A DNA stretch of 43,665 nucleotides from a virus. Its lineage: Duplodnaviria > Caudoviricetes. Of the stretch, positions 1 through 43,665 are shown one piece after another. Numbering within the stretch: position 1 is the stretch's first letter; every line of letters starts with the position of its first letter. A model generated the notes under the pieces. That model was not told where the DNA came from. It saw nothing but the letters and a program-made list of their open reading frames with translations, and ran no database searches. The stretch is from positions 1 through 43,665 of IMG/VR virus record IMGVR_UViG_3300044612_000613. The stretch is one strand, 5' to 3'. Both the position numbers and the translations under genes were made by a program.

Positions 1-182
1 CGGTCGTCGCCTGCCAAGGGGTCGAGTGCGACGTCGCCCATACCTCGGCCCGGTCAGCCTCGCGCATATGCTCGGCCACCTCGAGCGCGTGGTCGGCCGT
101 GGCCTTGACGACGCGGACGGTCACAGGTCCCCCCGCTTGGCGAGAACCAGCTTGACCATTCCGATCAGCATGTCCTCGCCAT
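1..182. repeat. Terminal direct repeat, left copy (probable circular-assembly overlap)
   Basis: Identical to 43484-43665 except T128 vs C43611. Genes run continuously across the junction. Confidence 0.95.
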
Positions 183-696
183 GGTTGGACATCGCGCGGT
201 TCAACGCCCAGACGATCATTCGGCAGTTGTCTTTCGTGTAGCCGCCGCGCGGATTGATGCGGTCAATGGACGGGGAGTTAGGGCCACGCTTCTCACTGTC
301 AAAAGGCAGGCCGGTCATCTCGCAGGCCCCGGCGGCAAGCTTACCCTGCACCCACTCAGCGTCGAGGTCGCAAGGCAGGCCATTCTTGCGGGAGCGAGAC
401 TTTACTTCATAGGCAAGGTGCTGCGCCTTGTTGTCGGCGCGATATTGACGGGCGCGCTGCTTGATAGCTTCCGCATTTTCGGCGCGTCTTTTTTTTGCCG
501 CTGCGCGCTTTCCATCAGCATTGGCCGCATAAGCCTCTTTGCGCTGCTGATAGATGCGCTCCTTGTTCTTTTCTCGATACGCCTTGTTTGCGGCAAGAAC
601 GGCATCCCGATTGCGGGCGTAACTCTCGCGCTTCAGCTCCTTGAGCCGCTCGCGGTTTGCCCTTCGCCACTCTGCCTTTTTTTCCTTGGCATCCAT
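121..696 (-). CDS. His-Me finger (HNH-like) endonuclease, probable free-standing homing endonuclease
   Basis: Charged N-terminal repeats (YREKNKE-like). C-terminal CEMTGLPF...SPSIDRINPRGGYTKDNC...ALN motif. AT-richer than neighbours. TGATG overlap with the upstream gene. Confidence 0.75.
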   Translation of the reverse strand: MDAKEKKAEWRRANRERLKELKRESYARNRDAVLAANKAYREKNKERIYQQRKEAYAANADGKRAAAKKRRAENAEAIKQRARQYRADNKAQHLAYEVKSRSRKNGLPCDLDAEWVQGKLAAGACEMTGLPFDSEKRGPNSPSIDRINPRGGYTKDNCRMIVWALNRAMSNHGEDMLIGMVKLVLAKRGDL

Positions 697-2342
697 CAGA
701 GATCGCCCATATTGGTGTCCACGATCACGCCGAGGATGGCCATGGGCAGCGGGTCAGACTGGCGGATGCACACGCGCCCGCGCTCGGCCCACGACCCGGT
801 GATCCACACCTGCAGGCACCCGTTCTGGACGTCGGGCGGCGCAGTCATGGCCTCAGCCGTGCGCGGCTCCCACTCCTCGAGGCTGTTGAAGTCAGCGCCT
901 GCCAGCAGGCTGCGCGTGTCCTGCACGATGATGCCGAGCCGCTTGATGAGCTTGTTCTGCAGCCGCGTCGTCTGACCGCCCGGGATGTTGATCTCCAGCG
1001 TCTCGAGGTCGCACACGTAGCGCAGGCCGGCATGCACCAGCACGCCGGGCTCGTCCAGCGTGATCGCCCCCGCGGTCACGACCTTGTCGTCCTGCACGAA
1101 GCCGTCGGCCAGCACGCCGACCGTGCGGCCGTCGAGGTGGGCAAGTCCCGACAGCGTGTCGCGGGCGAACCCCCAGTCGGTCGTGGCCACGCCGCGGTAG
1201 GCGGCCGGCACCGGGGTGACGACCTGCGCCGTGACGACGGTGGCCGACGTGAACGTGGTGATGCGCAGGCGCGCGTTGGCCCCGGCCGTGTAGCCCAGCA
1301 CGATGACGTCGTCGAGGTCGCCGGCAGCGAAGGTTGCCGCGCTGGCCGTGAGCGTGATGGCCTGCCCGACGGTCCACGTCCCGCCCGTGGCGGTGATCGT
1401 GGTCGCGGTCTTGTTGCGCCCGTCGAAGGTCAGATGCGAGTCGAGGAACCGGCCCTCGCGCACGTCGCTGATGAGGCGCGACGACAGTCGCTCGACGTAG
1501 CGCTTCTGGACGCCGCCGATCGTGCGGCGCACGACCACATAGACCGAGTCCTCGCCGCCTTCGGGGATCGCCGTAACGGACTCGACGAACCCGTCGATCT
1601 CCATGGGCGTCCAGCCGACGACGCTTTGGTCCTTCATGTACGTCATGGCCAGCAGCACGCCGTCGGAGCGCACTGACCACACCGTCGAGTAGGGCACCTG
1701 CTGGTACTCCCAATCGACGATCGGCTTACCCTCGGTCAGATGCGACGAGAACACCGTCAGATCGTTGCCCGAGTAGCCGTCCGACTCGAACTGGTAGCCG
1801 ATGTCGCGCACGATGTAGCCGCGGTTCTGCACGAACAGCGCGGTGTTTCCGATGACGAGCGCCGGCAGGTCGGCCGAGCCGTGATAGCTCTGCGGCTTGA
1901 ACCCGACCGTCGTCGGCGTGAGAACGTCGTCCTGGCCGCCGGTCGTTTTCCACTCGCCGCCCGTGGTCATCAGGACCATGTTGGCCAGCGGCACGATGTC
2001 GGTGACGCGGTTCACCTGCCGGGCGTTCAGCGTCGCACCGATCGAGTCGTCGTCGACGCTTGGCACCGTCTTGCCGAAGTCGACGTAGTTTCCGATCTTG
2101 CTGAACCACGTCGTCTGCGGCTGGTCGCGCGTGGCAGCGAACACGAGCCGGCCGCCGAAGAACTCGACCTCAGCCGGATAGCCCCATTTGCTGCCCCACG
2201 CCGACAGCGCGAACACGTCGGTGTTGCCGCCCGTCGTCGGCACGGTGAACTCGCGCACGACGATGTTGTTGGTGCCCGTCGGCGGCGGCTCGAAGAACGT
2301 GATCTGATCCGTAGCCGCGTTGATCGTCCAGCCCTGTGCCAC
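696..2342 (-). CDS. Tail tubular protein B / nozzle (T7 gp12-like), C-terminal part
   Basis: WGYPAEVEFFGGRLVFA...WFSKIGNYVDF and LAHLDGRTV motifs. SD GAGGTGA before the GTG start. Position downstream of tail tubular A. Confidence 0.85.
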   Translation of the reverse strand: MAQGWTINAATDQITFFEPPPTGTNNIVVREFTVPTTGGNTDVFALSAWGSKWGYPAEVEFFGGRLVFAATRDQPQTTWFSKIGNYVDFGKTVPSVDDDSIGATLNARQVNRVTDIVPLANMVLMTTGGEWKTTGGQDDVLTPTTVGFKPQSYHGSADLPALVIGNTALFVQNRGYIVRDIGYQFESDGYSGNDLTVFSSHLTEGKPIVDWEYQQVPYSTVWSVRSDGVLLAMTYMKDQSVVGWTPMEIDGFVESVTAIPEGGEDSVYVVVRRTIGGVQKRYVERLSSRLISDVREGRFLDSHLTFDGRNKTATTITATGGTWTVGQAITLTASAATFAAGDLDDVIVLGYTAGANARLRITTFTSATVVTAQVVTPVPAAYRGVATTDWGFARDTLSGLAHLDGRTVGVLADGFVQDDKVVTAGAITLDEPGVLVHAGLRYVCDLETLEINIPGGQTTRLQNKLIKRLGIIVQDTRSLLAGADFNSLEEWEPRTAEAMTAPPDVQNGCLQVWITGSWAERGRVCIRQSDPLPMAILGVIVDTNMGDL

Positions 2343-2350
2343 GGTTCACC

Positions 2351-3514
2351 TCACGGAATGAAGAAGAAGCCACCGGGGCCGATGCCGCCACGTCCGCCAT
2401 CGCCGCCGCCGATGCCGCCGGGCGCAATGTAGTTGGGGTCGGGCTGCACCGGCACGCCGTCGATGGTGACGGTGTAGTCGCCGCGGGACGTGCTGACCGC
2501 GCCGGTCGTGCTGAACACCGTCGTGGTGCCGTTGCCCGAGAACGTCCAGCTACGGGCCGGAGCGCCGAGGCCGCCGACGACGCCGTCAGGCAGCTCGCGC
2601 ACCACCGTGCCGGTCATGGTCGTGGCGTTGGTGAAGCCGGTCAGGCGCACGATGCCGTAGCCCGAGTCCTGATACTCCCACTCGACGCCGACGATCCACG
2701 ACCGCGTGCCGTCGGTGCGCGTGTCCTGCGGGCCGTCCCACTCGCGGCCCTGCTGATGCACCGGCCGGAACGAGCCGCACTCGACCCAGCCGCCGCCACC
2801 AGGCGCAGCCGCGACCGTCGTGGCCCGGTAGGTCTTGCCGTCCGATCGGCGCAGCGTGCCGACGGTGACGGAGCGATCGCCCTGCGTCCACGGCTTGACC
2901 TGCCCCAGCGACTTCGCCTCGACGTACAGCAGCAGGCCGACCATGTCGGCGGTGAAGATGTTGGTGTTGGCCGTCACGGTGACGTTGCCAGCGCGCGCCG
3001 ACACGGCGACCTTCAATGCCTCGTCGGCGTTGACGTCTCGGAACGGCCCCTCCTTGACCACGAACTCCTCGAGGACGAACGCAGTCGCCGACGTGCGCGA
3101 CAGCTTCCGCGGCGCATGGTTCGGGTGGGTCAGGATCATGACGTCCGCGGTCTGCGTGAACTTGACGTCAGGCAGCTCAGCCTCGGTCCACGGCGTCACG
3201 ACCTCGACCGGCGTGCTGACGTTCAGCACGGGCGCACCGTTCGCGTAGAACCGGGCGTACAGATCGCCCAGCTCGATGACGTAGGCCACCTCGACGCTGA
3301 ACTCGAACGGGATCAGGCGCACGCGCTTGGCCGAGTCCTTGACCTCGCCGATGTACTGGAGGCCCGGTCGGTTCACCAGCCCGCCCGTCGGGCGCACGAG
3401 GAAATTCTTGGCGGTCTTGACAGAGTTGCCGTAGCGCTCGATGTCGACGCGCGCATACAGCGACGGCGACAGCTCGCCACCGGAGAACGTCGGTTGCAGC
3501 AGCGGCGCGCCCAT
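2351..3514 (-). CDS. Tail tubular protein B / nozzle, N-terminal part
   Basis: QPTFSGGELSPSLYARVD...NFLVRPTGGLVNRPG and RLIPFEFS, the typical gp12-like N-terminus. Ends in a Gly-rich tail. Confidence 0.88.
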   Translation of the reverse strand: MGAPLLQPTFSGGELSPSLYARVDIERYGNSVKTAKNFLVRPTGGLVNRPGLQYIGEVKDSAKRVRLIPFEFSVEVAYVIELGDLYARFYANGAPVLNVSTPVEVVTPWTEAELPDVKFTQTADVMILTHPNHAPRKLSRTSATAFVLEEFVVKEGPFRDVNADEALKVAVSARAGNVTVTANTNIFTADMVGLLLYVEAKSLGQVKPWTQGDRSVTVGTLRRSDGKTYRATTVAAAPGGGGWVECGSFRPVHQQGREWDGPQDTRTDGTRSWIVGVEWEYQDSGYGIVRLTGFTNATTMTGTVVRELPDGVVGGLGAPARSWTFSGNGTTTVFSTTGAVSTSRGDYTVTIDGVPVQPDPNYIAPGGIGGGDGGRGGIGPGGFFFIP

Positions 3515-4170
3515 CAGTTGCGCACCCGAATGGTGTCAGGCGTCGGCGTCCGGTCGGGCGTGCCCTCCTGCTGCGTGCCGACCTGGGCCTGCGACACGAC
3601 CCACGCGTACTGCTGGACGGCGTTCTGCTGCAGCCGGGTGTCGGCGCGCAGGACCAGAGCGATCTCGCTGGCCACCTTCCACGACAGCGCGGAGCGCGCC
3701 AGCGGCGGGAACTGGTTGATGTCGGTGACGTCTGCGGTGTACCAGAGATAGGCCTGTTCGAGATCCGTCACCAGGATGCGCGCGCCCGGCGTGACCGGGT
3801 CGGCCATGATCGTGTACGGCACGCGCTGAATCATCTCGCCCGGCAAGTCGTAGGACCAGATGTCGCGGAACACGTTCCCCATGCTGCCGCGGCCACCAGC
3901 CGCATCGGTCAGCACCTGCGCGCGCAGGCAGTCGGACGGGTAGCGGTAGACGTAGCGCCACCCGGGGATCGTGACGTCAGCCACCTCGGCGAGCGCGACG
4001 ACGCGCTGCGCGAAGCCCCACGGGAAGTCCTGCAGCATCTCCAGCCGGCAGTCGTCGTAGTGCTGCAGGCAGGCACGCGCCCGCGTGGTCGGGTCGTTGA
4101 AGTCCTCCATGAGCTGGTCGATGCCGATCCGGCTCAAGGCTCGATTGCAGACTGCGACTGGGCTGGCCAT
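3514..4170 (-). CDS. Tail tubular protein A / head-tail adaptor (T7 gp11-like)
   Basis: CNRALSRIG...FPWGFA...WRYVYRYPSDCLR motifs and synteny. Confidence 0.85.
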   Translation of the reverse strand: MASPVAVCNRALSRIGIDQLMEDFNDPTTRARACLQHYDDCRLEMLQDFPWGFAQRVVALAEVADVTIPGWRYVYRYPSDCLRAQVLTDAAGGRGSMGNVFRDIWSYDLPGEMIQRVPYTIMADPVTPGARILVTDLEQAYLWYTADVTDINQFPPLARSALSWKVASEIALVLRADTRLQQNAVQQYAWVVSQAQVGTQQEGTPDRTPTPDTIRVRN

Positions 4171-4173
4171 GGA

Positions 4174-4290
4174 TTACCTCAAGCGGCGGCGGCGGCGCAT
4201 ATAGTAGCCGACCCCGGACACAGTGACGGGCGGCGCACCGCCTTCGCTTGCGCCGGGGATCAGGCGGACCATGAGCAGGAAGGTCATCAT
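4174..4290 (-). CDS. 38-aa small protein with poly-Arg C-terminus (not in ORF track)
   Basis: Translates to MMTFLLMVRLIPGASEGGAPPVTVSGVGYYMRRRRRLR. ATGA overlap with the upstream gene. Fills the gap to the next start. Confidence 0.7.
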   Translation of the reverse strand: MMTFLLMVRLIPGASEGGAPPVTVSGVGYYMRRRRRLR

Positions 4291-5660
4291 GCGAAAAAGA
4301 TGTCCCCGACCACGGCGTTCAGGGTCGTGGCCGTGGCGTCCGTGTCAGCAGGGCCGGTGACGATTGACCGACTAATGGCGGTTGCAAAGCCAATGCCCGT
4401 GCCAAGGTCGCGGGAGGCCGTGCCGTTTGGCGGAATGCCGATGGTCATGGCGATAGCCGCGCCCGCCGTGGCCGATGCGACGTTGTGCAGTTTCACGTAC
4501 TGCCAGGTGGCCGTCGTGTTGGCGAGCTGCCAGCCCATGACGCGGCCCGCGGTGGCCTTGATCTGCGCGACGTTGGTCGTGGCCGCCGCGACAACGTGAT
4601 GGATCGTCGCCGCACCGGTCGCGTTGGCGCGCACCTGCATGCCCATGTCGCCGATCAGGTTCGTGCCGGCCGCCAGCGAGCCGGTGCCGATGTTCGCCGT
4701 GACCGTGCCGGACACCTGCGCCAGCATGTTTGCCGCCGCGTTGCTGGCAACCAGCGTCACAGCAGGAGTCCAAGGCTCAGTGGACAGGCGCGTAAAGGCG
4801 CGGATGCTGCCGCCAGTGATCGCCGTGGCGATTCGCAGGCGGAGGAACTTACAGCGCACCGGGAACGTGTAGATGATGGCCGACGCGGAAGCGGTAATCG
4901 CCGCCGTGATAGGCACGCCCGTGACAAGCGCAGCATTGAACACCGGCAGCGCGACCCAGTTGGTCCCGTCGTTAGACTGTTCGAAGATAAACGTGCCGCC
5001 CGTGCCCGTGCTTGAGACCTGAACCGAGGCGGCGCGATAGCTCGAAACGTTAAGCCCGCCCGCGCCAGAAACAGGCGTCAAGATGTTGTTGACGACTGCC
5101 GTCTGCGCCGCAGCGCCAACAAGCAAGAGCGGCGGCTCGGTGACAGGCTGCTGACCCGACGAATCGGCATCACCAAGCGCGCCATAAGCCACGTTCAAGT
5201 TGAACGTGGTCGTGGTGGCCGCGCCGGTGTTCTGCGCAATGACGCGGCAGAAGTTGCCATTGATCGTCAGCGAGCGCGCAAACCCCGCGCCGGCATCGAC
5301 ATAAAACACAATGTCAGGGGCCGCAAACGTTCCGCCTGCGTCAATGAACTGCCGCACCGTGATCGTGGTCGGCTGGTCGCTGGTCAGCAGAATCGAAATG
5401 CTCGGCTGATCCTGCGCCGACTCAATGCCGCCCGTGAACGACGCGCCGGCGGCGAGCTGCGTGGTGGAGCTGTTCGCCGTCGAGATCGGGTAGTTGTAGG
5501 CAGCTACCCGCTGGGGCAGCGGATGCAGCAGGCTGGCGTCGTTGTACGTGCCAGGCGGACCCCAGCCGGTCTTGCCGCGCGCGTAGTGGACGCCGCCGAT
5601 CTCGTTGGTGGCGACCAGCGGGCCACCAGTTCCCTCTTGGGTGACGAGATTGTCGGCCAT
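4287..5660 (-). CDS. Ala/Thr/Gly-rich beta-structured virion protein (head fibre/decoration-like)
   Basis: 457 aa, beta-sandwich-like composition, SD AAGGA, lies in the head-tail operon. Confidence 0.6.
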   Translation of the reverse strand: MADNLVTQEGTGGPLVATNEIGGVHYARGKTGWGPPGTYNDASLLHPLPQRVAAYNYPISTANSSTTQLAAGASFTGGIESAQDQPSISILLTSDQPTTITVRQFIDAGGTFAAPDIVFYVDAGAGFARSLTINGNFCRVIAQNTGAATTTTFNLNVAYGALGDADSSGQQPVTEPPLLLVGAAAQTAVVNNILTPVSGAGGLNVSSYRAASVQVSSTGTGGTFIFEQSNDGTNWVALPVFNAALVTGVPITAAITASASAIIYTFPVRCKFLRLRIATAITGGSIRAFTRLSTEPWTPAVTLVASNAAANMLAQVSGTVTANIGTGSLAAGTNLIGDMGMQVRANATGAATIHHVVAAATTNVAQIKATAGRVMGWQLANTTATWQYVKLHNVASATAGAAIAMTIGIPPNGTASRDLGTGIGFATAISRSIVTGPADTDATATTLNAVVGDIFFA

Positions 5661-5663
5661 TCC

Positions 5664-6146
5664 TTAGCCCCCCAGCAGCGTGCGGGCCTTGGCGTGGACC
5701 GCCTCGACCTTCTCCTCCAGCGCGGCCAGCTCGGCCTTGCGGGCAGCGATGTCGCGATCGAGGTCGGCCTCGGTGTCCTTGAGCTTGGCGATGCGCTTGG
5801 CGAGCCGGTCGGCCTCGGCCTTGGCGTCGTCGTTGGCCTTGGCGGCCTGCTCGCGCGCCTGCGCGACGATGGCCTCGGCGTCGGCCTTGGCCTGCTCGAC
5901 GGCAGCACTCACAGTGCCGGCGGACTGGGCCTTCGCCTCAGCGACCAGCTTCTCGGCCGTTGCCTTGGCCTCAGCGGTCTCTGCCGTCAGCGCATCGCGC
6001 AGGACCTGCAGCCTGCCCACCTGCCCCTCCAGCTCGGCCTTGGCCAGCTCGAGGTTGGCGATCGGCTCGACGGCGTCAGCCAGCTCGATGACCGACTTGA
6101 ATTTGCGGGCGAACTCGCGCACCGCTTCGATCTTGGCGATGTCCAT
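5664..6146 (-). CDS. Coiled-coil hypothetical protein
   Basis: Ala/Glu/Lys heptad-rich. Start MDIAK has a TGATG overlap with the upstream gene. Confidence 0.75.
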   Translation of the reverse strand: MDIAKIEAVREFARKFKSVIELADAVEPIANLELAKAELEGQVGRLQVLRDALTAETAEAKATAEKLVAEAKAQSAGTVSAAVEQAKADAEAIVAQAREQAAKANDDAKAEADRLAKRIAKLKDTEADLDRDIAARKAELAALEEKVEAVHAKARTLLGG

Positions 6147-6505
6147 CAGCCCACTCCCTTCACGCAAAGCGTGACCTTGAGGTTGGTCGACCCGTCGCCG
6201 GCCGTGATCTGCGGGCGCAGGTACGGCACCAGCTCCATGATCGTCTCCAGCTTGCCCGCCACGATGTCCAGCGGGTTGCCCTGCGGATCGGTCAGCGGGA
6301 AATAGCTGATGTCGTCCAGCGAACCGAGGATGCGGACGCTTCCGCCCACGCCGAACGTGCCCGACACCTGCACGGTGCGGTCGCCGATGGCGGGGATCAG
6401 CTCACGCGCGCCGTCGTCGCCGAGCGCCAGGCCCGACCACTCGCGGATGACGTAGTTGGAATAGTTCGCCTCGATGACACGGCGGGTTGCAGTGATCGTC
6501 GCCAT
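6146..6505 (-). CDS. Hypothetical virion-associated beta-sandwich protein
   Basis: TVQVSGTFG...ILGSLD...YLRPQITAGDG. Translationally coupled within the structural operon. Confidence 0.65.
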   Translation of the reverse strand: MATITATRRVIEANYSNYVIREWSGLALGDDGARELIPAIGDRTVQVSGTFGVGGSVRILGSLDDISYFPLTDPQGNPLDIVAGKLETIMELVPYLRPQITAGDGSTNLKVTLCVKGVG

Positions 6506-6741
6506 CAGAATTCTCCGTCAACCGGCTCGGCCGGCGTGGCGTCAATGGTAGCAGAGGGGGCGGCTGCCCGCCCCTTCTGCTTGTTGCCTTTCGGAGCCGC
6601 TTCGACAGCCGGCTCCTCCAGCGGCTCCAGCCACTGCCCAGCCTTGACACCTTCGGGCAGCGTGACGATCTCGCCGGGGCCGACGATGCGGTTCCCGATG
6701 AAGTGAGGCGGCGCGAGGTCCTTGATGCGGTACTGGGTCAT
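6505..6741 (-). CDS. Hypothetical protein downstream of capsid cement gene
   Basis: SD GGAG. HFIGNRIVGPGE motif with a low-complexity tail. Fills the operon gap. Confidence 0.7.
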   Translation of the reverse strand: MTQYRIKDLAPPHFIGNRIVGPGEIVTLPEGVKAGQWLEPLEEPAVEAAPKGNKQKGRAAAPSATIDATPAEPVDGEF

Positions 6742-6752
6742 GGCTGTCTCCG

Positions 6753-7217
6753 TTACGCGTTGGCTTCGATCGGCTGGCTGTCAGCGTAGGCGCGCCACTG
6801 CTGGACGTCCTTCACCAAGAACGCGTCGACCTGGCCCGTGGTCGGCGCGGTGCCGGCGACGGTGTAGTTCAGGCGGACGAAGCGCTCGTAGTTGCCGGGC
6901 GGCAGCGGGATGACGCGGACGACGCGGTTGGCCACGTTGAGCTGGGCCAGCAGGATCGCGCCCGTGGTGGCCACGACAGCCGCGGACGAGAAGGCCGAGT
7001 TGTCGTCGGTCTGCACGTCCACCGTCAGCGAGGTCAGGTTGTTGAACGCCTGGCCCACGCGCACGACGAGGTAAATCGTCTCGCCCGCGCCGATGTCGCG
7101 GATCAGGTTGGCCGTCGGCGTGCCGCTGAGCGGGCCGAGGTCGATGGTGTCAGCCGAGGCTGCGGTGGCCGTGATGGCCTGCAGGCGGGAGAACTGGTTG
7201 AAGTCGTCGAGGATCAT
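6753..7217 (-). CDS. Capsid cement/decoration protein (Bbp16-like)
   Basis: MILD...FS..QAITATAAS.DTIDLG and ERFVRLNYTVAGT motifs. Directly after the major capsid gene. Confidence 0.8.
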   Translation of the reverse strand: MILDDFNQFSRLQAITATAASADTIDLGPLSGTPTANLIRDIGAGETIYLVVRVGQAFNNLTSLTVDVQTDDNSAFSSAAVVATTGAILLAQLNVANRVVRVIPLPPGNYERFVRLNYTVAGTAPTTGQVDAFLVKDVQQWRAYADSQPIEANA

Positions 7218-7231
7218 TTGCTTTCTCCGGG

Positions 7232-8233
7232 TTAGACCACGCGGGCCTCGTTGGACAGGATGGCGTCGACGCGCTTGATCGGCACCTCGGCGAAACGCAG
7301 CGCCGGCTTGCCGCCGACCATGTCGTACTGCAGCGTCGAGTTGGCCACGCGGTTGACCGTCTGGCGACGCAGGAACGCGCGGATGGTGCGGTTGGCGTAG
7401 AACACCGGGGTGACGCCCGACAGCGACTGGATACGCTCCAGAGCGCGGGTCATCAGGTCGATCAGGTCAGCGCCGGTCGCCGCGTTGCGGGTCAGGTCCG
7501 AGATGTCGATGTTGGCGATGCGGACGATGTAGCGCCAGTCGCGCACGGCGACGCCGCACTTCCACTGGTAGCGGTCCTGGTAGGCGCGGTAACGGTTGCC
7601 GGCGGCGTCGGTCACGGTGTCGAGACCCAGGTCCTCGTGGATCAGGCCGCCCTGCGAGCCCTTCGGGTAGATGCCGTGGACCGTGTTGGGCGACCAGCCG
7701 ACCAGGTAGATCGACGTGTTGTCCGTGCCGGTGCCGGCGGCGTCGATGACGTTCTGGGCGTTTTGTGCGTTGGCAATGTTCACCGTCGAGAAGCGCGGGG
7801 CGATGCCGAGGAAGCGCTCCGGGTTGGCCGCGGTGTCGCCGTAGAACAGCGTCGACGCCATGGTCTGGTTCAGGGCCTCGATGTAGCCCATGTTCTCCTG
7901 CAGGCGGAACGCCGCGGTGTTGCCGTTCAGCTCGGCGAGGTCCTTGTCGACCTGACCGAAGCCTTCCAGCATGCCGCAGGCTTCGTCGATCTGGGCGGTG
8001 GTCGACTTGGAAGCCGGCACGCCCTGATTGAGCTTGCGCCACGCGACTTCCGGCAGGCCGGTGCGGGCGGTGACGCGGTGGCCGGTCGGGAGGTTGCCCT
8101 CCACCCACGGCATGTCGTCGAGGATCTCGTTCTCCTGCGACAGCAGTTCGGCGATGGCGGCAGCCGAGCCGTCCGGGTCGAGGCGCTTGGTGATGTCAGT
8201 GAGGGTCAGATTCTGACCGCCGATAACGGGCAT
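7232..8233 (-). CDS. Major capsid protein (Bbp17-like)
   Basis: IAELLSQENEILDDMPW, RTGLP..AWRKLNQG and VRDWRYIVRIANID motifs. Confidence 0.92.
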   Translation of the reverse strand: MPVIGGQNLTLTDITKRLDPDGSAAAIAELLSQENEILDDMPWVEGNLPTGHRVTARTGLPEVAWRKLNQGVPASKSTTAQIDEACGMLEGFGQVDKDLAELNGNTAAFRLQENMGYIEALNQTMASTLFYGDTAANPERFLGIAPRFSTVNIANAQNAQNVIDAAGTGTDNTSIYLVGWSPNTVHGIYPKGSQGGLIHEDLGLDTVTDAAGNRYRAYQDRYQWKCGVAVRDWRYIVRIANIDISDLTRNAATGADLIDLMTRALERIQSLSGVTPVFYANRTIRAFLRRQTVNRVANSTLQYDMVGGKPALRFAEVPIKRVDAILSNEARVV

Positions 8234-8266
8234 GTTTGTGTCTCCGGTAGTTTTGAGAGGATGGTG

Positions 8267-8941
8267 TTACTTGTTGCCGTAGAGCCTTTCCGCCATGGAC
8301 TTCGCGCCGCCGGAGCGTTCCCCGGTGACGACCGAGTCCTCGGCCGGAATCGTCTTGCCAACGCGAGCGAAGAACCGAACGACCTCGGGGTGGTTGCCCA
8401 GCCCGGTGCTGTCCAGCAGCGCGCGCAGTTCGGGCGAACCATGCTTTGCCAGCGCCTTTCGACCCTCGGTCAAGGTCGCTTCGAGCGCCCTGCCGCCGAT
8501 CTCGGGATCTGCCTGCGTGGCCTTGCCCCACTCCTGCACCTGCTGCACGAACGCCTCAGCTTCCGAGGCCCGGACTTCCGCGATGACCGTTGCCAGCTTG
8601 GTCGCCTGCTCGTTGTTGAGACCCAGCTCACGCAGCACGGGTTCAGCAGCGGCGAAGGTCGCCTCGTCCAGCGTCATGCCCTCGGGCAGCGCAAGCTCGT
8701 ATTTCTCCGGGGCACCGGCAGGCTTGTCGCCGGGCTTCTCGCCGCCATCGCTGGCAGGCTTGTCGCCCTGGCCCTCGCCCGTCCCCTCCCCCGGGGAATC
8801 CTGAGTCGCAGCAGTTGCATCTTGCGACGCGTCCGTCAGCAGCGTGGCCGGCGGGGCGTCAGCGGCAGGTGCGGCGGCGGCGGGAGTCGTTGTGGTTTGA
8901 CCCGCGGCGGCGGCGGTTGCCGTTTCAGTCGTCATTGTCAC
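8267..8941 (-). CDS. Capsid scaffolding/assembly protein
   Basis: Low-complexity N-terminus, APEKYEL..PEG and GLGNHPEVVRFF motifs. Directly upstream of the capsid gene. Confidence 0.8.
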   Translation of the reverse strand: MTMTTETATAAAAGQTTTTPAAAAPAADAPPATLLTDASQDATAATQDSPGEGTGEGQGDKPASDGGEKPGDKPAGAPEKYELALPEGMTLDEATFAAAEPVLRELGLNNEQATKLATVIAEVRASEAEAFVQQVQEWGKATQADPEIGGRALEATLTEGRKALAKHGSPELRALLDSTGLGNHPEVVRFFARVGKTIPAEDSVVTGERSGGAKSMAERLYGNK

Positions 8942-9278
8942 TGCCCTCGTTTGAGTTGTCCACAGCCAGTCGCTCGGCGGCCTTGCGCTCTGCGTCCATG
9001 GCCTCGGCCTGCATCTTGAGGTACTGGTCAGGGCAGTGCGCCGTGATCTCAGCCAGCAGCGTCAGGCCGATCGACCGCTGCCCCTCGTTGAAGTGAATCA
9101 GCGCGCTCGGGTGGTAGCTCGAGCGGTACAGGCCCGTCGCGCCCAGTGTGCGCCACATGAAGCGTCGACCGGCGGGCGAGTCCATGACCGCGCGCAAGTC
9201 AGCGACGACCTGCTCGTTTTCGATGCGCTCGGCCTCGGCCTTGGCGCGTCCTTCGTGCGGTTTGGTCGCGGCGCGCAT
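8925..9278 (-). CDS. Bbp19-like phage protein
   Basis: DLRAVMDSPAGRRFMWR...FNEGQRSIGL. Lies between portal and scaffold. Confidence 0.8.
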   Translation of the reverse strand: MRAATKPHEGRAKAEAERIENEQVVADLRAVMDSPAGRRFMWRTLGATGLYRSSYHPSALIHFNEGQRSIGLTLLAEITAHCPDQYLKMQAEAMDAERKAAERLAVDNSNEGSDNDD

Positions 9279-11011
9279 CAGACACCCACCGGGCCGGCAC
9301 CGGCCACGTCAAGCGCTCGGCCCAGCGCCGTCGTCTGGTCGACCTTGACGCCGCCAGCCTTGCCGACCATCTCGGCCATGGCCATGCCCTGCTGCATCGC
9401 CTGCGCCTGCTGAGCCTGCTGCGCCTTGGCTTCGCGCATCTCGGCCACCTTGTCGTCGGGCACCACGATGCGGGGCGAGACGCCCAGCATGTCCGCGCGC
9501 TCGTCGATGGCCTGGTCGAAATCGAGCTTGTCCAGCACGCCGGGGTTCATCTGGGCCAGCGAGGCCGCGAACCCGAACAGGTTGTCCATGGCCGACAGGC
9601 CGACGGCCTTCTGCGCCTGCGCCAGCACGGAGATGAACTCGACCTTGAGGTCGACCTCGGCCAGCTCCTCGGGCGGCGGCGGGATCAGCGGCTCCCCGTT
9701 GAGCAAGCCTTCCCAGTACGGGCGGGACTTGCGCACGAGGATGTCGAACGTGCGGTCGATGATCGGGTCTAGCAGCTCGTCGTTGACGCGCTCAACCACG
9801 GGGCCGAGCATCAGCAGCTTCTCCTCGTGACGCTCTTGGATCTCACGCGCAGTGATGTTAGACCGCGTGTCGTTCTGCATCATGAGGAACAGGTCGACGT
9901 ACAGCGCCCGACGAATCAGCTCCTCGGAACGCATGATGTCCTCGCCGATCGCGTTCAGATCGGGACGCCAGTCGTGGATCGGCTTGAGGCCGGCCTGCGA
10001 CTGCTGGCTGTCCACGTAGGTGATGTCGCCCGGGAGCATCGACACGCGCTGGTTCCGCAGGCTGGTCGGCGCGATCAGCGGCGGGTTGACCACCTTGTCG
10101 ATCGCCTCGGCCTTGCGCAGCTCCTTGAGCTGGAGCGCTTTGGCGTCGCCGAGCGCGTCCATGCACGGACTCGAGCCGTAGACCTCCTCGCCCGACGTGG
10201 TCCAGCGGCAGCCCAGCAGCGGGCTCGACTCGAACCCGCGGACGGCCAGCATCTTGTCCTCGTTGCCCGAGGCTTCCCAATACATCGAGCGCACCGGCAT
10301 GTCCCAGCGCTCGCCGTCGATGTAGCGCTCGTCGTTCGGCGCGATGGCGTGGCAGACGTCGATCCAGGTCTCCCACTGCCCGTTCTTCGCCATGTTCTTG
10401 ACGCGCTCGGAGCAGGCGTCCACGCCGAACTCCTGCACGATCTGGCGAACCGTGAGCTGAAACTCGCGGTAGAGCGTGTCGATGCGCTTGCGGTTCGACT
10501 GGGCCAGCCAGTAGCTGCCGATCTCGAACTGTTCGAAGCGCACGACGTCGTCGTCGTCCTCCAGCTCGACCATGCAGGCCGTGCCATAGACGCCGATGTC
10601 GCGGTAAATCGTGGGCAGGACGCGGTAAAGGTTCGACTTGCTGAACACCTCGCGCATCCGCGCCTCGACGGCGTACAGCCACTGCTTGACCGCGCCAATC
10701 TCGGCGAGCTGCGGGTCAGGCGTCGTGAGCCGGAACCATGGACGCGCCGGGCTGGTGTTGCCAGACGTCATGCCGGCGGCCAGCGTGTTGACCGACAGCA
10801 GCGGCGTGCCGTTGATGATCTTGTGGTTCCGCTTGCGCCCGCGCTCGCCCGCCGAGTAGCGATCGCCACGAATCCAGCGGCCGGAGCGCGGCGCGAAATG
10901 GTCCTGCAGCTCCTGCCAGTGGGTCTCGTAGCTGGTCCGCTCGTTCTTCATGTGAGCCGCGCGCTTCTTCCAGCGCTTGCACAGCTCACCGTTGGCGGGC
11001 GTGTAGGCCAT
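9278..11011 (-). CDS. Portal (head-to-tail connector) protein
   Basis: SPARPWFRL, GEEVYGSSP, TAREIQERHEEKLLMLGPV motifs. 577 aa. Confidence 0.93.
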   Translation of the reverse strand: MAYTPANGELCKRWKKRAAHMKNERTSYETHWQELQDHFAPRSGRWIRGDRYSAGERGRKRNHKIINGTPLLSVNTLAAGMTSGNTSPARPWFRLTTPDPQLAEIGAVKQWLYAVEARMREVFSKSNLYRVLPTIYRDIGVYGTACMVELEDDDDVVRFEQFEIGSYWLAQSNRKRIDTLYREFQLTVRQIVQEFGVDACSERVKNMAKNGQWETWIDVCHAIAPNDERYIDGERWDMPVRSMYWEASGNEDKMLAVRGFESSPLLGCRWTTSGEEVYGSSPCMDALGDAKALQLKELRKAEAIDKVVNPPLIAPTSLRNQRVSMLPGDITYVDSQQSQAGLKPIHDWRPDLNAIGEDIMRSEELIRRALYVDLFLMMQNDTRSNITAREIQERHEEKLLMLGPVVERVNDELLDPIIDRTFDILVRKSRPYWEGLLNGEPLIPPPPEELAEVDLKVEFISVLAQAQKAVGLSAMDNLFGFAASLAQMNPGVLDKLDFDQAIDERADMLGVSPRIVVPDDKVAEMREAKAQQAQQAQAMQQGMAMAEMVGKAGGVKVDQTTALGRALDVAGAGPVGV

Positions 11012-11014
11012 CGC

Positions 11015-11218
11015 TTACGAACCCAGCAGCGTCTTGGTCTGGCCAGTCGGAGCCTGCGCGGCCCCGGCCATGATCGTCGCCTGCCGGCCGTAGCGGCTCG
11101 CAGCCCGGCGGCGTTCGCGCTGCGACTCACGCATGACGGCCTCGTCCTCGGTCACGGGCGTGGTGGCCTGCGGCGGCGGCGGCATCGGGGCGGCCTTCGG
11201 GGCTTTCGGCTTGCACAT
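11015..11218 (-). CDS. Small virion protein with MC- N-terminus (T7 gp6.7/7.3-like position)
   Basis: MCKPKAP...G R..TI...KTLLG pattern, directly upstream of portal. Confidence 0.75.
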   Translation of the reverse strand: MCKPKAPKAAPMPPPPQATTPVTEDEAVMRESQRERRRAASRYGRQATIMAGAAQAPTGQTKTLLGS

Positions 11219-11267
11219 CGTTGCGATCCGGTCAACAGTTTGGGCGGATGATGCGCCGAAAGCATCA
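11219..11267. promoter_or_regulatory. Two operator-like palindromes upstream of the portal/capsid operon
   Basis: CGTTGCG-atccg-GTCAACA (11219-11237) and TGATGCG-ccgaa-AGCATCA (11249-11267). Confidence 0.5.
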
Positions 11268-11279
11268 CCGATGCAACAG

Positions 11280-12614
11280 TCATCCGAAGGGCGAGTAGTC
11301 GATCACCGCCCGGGCGTTGCCCGGCATGTCGCGGCTGGTCTGGATCGACCACGCCGGGGCCACCGGCTGGGCGAAGGTCAGGCACAGGGCATCGGCTAGG
11401 TCGGGGCTGGCCCCGATGCGCTCCTTGATGTCCTCCTTAGGCTCGAGCTTGAACACGCCGCGCGTCCGGTCGAACTCGTACTGCGGGGCCGACAGCTCGC
11501 GCACCAGCTCCATGACGTCGGGCAGCGCGCCGCCCTGCTCCAGCCACTCCTTGACCAGCCACCACATCTCGGCCCGCTTGTTCAGGAACCGCGGGTCGTT
11601 GGCCTTGCCGCCGAATTGCACCTCGATCGGCGTGTAGCCGAGCTGGCGCAGCCGGTCGATGACGCCGGCACCGTAGCCACCCGTGCCGTCGACGAACACC
11701 GCGTCAGGCTTCCAGAGCTGGATCTCCTGCGCGACACGGCTGGCCACGGCCATCGAGTCGTTCGACTGCAGGGTGACGGGCGTCCACGATGCCAGCCCCT
11801 GCCGGCGGATGATGGCCGACCGATCGCCACCCTGCCGGGCCACGTCGACACCGAGGATCTTGGGCGCGTGACTGTAGGCCGTCTCGGGCAGGTGCTTGCC
11901 ACGGGCCGTCATCGCCAGCGTCAGCGGGATCAGCGCGTTCTCGTTGGCCGCGGCGAAGTCGCACAGGTATTCCTGCCGGAACGCGTTCTCGGGCATCGAC
12001 TTGCGGGCCAGCTCGATCTCGGACTCGGGCAGCGCGCCGGTCTCGAGGACGGTGTAGAGCGCGGCGAACCAGTCGTCGTCACGCTGCGCCTGATCGTAGA
12101 GGTCTGAGAACCGGTTGACGCCCTTCGGCGTGCCGATGAACAGCGCCCAGCCCTGCCGGTCGGTCAGCGTCGGCAGCACGACCTGGTCCCAGACATCGGG
12201 CTTCATGTCGGCCACCTCGTCCATCACCGCGCCGTCGAGGTAGATGCCGCGCAGGCTGTCGGGGTTGTCCGCGCCGTAGATGCGGATGCGGCTGACGCTG
12301 CCGGCGTGGTTCGGCAGCTCGACCCAGCACTCGGACTCGTTGACCCGGCTGCCCGGCACCTTGAGTGCGTAGCCCTTGAGGTAGCTCCAGGCCACGTCCT
12401 TCGCCTGCTTGAACAGGGGCGCAATGTAGGCGTACCGGCCCTGCTCGCGCTGGCACTTCAAGGCCGCGTCGATCAGCCGCATGACCGCCATGACGGTCTT
12501 GCCGCCGCGGCGGTGGACGACCAGCACGCCGAAGCGCTTGCGACTCAGACCCCGGAAGCAGGCCCGCTGCCAGTCGCGGGGCTTGAAGCCGAGGTCAACC
12601 CGCTGCGTCGTCAT
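11280..12614 (-). CDS. terL: Terminase large subunit
   Basis: Walker A HRRGGKT, LRGIYLDGAVMDE, FIGTPKG, GVDVAR, SPDLADA. Confidence 0.95.
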   Translation of the reverse strand: MTTQRVDLGFKPRDWQRACFRGLSRKRFGVLVVHRRGGKTVMAVMRLIDAALKCQREQGRYAYIAPLFKQAKDVAWSYLKGYALKVPGSRVNESECWVELPNHAGSVSRIRIYGADNPDSLRGIYLDGAVMDEVADMKPDVWDQVVLPTLTDRQGWALFIGTPKGVNRFSDLYDQAQRDDDWFAALYTVLETGALPESEIELARKSMPENAFRQEYLCDFAAANENALIPLTLAMTARGKHLPETAYSHAPKILGVDVARQGGDRSAIIRRQGLASWTPVTLQSNDSMAVASRVAQEIQLWKPDAVFVDGTGGYGAGVIDRLRQLGYTPIEVQFGGKANDPRFLNKRAEMWWLVKEWLEQGGALPDVMELVRELSAPQYEFDRTRGVFKLEPKEDIKERIGASPDLADALCLTFAQPVAPAWSIQTSRDMPGNARAVIDYSPFG

Positions 12615-13008
12615 CGGGCACGCCAGTCACGACCTGGACCAGCACTGCGCCGTCCTTGCCCGAGCCCTGCACCTCGACCTTGTCGCCGTAGTCGCGGGGC
12701 GCGATCTTGGCAGCCCGCCAGCGGTAATGGTGGGCGATCTCGCGCGCCTTCTTCAGCTCGAACTCGTCGCCAGCGTGAGCGATGGCCGCCTCGGCTCGCT
12801 CGTCCCAGTGCAGCGCCATCTTGACCCTGATCTCTCGGACACGCGCGGAACGCTCACCATCGGCCGAGATCCAGTTCAGGAAGCTGCCGATGGAGACGCC
12901 GGCCTCGAAGGCGATGGCGGTCATGGACTTGCCCTGCGCGATGGACTCGCAGATGGCGTCGAGGCCGATAGCGTCGAGCTTTTCGGTGGCGATGGGTGGC
13001 TGGGGCAT
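12595..13008 (-). CDS. terS: Terminase small subunit
   Basis: ICESIAQGKSM...FLNWI...RWRAAKIAPRDYGDK. Overlaps terL. Start is 13008 or 13017. Confidence 0.85.
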   Translation of the reverse strand: MPQPPIATEKLDAIGLDAICESIAQGKSMTAIAFEAGVSIGSFLNWISADGERSARVREIRVKMALHWDERAEAAIAHAGDEFELKKAREIAHHYRWRAAKIAPRDYGDKVEVQGSGKDGAVLVQVVTGVPDDDAAG

Positions 13009-13026
13009 GGCTCTCATCGTATCAGG

Positions 13027-13045
13027 TGGTGCGGCTGGCGCAATG
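13027..13045. promoter_or_regulatory. Operator-like palindrome overlapping a possible terS promoter
   Basis: TGGTGCG-gctgg-CGCAATG. On the minus strand, TTGCGC-16 nt-TACGAT. Confidence 0.45.
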
Positions 13046-13046
13046 C

Positions 13047-13292
13047 TTACGCGACGCGGATGCAGCACGCCTCGCCGTCGATCTTGCGGATGACGAACTT
13101 CTTGCCAGTCCTCTTGCCGTACTTCGACTTGCAAGAGTTGAGCGACTGTCTGTTGCAATCCTTTCCAACGACGAACGCCTCGCCAACCTTGAGCATGTCC
13201 AGTGGGTATCGGCGCAAATCACCCTTGCTGATCGTCTCCATTCGAGACAGCGGAACCTCGAAAATCTTATACCCACCATCATTCTGAGACAT
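13047..13292 (-). CDS. Small basic putative DNA-binding protein
   Basis: YPLDMLKVGEAFVV...KKFVIRK motif seen in small phage proteins. SD AGGAGG. AT-rich. Confidence 0.7.
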   Translation of the reverse strand: MSQNDGGYKIFEVPLSRMETISKGDLRRYPLDMLKVGEAFVVGKDCNRQSLNSCKSKYGKRTGKKFVIRKIDGEACCIRVA

Positions 13293-13339
13293 TGCGACCT
13301 CCTGTTGACTGGCTAATTGTATGCAACTCAATAGCGAAC

Positions 13340-13530
13340 ATCAACGGCGGTGGGTGTGGTGGGGCTGGGTGGGGTTTGTCCGAATGGGGCCTTATATCGC
13401 AGAAATATTCAGCTTCTGTTTATTTATACGCGTGAGACGCGCGTGTGGAACAGTCCTATTCGGAAGAAGCCCACCCAAGACCACCACGTTTAGAATCAAT
13501 GACTTGCGCAGGGCTGGGTGGATCGACAGT
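13340..13530. other. Putative replication origin
   Basis: Non-coding segment directly after primase-helicase. Inverted GTGGTGG/TGGGTGG repeats flank an AT-rich core. IHF consensus AATCAAtgacTTG at 13494-13506. Confidence 0.55.
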
Positions 13531-16011
13531 CTATTCTGGAAATCCCCCACCACTTCGCAGTGCAATGCCCCTGAACATCTGAATGCCCCTGAGCATCGCC
13601 GACATGAACCCCTTGTGTTCCATCGCCGCGATCCACCGCTTCTGCGGCAGGGCGTACTCTCCGGCATCCTCGGCCCACTCCTTGTAGGACTTGTAGAGGT
13701 CGCCGCGGCGGGCACTGAACGCGGCGGTCAGCTCGCAGCACTCGTCGAGCCAGGCCCCAAGGTTGTCCTGCTGCTCGAGGTATTCAGCGGTCGCGGCCAG
13801 CACGGCGGCGGACGGCTTGAGGCCCATGCGCTGCCACTGCATGCAGCCCTGGACGCACCAATCGAGGATGCCGTCGGCCTCGGCGATCAGCTTGGCGGGC
13901 AGCTCATGGTCGCGGTCCTCGGGCTTGACCGTGACGGTGAACGGGATCAGGTGCAGGCGTCGCTTCATGGCCTCGTCGACGTTGCGCAGGCCGGGCTTGT
14001 GGTTGCCCGTCATCACCAGCTTGAACTGGGGGATGAACTCGAAGTCGTCCATTCGCATAAACCTTGCCGTGACCGGATCGCCGCCGGTCAGCGCCTTGAT
14101 CTTGGCCTCAGCCCAGCGCTTTCCCTCCTCGGTCTCCTGCGCCGCGACCAGCCGGGCACCCATCAGGCGGGCCAGCTCGGTCGTGTGCGCCTCGTGCTTC
14201 CGCTCGGTGAACATGTCGGCCGGGGCCGACTTCGCGTAGTCGCCGAGGATTCGCTGCAGCGTGTTGAGGAACGTCCCCTTGCCGTTGCCGCCCGTGCCGT
14301 AGACGAAGAACAGCGCATGCTCGCGGGTCGAGCCGGTCAACGCGTAGCCGGCCACCCGCTGGAGGTAAGCCTGCAGGTCCTTGTCGCCGGCCGTGGCCAC
14401 GTCGAGGAACTGCAGCCACGTCGGGCAGTCACCGCGCGGCGTGGCCTCGGTGATGCGGGTCATGTAGTCCTCGCGGCGGCCGGGGCGCAACTCGCCAGTC
14501 CGCAGGTCGACGACGCCGCCCGGCGTGTTGAGTGCCCACTGGTCGGCGTCCCACTGGTCGGACCGGGCGACGATGCGCGGGTCGGACTTCGACAGCTCGA
14601 CCACGTTGGAGATCGTGCGCTTCTCCCCATACCGGGCGATCGTGGCCTGGCGCTGGCGCTCGGTGGTGAACTCGGTGCCGTCGGTTCGGGCGAAGTCGGC
14701 AACGGCACAGCACAGCTTTTTTCCGCGCTCGAACGCGACGCGCACCTCGTCCTTGACCCAGTGCATGCCGTCCCAGACCATCCAGCGGCCCCACGCGTCG
14801 ACCCAGCGCAGCGTCTCCTCGTTCATCTGGGCGAACCGGATGCCGACGTTCACCTCGGAATACAGCGCCGGCATGTTGTCGGCCGGGTCCATCGTCCGGT
14901 CAAGGTCGGCACTGATGCGGCCGAGCACGGTGTTAACCGGTGCAGCCACGACCGGCATGGTGGCATCATGCGCGCCACCTGCCGCCGTCCCGTCGTGCTC
15001 CGGCTCACCCTTCGCCGCGGGCTCTCCCTCGTCGGGCGGCGGCGGGACTTCGCCGGCGATGATGGCGCGCAGCTGCTCGGGGCTGCCGCCCTCGCGAAGC
15101 CAATCGTCCCAGTCCGTGCCTTGGCACCCCGTCGGCCACACCGCGCGGGCGCCGATGGCTTCCGCCGCGTCCTCGCCGGCGTCGATACCGGGGTTGAAGC
15201 CCTTCGTCGCCTCGGTGCCGTGGTCGTTGTCCGCGCAGATCACGACCTCGCGGCCCTTGGCCTGATGGGCGACGATGCGGGCCACAGTGAGCAGGTTCTT
15301 CGCCGACATGGCGCACACGACGGAATGGCCGGTCGCGGCGTGGAGCGCGGCGCCGGTGGCGTAGCCCTCGCACACCAGCACGCGCGCCGGATCGGTGCCG
15401 CGGATCGGGTGGTAGCACCCCGCCTGCTGCCCGCCGGCCAGGTTCAGCTTGACCTTGCCGCGGGTGATGGCCTGCAGCGAACGGATGACGCCGGGCCGGG
15501 AATACACCGGAACCAGCAGCACGCCGCGCTCGGTGTCGGTGCGGGCGGCATCGCTAAGGAACTCGCCCATGGGCAGCGCATCGAGGATCCGCACGCTGCT
15601 GGGTGACTCGATCCCCTTGGCCTCGAGGTACGGGTGACGATTGACCGGCACAGCGCCAGCCCAGAGGCTCGCGGCGTACTCAGCACGGGCGTCATGCCGT
15701 GCGGTTTGCGCGGCCTCCTCCTCAGCCCGCTGCTTTGCCCAGCGGCGACGCGCCTCGGCACGCTCGGCCTCGGTCATCGGCTTGCGCTCGGCGAGCGAGA
15801 ACGACCCTTTCTGGCCGGTGGGGTAATGCTCAAACCAGCCGACCGGGCGGTCATCGTCGTGGATCTTGTACGCAAGCTTCTTGCTGCGCGGGCGCTCGCC
15901 TTCTGGCGTGGCGTGGCGCAGCTTGCCGTCGGCGACCAGGTCCTGCGGGTTGACGTGGATGCCGTAGTCAGCGGCCAGCTTGTCGGCGAAGGCGACGTAG
16001 ACGTCGATCAC
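13531..16011 (-). CDS. TOPRIM primase fused to P4/D5-type SF3 helicase
   Basis: CEGYATG and ADND TOPRIM motifs. D5_N region. Walker A GTGGNGKGT. GTG start overlaps the upstream stop. Confidence 0.92.
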   Translation of the reverse strand: MIDVYVAFADKLAADYGIHVNPQDLVADGKLRHATPEGERPRSKKLAYKIHDDDRPVGWFEHYPTGQKGSFSLAERKPMTEAERAEARRRWAKQRAEEEAAQTARHDARAEYAASLWAGAVPVNRHPYLEAKGIESPSSVRILDALPMGEFLSDAARTDTERGVLLVPVYSRPGVIRSLQAITRGKVKLNLAGGQQAGCYHPIRGTDPARVLVCEGYATGAALHAATGHSVVCAMSAKNLLTVARIVAHQAKGREVVICADNDHGTEATKGFNPGIDAGEDAAEAIGARAVWPTGCQGTDWDDWLREGGSPEQLRAIIAGEVPPPPDEGEPAAKGEPEHDGTAAGGAHDATMPVVAAPVNTVLGRISADLDRTMDPADNMPALYSEVNVGIRFAQMNEETLRWVDAWGRWMVWDGMHWVKDEVRVAFERGKKLCCAVADFARTDGTEFTTERQRQATIARYGEKRTISNVVELSKSDPRIVARSDQWDADQWALNTPGGVVDLRTGELRPGRREDYMTRITEATPRGDCPTWLQFLDVATAGDKDLQAYLQRVAGYALTGSTREHALFFVYGTGGNGKGTFLNTLQRILGDYAKSAPADMFTERKHEAHTTELARLMGARLVAAQETEEGKRWAEAKIKALTGGDPVTARFMRMDDFEFIPQFKLVMTGNHKPGLRNVDEAMKRRLHLIPFTVTVKPEDRDHELPAKLIAEADGILDWCVQGCMQWQRMGLKPSAAVLAATAEYLEQQDNLGAWLDECCELTAAFSARRGDLYKSYKEWAEDAGEYALPQKRWIAAMEHKGFMSAMLRGIQMFRGIALRSGGGFPE

Positions 16012-16427
16012 AGCCCGCCCTCCTCGGTCAGCTCGCGGCCGATGAACGCGGCGAGCCGCTGCCGGTAGGCCGTGCACGCCGCCGGGCCCTGCCATGGCGC
16101 GGGCTTGTCGCCCCCGTAGAAGAACCAGAACGAGCCGTCGGCCGTGACGACGTTGTGCATGCCTGCCGCTGCCGGGTCGACGCCGTCTTCGCGGTCGATG
16201 ACGAGCGACGCGAACTGGTAATGGTCGAGGTAATCGACGCGCGACTGCCCCTCGATCGGCCAGCCCAGCGGCTTGTAGTTGCGGTTGAGGAGCAGATAGC
16301 CCTCGGGCGTCTCGACGACGCAGTACGGCAAGAGCTGGCGCACGAGGCGCTTGCGGGCCCTACTCCCGCGGACTGGCAGCAGTTGCGCCGCCATAGATGA
16401 CACGAAACGCCGAGCGTACTCGGACAC
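16008..16427 (-). CDS. Hypothetical protein (PYC...LLNRNYKPLG motif)
   Basis: Coupled to the primase start. Start uncertain (GTG 16427 or ATG 16394). Confidence 0.7.
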   Translation of the reverse strand: MSEYARRFVSSMAAQLLPVRGSRARKRLVRQLLPYCVVETPEGYLLLNRNYKPLGWPIEGQSRVDYLDHYQFASLVIDREDGVDPAAAGMHNVVTADGSFWFFYGGDKPAPWQGPAACTAYRQRLAAFIGRELTEEGGL

Positions 16428-16483
16428 GGGAACCCCCGGATGTTGTGGCGCCGGGAACCCCCGGCTTGAGGATAGTGCTACAG

Positions 16484-16502
16484 CGATGCGCCCAGCGCAA
16501 CA
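16484..16502. promoter_or_regulatory. Operator-like palindrome
   Basis: CGATGCG-cccag-CGCAACA in an intergenic gap. Confidence 0.6.
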
Positions 16503-16503
16503 G

Positions 16504-17049
16504 TCACAGTCGCGCAATCAGCCCCGCGCCGACCGGCTTGACCCGCTGGCTGCGCTTCCGACCAAGTCGACCAGCCTCGCGCCGATCGCGCACTGCCTTG
16601 CGCTGCCCGTTCGCCAGCCGCCAAGCGTTGATCCAGCGGAACGCGGTCTCGCGCGACATGCCGAACTCGGACATGAGGTCGGCGTAGGTCAGCTCCTGGC
16701 CGGCGGTGAACCGCTTGGCGATAAGGATGGCGAGCGTGATCGTGGTGCCGATGTTCTGGTCGCGCAGCTCGGCGGGCACCTTGGCCTTTCGGTAGTCGGT
16801 GCGGGTGAGCGGCGCCGACGGGCCGGTGTAGCTGGCCCCGGGCACGATCTCCCAGCGGATCGGCATTGACTGGCCGATGCGCCGCACCTTGCCCAGCGTC
16901 TCGAGCCGGTGGATGCCGACGGACACCGGGCCGATCGTCTGCCGGTTCGGCTCGATGCCGATGGAGACGGTGGCCTCGCGCGCCGTCATCGGCACGCCGG
17001 CCTCGGTCATGGCCTTGAAGATGCGGGCCATTTTGTTCGGTTCAGCCAT
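16504..17049 (-). CDS. Protein with two HTH/winged-helix-like domains
   Basis: N-terminal PMTARE...RLETLGKV and C-terminal LTYADLMSEFGMSRETAFRW. Confidence 0.7.
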   Translation of the reverse strand: MAEPNKMARIFKAMTEAGVPMTAREATVSIGIEPNRQTIGPVSVGIHRLETLGKVRRIGQSMPIRWEIVPGASYTGPSAPLTRTDYRKAKVPAELRDQNIGTTITLAILIAKRFTAGQELTYADLMSEFGMSRETAFRWINAWRLANGQRKAVRDRREAGRLGRKRSQRVKPVGAGLIARL

Positions 17050-17347
17050 GGGTTTCGTCCTCGTCGGGGAATAGCTCGCGGGCTTCCTGCACGCAGGCCT
17101 CGGCGAACTGGTGCGCGTTGACGAACTGGGACATCGTGTAGCGTGCGATGCGCCGCAGCACGCGATACGCCGCCTCTCGCTGCTCGCGCGCCAGGCGAAG
17201 GTCGGTGTCGCCGAACTTGGCAAGGATGCGTTGCTGCTCGACGCGGAACTGCAGGGCGGTGATCTCGGCCTGCATCGTCGCCACATCCTCCGGCGTGTAG
17301 TACGTGAGCGTCCGGTGCGCGTTGAGCTTGAGGGTGCGCGGGGTCAT
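17042..17347 (-). CDS. Hypothetical protein
   Basis: Overlaps both neighbours in a coupled arrangement. Confidence 0.7.
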   Translation of the reverse strand: MTPRTLKLNAHRTLTYYTPEDVATMQAEITALQFRVEQQRILAKFGDTDLRLAREQREAAYRVLRRIARYTMSQFVNAHQFAEACVQEARELFPDEDETHG

Positions 17348-17766
17348 GGCTTGCTCCGTGCTGCGTCGATGGCGGCGTCTGTGTATGCGGAATCGCCGTT
17401 GCCAAATACTCCGCCCGATGCGATTCGCGCGGCCTCCTTAACTTTCGTCCGGCTTACGCTGCTTCCAGAAAGCAGCGGCATTACTGCGCGGAATGCGGCC
17501 TCTGCATTCTTGTCGCCGTTAAGCGCAATCTCGGCAAGCGTGATCGCGTAATGCTTGCAGCGCGAACGTGTCTGGTCGGAGTTGCGGAGTACGCGCTTGC
17601 GGTCAAGCTCCGCCCGCGCCGCGGCGAGTTCGGCCTCAAGCTCCGCGATGCGGGCGTCGGCTTCGTCCTTGGCGTACCACTTCCCGCCCGGGTCGGCGGT
17701 CATTTCGTGGCGCTCATGCCGCCCCTGCACGTAGCCTTCAAGTGCATACCTCGTCAGTGGCTTCAC
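17344..17766 (-). CDS. Hypothetical mosaic accessory protein
   Basis: GTG start in a GTGA overlap. Ends DAAIDAARSKP, a common phage accessory C-terminus. Confidence 0.65.
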   Translation of the reverse strand: MKPLTRYALEGYVQGRHERHEMTADPGGKWYAKDEADARIAELEAELAAARAELDRKRVLRNSDQTRSRCKHYAITLAEIALNGDKNAEAAFRAVMPLLSGSSVSRTKVKEAARIASGGVFGNGDSAYTDAAIDAARSKP

Positions 17767-17912
17767 GGCTTCACCTCCGGCGGCTCGGGCTTGCGGTATT
17801 TGCGCGGCTTGGTCGATGCCCAGAACCACATGCAAAGCGGCACGACAAGCCCACCAACAGTTCCGCCAACAATGCCCGCGATGCAGGCGCGAATGATTTG
17901 CTCCGTAGTCAC
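17763..17912 (-). CDS. Small single-TM membrane protein
   Basis: Hydrophobic stretch CIAGIVGGTVGGLVVPLCMWFW. GTGA overlaps at both ends. Confidence 0.6.
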   Translation of the reverse strand: MTTEQIIRACIAGIVGGTVGGLVVPLCMWFWASTKPRKYRKPEPPEVKP

Positions 17913-18664
17913 GGCTTCACCCCCAGCGAGGCGCGGATGCGCTGCCATGCTTCGTCGGCCCACTCGACGCCTGCCGGATTGATGCCGTAAACGGAACACC
18001 GCCGCCGCTTTTTGAGGAAGTCATCAATTCGCGCCACATCCTCCGCGCTGGCCTGCGGGCTGGCCTGCGGGCTGGCCTGCGGCTGCGGTTGCGGGGCGTT
18101 CGCCAGCCGCCACTTCTCCGCCCTCTCGAACGCTGCGAAGTCGTGCGAGGTTTCAAAGTCGCCTTTGCCCATCCAGAAGTCCGCCCACGAAATGACCTGC
18201 GCCGGCATCGTGGCGGCGTGCGTGCTGGCCTGCGGGGCGGCGGCAAGCATGGCGCGGTAGGTCGGCTCCACGTATGCGCGCGGGCAGTCGGCATCCCAGA
18301 TTGCCGCTGAGACCATTTCAAGCGTTGCCTTGCGCGGCACCATCACCCACTCGCCGGCACGGCGGCCTGCGGGCGGGGCGGCGGCAAGCGCGGCCCGGTA
18401 ATCGCTGGCGGCAAGCCTGATGCACTTCTCCTTGATCCCGTTGCTCAGGTCTTTGTCGAAGTCTCCGTCAACCGCATTGCGCGCCATTGCCTCAACCATC
18501 GCAGGCGTCGGTTCACGCGGCACCATCACCCACTCGCCCACCGGCTCGGCCTGCGGCTGCAACTGCACCGCCGACGCCAGCCCCCCGCACAACAGATCGT
18601 CGGATGCGTGGTGATACAGGCCGGCGTTGCGGAACACGCGCCGGATCGGTTCGAGTTTATCCAT
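17909..18664 (-). CDS. Mosaic accessory protein with duplicated WVMVPR..T..M...YRA.LAAAP module (Eaa/Ead-like)
   Basis: Two copies of the module. 23-bp exact DNA repeat at 18333-18355 and 18516-18538. Confidence 0.7.
   Translation of the reverse strand: MDKLEPIRRVFRNAGLYHHASDDLLCGGLASAVQLQPQAEPVGEWVMVPREPTPAMVEAMARNAVDGDFDKDLSNGIKEKCIRLAASDYRAALAAAPPAGRRAGEWVMVPRKATLEMVSAAIWDADCPRAYVEPTYRAMLAAAPQASTHAATMPAQVISWADFWMGKGDFETSHDFAAFERAEKWRLANAPQPQPQASPQASPQASAEDVARIDDFLKKRRRCSVYGINPAGVEWADEAWQRIRASLGVKP
18047..18082. repeat. 12-bp tandem repeat x3 (GCTGGCCTGCGG, encoding PQAS)
   Basis: Read directly. A further single copy at 18224-18235. Confidence 0.9.
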
Positions 18665-18812
18665 TGACCTTGACTCCCATTCGGTTGCGAGCCGGGACGA
18701 CCTCGTCCGCGCGGCTCGGTTGCTTGATCGGCGACTGAAACGCCGCCTTCTGGTTCACGGTGAGCTTGCGGGGCTTCCGCTTCGGGCACTTGCCCGCGGG
18801 CTTTTTGGTCAC
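18657..18812 (-). CDS. Small basic hypothetical protein
   Basis: GTG start in a GTGA overlap. Fills the gap. Confidence 0.5.
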   Translation of the reverse strand: MTKKPAGKCPKRKPRKLTVNQKAAFQSPIKQPSRADEVVPARNRMGVKVNG

Positions 18813-19033
18813 TCGCGCCAGTCCTTCATGATGCCCGCGCGGCGGGCCGGGTGGTCGCGCCACTTCCGCCGCTGCTGCCGGGTGTCGTCGACGAAAATGA
18901 TGAACCCCACGATGCCGGCGCAGGTCATCACGACCGCGACCAGCTTCAACGTGACGTCGTAGTGGATCGACAGCGCGGCCAGCATGGCGGCGATCATGGC
19001 GACGTAGGCCAGCGCGAGCAGAGCGGGCTTCAC
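18809..19033 (-). CDS. Small two-TM membrane protein
   Basis: Two hydrophobic helices then a basic tail. GTGA overlaps. Confidence 0.65.
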   Translation of the reverse strand: MKPALLALAYVAMIAAMLAALSIHYDVTLKLVAVVMTCAGIVGFIIFVDDTRQQRRKWRDHPARRAGIMKDWRE

Positions 19034-19287
19034 GGCTTCACCCCGATGTGCGCGTAGACGTCGCGGAACGCGGCGGCCAGCTCCTCGTCGGTGATGGATA
19101 CGCGCGGCCCCGTGGTCGAGGCCACCCAGTCCGACAGCTTGTCGATGATCTCGCGGGCAATGCCTGGCGTGAGGCAGATGCAGGCGCGGTCGGTGTCGTC
19201 CTCGATGACGAGTTCGCACTGCTCGCCGAACGTCTCGATGCGGATCAGTGCCAGCTCGGGGCTGACGATGGCGGTGACTTTCTTCAT
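19030..19287 (-). CDS. Hypothetical protein
   Basis: SD AGGAG before MKKVTAIV. First gene after the operator at 19330. Confidence 0.7.
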   Translation of the reverse strand: MKKVTAIVSPELALIRIETFGEQCELVIEDDTDRACICLTPGIAREIIDKLSDWVASTTGPRVSITDEELAAAFRDVYAHIGVKP

Positions 19288-19329
19288 GGGGCGCTCCTGC
19301 GCGGTGAGTGTGCGAGCATGGTCGCCATT

Positions 19330-19348
19330 CGTTGCGCCCGCCGCAACC
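19330..19348. promoter_or_regulatory. Operator-like palindrome
   Basis: CGTTGCG-cccgc-CGCAACC in an intergenic gap. Confidence 0.6.
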
Positions 19349-19373
19349 ACGCGCGCAGAACGCACCGTTCTAC

Positions 19374-19784
19374 CTATGCAACACCGCCGCGCAACGCCGC
19401 CTCGGCGTCCTCGGGCGACCGGACCTCGGCAGCGATGCCGCCGGCACGCCGCACGGCCTCGAGGAATCCGGCCTGCTCGTCGGTCAGCTTGGCGCGGTCC
19501 TTGACTTCCAGCGCCGCGAACAGCGCGACACGCTGGCCGACCATGTCGGGCGTGATCTCGACGGTGTGCCAGCCGATCAAGTCGGACGACCCATTGCACA
19601 GCCCGGCGATCAATGGGCGCGCGGCCTTGACCAGCACGTCGCCCGGCTCGGCCTGGATCGTGCATCGCCCGCGGATCGGTATGGACTTCCCGACCCAGCC
19701 CTTGCCGACGTTCTGGCGGAACAGTCGCGTCGCGCCCCTGCCGCACGCGGCCATGATCTGCCGCAGCACTGCCATCTCGCTCAC
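19374..19784 (-). CDS. VRR-NUC / PD-(D/E)xK nuclease
   Basis: RLFRQNVG, GSSDLIG, ALEVK...EQ..FL..V..AGG.A motifs. Confidence 0.88.
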   Translation of the reverse strand: MSEMAVLRQIMAACGRGATRLFRQNVGKGWVGKSIPIRGRCTIQAEPGDVLVKAARPLIAGLCNGSSDLIGWHTVEITPDMVGQRVALFAALEVKDRAKLTDEQAGFLEAVRRAGGIAAEVRSPEDAEAALRGGVA

Positions 19785-20125
19785 TAGAACCCCCAGCCTT
19801 TCGGCATCATCATCGCCACGCTCGACGGCCTAGCCCGCGCCGCCTCGTTGTACCCCCGCCACGACACGCGCATGCAGTCGTCGCAGCGGCAGTCCTCGTT
19901 ACCCTTGGCCGAAGTCCAGAACCGACTGGTAAGCCATCGTTTGCATCCCCTGCAGAACCTGCGACCGGAGGCGGCCGGGTGCCTCGGGAAAACACAGCAC
20001 TGGCTCGACACAGTACGGGACGCCCGAACAGACGAAGCAGCTCGCTGGTCGCAGAGCATGTTCGCCCGGTCCCTCAGTCGCTGGCGCTCCGGCGTCATCC
20101 TTCCGGTGGCTGGTCTCGGCATCAT
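19784..20125 (-). CDS. Hypothetical protein with CxxC...CxxC zinc finger
   Basis: CRGC...CDDC. Coupled overlaps. Confidence 0.55.
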   Translation of the reverse strand: MMPRPATGRMTPERQRLRDRANMLCDQRAASSVRASRTVSSQCCVFPRHPAASGRRFCRGCKRWLTSRFWTSAKGNEDCRCDDCMRVSWRGYNEAARARPSSVAMMMPKGWGF

Positions 20126-20343
20126 GCTGGTGCACTCGCGTGGTCTCGGCAGGCGGCAATGGCGGCATTGTACGCAGCGGCACGGTCGCCAGGCTCATCG
20201 GCGCAGGGCCAGGCTCCGAGTATCCGCCCGCGCGGAGCGACCGCCATGTAGACGATGCGGCCCTTGCCCTGCCCGGCCTTGTTGATCGTGTAGCTTCCGC
20301 AGTCGCTGGTGACGTGGTGCGCGTCGCGCTTGGTGAAGTTCAT
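20122..20343 (-). CDS. Hypothetical protein
   Basis: MNFTKRDAHH start has an ATGA overlap with the methyltransferase stop. Confidence 0.6.
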   Translation of the reverse strand: MNFTKRDAHHVTSDCGSYTINKAGQGKGRIVYMAVAPRGRILGAWPCADEPGDRAAAYNAAIAACRDHASAPA

Positions 20344-21767
20344 GGGAACAGTGTGAGCTGTGGTTCGGTGACAGGCGGCGGCTCGGGCTTGGGCATCACG
20401 GCGGCGATGCGCGCCCGCGCGATCTCGACGTATTCCGCCTCGCGCTCGATCCCGATGAATCGGAAGCCCTCGAGCACGGCGGCCTTGCCGGTGCTGCCGC
20501 TGCCGGTGAACGGGTCGAGCACCACGCCACCGGGCGGCGCCACCAGCCGGCACAGGTAGCGCATCAGGTCGGTGGGCTTCACCGTGGGGTGCACGTTCTC
20601 GGCGCCGCGGTCGGCCTTGCTCGCCTTCGCGCAGTAGAAGAACCGGGCGGCACTGCCGGTGCTCGCCTCGATCTCGCGCATCCGGTATCCGGCGTGCTCT
20701 CCGTAGACCTCGCGGGCCTTGCTGTGGCCGCCGACCGTGCCTGCCTTGACAGCACCGCTCTTGCTCTCAGGAAAACCAGCCAGCACCTCTTCACTCCCGT
20801 CGTGAATCAGGTTGGCGGGCCAGCGGCCGGCGGTGGTCGTTCCACCCGCACGGCTGCCGGTTGTCGATCCATCAATCGCTCCGGCGTAGGTGTTCGCTCC
20901 CATAGGGCGCCTATCCATTTCGATCAATGGGCGCTCTCCGCCTTCCACCCTGCACCCATCCACATTCAGCGCCCCCGTCCCATGCGCCAGCACGTTCTCG
21001 GCCACGGTGCCCGCCAGCGGCTTCCGGGCGACGGTGATGGGCTCCAGCGCGGGCTTGAGCGCGGTGCCCCAGCCTTGCCACTCGTTGCTGCCGGAGGTGC
21101 CTTGCCCTTTACCTTTGGTCCACTCGTCGCCGGGTGTCTCGCCCTTCGGCTGCGGGGGTTCTTTGACCAACGCCACAACCCAGTCGGGCGGCTCCATGTT
21201 CATGTGCTCGCGCAGTCGCGCCCAAGCCTCAGCGGTTGGGACCATCGCGCGGCGCCCATAGCGCGGCGCGTCCTTGGTCGCCGTGTTCACGATCTCCACT
21301 TCGCCCGTCAGAAACCGCACGGACCCCGTGACCCTGCGCACGGTTTCGGCGTCAAGGCCGGACTGCTCCCGCATCCATGCGCAGAACAGCGCCTCATCGG
21401 GCAGCAGATCAAGGCGCGCGTCAGGCTTGCGCGCGTCGTCCACCGCTTTGGCGACGTTGAGCGACTTCGGGAACCCCGACCCATACACCCACGCGATCAT
21501 GTCCCGAATCTCGAACCCGGCGTCTTCGATCCGTACGGCCATGCGGTGCTGCGTGCGGGTGCCAGCGAACGCCAGCAGGTGCCCGCCGGGCTTCAGCACC
21601 CGAAGGCACTCAGCCCAGATCTCGACGCTAGGCACGTCGTAGTCCCAGCGCTTGCCCATGAACGAAAGCCCATAGGGCGGGTCGGTGACGATGGCATCGA
21701 CAGATTCCGAGGCCATGCCACGAAGCACGGCGAGACAGTCGCCGTTGTGTAGTTCGACAGTACTCAC
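20340..21767 (-). CDS. DNA amino-methyltransferase (N6-A/N4-C, beta class)
   Basis: GDCL, VTDPPY, HPTVKP and VLDPFTGSGSTG motifs in beta order. GTG start at 21767. No cognate restriction enzyme recognised. Confidence 0.92.
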   Translation of the reverse strand: MSTVELHNGDCLAVLRGMASESVDAIVTDPPYGLSFMGKRWDYDVPSVEIWAECLRVLKPGGHLLAFAGTRTQHRMAVRIEDAGFEIRDMIAWVYGSGFPKSLNVAKAVDDARKPDARLDLLPDEALFCAWMREQSGLDAETVRRVTGSVRFLTGEVEIVNTATKDAPRYGRRAMVPTAEAWARLREHMNMEPPDWVVALVKEPPQPKGETPGDEWTKGKGQGTSGSNEWQGWGTALKPALEPITVARKPLAGTVAENVLAHGTGALNVDGCRVEGGERPLIEMDRRPMGANTYAGAIDGSTTGSRAGGTTTAGRWPANLIHDGSEEVLAGFPESKSGAVKAGTVGGHSKAREVYGEHAGYRMREIEASTGSAARFFYCAKASKADRGAENVHPTVKPTDLMRYLCRLVAPPGGVVLDPFTGSGSTGKAAVLEGFRFIGIEREAEYVEIARARIAAVMPKPEPPPVTEPQLTLFP

Positions 21768-21985
21768 GCCCTTTCCTTGTGCAGATGGTTGAACACCCGG
21801 CGCAGCGCGTAGCCGCGCACGAGGCTGATGATGGTGAAAAACACGGTAATGCCGAAGCCGTCGGCGACGGTCGGGCGATGGCCGAACAGGGGCAGCACGA
21901 CGAGCGTCGCGGCCCATGAAATGCCGAACCCGACGGCGGTGCTGACGGTCGTCTCGACGAGCGACTGGAGCTTAGTCTGACTCAT
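21764..21985 (-). CDS. Two-TM conserved phage membrane protein
   Basis: MSQTKLQSLVE...GF...ISLVRGYALRRVFN. Confidence 0.75.
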   Translation of the reverse strand: MSQTKLQSLVETTVSTAVGFGISWAATLVVLPLFGHRPTVADGFGITVFFTIISLVRGYALRRVFNHLHKERA

Positions 21986-22224
21986 GGCACCCCCACTGTG
22001 AGACTCCACGACCCGTCTGGATTAACGGTGCCGCTCACGCTCCACATGCAGCCGGCGTCGGCCTGCCGGCGGAAGGCACCGGCAGCCACCTCGCCCATGT
22101 GCTTCGACAGCGCCTTGATCGCGGTCGCCCTGGCTTCCGCGCCCTCCTCACCATTCAACCGACGGCGCAGGCGTTCAACGTCCGCGTCGATCATCGCCTG
22201 CATCTCACTCAGATTGATGTTCAT
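21982..22224 (-). CDS. Hypothetical protein
   Basis: SD GGAGGAGG. ATGA overlaps at both ends. Confidence 0.65.
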   Translation of the reverse strand: MNINLSEMQAMIDADVERLRRRLNGEEGAEARATAIKALSKHMGEVAAGAFRRQADAGCMWSVSGTVNPDGSWSLTVGVP

Positions 22225-23624
22225 GCCCTCCTCCCTGCCCGCGCCCTGAACAAATGGTTTGCCCAAGCCACCGGGTTTCGGTAGCCCCTACTCGCCCCCA
22301 GCTTGATCAGATCCTCCAGCGTCTGCGCCGCCGCCTGCTCCTTGCGCGCCTCACGCTTCACGCGCGCCACCTCGACCTCGGACAGCGTGCCGGCGACCTC
22401 CTCAATCTGCCGGGCCTTGATCGGAAACGCTGCCCCGCACTCGCGGCACTTGGATGCCGCAGCCGGCGACACGGCGAAGCACGACGGGCACTGGCGGATG
22501 GCGACGTCGTCCTCAGACTTGCCCTTCGACTTCCGCGCCTCGCGCCCGAGCAGCGACCACTCGCGCGGGTCATCCGGCAGGCCATGCCGCGACGAGTTGC
22601 CGACGTGGTCCAGGATCACGGCATGCGGCTTGCCCGGTGCCGTCCGCAAGGCGCGGCCGACTTGCTGCAGGTACAGGCCGAGCGACTGGGTCGGGCGCAG
22701 CAGGATCGCGCCGACGATGCCGGGGACATCGAAGCCTTCCGAGATCACGTCCACGCTGGTCAGTACGTTGATCGCGCCGCGGCCGAAGTCGGACACGATG
22801 CCCTTGCGCAGCGATCGGTCCATGGTGCCGTCGAGCTTCGCCGCCCGGTAGCCCTGCGCACGGAACTGCTCGGCCACATGCTCGGCATGCTCGATCGACA
22901 CGCAGAACGCCACGGCCGGCTGCCCGTCCATGCGCTTGCGGTACTCGCCGACGGCCGACCCGATGATGGCGGGCTTGTCGACCTTTGCCGCCACCTCGCC
23001 CTTGACGAAGTCGCCCATCCTGCTGCGGACCCCAGACAGGTCGAGCTGCTGGGCCGGCGCGAACAGGCGGTACTCGGACAGCGCGCCGAGATCCACAAGC
23101 TCGCGCGTCGTCGGCCCCAGCACCATCTCGTCGAACACCTCGCCCAGTCCCTCGCCCGACAGGCGCTCCGGCGTCGCAGTCACACCGATCAGGCGCATGC
23201 TCGGCAGCTTGGTGCGCCACTCGGCGACCACCCTGCCCCACGTAGACGCGCCGATGCAGTGATGCGCCTCGTCACAGATGACGTAATCCGGCACGGCCAC
23301 GCGGTCCATGCGCCGCGCCAGCGTCTGCACACTGGCGACATGCACGCGGTGACGCCTGTCGTACAGGCGTCCCGCAGCGATGTAGCCGTGCGCCACGTCG
23401 AACCGGGACAGCGTCTCGGAGACCTGGTCGACCAGCTCGTCGCGGTGGACGAGGATGACCACGCGCTTGCCCGCGGCCTGCAGGCGGCTGGTCAGGTAGG
23501 AGAAACAGACGGTCTTGCCGCCGCCGGTGGGGAGCACCAGCAGCGGCGAGTGATAGCCAGCGGAGAACGCGTCGCGCAGCCCTTGGATGGCGGCGTCCTG
23601 GTAGGGGCGAAGGACGACGGCCAT
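22221..23624 (-). CDS. SF2 DEAH helicase with C-terminal zinc ribbon (RadD/YejH-like)
   Basis: LRPYQ, PTGGGKT, DEAHH, TATP, QQVGRALR, CPSC..CREC. Confidence 0.93.
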   Translation of the reverse strand: MAVVLRPYQDAAIQGLRDAFSAGYHSPLLVLPTGGGKTVCFSYLTSRLQAAGKRVVILVHRDELVDQVSETLSRFDVAHGYIAAGRLYDRRHRVHVASVQTLARRMDRVAVPDYVICDEAHHCIGASTWGRVVAEWRTKLPSMRLIGVTATPERLSGEGLGEVFDEMVLGPTTRELVDLGALSEYRLFAPAQQLDLSGVRSRMGDFVKGEVAAKVDKPAIIGSAVGEYRKRMDGQPAVAFCVSIEHAEHVAEQFRAQGYRAAKLDGTMDRSLRKGIVSDFGRGAINVLTSVDVISEGFDVPGIVGAILLRPTQSLGLYLQQVGRALRTAPGKPHAVILDHVGNSSRHGLPDDPREWSLLGREARKSKGKSEDDVAIRQCPSCFAVSPAAASKCRECGAAFPIKARQIEEVAGTLSEVEVARVKREARKEQAAAQTLEDLIKLGASRGYRNPVAWANHLFRARAGRRA

Positions 23625-23625
23625 G

Positions 23626-23937
23626 TCACCGTGCCTCGGCGACGTCGACCCCTTCCTGCGGCTGCCGAGCTTCGATCTCGCGCAGCTGTCCGTTCGCCGT
23701 TCTCAGCGCAGCCTTGAGCGCATCGCCCCAGTCGGCGAGGTCTTCATTGGTGACAGGCCCGTCCTTGAGCAGCGGCTCCGGCACCTGCGCCGTCATCTCA
23801 GGCGGAAGCCGCACGTACACCGGCACCCGGACCTCGACGGCCTCGGGCTTCACGGCTCGGTTACTCGCGCAGGCTGCGAGCGACAGCGTCAGGCACGCGA
23901 GTAGCAGCCCACGCGGCAGCGGATGGATCACGTTCAT
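23626..23937 (-). CDS. o-spanin (Rz1-like lipoprotein)
   Basis: Signal peptide with lipobox LAAC, Pro-rich, overlaps the 3' end of the i-spanin. Confidence 0.8.
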   Translation of the reverse strand: MNVIHPLPRGLLLACLTLSLAACASNRAVKPEAVEVRVPVYVRLPPEMTAQVPEPLLKDGPVTNEDLADWGDALKAALRTANGQLREIEARQPQEGVDVAEAR

Positions 23938-24301
23938 AGATAACCCCTCGGTCGGTGCGACGACGATCCAGCTCCCTTTGCAGCGCGTCGCGTTCGCTGC
24001 GAAGGTCGGCCACGGCTTCCGCGGCTGCTTGCTGGTCCGCGGCTCGCCCCTCAGCGAGTTCACGGTTGACTTCCTGCAGGCGGGCGATGACGTCGACGGC
24101 GGCAGTGTTCGCCTCCTCGAGCTTCGCCACCTGCGCCTTGAGTTCGGAGATCTCCTGCGCAGCCTCGGCTCGGGCGGAATCGCGGCCGGTGTCGTAGGCC
24201 CACCACGCGCCAACGCCGAGCGCGCCAAGCAGCAGCAGCCCGGCCCAGACCTCGGCGGGGATGGCCTTGACGAGCCAGCGCGCGGCGTCGACGACGATCA
24301 C
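23861..24301 (-). CDS. i-spanin (Rz-like)
   Basis: N-terminal TM, coiled coil, C-terminal WA.T.VP.AV motif. Confidence 0.8.
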   Translation of the reverse strand: MIVVDAARWLVKAIPAEVWAGLLLLGALGVGAWWAYDTGRDSARAEAAQEISELKAQVAKLEEANTAAVDVIARLQEVNRELAEGRAADQQAAAEAVADLRSERDALQRELDRRRTDRGVIYERDPSAAAWAATRVPDAVARSLRE

Positions 24302-24633
24302 GGCGCAGCCTGCGGCACTGGGCCGCCGATGGGCGGAACAGGAATCCCGTGCCTGCGCAGCTCGTCCTCGAGGTGCCACACCCGCGAGCGCATGCGCAGG
24401 CCGTCGGTCTCAAGCGCCTGCACGCGTTCCGACAGTCGGGCGACCTCTGCTCGCAGGTTCTCGATGATGTCCTTCTCCGCTTGATAGCCGGCGGCGTCGG
24501 CGCCGTAGCCGTATTCCTCAGCCTGCCGGCGATGGCGGCCAGTCAGCCATGCCAGCGCTCCGGCAATGGCGGCAGCGATGCCCGCGCCGATCGTGCCCCA
24601 CATGCCAAGGTTTCCGCCGGTCTCGTCCATCAC
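24298..24633 (-). CDS. Single-TM coiled-coil protein, holin candidate
   Basis: One TM plus coiled coil. Lies between endolysin and spanins. Confidence 0.55.
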   Translation of the reverse strand: MMDETGGNLGMWGTIGAGIAAAIAGALAWLTGRHRRQAEEYGYGADAAGYQAEKDIIENLRAEVARLSERVQALETDGLRMRSRVWHLEDELRRHGIPVPPIGGPVPQAAP

Positions 24634-25139
24634 GCCTTGCCCTTCACGGTTTCGACGGCGGAATCATACAGCGCCTTCCACGTCTGCGGGTGGGGCTTGC
24701 CCGGTCGCCAGTTGCGGATGTAGCAGGCCCACGCGTGAGCATCGCGGCCGATGGCCGGCAGCGGCGCGGCGTCGGTAAACAGCAGCAGCCGCGCGAAGAT
24801 CGCGGCGAGCACGTCATCCTCGGCGAGCGCGGTCCACACGGCGCGGCTCTCGTTCGGGATGCCGCGCTTGTGGATGATCGCCGCCGCGATGTCGCGGCTG
24901 GCCGGATGGGTCAGCACGCCGGCGACGCCACCCCCGCGCTCGAACTGCCAGAACCCGCGGGCCGGACCGTTGGGCATGCCGGGGCGCGGCGGCATTTGCA
25001 GGCGGTGACGGAATCGCGACTCCTGCAAGCCGATCGCCAGCAGCATGACGCGGGCCTCGTCGGAAGCCATGCGCGCCGGCAGCTCGGCGAAGGCCGGCTC
25101 GACCATGTCGCGCAGTACGAGGTGCAGGTTGACAGTCAT
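24630..25139 (-). CDS. Putative endolysin (lysozyme-like fold)
   Basis: LLAIGLQESR...GPARGFWQFE...YIRNWRPGKP. Upstream of the spanins. ATGA overlap with cro. Confidence 0.75.
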   Translation of the reverse strand: MTVNLHLVLRDMVEPAFAELPARMASDEARVMLLAIGLQESRFRHRLQMPPRPGMPNGPARGFWQFERGGGVAGVLTHPASRDIAAAIIHKRGIPNESRAVWTALAEDDVLAAIFARLLLFTDAAPLPAIGRDAHAWACYIRNWRPGKPHPQTWKALYDSAVETVKGKA

Positions 25140-25378
25140 GCGGCGGCGGCCTCCATGGTTCGGCCGAGGACCAGGTCGTCGGCGGTCAGGACGATCGAGC
25201 GCTCGCGCGCCATGTTGAGCAGCGGCGCGTGATACCTCGAGGGGATCAAGCCGCCGGTGCCCTTGGGCACGGGCTGACCCCAGCGCCAGATAGTCGACCG
25301 GGAGACGCGGAGCGCGCGCTCGAGGTCGGTCGGTCGGAACGTTTCGGTGACCAGTTGGCCGGGCGTGATGCGATTCAT
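25136..25378 (-). CDS. cro: Cro-like HTH regulator
   Basis: LERALRVSRSTIWRW...GLIP. Divergent from the repressor. Confidence 0.8.
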   Translation of the reverse strand: MNRITPGQLVTETFRPTDLERALRVSRSTIWRWGQPVPKGTGGLIPSRYHAPLLNMARERSIVLTADDLVLGRTMEAAAA

Positions 25379-25472
25379 GCGGCGATTGTTGCGCGCACCG
25401 CAACGGGTGTCAAGCGATGCCGGCGCCGCGTCGGATGTTGCGCTAGGTGCGACATAGTGCTAAGGGGTTACT
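25379..25472. promoter_or_regulatory. Immunity region: leftward promoter and 2-3 operators
   Basis: Minus-strand TTGACA (25413-25408)-17 nt-AACAAT. Operators TGTTGCG-cgcac-CGCAACG (25387-25405) and TGTTGCG-ctagg-TGCGACA (25436-25454), plus a degenerate copy at 25415-25433. Confidence 0.8.
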
Positions 25473-26063
25473 ATGATTGACACAGACTGGTTCATCACCC
25501 ACCTAGCAGATCGGAAGTTGTCGCAGCGACGGCTTGCACGCTTCATGGGCGTAGACCCTGCAAGCGTTCACCGACTACTGCAGGGAAAGAGACCAATGCG
25601 ATTTGACGAAGCCGGGCAGCTCGCTGCGCTGCTCGGAGTGACGGTTGACGACGTGCTGCGCCACGCTGGCCTGCCCGTGGGTGTCGGCGGCACGGTGCCC
25701 GTCGTAGGCACGATCGAGGCCGGCGGCGAGGCGCACATCGACTGGGGCGCAGAGCTGGGCCGCGCGCCCGCGCCGCTCGAGATGCCACCGAACACCGTGG
25801 CCGTGAGGATGCGGACGGCCGGGACGCCGTGGGAGCCGATGGACGGCTGGACTCTGTACGCCAGGCCACCGGTCGACGGCGTGCCCGCGGAAGTCGTGGG
25901 CCGCATGGCGCTGGTGCGGCTGGCCGGTAGCGGCACGATCCTGCTGCGGTTCCTGCGGCGAGGCTACACGCGCGGCCGGTACAACCTCGTGGGCTGGCAG
26001 GCGGCGTCGATCGAGGATGCCGCGCTGGATTGGGCGACCGCCGTGGATCACATCGCCACCTGA
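25473..26063 (+). CDS. cI: CI-like repressor (XRE HTH plus S24-like C-terminal domain)
   Basis: LSQRRLARFMGVDPASVHRLLQGKR, VPVVG.I.AG, and a degenerate S24-like C-terminus. Confidence 0.85.
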   Translation: MIDTDWFITHLADRKLSQRRLARFMGVDPASVHRLLQGKRPMRFDEAGQLAALLGVTVDDVLRHAGLPVGVGGTVPVVGTIEAGGEAHIDWGAELGRAPAPLEMPPNTVAVRMRTAGTPWEPMDGWTLYARPPVDGVPAEVVGRMALVRLAGSGTILLRFLRRGYTRGRYNLVGWQAASIEDAALDWATAVDHIAT

Positions 26064-26234
26064 GAGACTGCCCCGGTATCGTCGGGGCCACACGGCACAA
26101 TCACCCCAGCAGGATCGGACCGTAACGTGCCCGCCGCGACGCGGAGAAACCGGGGCTTGTGCTGCGGGTGTATGCCCATGTCGTCGGGCCGGCACCTCCC
26201 GCTGGCCGTCCACCCTCGACCATCCTGCCCGAAG

Positions 26235-26302
26235 TGATGCGGCGAGCGCAACAGGTGTTGACAGCCCGAACGTAACCCCTTAATGTTGCGACCAGCGCAA
26301 CG
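26235..26302 (+). promoter_or_regulatory. Rightward sigma70 promoter flanked by two operators
   Basis: TTGACA (26258-26263)-17 nt-TAATGT (26281-26286). Operators TGATGCG-gcgag-CGCAACA (26235-26253) and TGTTGCG-accag-CGCAACG (26284-26302). Confidence 0.85.
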
Positions 26303-26333
26303 CATCCCGCGATGCGCGCAGCAGGAGAGTCCC

Positions 26334-27263
26334 ATGGATCGTGAATTCATCACCCCCACCGACGAGGCCCACTGGCACGCAATGCGCGCCGCCGACCTCA
26401 CGTCGACCGACGTGGCCGCGCTGTTCGGCCTGAGCCCGTACAAAACCCGGTTCGAACTCTGGCACGAGAAGCGCTCCGGCGAGGTCGTGCGGATCAAAGA
26501 CAACGACCGGATGAAGTGGGGCCGGCGTCTGGAGTCGGCCATCGCCTACGGCATCGCTGAGGACCGCGAATGGTCGGCGACCCCGATGAAGGACTACGGG
26601 CGCATCCCGTCCGAGCGACTGGGCAGCAGCTTCGATTTCCAGTGCTTCGCGCGCCCCAGCAGCGACCACTTCATCCTCGAGATCAAGACCGTCGACGGCC
26701 TCGCCTTCCAGCGCGGCTGGATCATCGAGGACGACTACGTCGAGGCCCCGGCCCACATCGAGCTGCAGGTCCAGCACCAGATGCTCGTCTCGGGCCTGCG
26801 CCGCGCGTACATCGGCTGCCTGATCGGCGGCAACCGCATCGAGGTCCTGGAGCGCGAGGCCGACGACCAAGTCCACGCCGGCATCATCGCCGCCGCCCGC
26901 GACTTCTGGTCCAGCATCTCGGAAGGCCGCGAGCCGTCGCCCGTCATGCCCGACGACGCCGAGGCGGTGATCCGCATGAACCAGCACGCCGAGCCGGGCA
27001 AGTTGATCGACGCCCGCGGTGATGCGGTGATCGCGTCGCTCGTTGCGAGGTACGCCGAGCTGGGCCAGCAGGCCAAGGTCATCAGCGACGAGCGCGACGT
27101 GGTGAAGGCCGAACTGCTGCAGGCCATCGGCGACGCCGAGAAGGTCCTGCTCGACGGCTACAGCGTGAGCGCTGGCGTCGTCGGCCCTGCCGAGGTGGCC
27201 TACACGCGGCCCGGATACCGGAACCTGCGCATCACGGCGAAGAAAGCGAAGGCCGCCGCATGA
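26334..27263 (+). CDS. YqaJ-like (lambda-exo family) exonuclease
   Basis: W...R...TSTDVAALFGLSPY, GRRLE, SFD, LEIKT, QVQHQM. SD AGGAG. Confidence 0.9.
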   Translation: MDREFITPTDEAHWHAMRAADLTSTDVAALFGLSPYKTRFELWHEKRSGEVVRIKDNDRMKWGRRLESAIAYGIAEDREWSATPMKDYGRIPSERLGSSFDFQCFARPSSDHFILEIKTVDGLAFQRGWIIEDDYVEAPAHIELQVQHQMLVSGLRRAYIGCLIGGNRIEVLEREADDQVHAGIIAAARDFWSSISEGREPSPVMPDDAEAVIRMNQHAEPGKLIDARGDAVIASLVARYAELGQQAKVISDERDVVKAELLQAIGDAEKVLLDGYSVSAGVVGPAEVAYTRPGYRNLRITAKKAKAAA

Positions 27264-27454
27264 CCTACTCCCGCCTGATGGAGCAGGCCCACCGCCTCCA
27301 GGCCCAAACCTACCGCGCCTACGCCCTCGCCTACAGCATCGACCCATGGCTGACCGAGGACGAGCGCCGCGAGCAGGTCGATCACTTCACCGCCCTGTCC
27401 ACCACCTACGACGGCCTCGCCGCCGATTACCTCAAGATGGAGATCCCCGCATGA
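27260..27454 (+). CDS. Hypothetical protein
   Basis: ATGA overlaps at both ends. Confidence 0.7.
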   Translation: MTYSRLMEQAHRLQAQTYRAYALAYSIDPWLTEDERREQVDHFTALSTTYDGLAADYLKMEIPA

Positions 27455-28323
27455 GCACCCAGATGACCCCCGTGCAGAGCGTCTGCACCACGATCGCCAG
27501 CCCGCAGTTCAAGGCGAACCTCGAACAAGCCCTGCCGCCGAACGTCAGCATTGACCGCTTCATCCGCACGGCGTTGACCGGCATCCAGCAGAACCCAGCG
27601 GTGTGCGATGCCGACCGCCATTCGCTCTACCTCGCCATCCAGCGGTGTGCCGCCGACGGCCTGCTGCCCGACGGCCGCGAGGCCGCGCTTGCCATCTACG
27701 GCGGGAAAGTGAATTACATGCCGATGGTGCTGGGCATCATCAAACGCCTCGCCACCGCCGGCATCACGATCGACGCGCAGGTGGTCAAGGAACACGACAC
27801 GTTCGAGCAGGAGTTCGGCGACGACGCGCGCATCGTCCACAAGGCCCCGCGCCTCGGCCAGCCGCGCGGCCCGCTGATCGGCGCGTATGCCATCGCCAAG
27901 CTGCCGAACGGCATGGTGATGCGCGAGGTCATGGATAAGGACCAGATCGAGCAGGTTCGCACGTCGAGCCGCAGCGCGAACGCTGGCCCGTGGAAACAGT
28001 GGTACGACGAGATGGCCCGCAAGACCGTGCTGCGCCGCCTGGCCAAGCGCCTGCCGATCATCGACGCCAGCGTGGCCGACACGATCAATGCCGACGACGA
28101 CCTGATGGACTTCGCCGCGGGCAATGCTGGCCCCGGCGACAGCGCGCCGGAACCGGCACAGCCCACCGGCCCGCGCCGCCCGCGTGGCCTGCACGTCGTG
28201 GCCGCTGCAGCCGATCAGGCCGGCGACGTGATCGAGGGCGAAGTCGTGCCCCGCAACGGGCCGGCCGACGACGACCCGAGCCCGGCACCGGCCGGCGACC
28301 CGTCGGGCGACGGAGACTTCTGA
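27451..28323 (+). CDS. recT: RecT-family single-strand annealing protein
   Basis: ALP...DRFIR, GLLPDGREA, GPW..WYDEMARKTVLRRLAKRLP, acidic tail. Confidence 0.92.
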   Translation: MSTQMTPVQSVCTTIASPQFKANLEQALPPNVSIDRFIRTALTGIQQNPAVCDADRHSLYLAIQRCAADGLLPDGREAALAIYGGKVNYMPMVLGIIKRLATAGITIDAQVVKEHDTFEQEFGDDARIVHKAPRLGQPRGPLIGAYAIAKLPNGMVMREVMDKDQIEQVRTSSRSANAGPWKQWYDEMARKTVLRRLAKRLPIIDASVADTINADDDLMDFAAGNAGPGDSAPEPAQPTGPRRPRGLHVVAAAADQAGDVIEGEVVPRNGPADDDPSPAPAGDPSGDGDF

Positions 28324-28568
28324 TGAACGCGACCGGACAGACCTACGAAATCAGGGAGCTTGCGGACTTCGCCAGCGTCCCCGCCGATCGGCGCGACGCG
28401 ATGCTGGCAGACTTCAAGCAGTTCATCGAGTTGCTGGATGCGCAGCGCCCCGTCATCGATCTGGCAAAGGCAATCGGCGGAAATGTTGGGATCACCTTCA
28501 AATGGATCGACGACGGCGACGTCGGCTGCAAGAGCGCATTCGTCACCATGAAGTTCGGGGAGGCATGA
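28323..28568 (+). CDS. Hypothetical protein
   Basis: TGATG overlap. YEI..L.DF..VP.DR...FKWIDDG. Confidence 0.65.
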   Translation: MNATGQTYEIRELADFASVPADRRDAMLADFKQFIELLDAQRPVIDLAKAIGGNVGITFKWIDDGDVGCKSAFVTMKFGEA

Positions 28569-28780
28569 CCATGCCCTCCAAGACCCCGACCAGCATGAAC
28601 CGCACCGAGTACCTGCAGATGCACCGCGAGCGGCGCGAGCTGATCGTTGCGGCCGTCAAGGCCGGCGGCAAGACCTACGACGAGATCGGTGAGCAGTTCG
28701 GCGTGTCTCGCGCGCGCATCTCGCAGATCGCAGCCGCCGCCGGCATCACGCGGAAGCGTGGCGGTGTACCTCAGTCCTGA
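28565..28780 (+). CDS. Small HTH protein (sigma70 region-4-like)
   Basis: KTYDEIGEQFGVSRARISQIA. Confidence 0.75.
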   Translation: MTMPSKTPTSMNRTEYLQMHRERRELIVAAVKAGGKTYDEIGEQFGVSRARISQIAAAAGITRKRGGVPQS

Positions 28781-28964
28781 ACAGCGGCGCCAGTACGAGG
28801 CCCGCAACCGACGCCTGCTCGCCGCCGTGCGCGCGGGCGTCCCTTACCCGCTGATCGCGGAGCGGTTCAGTCTGACCCGCCCCCGCGTCAGCCAGATAGC
28901 AACCAGCGCCGGCATCTACCGGTGCAAGCCAAGGAAGGCACCATGCGATACCAAGAACCCCTAG
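28758..28964 (+). CDS. Second small HTH protein, paralogue of the preceding gene
   Basis: VPYPLIAERFSLTRPRVSQIA. GTG start at 28758 or 28764. Confidence 0.7.
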   Translation: MAVYLSPEQRRQYEARNRRLLAAVRAGVPYPLIAERFSLTRPRVSQIATSAGIYRCKPRKAPCDTKNP

Positions 28965-29218
28965 ACGACGAGCTGCCCGAGTTTGACCAGGCCATCGTGG
29001 GCAGCGTCGTGCGCCTGCACCTGCCCCTCAAGTCGCCGAGCGCGCTGCTGCAGGTGGCCGACATGCTGCGCGGGCTCGCGACCCAATGCGAGCTTGCCGC
29101 CACCGGTCACGGCAACCCGCGGACGCGGATGTTCGAGCTGATGATGTACGCGCGGGAGGTTGACCGCAGGATGAAAAGGGTTAAGGGTCGAGGCAGGCCA
29201 CCGAAGCTAATCAGGTGA
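28943..29218 (+). CDS. Hypothetical protein with C-terminal GRP (AT-hook-like) motif
   Basis: SD AGGAAGG. Ends KGRGRPPK. Confidence 0.65.
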   Translation: MRYQEPLDDELPEFDQAIVGSVVRLHLPLKSPSALLQVADMLRGLATQCELAATGHGNPRTRMFELMMYAREVDRRMKRVKGRGRPPKLIR

Positions 29219-29228
29219 AACAGCCAAA

Positions 29229-29260
29229 GCAGGCGGCACACAATATCTAGTGTCGCCTGC
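29229..29260. terminator. Hairpin between convergent transcription units (possible terminator) containing an NrdR-box-like sequence
   Basis: GCAGGCGGCAC-N10-GTGTCGCCTGC flanked by A-runs. ACACAATATCTAGTGT at 29238-29253. Confidence 0.5.
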
Positions 29261-29263
29261 AAA

Positions 29264-29291
29264 ACCTTCCACCTTATATATTATGCGAATG
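29264..29291 (-). other. dif-like Xer recombination site (candidate attP)
   Basis: Minus strand reads CATTCGCATAA-TATATA-AGGTGGAAGGT. The XerC arm and spacer resemble proteobacterial dif; the XerD arm is degenerate. Confidence 0.72.
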
Positions 29292-29361
29292 GGCTGGCCT
29301 AACACGCCGGATAGATTAACCAGCCCATGCAGATAACCCTATCCGCACAAGCCGGATAATC

Positions 29362-29377
29362 CGACTAGATCTAGTGA
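29362..29377. promoter_or_regulatory. Second NrdR-box-like palindrome
   Basis: CGACTAGATCTAGTGA, with a perfect 12-bp palindromic core ACTAGATCTAGT. Confidence 0.5.
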
Positions 29378-29396
29378 GCCCGTTCGCGCTTCGTTC

Positions 29397-29960
29397 TCAC
29401 GCCCACGCGCGCACGATCATGCGCCAGTTGCCGTTCGTGAGGTTCAGCACCGTGCCCGTCGTCTTGTTCGGCAGGCCGAACACCGTGGCGTTGTTGGCGT
29501 AGCGCACGAAGATCGTCGTCGCGTTCGGGACCAGCACGACGCCGCGGTCAGCCACGGCATCGCCGACCAGCCCCCACTCGACCTCGTCGTTGACGGCGTA
29601 GTTGCCCTCGACCGTCTTGCAGATCAGCACGACGCGGATGATCTTCGGCACCATGCCGAGGCCATGCGTCAGCGACAGCGTGCCGGCGGTAGTGATCGTC
29701 TGCTCGCCTGAGTCGTAGGCGACAGTCAGAATCGGCCGCGCCGATGCGGCGATCTTCGCCGTCGTGATGGCATTGTCTGCCACCTTGGCGGTCGTGACCG
29801 CGCCGTCCTGAATGTCCACCGTTGCGACAGCATTGGCCGCCAGCTCGTCGGTGCCGACCGCGCCTGCCGCGATCTCGTCGGCCGCGACCGAATTGGTGCC
29901 GAGCTGAGTGGCACCGATGGTGCCGTCCGGAATCATCGTGCCGGGAGCTTTGCCGGTCAT
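29397..29960 (-). CDS. Fibre-like virion protein with 10-aa repeats
   Basis: About six (G/N)AVTTAKIAD-type repeats, then a globular C-terminus (THGLG..P...WR...RAW). Confidence 0.7.
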   Translation of the reverse strand: MTGKAPGTMIPDGTIGATQLGTNSVAADEIAAGAVGTDELAANAVATVDIQDGAVTTAKVADNAITTAKIAASARPILTVAYDSGEQTITTAGTLSLTHGLGMVPKIIRVVLICKTVEGNYAVNDEVEWGLVGDAVADRGVVLVPNATTIFVRYANNATVFGLPNKTTGTVLNLTNGNWRMIVRAWA

Positions 29961-29995
29961 AGTTGTGATCTCGGGTTAGTCGAATATCAGCGGGG

Positions 29996-31270
29996 TTAAA
30001 AGACGACCCACGTTTTGGGAGTTAGTGCAACCCAAGGGCCGGCGCTGGCAGCAACATCGTCAACAAACAATGCGCTAGTCCACGTAACAGCGTCGTCCGA
30101 CCACTCGAGCCTAAAACCTGCCGGGCTTCCGCTAATCAAGTTCCAGCTTGGGAAAATCTCGATGCTTTTGACTTCAACGGGGCCCGTTGGCGTCCGAGCG
30201 CCCGCCGCTCCGAAGTCCCAGGCAATCCATTCATTATCGTTAGAGACTGCAATCCATCCTGAGCTTGTGGTGTTCCCATCAAAAGCGTTGTATGGCCTAT
30301 TGGGGGAGTTCACGAACGAGCTTGCAAATGCCGGGGTTTCTGCTGAATTAGGCAGGCACCTATTCACCCCCGCCGCATCAAACAGACGAAGCTCGCTCAA
30401 GCCGTGCTGGGCCGCACTAGTTCGCGTGATCCTGACGCGCCAATACCGATGCGCTCCCGGCCCAGCGGCCGCCGCTACCGTCTGCGACAGCGTCGCCTGA
30501 CACCCTCGCCCGTCGCGCACGCGGATGACGACGGCATAGTTGGTGGAGCCCCCGCCACCTACCGCATACGAATGGTTCCACGACACGTTGTCGGCGTAGA
30601 CCTTGTCGCTTGACCGGCCCTGGGGGTCGCGCGAGCCGGAAACAGCGAGGCGAACCAGAGCGGCACCGGCCGGCGCGGCGGCGGTCACCGTCGACGTCTG
30701 GAACGCCGAGCTGCCGGTGTTGACCACGTTGCCGACGGAAAACGAGATCGGCATGCCAGCCGCGTCTAGCCACTGCAGCACGACCGCGCCGCCACTGAAA
30801 TCCTCGCGCGTTGTGCCCTTGGAGATTCGCGCCGACGCGGTGATCGACGTGCCCGGCGTCACCGGCACGGCTTGCGCGTGAGTGAGCGACGACTGCCCCG
30901 GCCCGTCGTACTTGGCCGACTGCGTGCCGGTCTCAACGAGTGCCGTCGTGTCGATCGTCCAGCGGTTGCCGAGCAGCCAGCTTCCGTCGTCGCCCGTCTC
31001 AAAGCCAAGGTTCGGCAGCGCGCCAGCAGGGGTGCCGGCGGGCCACGCCAGCGTCACCACGCCAGTCGCCTGATTCACAGCCAGCGACCAGCCATCCGGC
31101 AGCGCAGGCGTCGCGCTCACCAGCTCGGCGGTCACGTTGCCGACGCGGTTCGTCACCGAGAACGTGCCGGCGTATGCCTGCCCGGGCGTGTGATTCGCAA
31201 GCGTGCCCGACGTGCCGAGGTTGCAGACCAGCGCCGCCGGCCTGCCGAAGCGAGAGAGTCCCGAGGCCAT
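29996..31270 (-). CDS. Receptor-binding/adhesin protein with CBM-like and discoidin (F5/8 type C)-like domains
   Basis: LPNLGFETG...W CBM-like start. HRYWRVRIT...NAFDG...W...EWIAWDFG...FRLEWSDD.VTWT. TAATG overlap with the fibre gene. Confidence 0.72.
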   Translation of the reverse strand: MASGLSRFGRPAALVCNLGTSGTLANHTPGQAYAGTFSVTNRVGNVTAELVSATPALPDGWSLAVNQATGVVTLAWPAGTPAGALPNLGFETGDDGSWLLGNRWTIDTTALVETGTQSAKYDGPGQSSLTHAQAVPVTPGTSITASARISKGTTREDFSGGAVVLQWLDAAGMPISFSVGNVVNTGSSAFQTSTVTAAAPAGAALVRLAVSGSRDPQGRSSDKVYADNVSWNHSYAVGGGGSTNYAVVIRVRDGRGCQATLSQTVAAAAGPGAHRYWRVRITRTSAAQHGLSELRLFDAAGVNRCLPNSAETPAFASSFVNSPNRPYNAFDGNTTSSGWIAVSNDNEWIAWDFGAAGARTPTGPVEVKSIEIFPSWNLISGSPAGFRLEWSDDAVTWTSALFVDDVAASAGPWVALTPKTWVVF

Positions 31271-32403
31271 TAGGAGGTCGCCATGTCGTTGCCGATGGTC
31301 CAGGTGTTCGTGCTCGGGTCATCGCACACCAAGCTGATCGGCGAGTAGCGCGCGCGCGTGCGCGGGAAGAATCCCGACGGAATCTCGATGGTGACGCCGG
31401 CAGCCGGCGAGACCGTCACCTGCCCCGTGCCTTTCTGCACGATGGTGAAGTAGTCGCCCGACTTCCAATCCAGCGCCGTGTTGCCGTTGTTCGCGCGAAG
31501 CGTCAGCGTGACCGCCGTTGCCGCGGTGCAGAGGATGTGCCCCTGCCGGTAGCCCGCGTCGAGCGTGGCCGTCGTGCCGGCGATGGTGAACACCGGGAGC
31601 TGCGGCGAGACCTGCGACGTCGCCGGGCCAAGGAACGCGCGCAGGATCACCCAGCCCGTCACGCCGTTCGGTGGTGCCGTGCTGAACCGGATGACCGAGT
31701 TGACCGAGTCCGCGCCAACGATGACGTCGTAGTCGTCGTCGGGGTTCTGGGCCACGCCACCGATCGCCACGTCGTAGTAGAGCGCGTCGGAAACGTCAGC
31801 GCCGGAGATGGTGAACTCCGTCGCCGTGCCATTGCCGACGAACTCCCAGAACTTCGGGATGACCACAGCGCCAGGCGGCAGCGTTCCGCCCCCGCCCCCG
31901 CCCCCGCCGCCAGTGCCGGCCTGCCCGACGACCGCGGCGTCCGACTGGTTCACGCCCGTGCCGACGTTGATGATGCGCGCACCCTTCGCGTCCCAGACGA
32001 AGCCGCCACCGGGGCCGGGGATCAGTTGCAGCGAATTGTCGACGGCCCTCGCAAGCTGCTGAATCTGCATGGTCGCCCGGTCGAACGACGTCTCGTGCGT
32101 CCGCGGGTAGAACGAGCCCTGATTCTTGTAGTCCGTCGGCTGCAGGTACGGCAGGATGCGGCGGATGCGGACGCGAACGCCGCTGGCCGGTGCGACCGCC
32201 ATCGTGATGCTGCCGCCGGCCTCAAAGCCCGCGTTCTGCACCGTGTAGTTCGTGTTCTGCACCTGCGGGGTGATGAGCCCCGTCGACGAGATCAGGTCGA
32301 CCACGATGTCGGACGCCAGCAGCGTCGGGAAGGTGAACGCGAACACCGTCGTGCTGCCGTTGGCGGTGTAGATGTTCTCGCTGTTCTGCGTCGCAACCGT
32401 CAT
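31270..32403 (-). CDS. Tail fibre protein with T7 gp17-like N-terminal anchor
   Basis: YTANGSTTVFAFTF...HETSFDRATMQIQQL anchor, poly-Gly hinge, and C-terminal adaptor-like domain. Confidence 0.85.
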   Translation of the reverse strand: MTVATQNSENIYTANGSTTVFAFTFPTLLASDIVVDLISSTGLITPQVQNTNYTVQNAGFEAGGSITMAVAPASGVRVRIRRILPYLQPTDYKNQGSFYPRTHETSFDRATMQIQQLARAVDNSLQLIPGPGGGFVWDAKGARIINVGTGVNQSDAAVVGQAGTGGGGGGGGGTLPPGAVVIPKFWEFVGNGTATEFTISGADVSDALYYDVAIGGVAQNPDDDYDVIVGADSVNSVIRFSTAPPNGVTGWVILRAFLGPATSQVSPQLPVFTIAGTTATLDAGYRQGHILCTAATAVTLTLRANNGNTALDWKSGDYFTIVQKGTGQVTVSPAAGVTIEIPSGFFPRTRARYSPISLVCDDPSTNTWTIGNDMATS

Positions 32404-32433
32404 GGGATGGCTCCGGGGTTCTGGTTCATGGTA

Positions 32434-35400
32434 TCACTCGCGCGGCGGGCCATAGACGGCCATCTTGGCGAACTCGGTCTTGTCCTGCTCGGGGTCGTCA
32501 AGGACGGCCTCGACGGTCTTGGAGGTGATGCGGACCTGAGCGGCAGGCGCACCGACGATCGGCCCAAGGATCGAGAAGATGTCCCGGGTGGCGTCGAAGT
32601 AGTCGACCTCGCCGGTTTCCATGTAGGTCCCGACGTTGTCGCCCATCGACTGGAACGCCCGGCCCATCTGAATGACGGCCTGCGTGGTCGGCGCGGCGCG
32701 CGGGTTGACCGGCTTGTCGGTGATGACCTCCTCGCCGATCGCCGTCAGGTCGCGCAGGTAGGGCAGCGTCATCAGCGGGAACAGGCCGACGTTGACAGCC
32801 AGCCAGCGCGCCCAGTCGCCCGAGCCGATCTCCTCGTCGTCGTCCCCGTCCTCGGGGCCGCGGCCGGCGGCCAGTGCGAAGATCGCCGGGGCGAGGAACA
32901 CCTGGATCATCAGGGTCGACGCACGGGCACCGACGCGCTGGGTCGCGCCCTCGCCCCGAGCCATGGCGTACAGGCGGCCGAAGATGACGAACATCGGCCC
33001 CATGAACTGCCGGGCCTGCTTGAACTGGGAGTCGCGCTCGAACGTCGAGACGTCCTTCCGGCCGCTGGCAGTCTGGGTCTGGCGCACGGCCTTGTCGGCC
33101 GATAGCACCGCCTGGGCCTCGGACTCCTTGGCATCAAGCGCCTGCTGGTAGCGGCCCCACCACAGCGCCCGCGTGACCTCGGCATCGGCGGCCCGGTGCA
33201 GCGCCATCATCATGCGGCGGTAGGCCGGCCCCCAGCCGCGCTCGCCGGCAAGCCGGGCAAGCTCCTGCTGGAACTGGAAGTCGGTCTCGTTCAGGCGCTG
33301 GGCCATGAACCCCGACTTCGCCACGATGGCCTCGGTGGTCTTGGTGCGGCTGGTCTCGAGCGCCCACCAGCCGCGCATCAGCGCCTTGACGCCGACGCGG
33401 TCGAGGCCCTGAATCGTCGCCGACGTCAGGTTCCCCAGCGCGATGTCGGGGCGGATGGCCAGCGCGGCGACCGACGTGTTGGTCAGCAGGGTGTCGAGCG
33501 CACGCGCCCAGCGGGCAGCCACGCGCCCAGCGACGGCCGACGACGCCGACACGGCATAGGACAGCGAGCCGCGCAGGTTGTCGTAGCCCTCGCGCCCGAC
33601 GCGCAGGATCAGTTGCTCCTTGATCTCGTTGTCGGACAGGATGCGGTTGACGTCGCGCACGGCCTCGCGGTGCGACAGGTCAGTGATGACGTGGTCCATG
33701 TGCCGCGACATGACCGACGCGAAATCGAGCTGCAGCGGGGACTCGAACGACTCGACGCGCGCCTTCTGGTAGCCCTTGGGCGTGAACGCCTTGGTGAAGC
33801 CCGCGCCCATCATCACGCGCATCGCGTCCGCGCCGTCCTGCGTCTCGCCCACCGTCGACCGGTTGGCGTCGTAGACCAGCGGCCAGTAGCCGCCGCGGAG
33901 CGTGACGTTCTTGCCGTCCTTGCTGACGACGTTCGCCTCCTGCGGGTCCACCTTCTCCGGCGGCAGGCCAGACATGCGCCGCTGCAGGTTCACGATGTCG
34001 GGCCACAGCGAGTCGACGGCGTCCCACATGCCCTGCACGAACTGCAGCTCGTCGGCGCGCAGCTCGGACAGGATCTGCTTGACCTCGCCGGGGTTGAGCT
34101 TGACGCGCCGGCTGCCGTCGACGATGCCGCCGTCCATCAGGCGCTGCAGGTTCGACGCGTTGCCGGTGTTCAGCGCGATGCCGAGCAGCGTCGCGCGGCT
34201 GACCGTGAGCTTTCCGCCGAGGATCGTGACCTTGTCCTGCAGGGTCTTGAACGCTTCCGGCGTCTCGGCGCGCAGGGCCTTGAGCTTGGTGCCCAGCGCC
34301 TTGCGATACTCGACGGCCTTGTTCTCGGCGTCCTGCATCACCGTCCAGACGTAGTCGTGCCACGGCCCGGTCTCGCCACCGTCCAGCGCCTCGATGACGT
34401 TCTCCGGCCGGTTGAGGTTCGCCAGCGCACCGACGACGCCGCGGCGCGCAGCCTCGAGGTCCCCGACGTCACGACGCGACACCTCCCCGCCGACCGTCTC
34501 GGGCAGCGAGTCCAGCATGCGGCCGAGCAGGTCCGTGCGGGCCTCGTCCCACTCGCGGCCGTCGCGGGCCGCGGTCAGCTTGTTCTTGATCTTGGCCAGG
34601 TGCTGGATGTTCTTCAACGCATCCATGGCAGCGTCGATCTCGGCAACCTTCGCCTCGCGCCAGTTCGTGACGCGCTCGGACTCGACGCGGGCGATCAGCT
34701 CCTCGGACACCGCCGTGATCTCGCCGGCGTCCTGCTGCGCCTCGACCCACGACCGCAGCGACTTCTTGCGCTCGAGGTCCTTGGTCGACATGCGGCGCAG
34801 GTCGAACGACGCGAGGATCTGGTTGACCTTGTCGAGATAGCCCTCCCACCCAGCGCGCGCCAGACGCTCCTGCGAGGGCTTCTTGGCCAGACGCAGGCCC
34901 TCGTCGCGGAAAGCCTCGGCGCGCTCCTTGGCGTCCGTCTCCGCGCGATAGTGAAGGCGAGCCATCAGCGAATTGCGGCGGGCCTTCGCGGCTTCCAGCT
35001 TGTCGCCCTTGCCCAGCGCGATCGCTGCCTTGCGTGCCTCCCGCATCTCGACCTGCTTGTGCCGGTTCGGGGCGAGGTCCTTGACCGGCTTCTCGGAGAC
35101 CAGTCGCGCCACGTAATCCCTGAGCGGCGGCAGCGCGAGCTTGCGGCCACCGAACAGCGCGTTGATCTCGCGGACCATGACCTCCTCGGCGGCGTCGGAG
35201 TGCAGCGCACGGGTGACGCGCGCATCCAGCTCGCCGTCGAGCATCGGGTCGGGGTTGCGCTCCTGCCAGCGGCGCAGAGCCTCGGCCTCGATGGCGTCCT
35301 TCTTGCTCGGCTTGGACGCGATGGCGTTCAGCATGTCCAGCGTGGACTTGAAGCCCAGCACCGACGCGGCCATGTCGGGATGCACGCCGCCCTCATTGGT

Positions 35401-38400
35401 GTGCATGCCGCTCATGTTCTTCTTGACCCACTCCTTGCCCTGCATGTCGGTCAGGGCGCGAGTGTCGAGCTTAAACGCGCGCTCGCCCTCGGGAAGCGGC
35501 GAGCCGTCGGGCATCGTGCCGCGGCGCAGGACGAAGATCGCACGCCACGCCGGGTCGTCGTTCAAGTCCTTCTCGACCTGTGCGCGCAGCTCCTTCATTT
35601 CCTCGGACTTCGCACGATTGGCCTCGCGCTTGGCGTAGGCGAACTGGACCGCGCCCTCCTGCTCGATGGCGGACTGCCGGGCAGCCTGCACCGCGAGCTG
35701 GTAGCGGCGGAACTCGTCGTCGGACATGTCGCCCTTCTCGGCTTCCGACAGCAGCGGCTGCATGCCGAGGTCCTGGCGAACGGCGTCGATCTCCTCGTCG
35801 GTCGCCAGCATGCGGTCGAAGTAGGCGCGCACCTCGGGCGTCAGCTCGGCGTTCTGCAGCGCGTTCTTGAACAGTGAGTAGATGTTGCCGAGCCACGTCT
35901 TGAACGACTGGAACGCACGCTTGAGGCGCGGGCTCGGGGCCTTGCCTTCCTCGAGGTACGCCTCGAACGACTCGGCGAACTTCTCGTGTGCCTTGCGAGC
36001 GCGCTCGTTGTGCGCGTCGTCGCCCTTAATCATGGCGAGCTGGTCGAGGCTGTCGACGCCAAGCCACTCCAGCAGCCGCGCGTCGTCGTCGACAATGCGC
36101 TGCTGGTCTGCCGTGCGATCCGCCTCGGGAATGGCCGCGACCTGCGCGTTCACCTGCCGGCGCAGCTCGAGGAACATGTGCGCCGATTCGTGCAGGAACG
36201 TCGACTTGTCGGCCTTGTTCCCCAGCGTGATGATGTAGCGATCGAACCCGCCCGGGTAGCCCGGCACGATGTTGATGCTGCCGCGCTTGGTGTCGTCGAG
36301 GGTTTGGGAGAGCGTCGACGGGTCGCCTAGGTCGAACGATCCGTCGTTGCCGATGGCTGATTTGACAGCCTTTTCGTTAAAGACAGCGTAAACATCAGAG
36401 ATGGTTTTTGATTCCGAATCTGGTGTCGGAGGGTCTAAAAGGTTCTTGAAGATTACGCCATCAAATCCTTGCCGCTTAGCCTCAAGTGTCACCTCGTCAG
36501 TTGTTGCAACGTCGTTGCGCCACCTGCCGGGAAGGCCGTCAGTTGGTATGTCGTCGTACCGCCTTCCACCAGCGTCAACGACCATCGGGTCTCGCATCCT
36601 GATGTATACAGGTTGCACGTTTGGAATATTGCCAAGCTGCCTCCCTCGAGACTCCATTGCGTACTGGGATGCAAGCTCCGTAGACGAAGTAAAGAATAAA
36701 GCCCCGCCGAAAGTAAACCCGCTGGTCGGGCTTATGTATTCGGAAAAATCCTCGCCCGTCCCGTGATACACCACCAACGGCCGCCCCTGCTCGTCGACGA
36801 CCTGCGACTCCCCGAACCACCGCTTGAACTCCGGCGTCTGCGTCTGCTCGGCGGGCTGGGATTGATAGAACGTCCGCACATCCGAGATCGCGCCCTCGTC
36901 CCAGATGACGTAGTTGCGGCTGCCGTCGCCAGCGCCTCGGCTCGTCCCTTCGAGGTAGCGCAGGCCGGGGATGCCGGCGGCGAGTAGGGCCTCGGAGGCG
37001 GCGCGCGAGTACCCGAGGGAGAGATACAAATCTTTCCCGGTCTGCGGCGCCCCATCGCCACCAGAAAGCACGTAGTCAACGCTGGCTTGGCCATACCAAC
37101 GAGCAATCACATCACGCAGCCCCTGCTTGACCTTCTCCGGCTGCTCACTCAGCGGCGCGTCCCAGTCTAGCAGATCGCCGTCGTCGGGGATCTCGGCGGC
37201 GTAGAGCTGGCCCTGCCCCGGCTTCTCCGTGAAGTCCTTTTTCGACTCGGCTTGATTCAGGTACTCAAGCGCCTCGCGCCAGACGGCCAGCGTCTGCTGC
37301 TCGCCCTTGTCGGCCTTGCGCTTCTCGCTCCACGTCTCGGCGTCCTTGATCCAGCCGGCCACGTCCTTGCGAGCCTTCGCCAGCGTGGTCGACTTGACGA
37401 TGCGCGCGGCGAAGTAGCCGCCAGTTCCGGGCTGGAACTCTTGCCCACGGAAGAACCGGCGCGGCGACTGCTCAGCTCCGCCGCTCAGCTTCTCCCGATA
37501 CCACTCCGCAATCTCCCGCTTGCCGGCAAAGTAGAGCCCCCACCCGTAAGCCTGCGCGCCCTCGCCCGTGCCGATGGCCTGGAGCTTGAACCCCTCGCGC
37601 TCGATGCCGCGATGCGGGCTGCCGTGAAACACCGACTGAAACATCATCCGCGGGTCCTTGCGCGACCACGTCCCGCGGTTCTCCGTCGACTTGACCTGCG
37701 TCGGCTCGAACGCGACCCACGCGTTCTGCTCGGGAATCCACACGCCGTCGAAACCCTGCGACTGCAGCATCATGCGAGTGAGCGCGGCCTCGGCCGCGTC
37801 CTCGAACGACTGCGCCTCGGCCAGCGTCATCGTCTTGGGGTTCTGGATCGAGAGGTAGACGTCCAGCACCACAGCGTCGGCGGGCACGTAGTTCGACGCC
37901 TTCTCGGCGTAGGACTCAGCGCCAGCGCGGTCGGGCGTGAAGAAAAACCCCAGCCCGCTGCTCGCGTGCCCGGTGGCCGTGGCCAGCAGGCGGCGATCGA
38001 ACGCGGCGAACTCCTCGCCCGTGCCGTGGTAGACGACCATCGGCGTGCCGTCGGGGTTCGCCACCTTGGACTGCTCGAACCAGTCCTTGAATGCCTGCGA
38101 GTCGGTCGGCGCGGCCTGCTCGAACTCGACGCCCTCCTCGCCCGGCGCGCGATCCATGCCCAGCGCGCGGCGCACCGCGGCGTTGTCCATCTCCGCAAGC
38201 TGCTCGCGGCCGATGCCGATCTCCTCGAGCATGCGGCCCAGTTCGTTCGTCGACTCGTTGAACGCAGCGCGGTCGACGTTGAAGCCTTCCGGCGAGAACG
38301 CCGGCGTCTCGCCGAGGTCGCCGATCAGCAGGTCGATGACCGTGTTGATGTCAGCGCCGTCGGCGTCGTACTCGTTCGCGTTCTCCTTGGCCGTGCGCTG

Positions 38401-40515
38401 GATGAACCCGTTGTCGATGGCCATCTCCAGCGCCTGCTCGACGGTCATGCCGCCCTGGCGCAGCAGGCCGCGGCGGTTGGCATCCTGCGCTCGCAGGTCG
38501 CCGGCACCGAAAGCGCCGGGGTCGATGCCGCCCTGCTTGCGGATCAGCTCGACCAGCCGCTGGCCACTGACCTCGCGGTCGGAGAACAGGCGGCCCGAGC
38601 GCAGCGCCTCGATGGCACCGTCAACGACGGCGTCCACGTTGCGGGCCTCGGCCACGCGCTGCACCGACTCCGGCGTGTCGCGGCGGATCGTGAACCGCGG
38701 GTTCTCCGGCGTGCCGGCCAGCGATTCCAGCGACATGCCTGAACGCACAACGGCGGTGCGGAACTGCGCAGCGAACAGCTCGGCCTGCTTCTCGGCAACG
38801 TCGGGCGTCGCGCCGGCCGACTCGAGCTGGTTGCGCGCGAGGTCGTAGATCCAGTTCGTCGAATCCTCGGCGGGGCGGCCCTGCGCGCCCGTCGCCTCGA
38901 TGAAGTCACGCAGCGCCTGCTCGCGGTCGAAGTTGACGGCCTCGTCCAGCGGCATGCCGCCCGGCGTGAGGCGGGCTGACTTCTTGGCGGCCGAGCGCTG
39001 CTCCGGGGTCAGTGCGGTGAAGAACCCCTCGATCGGCAAGCGCACCTGCCCGTTCGACAGGGCGGCCGACGTCAGCTCGGCACTGTCCACGCCCAGCGGC
39101 TCGAGTGAGTCGCGCAGTTGGTCGTCGGACTGGAACAGCTCACGAAACCGATCGACCGGAAGGTAGACGTCCGAAATGCTGGAATTCTTGAGGCGGGACA
39201 GTACCTCGCGCAGCCGCTCCGGCGACAGCTCGGTCAGCTTGAGGCCGCCGATGGCCTTGTCGATCTGCTCCAGCGTCTCGGCTTCCTGCACCGCCATGGT
39301 CGCGTCCTGCTCGGCACGGACGGCGTGCATGGTGCCGCGGAAGATCAGTCCGACGCCGAACGCCGCCAGTCCCTCGCGCTCCAGCCCTTGGAACATGTCG
39401 AACGAGTCGTCGACGAGCGCCTTGGTGATGGCGTCCTGCATGATCGACTCGGTCATTTCCTGACCGGCCTCGCCCGCGCCCGCCATCAGGATGTCGGCGA
39501 CGCGCTTGTTCAGCGCAGCCTTGGCCGGCTCCGGCAGTCGGCGCATCAGGAAGCCCAAGCCCATGCGCTCGGTCACGGCGGTGACGGTCGCACCAAGCGC
39601 CTGCGCGGTGTCGGCCTCAGCCGTGCCGTAGGTGCCAGCCGCCTCAGCCCGGTCGGCCTGCGTGTCGATGCCCTGCGCGCCGCCAAGGCCCAGCACGCCA
39701 GCACCGCCAGTGAAATAGGCCGCGGCAAGGTACGGACCCAGCGAGCCCAAGCCCGACGCGATGTCGGTGCCGAGGTTCTGGCGCGACTCGTCGACCGCGA
39801 TGTTCTCCTGCGCGAACCCCTCGATGGCAGATCCCGCCGAACGAATGCCGCCGCCGACCAAGCCCAGCGGGTTCTCGACCCAGTCGGGGAGCATGTCGCG
39901 CGCCGACTGCACATTCGCAGCGTACTGATCCCCGAGGTCGTCGGAGAACAGCCGCCAGAACGACTCGCCCAGCGCCTCGGCGGCCTGCTGCGAGCGCTGC
40001 ATGTTGCGCCCGCTCATGTTGAGCGCTTCGCCGCCGCCAGAGATCGCCGAGCCCACGCCGGACACGACGCCTGCCAAAAGCGATTGCGCGCCGTCAGCGA
40101 CGTAGCGGAATGCCGGGGCGGTGATGAACGCCTGCTCGAGCAGCGACAGTCCCTCGATGTCGTCCTTCGCCACGGCCGCGGCGTCCGGGTCGCCGGCCAG
40201 GTACTCAGCCGTGCGCGGGGCCTGCGTGGCGAACTCGTCCATGCGCGCCATCGTTTCCTGCTCGCGCAGGTCGTCGATGCGCCGCTCGGCCGTGCCCGTG
40301 GGCAGCCCGTACTTCACAGCCAGCCGCTCGGCCTCGGCCACCAGCGCGGGGTCGCGGCCGGCGTTCACGCGGGTCGTGGCGCGCAGGCTGGTGCGGACTG
40401 CGTCGTCCTGCTCCCCGAACACATCGGCGTCTGTCATCAGCCCCGTCGTCTGCTGCCGCTTCGGGTCAGGGGCCGGGCCGAACACCTCGTCGTCGGTCAG
40501 CAGGCGATCACTCAC
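32434..40515 (-). CDS. Giant internal virion (ejection) polyvalent protein with three ADP-ribosyltransferase-like domains and an HExxH metallopeptidase
   Basis: About 2,690 aa in the T7 gp16 position. YHGT/FHGS ART-like motifs three times, and STFLHESAH...HEKFA. GTG 40515 has SD GGAG (alternative start 40533). Confidence 0.85.
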   Translation of the reverse strand: MSDRLLTDDEVFGPAPDPKRQQTTGLMTDADVFGEQDDAVRTSLRATTRVNAGRDPALVAEAERLAVKYGLPTGTAERRIDDLREQETMARMDEFATQAPRTAEYLAGDPDAAAVAKDDIEGLSLLEQAFITAPAFRYVADGAQSLLAGVVSGVGSAISGGGEALNMSGRNMQRSQQAAEALGESFWRLFSDDLGDQYAANVQSARDMLPDWVENPLGLVGGGIRSAGSAIEGFAQENIAVDESRQNLGTDIASGLGSLGPYLAAAYFTGGAGVLGLGGAQGIDTQADRAEAAGTYGTAEADTAQALGATVTAVTERMGLGFLMRRLPEPAKAALNKRVADILMAGAGEAGQEMTESIMQDAITKALVDDSFDMFQGLEREGLAAFGVGLIFRGTMHAVRAEQDATMAVQEAETLEQIDKAIGGLKLTELSPERLREVLSRLKNSSISDVYLPVDRFRELFQSDDQLRDSLEPLGVDSAELTSAALSNGQVRLPIEGFFTALTPEQRSAAKKSARLTPGGMPLDEAVNFDREQALRDFIEATGAQGRPAEDSTNWIYDLARNQLESAGATPDVAEKQAELFAAQFRTAVVRSGMSLESLAGTPENPRFTIRRDTPESVQRVAEARNVDAVVDGAIEALRSGRLFSDREVSGQRLVELIRKQGGIDPGAFGAGDLRAQDANRRGLLRQGGMTVEQALEMAIDNGFIQRTAKENANEYDADGADINTVIDLLIGDLGETPAFSPEGFNVDRAAFNESTNELGRMLEEIGIGREQLAEMDNAAVRRALGMDRAPGEEGVEFEQAAPTDSQAFKDWFEQSKVANPDGTPMVVYHGTGEEFAAFDRRLLATATGHASSGLGFFFTPDRAGAESYAEKASNYVPADAVVLDVYLSIQNPKTMTLAEAQSFEDAAEAALTRMMLQSQGFDGVWIPEQNAWVAFEPTQVKSTENRGTWSRKDPRMMFQSVFHGSPHRGIEREGFKLQAIGTGEGAQAYGWGLYFAGKREIAEWYREKLSGGAEQSPRRFFRGQEFQPGTGGYFAARIVKSTTLAKARKDVAGWIKDAETWSEKRKADKGEQQTLAVWREALEYLNQAESKKDFTEKPGQGQLYAAEIPDDGDLLDWDAPLSEQPEKVKQGLRDVIARWYGQASVDYVLSGGDGAPQTGKDLYLSLGYSRAASEALLAAGIPGLRYLEGTSRGAGDGSRNYVIWDEGAISDVRTFYQSQPAEQTQTPEFKRWFGESQVVDEQGRPLVVYHGTGEDFSEYISPTSGFTFGGALFFTSSTELASQYAMESRGRQLGNIPNVQPVYIRMRDPMVVDAGGRRYDDIPTDGLPGRWRNDVATTDEVTLEAKRQGFDGVIFKNLLDPPTPDSESKTISDVYAVFNEKAVKSAIGNDGSFDLGDPSTLSQTLDDTKRGSINIVPGYPGGFDRYIITLGNKADKSTFLHESAHMFLELRRQVNAQVAAIPEADRTADQQRIVDDDARLLEWLGVDSLDQLAMIKGDDAHNERARKAHEKFAESFEAYLEEGKAPSPRLKRAFQSFKTWLGNIYSLFKNALQNAELTPEVRAYFDRMLATDEEIDAVRQDLGMQPLLSEAEKGDMSDDEFRRYQLAVQAARQSAIEQEGAVQFAYAKREANRAKSEEMKELRAQVEKDLNDDPAWRAIFVLRRGTMPDGSPLPEGERAFKLDTRALTDMQGKEWVKKNMSGMHTNEGGVHPDMAASVLGFKSTLDMLNAIASKPSKKDAIEAEALRRWQERNPDPMLDGELDARVTRALHSDAAEEVMVREINALFGGRKLALPPLRDYVARLVSEKPVKDLAPNRHKQVEMREARKAAIALGKGDKLEAAKARRNSLMARLHYRAETDAKERAEAFRDEGLRLAKKPSQERLARAGWEGYLDKVNQILASFDLRRMSTKDLERKKSLRSWVEAQQDAGEITAVSEELIARVESERVTNWREAKVAEIDAAMDALKNIQHLAKIKNKLTAARDGREWDEARTDLLGRMLDSLPETVGGEVSRRDVGDLEAARRGVVGALANLNRPENVIEALDGGETGPWHDYVWTVMQDAENKAVEYRKALGTKLKALRAETPEAFKTLQDKVTILGGKLTVSRATLLGIALNTGNASNLQRLMDGGIVDGSRRVKLNPGEVKQILSELRADELQFVQGMWDAVDSLWPDIVNLQRRMSGLPPEKVDPQEANVVSKDGKNVTLRGGYWPLVYDANRSTVGETQDGADAMRVMMGAGFTKAFTPKGYQKARVESFESPLQLDFASVMSRHMDHVITDLSHREAVRDVNRILSDNEIKEQLILRVGREGYDNLRGSLSYAVSASSAVAGRVAARWARALDTLLTNTSVAALAIRPDIALGNLTSATIQGLDRVGVKALMRGWWALETSRTKTTEAIVAKSGFMAQRLNETDFQFQQELARLAGERGWGPAYRRMMMALHRAADAEVTRALWWGRYQQALDAKESEAQAVLSADKAVRQTQTASGRKDVSTFERDSQFKQARQFMGPMFVIFGRLYAMARGEGATQRVGARASTLMIQVFLAPAIFALAAGRGPEDGDDDEEIGSGDWARWLAVNVGLFPLMTLPYLRDLTAIGEEVITDKPVNPRAAPTTQAVIQMGRAFQSMGDNVGTYMETGEVDYFDATRDIFSILGPIVGAPAAQVRITSKTVEAVLDDPEQDKTEFAKMAVYGPPRE

Positions 40516-42574
40516 TGGGCGCGCTCCATCCATTGCCGGTCCACGTCAGGGGACCGCGTGGCGTGAAGTATACGGTGCCAGCCGTTCGCTGGGCGGGGTC
40601 ACGCGGGGCGCGCGGCAGCTCGAACGCCGGCACCTCGTCGCTGCTGGTCATGCCGAACCAGCCCGGTTTCTCGACCACGGCCTTGACCAGCAGCCGGTCG
40701 GCCATGTCCTGCACCTCGGCCGCGTTGGGCATCTTCCCGTTGTCCGCCGTGTGCTGCGCCACCTCAGCCGCCAGAGAGTCGCGGAACTGGTTGACCGCGT
40801 CCTCGCGCCCCGACTTCGGTTTCAGCGGGTCAGCCACGCGCTCCGGCCGCTGGGCGTAGCCGATCTGCACCATCGCCGCCCGGGTGATCTCCTCCTGCAG
40901 TTGGCGGGACTTGACGAACTCAGACTCCTGACCGGCGCGAAGCTGCCGGCGTGCGGCCAGCAGCGTGTTGTAGTCGTCGTCGTCCAGCTTGTCCCGGTTC
41001 TCCTCAAGGAACCCCGGCGTGATGAAGCGCTGCGGGGTAAGCGTGGCGATGTCGGCCAGCTCGTTGTAGGCCGTCCGGTCGCTCGGGACCATGTCGCGCC
41101 GCTGGCGCTCGTAGGTCTCGACCTTCACCAAATCCAGCGGGTTGATGCTCGACCGCATCTCCGGCGTCATGCTGGCGATCGTGCCGCCGCCCTGGATGTG
41201 GGCGTATGCCTGCTCCAGCGTCGCCTCGCGGGCCTCAGCATCGGCAACGGCCTTGGCGCGCAGCACGCTGGCAGCCTTGGACTCAGCCAGCCGGCGCACG
41301 TCCGGGTCGGTCTCGGCGGCCAGCGCGCGCATGACGCCAGCCTCGGTCGGGCTGCTCGTGGCGGCCTGCTCGAACTTGGCGACGCGCGCCTCCCAGCCGG
41401 CGGCATACTGCTGGTATTTCTCGGGGTCCTGCTCGACCAGCTTGGCGTAATGCGCGCGGCGCAGGCGGGCGTAGACCACCGGGTCGCCGCCCGACTCCAC
41501 GATCCACTTGCGGGCGTTCGCCGGCCCTTGGTTCACCGCGGCGTCGAAGGCGATTCCCTGCAGCGCGGGCGGCAGGGAGTCGGCGTTGATCGCGTCCCAG
41601 TAGCGCTCGCGGTACAGCTCTTTCGCCTTCTCCGGCGTCAGGTTCCGCACGTCGACGTCGGGGTTGGCCGTGATGTTGATGCCGAAGTTGGTCTCGCCCT
41701 TGCCGGCGTCGTTGGCCACGTAGCCACCCTCGACGGCCAGCACCTGCTCGACCACGTTGTCGAACCCGCCCGAGCCGTACAGCGCGCGAGACACCAGCGC
41801 GTCAGCCTTCACCGTGTTGCGAGCCTCGCGGATGCGCGGCTCCAAGCGCACGACCTCGCCGGCCGTGAGCTTGTCCTTCATCGAGTCGAAGTAGGTCACG
41901 GCAGCGCCCGGGTCCTCGACCATCAGCCGATCGACCACGCCGGAGTAGACACGGCCGCGGGCCTCGGCCAGCGCCGCGTTCACCACGACCGGCGACGCGC
42001 CACGCATCTCGGGCATCGACAGGATGCCGCGGGCAGCGCGCTCGGCCTCGAGGTCCACCCGCTCCGGGTCGGTGTAGTTCGCCGCCGCGGACTGGGTGGC
42101 CGTCGACACGTAGGCCTTCGCCTCGTCGGAGTAGAACCGCTCGGACTCCTGCAAGACGTGGCGCGACAGCCCGCGCTGCAGGTCGGTGCGGCGGCCTTGG
42201 GCCTGCCGGCGGAACGCATCGCGCTGGGCCGGCGTGAGCCGCCCCTCGATCTGGCCGACCTGCTGGTCCCACTGCGGGAACACCTGCTCGGGCAGACCGA
42301 ACGCGTCGCGCCCGCGCTTGGCGTAGGCCCCGTTCTCCGGGTCGTTGAATAGGGACAGCTCGAGGTCGGCGAGCTGCCGGTCGGCGTCCATGAGCGCCGC
42401 GACGTCCGCCTTCTCCTGCTCCTGCTGGGCGATCTGCCCGAGCATGCCGCCGGTCTTGCCGACGGCCTGAGCGACGTCAGCGCCCAGCGTCTCGGCCGTG
42501 GTGTAGTTCTGGATTCGCGCGCTGGGCAGGTTCGAAACGCCGACCTGCTGCTGGTACTGGGGAACCCGTGGCAT
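40508..42574 (-). CDS. Internal virion protein with GH108 lysozyme domain
   Basis: VLAVEGGY...GETNFGI...YRERYWD...FDAAVNQG. MPRVP N-terminus. T7 gp15 position. Confidence 0.85.
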   Translation of the reverse strand: MPRVPQYQQQVGVSNLPSARIQNYTTAETLGADVAQAVGKTGGMLGQIAQQEQEKADVAALMDADRQLADLELSLFNDPENGAYAKRGRDAFGLPEQVFPQWDQQVGQIEGRLTPAQRDAFRRQAQGRRTDLQRGLSRHVLQESERFYSDEAKAYVSTATQSAAANYTDPERVDLEAERAARGILSMPEMRGASPVVVNAALAEARGRVYSGVVDRLMVEDPGAAVTYFDSMKDKLTAGEVVRLEPRIREARNTVKADALVSRALYGSGGFDNVVEQVLAVEGGYVANDAGKGETNFGINITANPDVDVRNLTPEKAKELYRERYWDAINADSLPPALQGIAFDAAVNQGPANARKWIVESGGDPVVYARLRRAHYAKLVEQDPEKYQQYAAGWEARVAKFEQAATSSPTEAGVMRALAAETDPDVRRLAESKAASVLRAKAVADAEAREATLEQAYAHIQGGGTIASMTPEMRSSINPLDLVKVETYERQRRDMVPSDRTAYNELADIATLTPQRFITPGFLEENRDKLDDDDYNTLLAARRQLRAGQESEFVKSRQLQEEITRAAMVQIGYAQRPERVADPLKPKSGREDAVNQFRDSLAAEVAQHTADNGKMPNAAEVQDMADRLLVKAVVEKPGWFGMTSSDEVPAFELPRAPRDPAQRTAGTVYFTPRGPLTWTGNGWSAPSE

Positions 42575-42577
42575 CGG

Positions 42578-43147
42578 TCAGCCCCCCAGCGTCATGCGGT
42601 TGCCCGACTTGTCGAGCCGGCCGGGGTTGAATGGCTTGCTCGGTGCCGGCGTCGACTTGCCGCCGAACATCCCGCCCGAGTACGCCTGCCCGGTCATGCT
42701 CGATGCCGTGGTCAGGAGCGTGCCGATGGCCTGATTCCGGCCTGCACCCCGAGCCGCGCGCCCCCGGTTGGTCTGGTTCACCGCCTCGACGTCGAAGCCC
42801 CACGCCTGCCGCAGCGCGTTCGCGCGCAGGTTCAAGGCGTCAGCCGCGCCGAAGCCGGCCGTCTCAGCCTGCAGGTCCAGCGCCGTGCCGGAGTTGACGT
42901 CGAGCCCGTTGGCCGCCAGCGTCGCGCGCTGCGTGCCCAGTGCTGCACGCACTCGCCGAAGCTGGCGCTCCTCCTCGATGTTGCCGATCTGCTTGGCTTG
43001 CTCGGCCTGGTTCCGCGCGACCGCGGCGTTCTGGTCGGCGGCGCGCTGCTCGGCCTTGCCAGCCTCGTTCGCAGCGGCAGCGCCATACAGCCCGCTGCCG
43101 GCGGTCAGGGCCAGCGATGCCATCATCAGGGTAGTCGGTTCACACAT
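42578..43147 (-). CDS. Internal virion protein (T7 gp14-like)
   Basis: MCEPTT N-terminus, G.QRA.LAANG.D..SG motif, Ala/Gln-rich. Confidence 0.8.
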   Translation of the reverse strand: MCEPTTLMMASLALTAGSGLYGAAAANEAGKAEQRAADQNAAVARNQAEQAKQIGNIEEERQLRRVRAALGTQRATLAANGLDVNSGTALDLQAETAGFGAADALNLRANALRQAWGFDVEAVNQTNRGRAARGAGRNQAIGTLLTTASSMTGQAYSGGMFGGKSTPAPSKPFNPGRLDKSGNRMTLGG

Positions 43148-43607
43148 GGCTCACCTCGAGCTTGAAGGGGCGGAACGGCACGCCGTCGGGGCCGTGCGGA
43201 ACAGGGTCGCCAAGCGTGAAGCCCAGCCACTCCAGCCACCGCTTGCTCGCCTCGTTGCGGTCGTCGACGTGGTTCACCAGCGTAGGATACACGCGCAGCA
43301 TTTTGCCGACGTAGGGCCGGCAGCGGCGCAGGAAGGCGGCCGGCCGGGCGACCAGCTCGTCGGTCCCGAGCAGCCACGGCGATCCGATTCCGGCGATCAT
43401 GTTGATCGGCGCGACCCCGAATACGCACACCGCCCGCCCGTCGTACAGCCCGGCCCACGCCGCCGTCGAGACGCGCAGCGCCTCGGTCGTCGCCTGCCAA
43501 GGGGTCGAGTGCGACGTCGCCCATACCTCGGCCCGGTCAGCCTCGCGCATATGCTCGGCCACCTCGAGCGCGTGGTCGGCCGTGGCCTTGACGACGCGGA
43601 CGGTCAC
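43140..43607 (-). CDS. GNAT-like protein (T7 gp13-like)
   Basis: MREADRAE, PWLLGT, LVNHVDDRN..S.RWLEWLGF. Confidence 0.82.
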   Translation of the reverse strand: MTVRVVKATADHALEVAEHMREADRAEVWATSHSTPWQATTEALRVSTAAWAGLYDGRAVCVFGVAPINMIAGIGSPWLLGTDELVARPAAFLRRCRPYVGKMLRVYPTLVNHVDDRNEASKRWLEWLGFTLGDPVPHGPDGVPFRPFKLEVSHV

Positions 43608-43665
43608 AGGCCCCCCCGCTTGGCGAGAACCAGCTTGACCATTCCGATCAGCATGTCCTCGCCAT
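43484..43665. repeat. Terminal direct repeat, right copy
   Basis: Matches 1-182 with one mismatch. Confidence 0.95.

Follow-up and report, generated by a model that had tools for sequence, protein, structure and literature searches.

In phage lambda, attP carries Int and IHF arms on both sides of the core, a host protein bends the DNA, and the arms are redistributed to attL and attR. NrdR, for its part, is the repressor of ribonucleotide-reductase (RNR) genes. It is described as needing two boxes an integer number of helical turns apart, a single box being bound 530- to 1000-fold more weakly; it takes three or four helical turns between the boxes and introduces a 90-degree kink at each (PMC12051234). 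Positions C4, A6, A8, T9, T11 and G13 are reported to be highly conserved in NrdR boxes, and E. coli NrdR to bind heterologous boxes (PMC13584703). Among sites served by Xer recombinases, the closest described systems are the IMEX of the TLC-phi type, for which G5 of the XerD arm is described as the key XerD contact and the most important base for XerD-driven recombination (PMC9226527), and the plasmid sites cer and psi, where host regulators act together with PepA (PMC5357621).

Here we analyse a virus record of 43,665 bp (the window), in which an earlier note had pointed out two NrdR-box-like palindromes bracketing a dif-like site and had proposed that NrdR loops this DNA. We find that the site belongs to a module of integrase-less tailed phages that is real, conserved and three-part. 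Its NrdR-dependent mechanism, drawn from sequence, is a well-supported hypothesis rather than a result.

The phage and its dif-like site

The record is rated 100% complete and has the gene content of a podophage: GP7 capsid, Bbp16/Bbp19-like genes, a primase-helicase, CI-like and Cro-like genes, YqaJ and RecT. A family search of its 50 ORFs gave zero matches to integrase and ribonucleotide reductase families, no partition gene was found among the same ORFs, and tblastn with one query each for NrdA, NrdJ, NrdR and XerD gave no match in the window. The claim that the phage has no ribonucleotide reductase is thus upheld by both kinds of search. Far from the site, positions 32434-40533 encode an internal virion-type protein of 2699 aa that carries LPD22 and a pair of ADP-ribosyltransferase (ART-PolyVal) domains and shows variable blocks relative to its counterparts in related phages. 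The genes around the site are as follows.

25136-25378, minus strand: Cro-like gene of the lysogeny switch
25473-26063, plus strand: CI-like repressor of the lysogeny switch, gone from the relative G001 along with the att module
26283..28323, plus strand: YqaJ exonuclease and RecT (family matches), in the same operon, upstream of the module
28571..28964, plus strand: two small related HTH-type ORFs upstream of ORF91
28571-28780, plus strand: first HTH-type ORF, with a Pfam Sigma70_r4/HTH match
frame ending at 28964, start uncertain, plus strand: second HTH-type ORF
28943..29218, plus strand: ORF91, 91 aa, of an unnamed family, adjoining the site; candidate Xer activation or directionality factor
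29397..29960, minus strand: tail-fibre-like gene, its end 20 bp from box 2

The two HTH-type ORFs are a 72% DNA repeat of each other, and G001 retains the first only. Directly outside the module, the tail-fibre-like gene is exchanged among relatives, and contigs of two runs (X3 and X4) have loose ends at 29401. The genes on both sides of the dif-like site have their 3' ends facing it, and a scan of 28900-29700 found neither a sigma-70-like promoter nor a terminator; gene ends and scan therefore agree with the earlier description of both boxes as lying between convergent genes with no promoter to repress. The site itself comprises the following elements.

29229..29260, no strand: GC stem around box 1, with compensatory changes in the relative L344
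29238..29253, no strand: box 1, the proximal NrdR-type box, centred on the XerD side at 32 bp from the crossover centre
29264..29274, minus strand: degenerate XerD arm AGGTGGAAGGT, G retained at position 5
29275..29280, minus strand: crossover spacer TATATA, 6 bp
29281..29291, minus strand: intact XerC arm CATTCGCATAA
29281..29363, no strand: accessory stretch from the XerC arm to box 2, with possible binding sites or a hairpin
29281-29297/29320-29336: inverted repeat in the accessory stretch
29308, 29340 (inverted) and 29353: three CGGATA words in the accessory stretch
29362..29377, no strand: box 2, the distal NrdR-type box, centred on the XerC side at 92 bp from the crossover centre

The pattern of XerC arm plus spacer has a single match in the whole window, and the hexamer TATATA is frequent among chromosomal dif sites of Gamma- and Alphaproteobacteria. 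The G5 of the XerD arm is present in 24 of 27 module clusters, the arm being otherwise degenerate. The stretch 29219-29396 has a fold z of -3.85. Around box 1, the flank alignment consists of the window and L344 rows only; an intrinsic terminator at this box is unlikely, since the terminator scan was empty and the T run is absent in L344.

Resemblance of the palindromes to NrdR boxes

Both palindromes were scored with a matrix learned de novo as a paired palindrome, with no seed consensus and with local background. Training on 59 nrdA/nrdJ upstream regions of Gamma- and Alphaproteobacteria yielded 34 box pairs at spacings of 30-33, 31 of which are 31-32 bp apart, and the consensus ACACAATATATTGTGT; an unpaired de novo motif search on the nrd promoters had converged on poly-A/T, and the paired model was used instead. 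The positions given in the earlier note are correct, as are the 124 bp from box to box and the 10 bp between box 1 and the degenerate XerD arm, and the likeness to NrdR boxes holds under the matrix. Relative to the training boxes, box 1 with its 20.1 bits stands at the 94th percentile and box 2 with 12.2 bits at the 40th; the two rank first and second among 43,650 positions of the genome. When the 178-bp intergenic stretch was shuffled 5000 times, 14 shuffles gave at least 12.2 bits and none gave 20.1. All six conserved positions are present in both boxes; a 16-bp consensus with up to three mismatches does not recover box 2. Two unpaired single NrdR-like scores, of 11.5 and 11.1 bits, occur elsewhere in the window, at 5076-5091 and 16433-16448.

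In the two relatives L352 and L344, box 1 is identical, though its flanks differ in L344. Box 2 scores 5.6 bits in L352 with the six conserved positions present and is decayed in L344 (1.0 bits). The variant of box 2 found in L352, and likewise in runs X3 and X4, is altered at position 7, outside the six conserved positions. Taken at the level of sequence, these boxes are likely to be bound by host NrdR.

Distance between the proximal box and the Xer core

The association of NrdR boxes with dif-like sites at fixed spacing, which the earlier note had raised, was found across unrelated phages. The layout is present in tailed phages of at least five capsid families, the window phage and four other module phages (G091, G092, G093 and G095) having five different ones. 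A box of at least 8 bits lies on the XerD side in 27 of 33 sequence clusters, 25 of them with the box at +30 to +33 and 2 at +42/+43; chromosomal dif sites gave no comparable box-distance peak. The pattern used for the viral scan consisted of the XerC arm and spacer followed, after 12-42 bases, by a 10-bp box core. It retrieved 50 loci from viral contigs, 33 of them with a gap of 23-24, which is also the gap in the window. Applied to bacterial genomes, the same pattern returned 88 loci with a flat spread of gaps, 4 being at 23-24; the notion that phages copied the box from a host dif context was rejected on this count. After clustering, 13 of 20 viral clusters fell within 4 of 31 gap values, with a binomial p of 9e-8 that is inflated because several of these non-independent clusters come from one marine phage family. 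All 23 metagenome loci with a full XerC arm have gaps of 23-25, whereas the other 69 are scattered over 20-27, and with the spacer left free 23 of 43 clusters are at gaps 23-25. The pattern that retrieved most of the loci already contained the box, so that free tests are confined to spacing, distal box, G5 and gene. Among viral dif-like words the layout is a minority: of 123 unselected sites, drawn from 122 stretches out of an estimated 570, 3 have it.

The dif-like match might also be regarded as a mere degenerate NrdR box. This reading was rejected, because full XerC arms are enriched beyond what the pattern demands (23 of 92), G5 is retained, and real dif junctions exist (see below).

The scans brought up several further arrangements. 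In a separate class of viral sites, with a gap of 18-19, a near-canonical XerD arm and an NrdR-type box are combined with variable spacers, and an ORF91-family match is absent (L504, L509, L513, L515, L517, L531, L538, L547, L554; L542, L543, L559; L560, L570). In a microvirus with capsid F (L014:2825-2912), a XerC arm is accompanied by NrdR-like boxes at -27 and +46; this may be an ssDNA-phage version of the arrangement. In two small isolate-derived elements (L028 and L051, both at 3001-3035), a canonical XerD arm has a box core immediately after it, at gap 12. Box cores were also seen next to chromosomal-type dif sites (L205, L208, L213, L231, L248, L260; L209, L214, L241, L244, L253, L257), with small peaks at gap 31 (Alphaproteobacteria, Desulfobulbales) and gap 29 (Verrucomicrobiota, Kiritimatiellae) that may mark host dif-linked NrdR boxes. 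Many marine viral contigs (L052-L173) have a dif-like site with a degenerate XerD arm and neither the box nor an ORF91-family gene, so that Xer use by tailed phages may be much wider.

The distal box and helical phasing

The distal box was never included in any search pattern. With the best member taken per cluster, 20 of 23 clusters have a higher-scoring best box on the XerC side than on the distal XerD side, which served as the control (medians 10.4 vs 2.6 bits). A XerC-side box of at least 8 bits is present in 16 of 27 module clusters, compared with 2 of 39 chromosomal-type dif sites. The box-to-box distances in these 16 clusters are 123, 124, 124, 125, 135, 145, 145, 147, 148, 155, 160, 169, 177, 178, 180 and 189 bp. 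They show phasing with a period of 10.5 bp (R 0.63, phase -0.9; Rayleigh p approximately 0.002 for n=16 clusters that are not fully independent), slightly stronger with one of 10.7 bp. Such phasing of the two boxes fits a loop, as far as sequence spacing can indicate one. In 11 of 27 clusters the distal box is either weak or missing; one of the 11 is an integrated junction, where no such box is expected. In the integrated copy of genome G206, the box-to-box sum is 163 bp, half a turn off phase.

The main rival to looping starts from the proximal box. One NrdR dimer would sit on that box and another on the spacer and XerD arm, so that XerCD is blocked at high dATP, most strongly at the prophage end that retains the box. 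The proximal offsets of 30-33 and 42-43 bp equal the two inter-box spacings that NrdR is reported to accept (PMC12051234), and a second dimer could therefore cover the core. Moreover, the proximal box is better conserved than the distal one, and G3 of the XerD arm, with which an NrdR half-site is complete, is found in 9 of 27 module sites but in 3 of 35 comparison sites (p 0.02). The supposed half-box in the core, however, lacks C4 in all 27 cases and scores like the comparison sites (medians 4.5 vs 4.7 bits, p 0.37), while loss of a conserved C or G is reported to be able to abolish NrdR binding (PMC13584703). Occlusion also leaves the phased distal box unexplained, and we regard it as unlikely.

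A small protein family encoded beside the site

ORF91 has zero Pfam or PHROG matches; a profile built from it found 91 library proteins. With a strict HMM, constructed from library proteins only and with matches counted down to 13 bits, 12 of 25 clusters at gaps 22-25 proved to have an ORF of this family next to the site vs 0 of 18 others (Fisher p 4e-4), as did 19 of 23 full-arm metagenome loci vs 0 of 69 other metagenome loci. Among the controls, none of 61 capsid-relative loci and none of 60 nrd loci matched, and genome-scan loci matched in 2 of 88 cases. A wider HMM, to which seven locus ORFs were added, matched 105 loci, and 102 of these have a XerC-arm word nearby and form 33 clusters. 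In 18 clusters the gene lies on the XerD side and in the other 15 on the XerC side, in each case directed towards the site, at distances of 22-522 bp. It is the third part of the module, beyond the boxes and the site that the earlier note had described.

Two loci found by the protein alone also have the box: one at gap 24 (+32) behind a different spacer (L501), the other, in genome G428, at +33 (L579). Three weak genome matches without a site (L577, L578, L580) are probably false. L337, 96% identical to the window, is without 29102-29834 between short repeats, which truncates the ORF91 gene and removes the site; this may be a deletion or a misassembly.

The position of the gene bears on whether the boxes might be NrdR operators, for the ORF91-family gene, the YqaJ-RecT operon or an antisense RNA, with attP a neighbour merely through compactness of the cassette. 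All tested NrdR functions are reported as transcriptional (bioRxiv 10.1101/2025.03.28.645925, PMC12051234, PMC12176259, PMC4409342), and in the marine family the boxes flank the RBS and start of a small ORF that crosses the site ahead of YqaJ-RecT. Yet both window genes end at the site, the promoter scan was empty, and the distance from box to crossover stays constant while the gene sits on either side, up to hundreds of base pairs away. A purely transcriptional role thus seems improbable.

The palindromes might instead be bound by a phage protein, either of the ORF91 family or of the HTH type, which would build the recombination complex, the likeness to NrdR being incidental or secondary. The ORF91-family gene accompanies the box almost everywhere, and the family has a conserved R-x-x-x-P strand and a basic C-terminus. 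Its members, however, are 17-40% identical, and proteins so divergent would need to preserve the NrdR motif, including the flanks not fixed by the search pattern (8-22 bits). Furthermore, the known hosts encode NrdR, which is reported to bind heterologous boxes (PMC13584703). The ORF91 model, an extended strand followed by three helices (pLDDT 78), gave no significant match in fold searches and has no recognisable DNA-binding fold, for what such a model can tell. We consider this explanation quite improbable as well. The ORF91 family is nevertheless a rival candidate for binding the boxes. As a candidate for making up for the weak XerD arm, it is preferable to NrdR, to which the earlier note had given that role.

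A search of the ESM Atlas returned no usable match, and the family was found neither in GenBank phages (two queries) nor among the 72,556 plasmids of PLSDB (one query). The predicted complex of XerD from G206 with the ORF91-family protein of its prophage scored 0.00 and was counted neither way.

Junctions at chromosomal dif

One piece of evidence for integration comes from Pelagibius litoralis (genome G206), in which two separate contigs carry putative prophage junctions. On contig A, host genes are followed by a XerC arm, spacer, degenerate XerD arm, a box at +42, an ORF91 homologue and phage early genes. Contig B runs from phage tail and head genes through a box at -121 (8.5 bits) and a XerC arm to a spacer identical to that of contig A, then to a canonical XerD arm and metG-holB-tmk-dacA. 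By their order, the two contigs, which are unjoined, look like the two junctions of a dif prophage. Genome G428 shows one junction of an element of the marine family, located at the host locus seen in G206, and contains an attP-like copy in addition. In the two hosts, genes for XerC, XerD and NrdR are all present.

Two further observations concern the crossover point and the occurrence of unusual spacers. In L535, two direct sites, each accompanied by a box, enclose an insert of 710 bp; in L553, which is without the insert, the first XerC arm is joined to the second XerD arm, which corresponds to a crossover in the spacer. The unusual phage spacers GCAACA and GGTATA are also present in chromosomal dif-like sites of two Alphaproteobacteria (G217 and G052). 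The insert itself (L535:2502-3212) is a single-gene cassette (phrog_872) that occupies the site of the phage and brings another NrdR-type box with it, possibly a mini-element that parasitises the module.

G001, the closest complete relative (mostly 85-92% identical), has lost nearly all of CI, reduced to its last codons (L327:14776-14781), together with the whole module, and is apparently a lytic derivative. This co-loss, although a single case, links the site to lysogeny. The PF00589 tyrosine integrase is absent in 5 of 5 module-bearing records; the marine family encodes a serine resolvase. In that family (L002-L050, e.g. L011:2955-3242), the dif-like site and proximal box lie within a short membrane-protein ORF before YqaJ-RecT, with the serine resolvase and a MarR-type gene upstream of it, and integration would accordingly cut the 5' end of the ORF.

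Integrated copies are rare: 2 of 88 genome-scan loci have the gene, and one clear genome was found among 802 searched by protein. A junction of the window phage with its own host did not appear in the contigs of 4 freshwater or unspecified runs, which is no evidence of absence, as contigs drop rare forms. The rarity could be taken to mean that the site resolves dimers of a plasmid-like prophage, in the manner of cer and psi, and does not integrate; many spacers are unlike the common dif hexamers, and a RecE/RecT pair would produce dimers. Against this stand the junctions at dif, which two genomes show at one and the same host locus, the two unusual spacers found in alphaproteobacterial chromosomes, and the lack of a plasmid match or a partition gene in the searches above. 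Resolution as the sole role is therefore very improbable. The integration role, one of those suggested in the earlier note, fits the observations: the site behaves like an attP for dif in the junctions of relatives, the spacer crossover in L535/L553 and the co-loss with CI in G001, and these make it very likely that it is the attP for host XerCD.

Proposed mechanism

We propose that host NrdR bridges the two boxes and bends the arms round the core as a dATP-gated accessory factor, while ORF91 is the activator that replaces FtsK. Resting on sequence patterns, this reading is given a probability of roughly 55%. An NrdR tetramer with dATP and ATP would bind both boxes and kink each by about 90 degrees, closing a loop of 12-18 turns that holds the core. 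The loop would shape attP for synapsis with dif, much as ArgR/PepA do at cer, and the ORF91-family protein would be the likely XerD activator in FtsK's place, as XafT is. The crossover would send the two boxes to opposite prophage ends, and directionality would follow from their separation. Since NrdR binds DNA only at high dATP, cells whose replication is slow or has stalled would favour integration, and draining of dNTPs would relax the complex. Bridging by NrdR, as far as it is described, is known for boxes 31-43 bp apart and not for 124-189 bp (PMC12051234).

On a broader reading, a widespread class of tailed phages would integrate at dif by a three-part kit consisting of a TLC-like attP, a new activator family and a loop held by host NrdR. 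The host dATP/ATP ratio would then directly govern site-specific integration as well as excision, and NrdR would have its first non-transcriptional role. We give this reading as a whole even odds.

If NrdR does take part in recombination, nucleotide metabolism would be directly linked to the outcome of lysis versus lysogeny. The module offers a lysogeny route to integrase-less tailed phages otherwise scored as lytic, a common marine family among them, and the ORF91 family is a new candidate family of Xer activators. With a site of 180 bp and an E. coli NrdR that accepts heterologous boxes, the system is compact and testable. A literature search, with partial coverage of subscription papers, gave no link between NrdR and Xer, NrdR appearing with XerD only in passing mentions; a search on phage NrdR boxes and tailed-phage IMEX gave nothing among the titles that describes such a module.

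Comparison with known systems

The RNR-promoter NrdR operators, as described in PMC12051234, PMC13584703 and PMC12176259, share with the present site the 16-bp boxes, the six conserved positions and a near-integer number of turns between boxes. They differ in that the boxes here are tied to a recombination core, with no promoter or RNR gene: the spacing is 124 bp in the window and 123-189 bp over all, as opposed to 31-32 or 42-43 bp, and the boxes overlap no RNR-operon promoter in the window. By spacing and promoter, the site is not a canonical NrdR operator.

With cer (ColE1; ArgR and PepA) and psi (pSC101; ArcA and PepA) it has in common a Xer core accompanied by accessory DNA of about 100-190 bp, which contains the box of a host transcription regulator, the distal box being on the XerC side (according to PMC5357621). 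Here, in contrast, boxes flank the core on both sides and are split by the crossover, the best-kept box is on the XerD side, integration and not only dimer resolution is indicated, and the proposed regulator is a nucleotide sensor. The site is not of the cer/psi type, in which accessory DNA is on the XerC side only and recombination is resolution-selective; here integrated forms exist. Compared with lambda attP, the recombinase is host XerCD, and the proposed bender would be ligand-gated.

The dif-type DJR and filamentous prophages of Vibrio, in the account available in PMC12715192, likewise have an exchangeable lysogeny module of repressor, dif-like attP and small activator-like gene, which is lost or swapped between relatives. 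Those phages are non-tailed and use the XafT/P15 family, whereas the phages here are tailed and encode an unrelated or unrecognised family.

The likeness to IMEX of the TLC-phi type, as set out in PMC9226527 and PMC5357621, extends to the absence of an integrase, the intact XerC arm and spacer, the divergent XerD arm with G5, integration at dif (here seen for relatives) and a small phage gene beside attP. Catalysis in the TLC-phi type is XerD-first and does not depend on FtsK. The differences are that the elements here are tailed dsDNA phages of 40-55 kb rather than a satellite, an inovirus or a DJR phage, and that the activator there is XafT, whereas here it would be a small protein without a Pfam or PHROG family. 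Fixed, phased NrdR-type boxes are not mentioned in the accessible text of those two papers. Overall, by analogy, the module appears to work like an IMEX of the TLC-phi type combined with host-regulator boxes resembling those of cer and psi.

Follow-up and report, generated by a model that had tools for sequence, protein, structure and literature searches.

The TLC-phi satellite of Vibrio cholerae, whose integration is driven by XafT, carries no integrase. According to the descriptions in PMC6744903, PMC9226527 and PMC5357621, its attP joins a good XerC arm and spacer to a divergent XerD arm with G at position 5, and a small gene lies beside it. XafT is defined by the domain DUF3653 (PMC6744903), and XafT-driven integration needs either that G at position 5 of the D arm or a T at position 1 (PMC9226527). 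The 43,665-nucleotide stretch of viral DNA that we analysed, here called the window, has no detectable integrase, and it resembles TLC-phi in the layout of its site, in the G at position 5 of the D arm and in the small gene next to the site. It differs in that TLC is a small satellite, whereas the window is a 43-kb self-contained podophage with cI/cro. The product of orf91, the gene next to the window site, is unlike XafT in that it is not a DUF3653 protein and has no fused HTH. Integration has been shown for TLC and is predicted for the window.

Three other systems described in the literature invite comparison. The gonococcal genetic island (57 kb; PMC5357621) is large and, like the window, combines an intact XerC arm with a divergent XerD arm; its weak D arm shields it from FtsK-driven excision. 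However, it is a T4SS island, FtsK-driven, in which only the outer D-arm bases differ, whereas the window site has lost the inner three. Legionella phage LME-1 is, like the window, a short-tailed dsDNA phage, and it integrates at dif via host Xer (PMC9765430, PMC12407071). By its published description, LME-1 relies on a single recombinase, XerL, and an identical 22-bp dif copy, while the window site belongs to the XerCD type, which employs two recombinases, and its D arm is degenerate. The dif-type double jelly-roll prophages of Vibrio (PMC12715192) are comparable as dsDNA elements with full or one-armed dif mimics, a terminal Xaf gene next to attP and integrase-bearing sister groups, but they are tailless and small, and their helper belongs to the XafT family. 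A second activator, XafV, is reported to be only 18% identical to XafT (10.64898/2026.06.12.731946).

In its virion and packaging module (capsids 52-68% identical), RecET genes and cI/cro layout, the window resembles epsilon15/phiV10/BPP-1/Ab31-like podophages. Phages of this kind typically carry a tyrosine integrase with attP at the equivalent convergence. Given that the window has no detectable integrase and instead a half-degenerate copy of dif beside orf91, its phage likely integrates by means of host XerC and XerD. We therefore consider it probable that the window is an XerCD-exploiting temperate podophage and that its 28-bp site is the attP for integration at host dif. The novelty of a tailed phage that exploits Xer, implied in an earlier note on this DNA, was overstated: LME-1 is short-tailed (PMC12407071) and is a published IMEX of the single recombinase XerL at dif (PMC9765430), so a tailed IMEX is already in print. 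A literature search that covered mainly the main texts of open papers listed no XerCD-using tailed phage whose site is of the TLC type, and PMC9865509 and 10.1101/633727 yielded no tailed-phage precedent. What is new here is the TLC-type site in a tailed phage, the co-variation of cI, orf91 and the site, and orf91 as a candidate activator family unrelated to XafT. Because lifestyle prediction leans on integrases, tailed phages that use XerCD would be scored as lytic. If our reading is correct, a dif mimic together with orf91 would mark a hidden class of temperate phages.

The podophage genome and its dif-like site

The window is the complete, circularly permuted genome of a podophage from a lake (1..43665; CheckV completeness 100) with an end overlap of 182 bp and a unit length of 43,483 bp. 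Its virion genes (capsid, connector, tail tube, internal virion proteins and terminase) are of the epsilon15/BPP-1/Ab31 kind, the capsid being 68% identical to that of Pseudomonas phage Ab31. Together with cI and a cro-like gene, they bear out the earlier assignment to temperate podoviruses. As for the cI/cro switch itself, the cI-like repressor with its XRE HTH (25473..26063, plus strand) is annotated by PHROG and Pfam scans, while the divergent cro-like gene (25136..25378, minus strand), which is conserved in kin, is assigned from its position only. Downstream on the plus strand lie a RecE/YqaJ exonuclease (26283-27263) and a RecT annealase (27451-28323), both recognised by PHROG/Pfam, and two small, mutually similar HTH genes of uncertain start (28502..28964). 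Directly after these comes orf91 (28943..29218, plus strand), the final gene of the rightward early arm, which encodes a 91-aa protein of no known family. Tail-fibre genes (29397..32403, minus strand) converge on the site from the other side, and the last of them is variable among close kin. This last gene (29397-29960) is exchanged relative to L007, L008 and runs X3, X5 and X11, in phages otherwise 95-100% identical, with a breakpoint at about 29400 that adjoins the att region. Close kin also differ in the LPD22/ART-PolyVal module of the internal virion protein, which in the window is a 2699-aa protein (32434-40533) that contains LPD22 and a pair of ART-PolyVal (ADP-ribosyltransferase) domains.

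The earlier note had recognised no tyrosine or serine integrase, transposase or ParA/B, and this was upheld by an HMM check in which six-frame searches with PF00589, PF00239, PF07508 and PF13614 returned no match. PHROG (58 ORFs) and Pfam (54 ORFs) scans likewise revealed no integrase, transposase, Par protein or plasmid Rep among the ORFs of the window; ParB and transposase families were covered by these ORF scans and not by the six-frame searches. PF12375 (DUF3653, the XafT domain) had no match in six frames. Several ORFs at 16-20 kb carry no annotation, and the absence of an integrase accordingly means that none is detectable by known families.

The 28-mer quoted in the earlier note is present exactly at 29264..29291 (read on the minus strand). 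As claimed, it lies where the two transcription arms meet, within a gap of 178 bp that is bounded by the stop codons of the last rightward ORF (29218) and the last tail-fibre ORF (29397). The site, a likely attP from its sequence and its conservation in relatives, has the 11-6-11 layout of dif. An intact XerC arm (29281-29291) is followed by a 6-bp dif-type spacer (29275-29280) and a degenerate XerD arm (29264-29274) that retains T4, G5 and A8 of the dif D arm. The arms are thus of the TLC/GGI type; the earlier note had pointed out that a TLC-type attP has a degenerate XerD arm. Against the dif of P. aeruginosa, the C arm agrees at 10/11 positions, the spacer at 5/6 and the D arm at 4/11 (Table 1 of PMC2731167, which also confirms the Pseudomonas sequence given in the earlier note). 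The D arm is 6/11 identical to both the Agrobacterium and Bradyrhizobium arms printed there, with TGGAA in common, and judged by sequence this remnant would fit an alphaproteobacterial dif best. Positions 29275-29289 are 14/15 identical to the att core of a Xanthomonas inovirus (10.1101/2023.12.30.573655).

With up to one mismatch allowed, the XerC-arm core plus spacer occurs once in the window and in none of 100 shuffles, and the exact site with three D-arm bases has no match in IMG/VR, a count that possibly leaves out the genome itself. The 11-bp XerC arm recurs exactly in one other place, the primase ORF (14050-14060, plus strand), where it lacks a dif-like spacer and is probably a coding coincidence; because of this recurrence, the C arm alone is weak evidence. 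Could the whole motif then resemble dif by chance, and instead serve orf91 or the HTH proteins as an operator or terminator, or belong to another recombinase's site? The copy in the primase gene speaks for such an origin, but the 11-6-11 layout and a possible match at 16 of 17 positions to printed dif arms and spacers (PMC2731167) speak against it, and we judge it very unlikely. An 11-bp inverted repeat with a 10-nt loop (29229..29260), which separates the stop of orf91 from the XerD arm, is likely a terminator; it is compensated in L007 and unscored by the terminator scan.

In the mechanism that we propose, the circularised genome would recombine with host dif through XerC/XerD in the manner of TLC. 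To judge from the biology of TLC-phi and the gonococcal island, XerC would bind the intact arm and XerD would bind the degenerate arm poorly. With so weak a D arm, the prophage would be protected from excision by FtsK, but a helper encoded by the phage would be needed. Orf91, adjoining the XerD arm, may promote the reaction as a functional analogue of XafT, not a homologue; binding to the AT-rich site is predicted for its AT-hook-like tail. If crossover took place in the spacer, the tail-fibre side would regain a functional dif, and the orf91 side would be left with a weak hybrid. We also considered a CTX-type attP, in which two inverted dif-like sites fold back on each other as single-stranded DNA. 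The C arm can pair with 29320-29336 in the window and L007, but this pairing is not kept in L006, L010 and L023, and the candidate was rejected.

Orf91 and the conservation of the site

The earlier note overlooked orf91, whose presence and absence vary together with those of the site. A word search yields 22 homologues, and with HMMER the family comprises 91 clusters at 50% identity; a scan that started from a distant subfamily was empty. The protein belongs to no Pfam or PHROG family and has no match in named phages, plasmids or the ESM Atlas. Its AlphaFold model has three helices (mean pLDDT 78), with no fold match at E<=0.001 in PDB or BFVD; the best BFVD rows are uncultured Caudovirales (E 0.06-0.7). 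The C terminus carries an AT-hook-like GRGRP motif, and 9 of 21 family members score, below threshold, against the AT-hook family. Membership in DUF3653, the XafT family, was tried and rejected, as 0/21 members match.

From this analysis, orf91 is a plausible candidate for an Xer accessory or activation factor and the best candidate for the phage helper. Such a role is plausible since XafV is itself so divergent from XafT, and since xafT is the terminal gene beside attP in the dif-type double jelly-roll prophages. A broader proposal is possible, though doubtful: that orf91 founds a new family of Xer activation/directionality factors, unrelated to XafT. Paired with the half-degenerate dif mimic, it would then make up a portable unit of 0.5 kb that takes the place of an integrase in several lineages of tailed phages and promotes their integration at proteobacterial dif independently of FtsK. 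If true, a new family of XerD activators would open a direct way to study how Xer catalysis can be turned on when FtsK is not involved.

We compared seven contigs whose orf91 homologues are of close or medium similarity (L001, L006, L007, L008, L009, L010 and L023). Five of them (L006, L007, L008, L010 and L023) have the dif-like site in the same position and orientation, so that the conservation in relatives on which the earlier note had let its reading depend is observed, and it extends to distant kin. While L007 and L008 are near-identical phages, L006, L010 and L023 are distant kin with little flank similarity. In all sites the elements run from the tail-fibre end through C arm, spacer and D arm to the orf91 end; in L023 (site at 3245-3272) the module closes the opposite arm with the order of elements unchanged. 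No blastn match connects the gaps of the window, L006/L010 and L023, and a single element of 29 bp, on the XerC side, is common to L006 and L010. Counting the identical sites of the window and L008 as one, D-arm position 5 is G in 5/5 distinct sites and the first D-arm base is T in none. An intact XerC arm and spacer with a degenerate XerD arm bearing G5 is found in all five, in keeping with the TLC-type rule given in PMC9226527, and the conserved G5 is a further point against chance likeness. A shuffle test of the dif-like sites gave 26, 15, 9, 48 and 60 of 5000, values that are partly circular since the motif was defined from the same sites, and among which those of the window and L007 are not independent.

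In the remaining two contigs the site is not seen. L009 ends short of where it would appear, and L001, which retains cI, is missing the equivalent of window positions 29103-29833 at a short microhomology. At independent junctions in L001 (6710-6718) and L016 (~9020) the att region is missing and the last tail-fibre gene is cut short; these are either deletions or assembly artefacts. In L006 an HNH endonuclease (5888-6361) is inserted between the dif-like site and orf91.

Relatives without cI and relatives with integrases

A complete 42.6-kb close relative, G002 (L002), aligns with the window in blocks of 75-92% nucleotide identity. Its cI is cleanly deleted, orf91 is absent, the convergence gap is 41 bp, and there is neither a dif-pattern match nor a tyrosine integrase. 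L016 is likewise without cI, orf91 and the site, and has the truncation junction described above. L014 and L015 are without orf91 and the site, in comparisons of DNA that excludes the cI region. The loss of the site in relatives that lost cI ties the site to lysogeny, and these cI-less, site-less relatives show the origin of virulent derivatives. The deletion in G002 (L002:6409-6414) leaves cro and the last cI codons, and makes this phage a natural derivative of the clear-plaque type.

Alternatively, the site could bind Xer proteins for the lytic cycle, by resolving circles or titrating XerC/FtsK, or it could be a decaying relic of lysogeny. Many kin live without integrase and site (G002, DC33 and ctEw122, the last two with no site at their convergence), and the junctions in L001 and L016 that remove the region would suit either version. 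Against both stand the loss of the site together with cI, the retention of the C arm across distant kin and the absence of site variants from the contigs of eight sequencing runs, and we regard this explanation as quite unlikely compared with a site used for integration. The record of Limnohabitans phage DC33 (L011; PQ492659.1) assigns it to Inoviridae, but its capsid and layout are those of a podophage.

A tyrosine integrase is present in 9 of 24 cI-family kin in IMG/VR, and orf91 in 0 of those nine. Of the 13 near-complete cI kin, seven lack both a tyrosine integrase and orf91 and do not match the dif pattern either (a pattern that also missed the L023 site), so that cI without an integrase does not imply the use of dif. 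Provirus G016, with no PF00589 match, was dropped as a candidate as it has no dif at its ends. Complete Bcep22-like genomes of 61-62 kb (G021-G025 and G027, that is L035-L039 and L041) have a cI homologue and no tyrosine integrase, orf91 or dif-pattern match.

The search for integrated copies, and dif-like sites on unrelated contigs

Two word-limited scans of species-representative GTDB genomes, with orf91 and RecT patterns, found no related prophage. In contigs from 8 of the 21 listed sequencing runs, one of them possibly the source of the window, the site is bridged intact in 8/8; these contigs contain no attL or attR joint at the site, and those listed have no loose end there. No variant inside the site is listed in the eight runs, and the flanks vary in three; the check used contigs only, and contigs drop rare forms. 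Among the orf91-family entries listed, the longest contig is 45,989 bp, and one homologue, WP_308847564.1, lies on a 44.3-kb contig labelled Luteibacter sp. The earlier proposal of lysogeny at host dif via XerCD therefore stands as regards the conserved site, its loss with cI and its TLC/GGI-type arms, while the integrated prophage or junction that would complete it was not found in these searches.

The same data bear on the idea that the lysogen is an extrachromosomal circle whose cer/psi-like XerCD site resolves plasmid dimers, with 105-140 bp of XerC-side DNA as accessory sequence and orf91 as accessory protein. An integrated copy is missing from the genome scans and the eight runs, the listed orf91-family contigs (the Luteibacter-labelled one included) never exceed one phage length, L006 and L010 have their common 29-bp element on the XerC side, and the phage encodes its own primase-helicase. 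However, all data are metagenomic, and phage-length contigs are thus expected from virions. Plasmid XerCD sites generally keep a good D arm. By contrast, a strongly degenerate D arm with an intact C arm is the signature of TLC/GGI integration (PMC5357621), and neither ParA (PF13614, six frames) nor any Par protein or plasmid Rep (ORF scans) was detected in the window. A plasmid-like lysogen is in our view unlikely, and we continue to favour integration at dif.

A 17-base pattern built from the window site, and blind to orf91, was scanned across IMG/VR and found 58 loci on 57 contigs. The orf91 HMM identified five ORFs in the 597 kb of these contigs, all ending 159-171 bp from the site. The five contigs are marine, low in GC and unrelated to the window, and their proteins form two groups. 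The two of them that were examined in detail, L051 and L096, have the orf91 homologue on the C-arm side, the site inside an ORF of 119-123 codons and a serine recombinase two genes upstream of the homologue, an arrangement that lends something to the operator or other-recombinase explanation. Their gene neighbourhoods (L051:6159-9116; L096:5897-10059) hold the serine recombinase, an HTH protein, the orf91 homologue, the small ORF containing the site and RecE, and in L096 also a RecT-like gene.

A tyrosine integrase (PF00589) was found in 2 of 50 pattern-scan records tested, with seven left out. Many of the viral contigs in L050-L107 have 11-6-11 dif-like sites with XerD arms of the TGGAA type, and they possibly represent several further groups of tailed phages that use Xer. 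In L052, L053, L061, L077, L079, L095 and L105 the dif-like sites adjoin terminase genes. L101 contains a rolling-circle element of 6.4 kb that is flanked by two dif-like sites in direct orientation, both with the window's spacer; the D arm of one site is complete, and that of the other agrees with the window's at 7/11 positions. We infer that this may be an integrated element whose attP has a window-like arm, and a near-identical arm at a dif-flanked element is difficult to reconcile with a chance motif. The wider region (L101:1-13249) holds two related small rolling-circle elements with a microvirus-like Rep, which are oppositely oriented. Dif-like sites lie at 6585 and 13024, and the whole resembles a tandem array at a dif of the alphaproteobacterial type.
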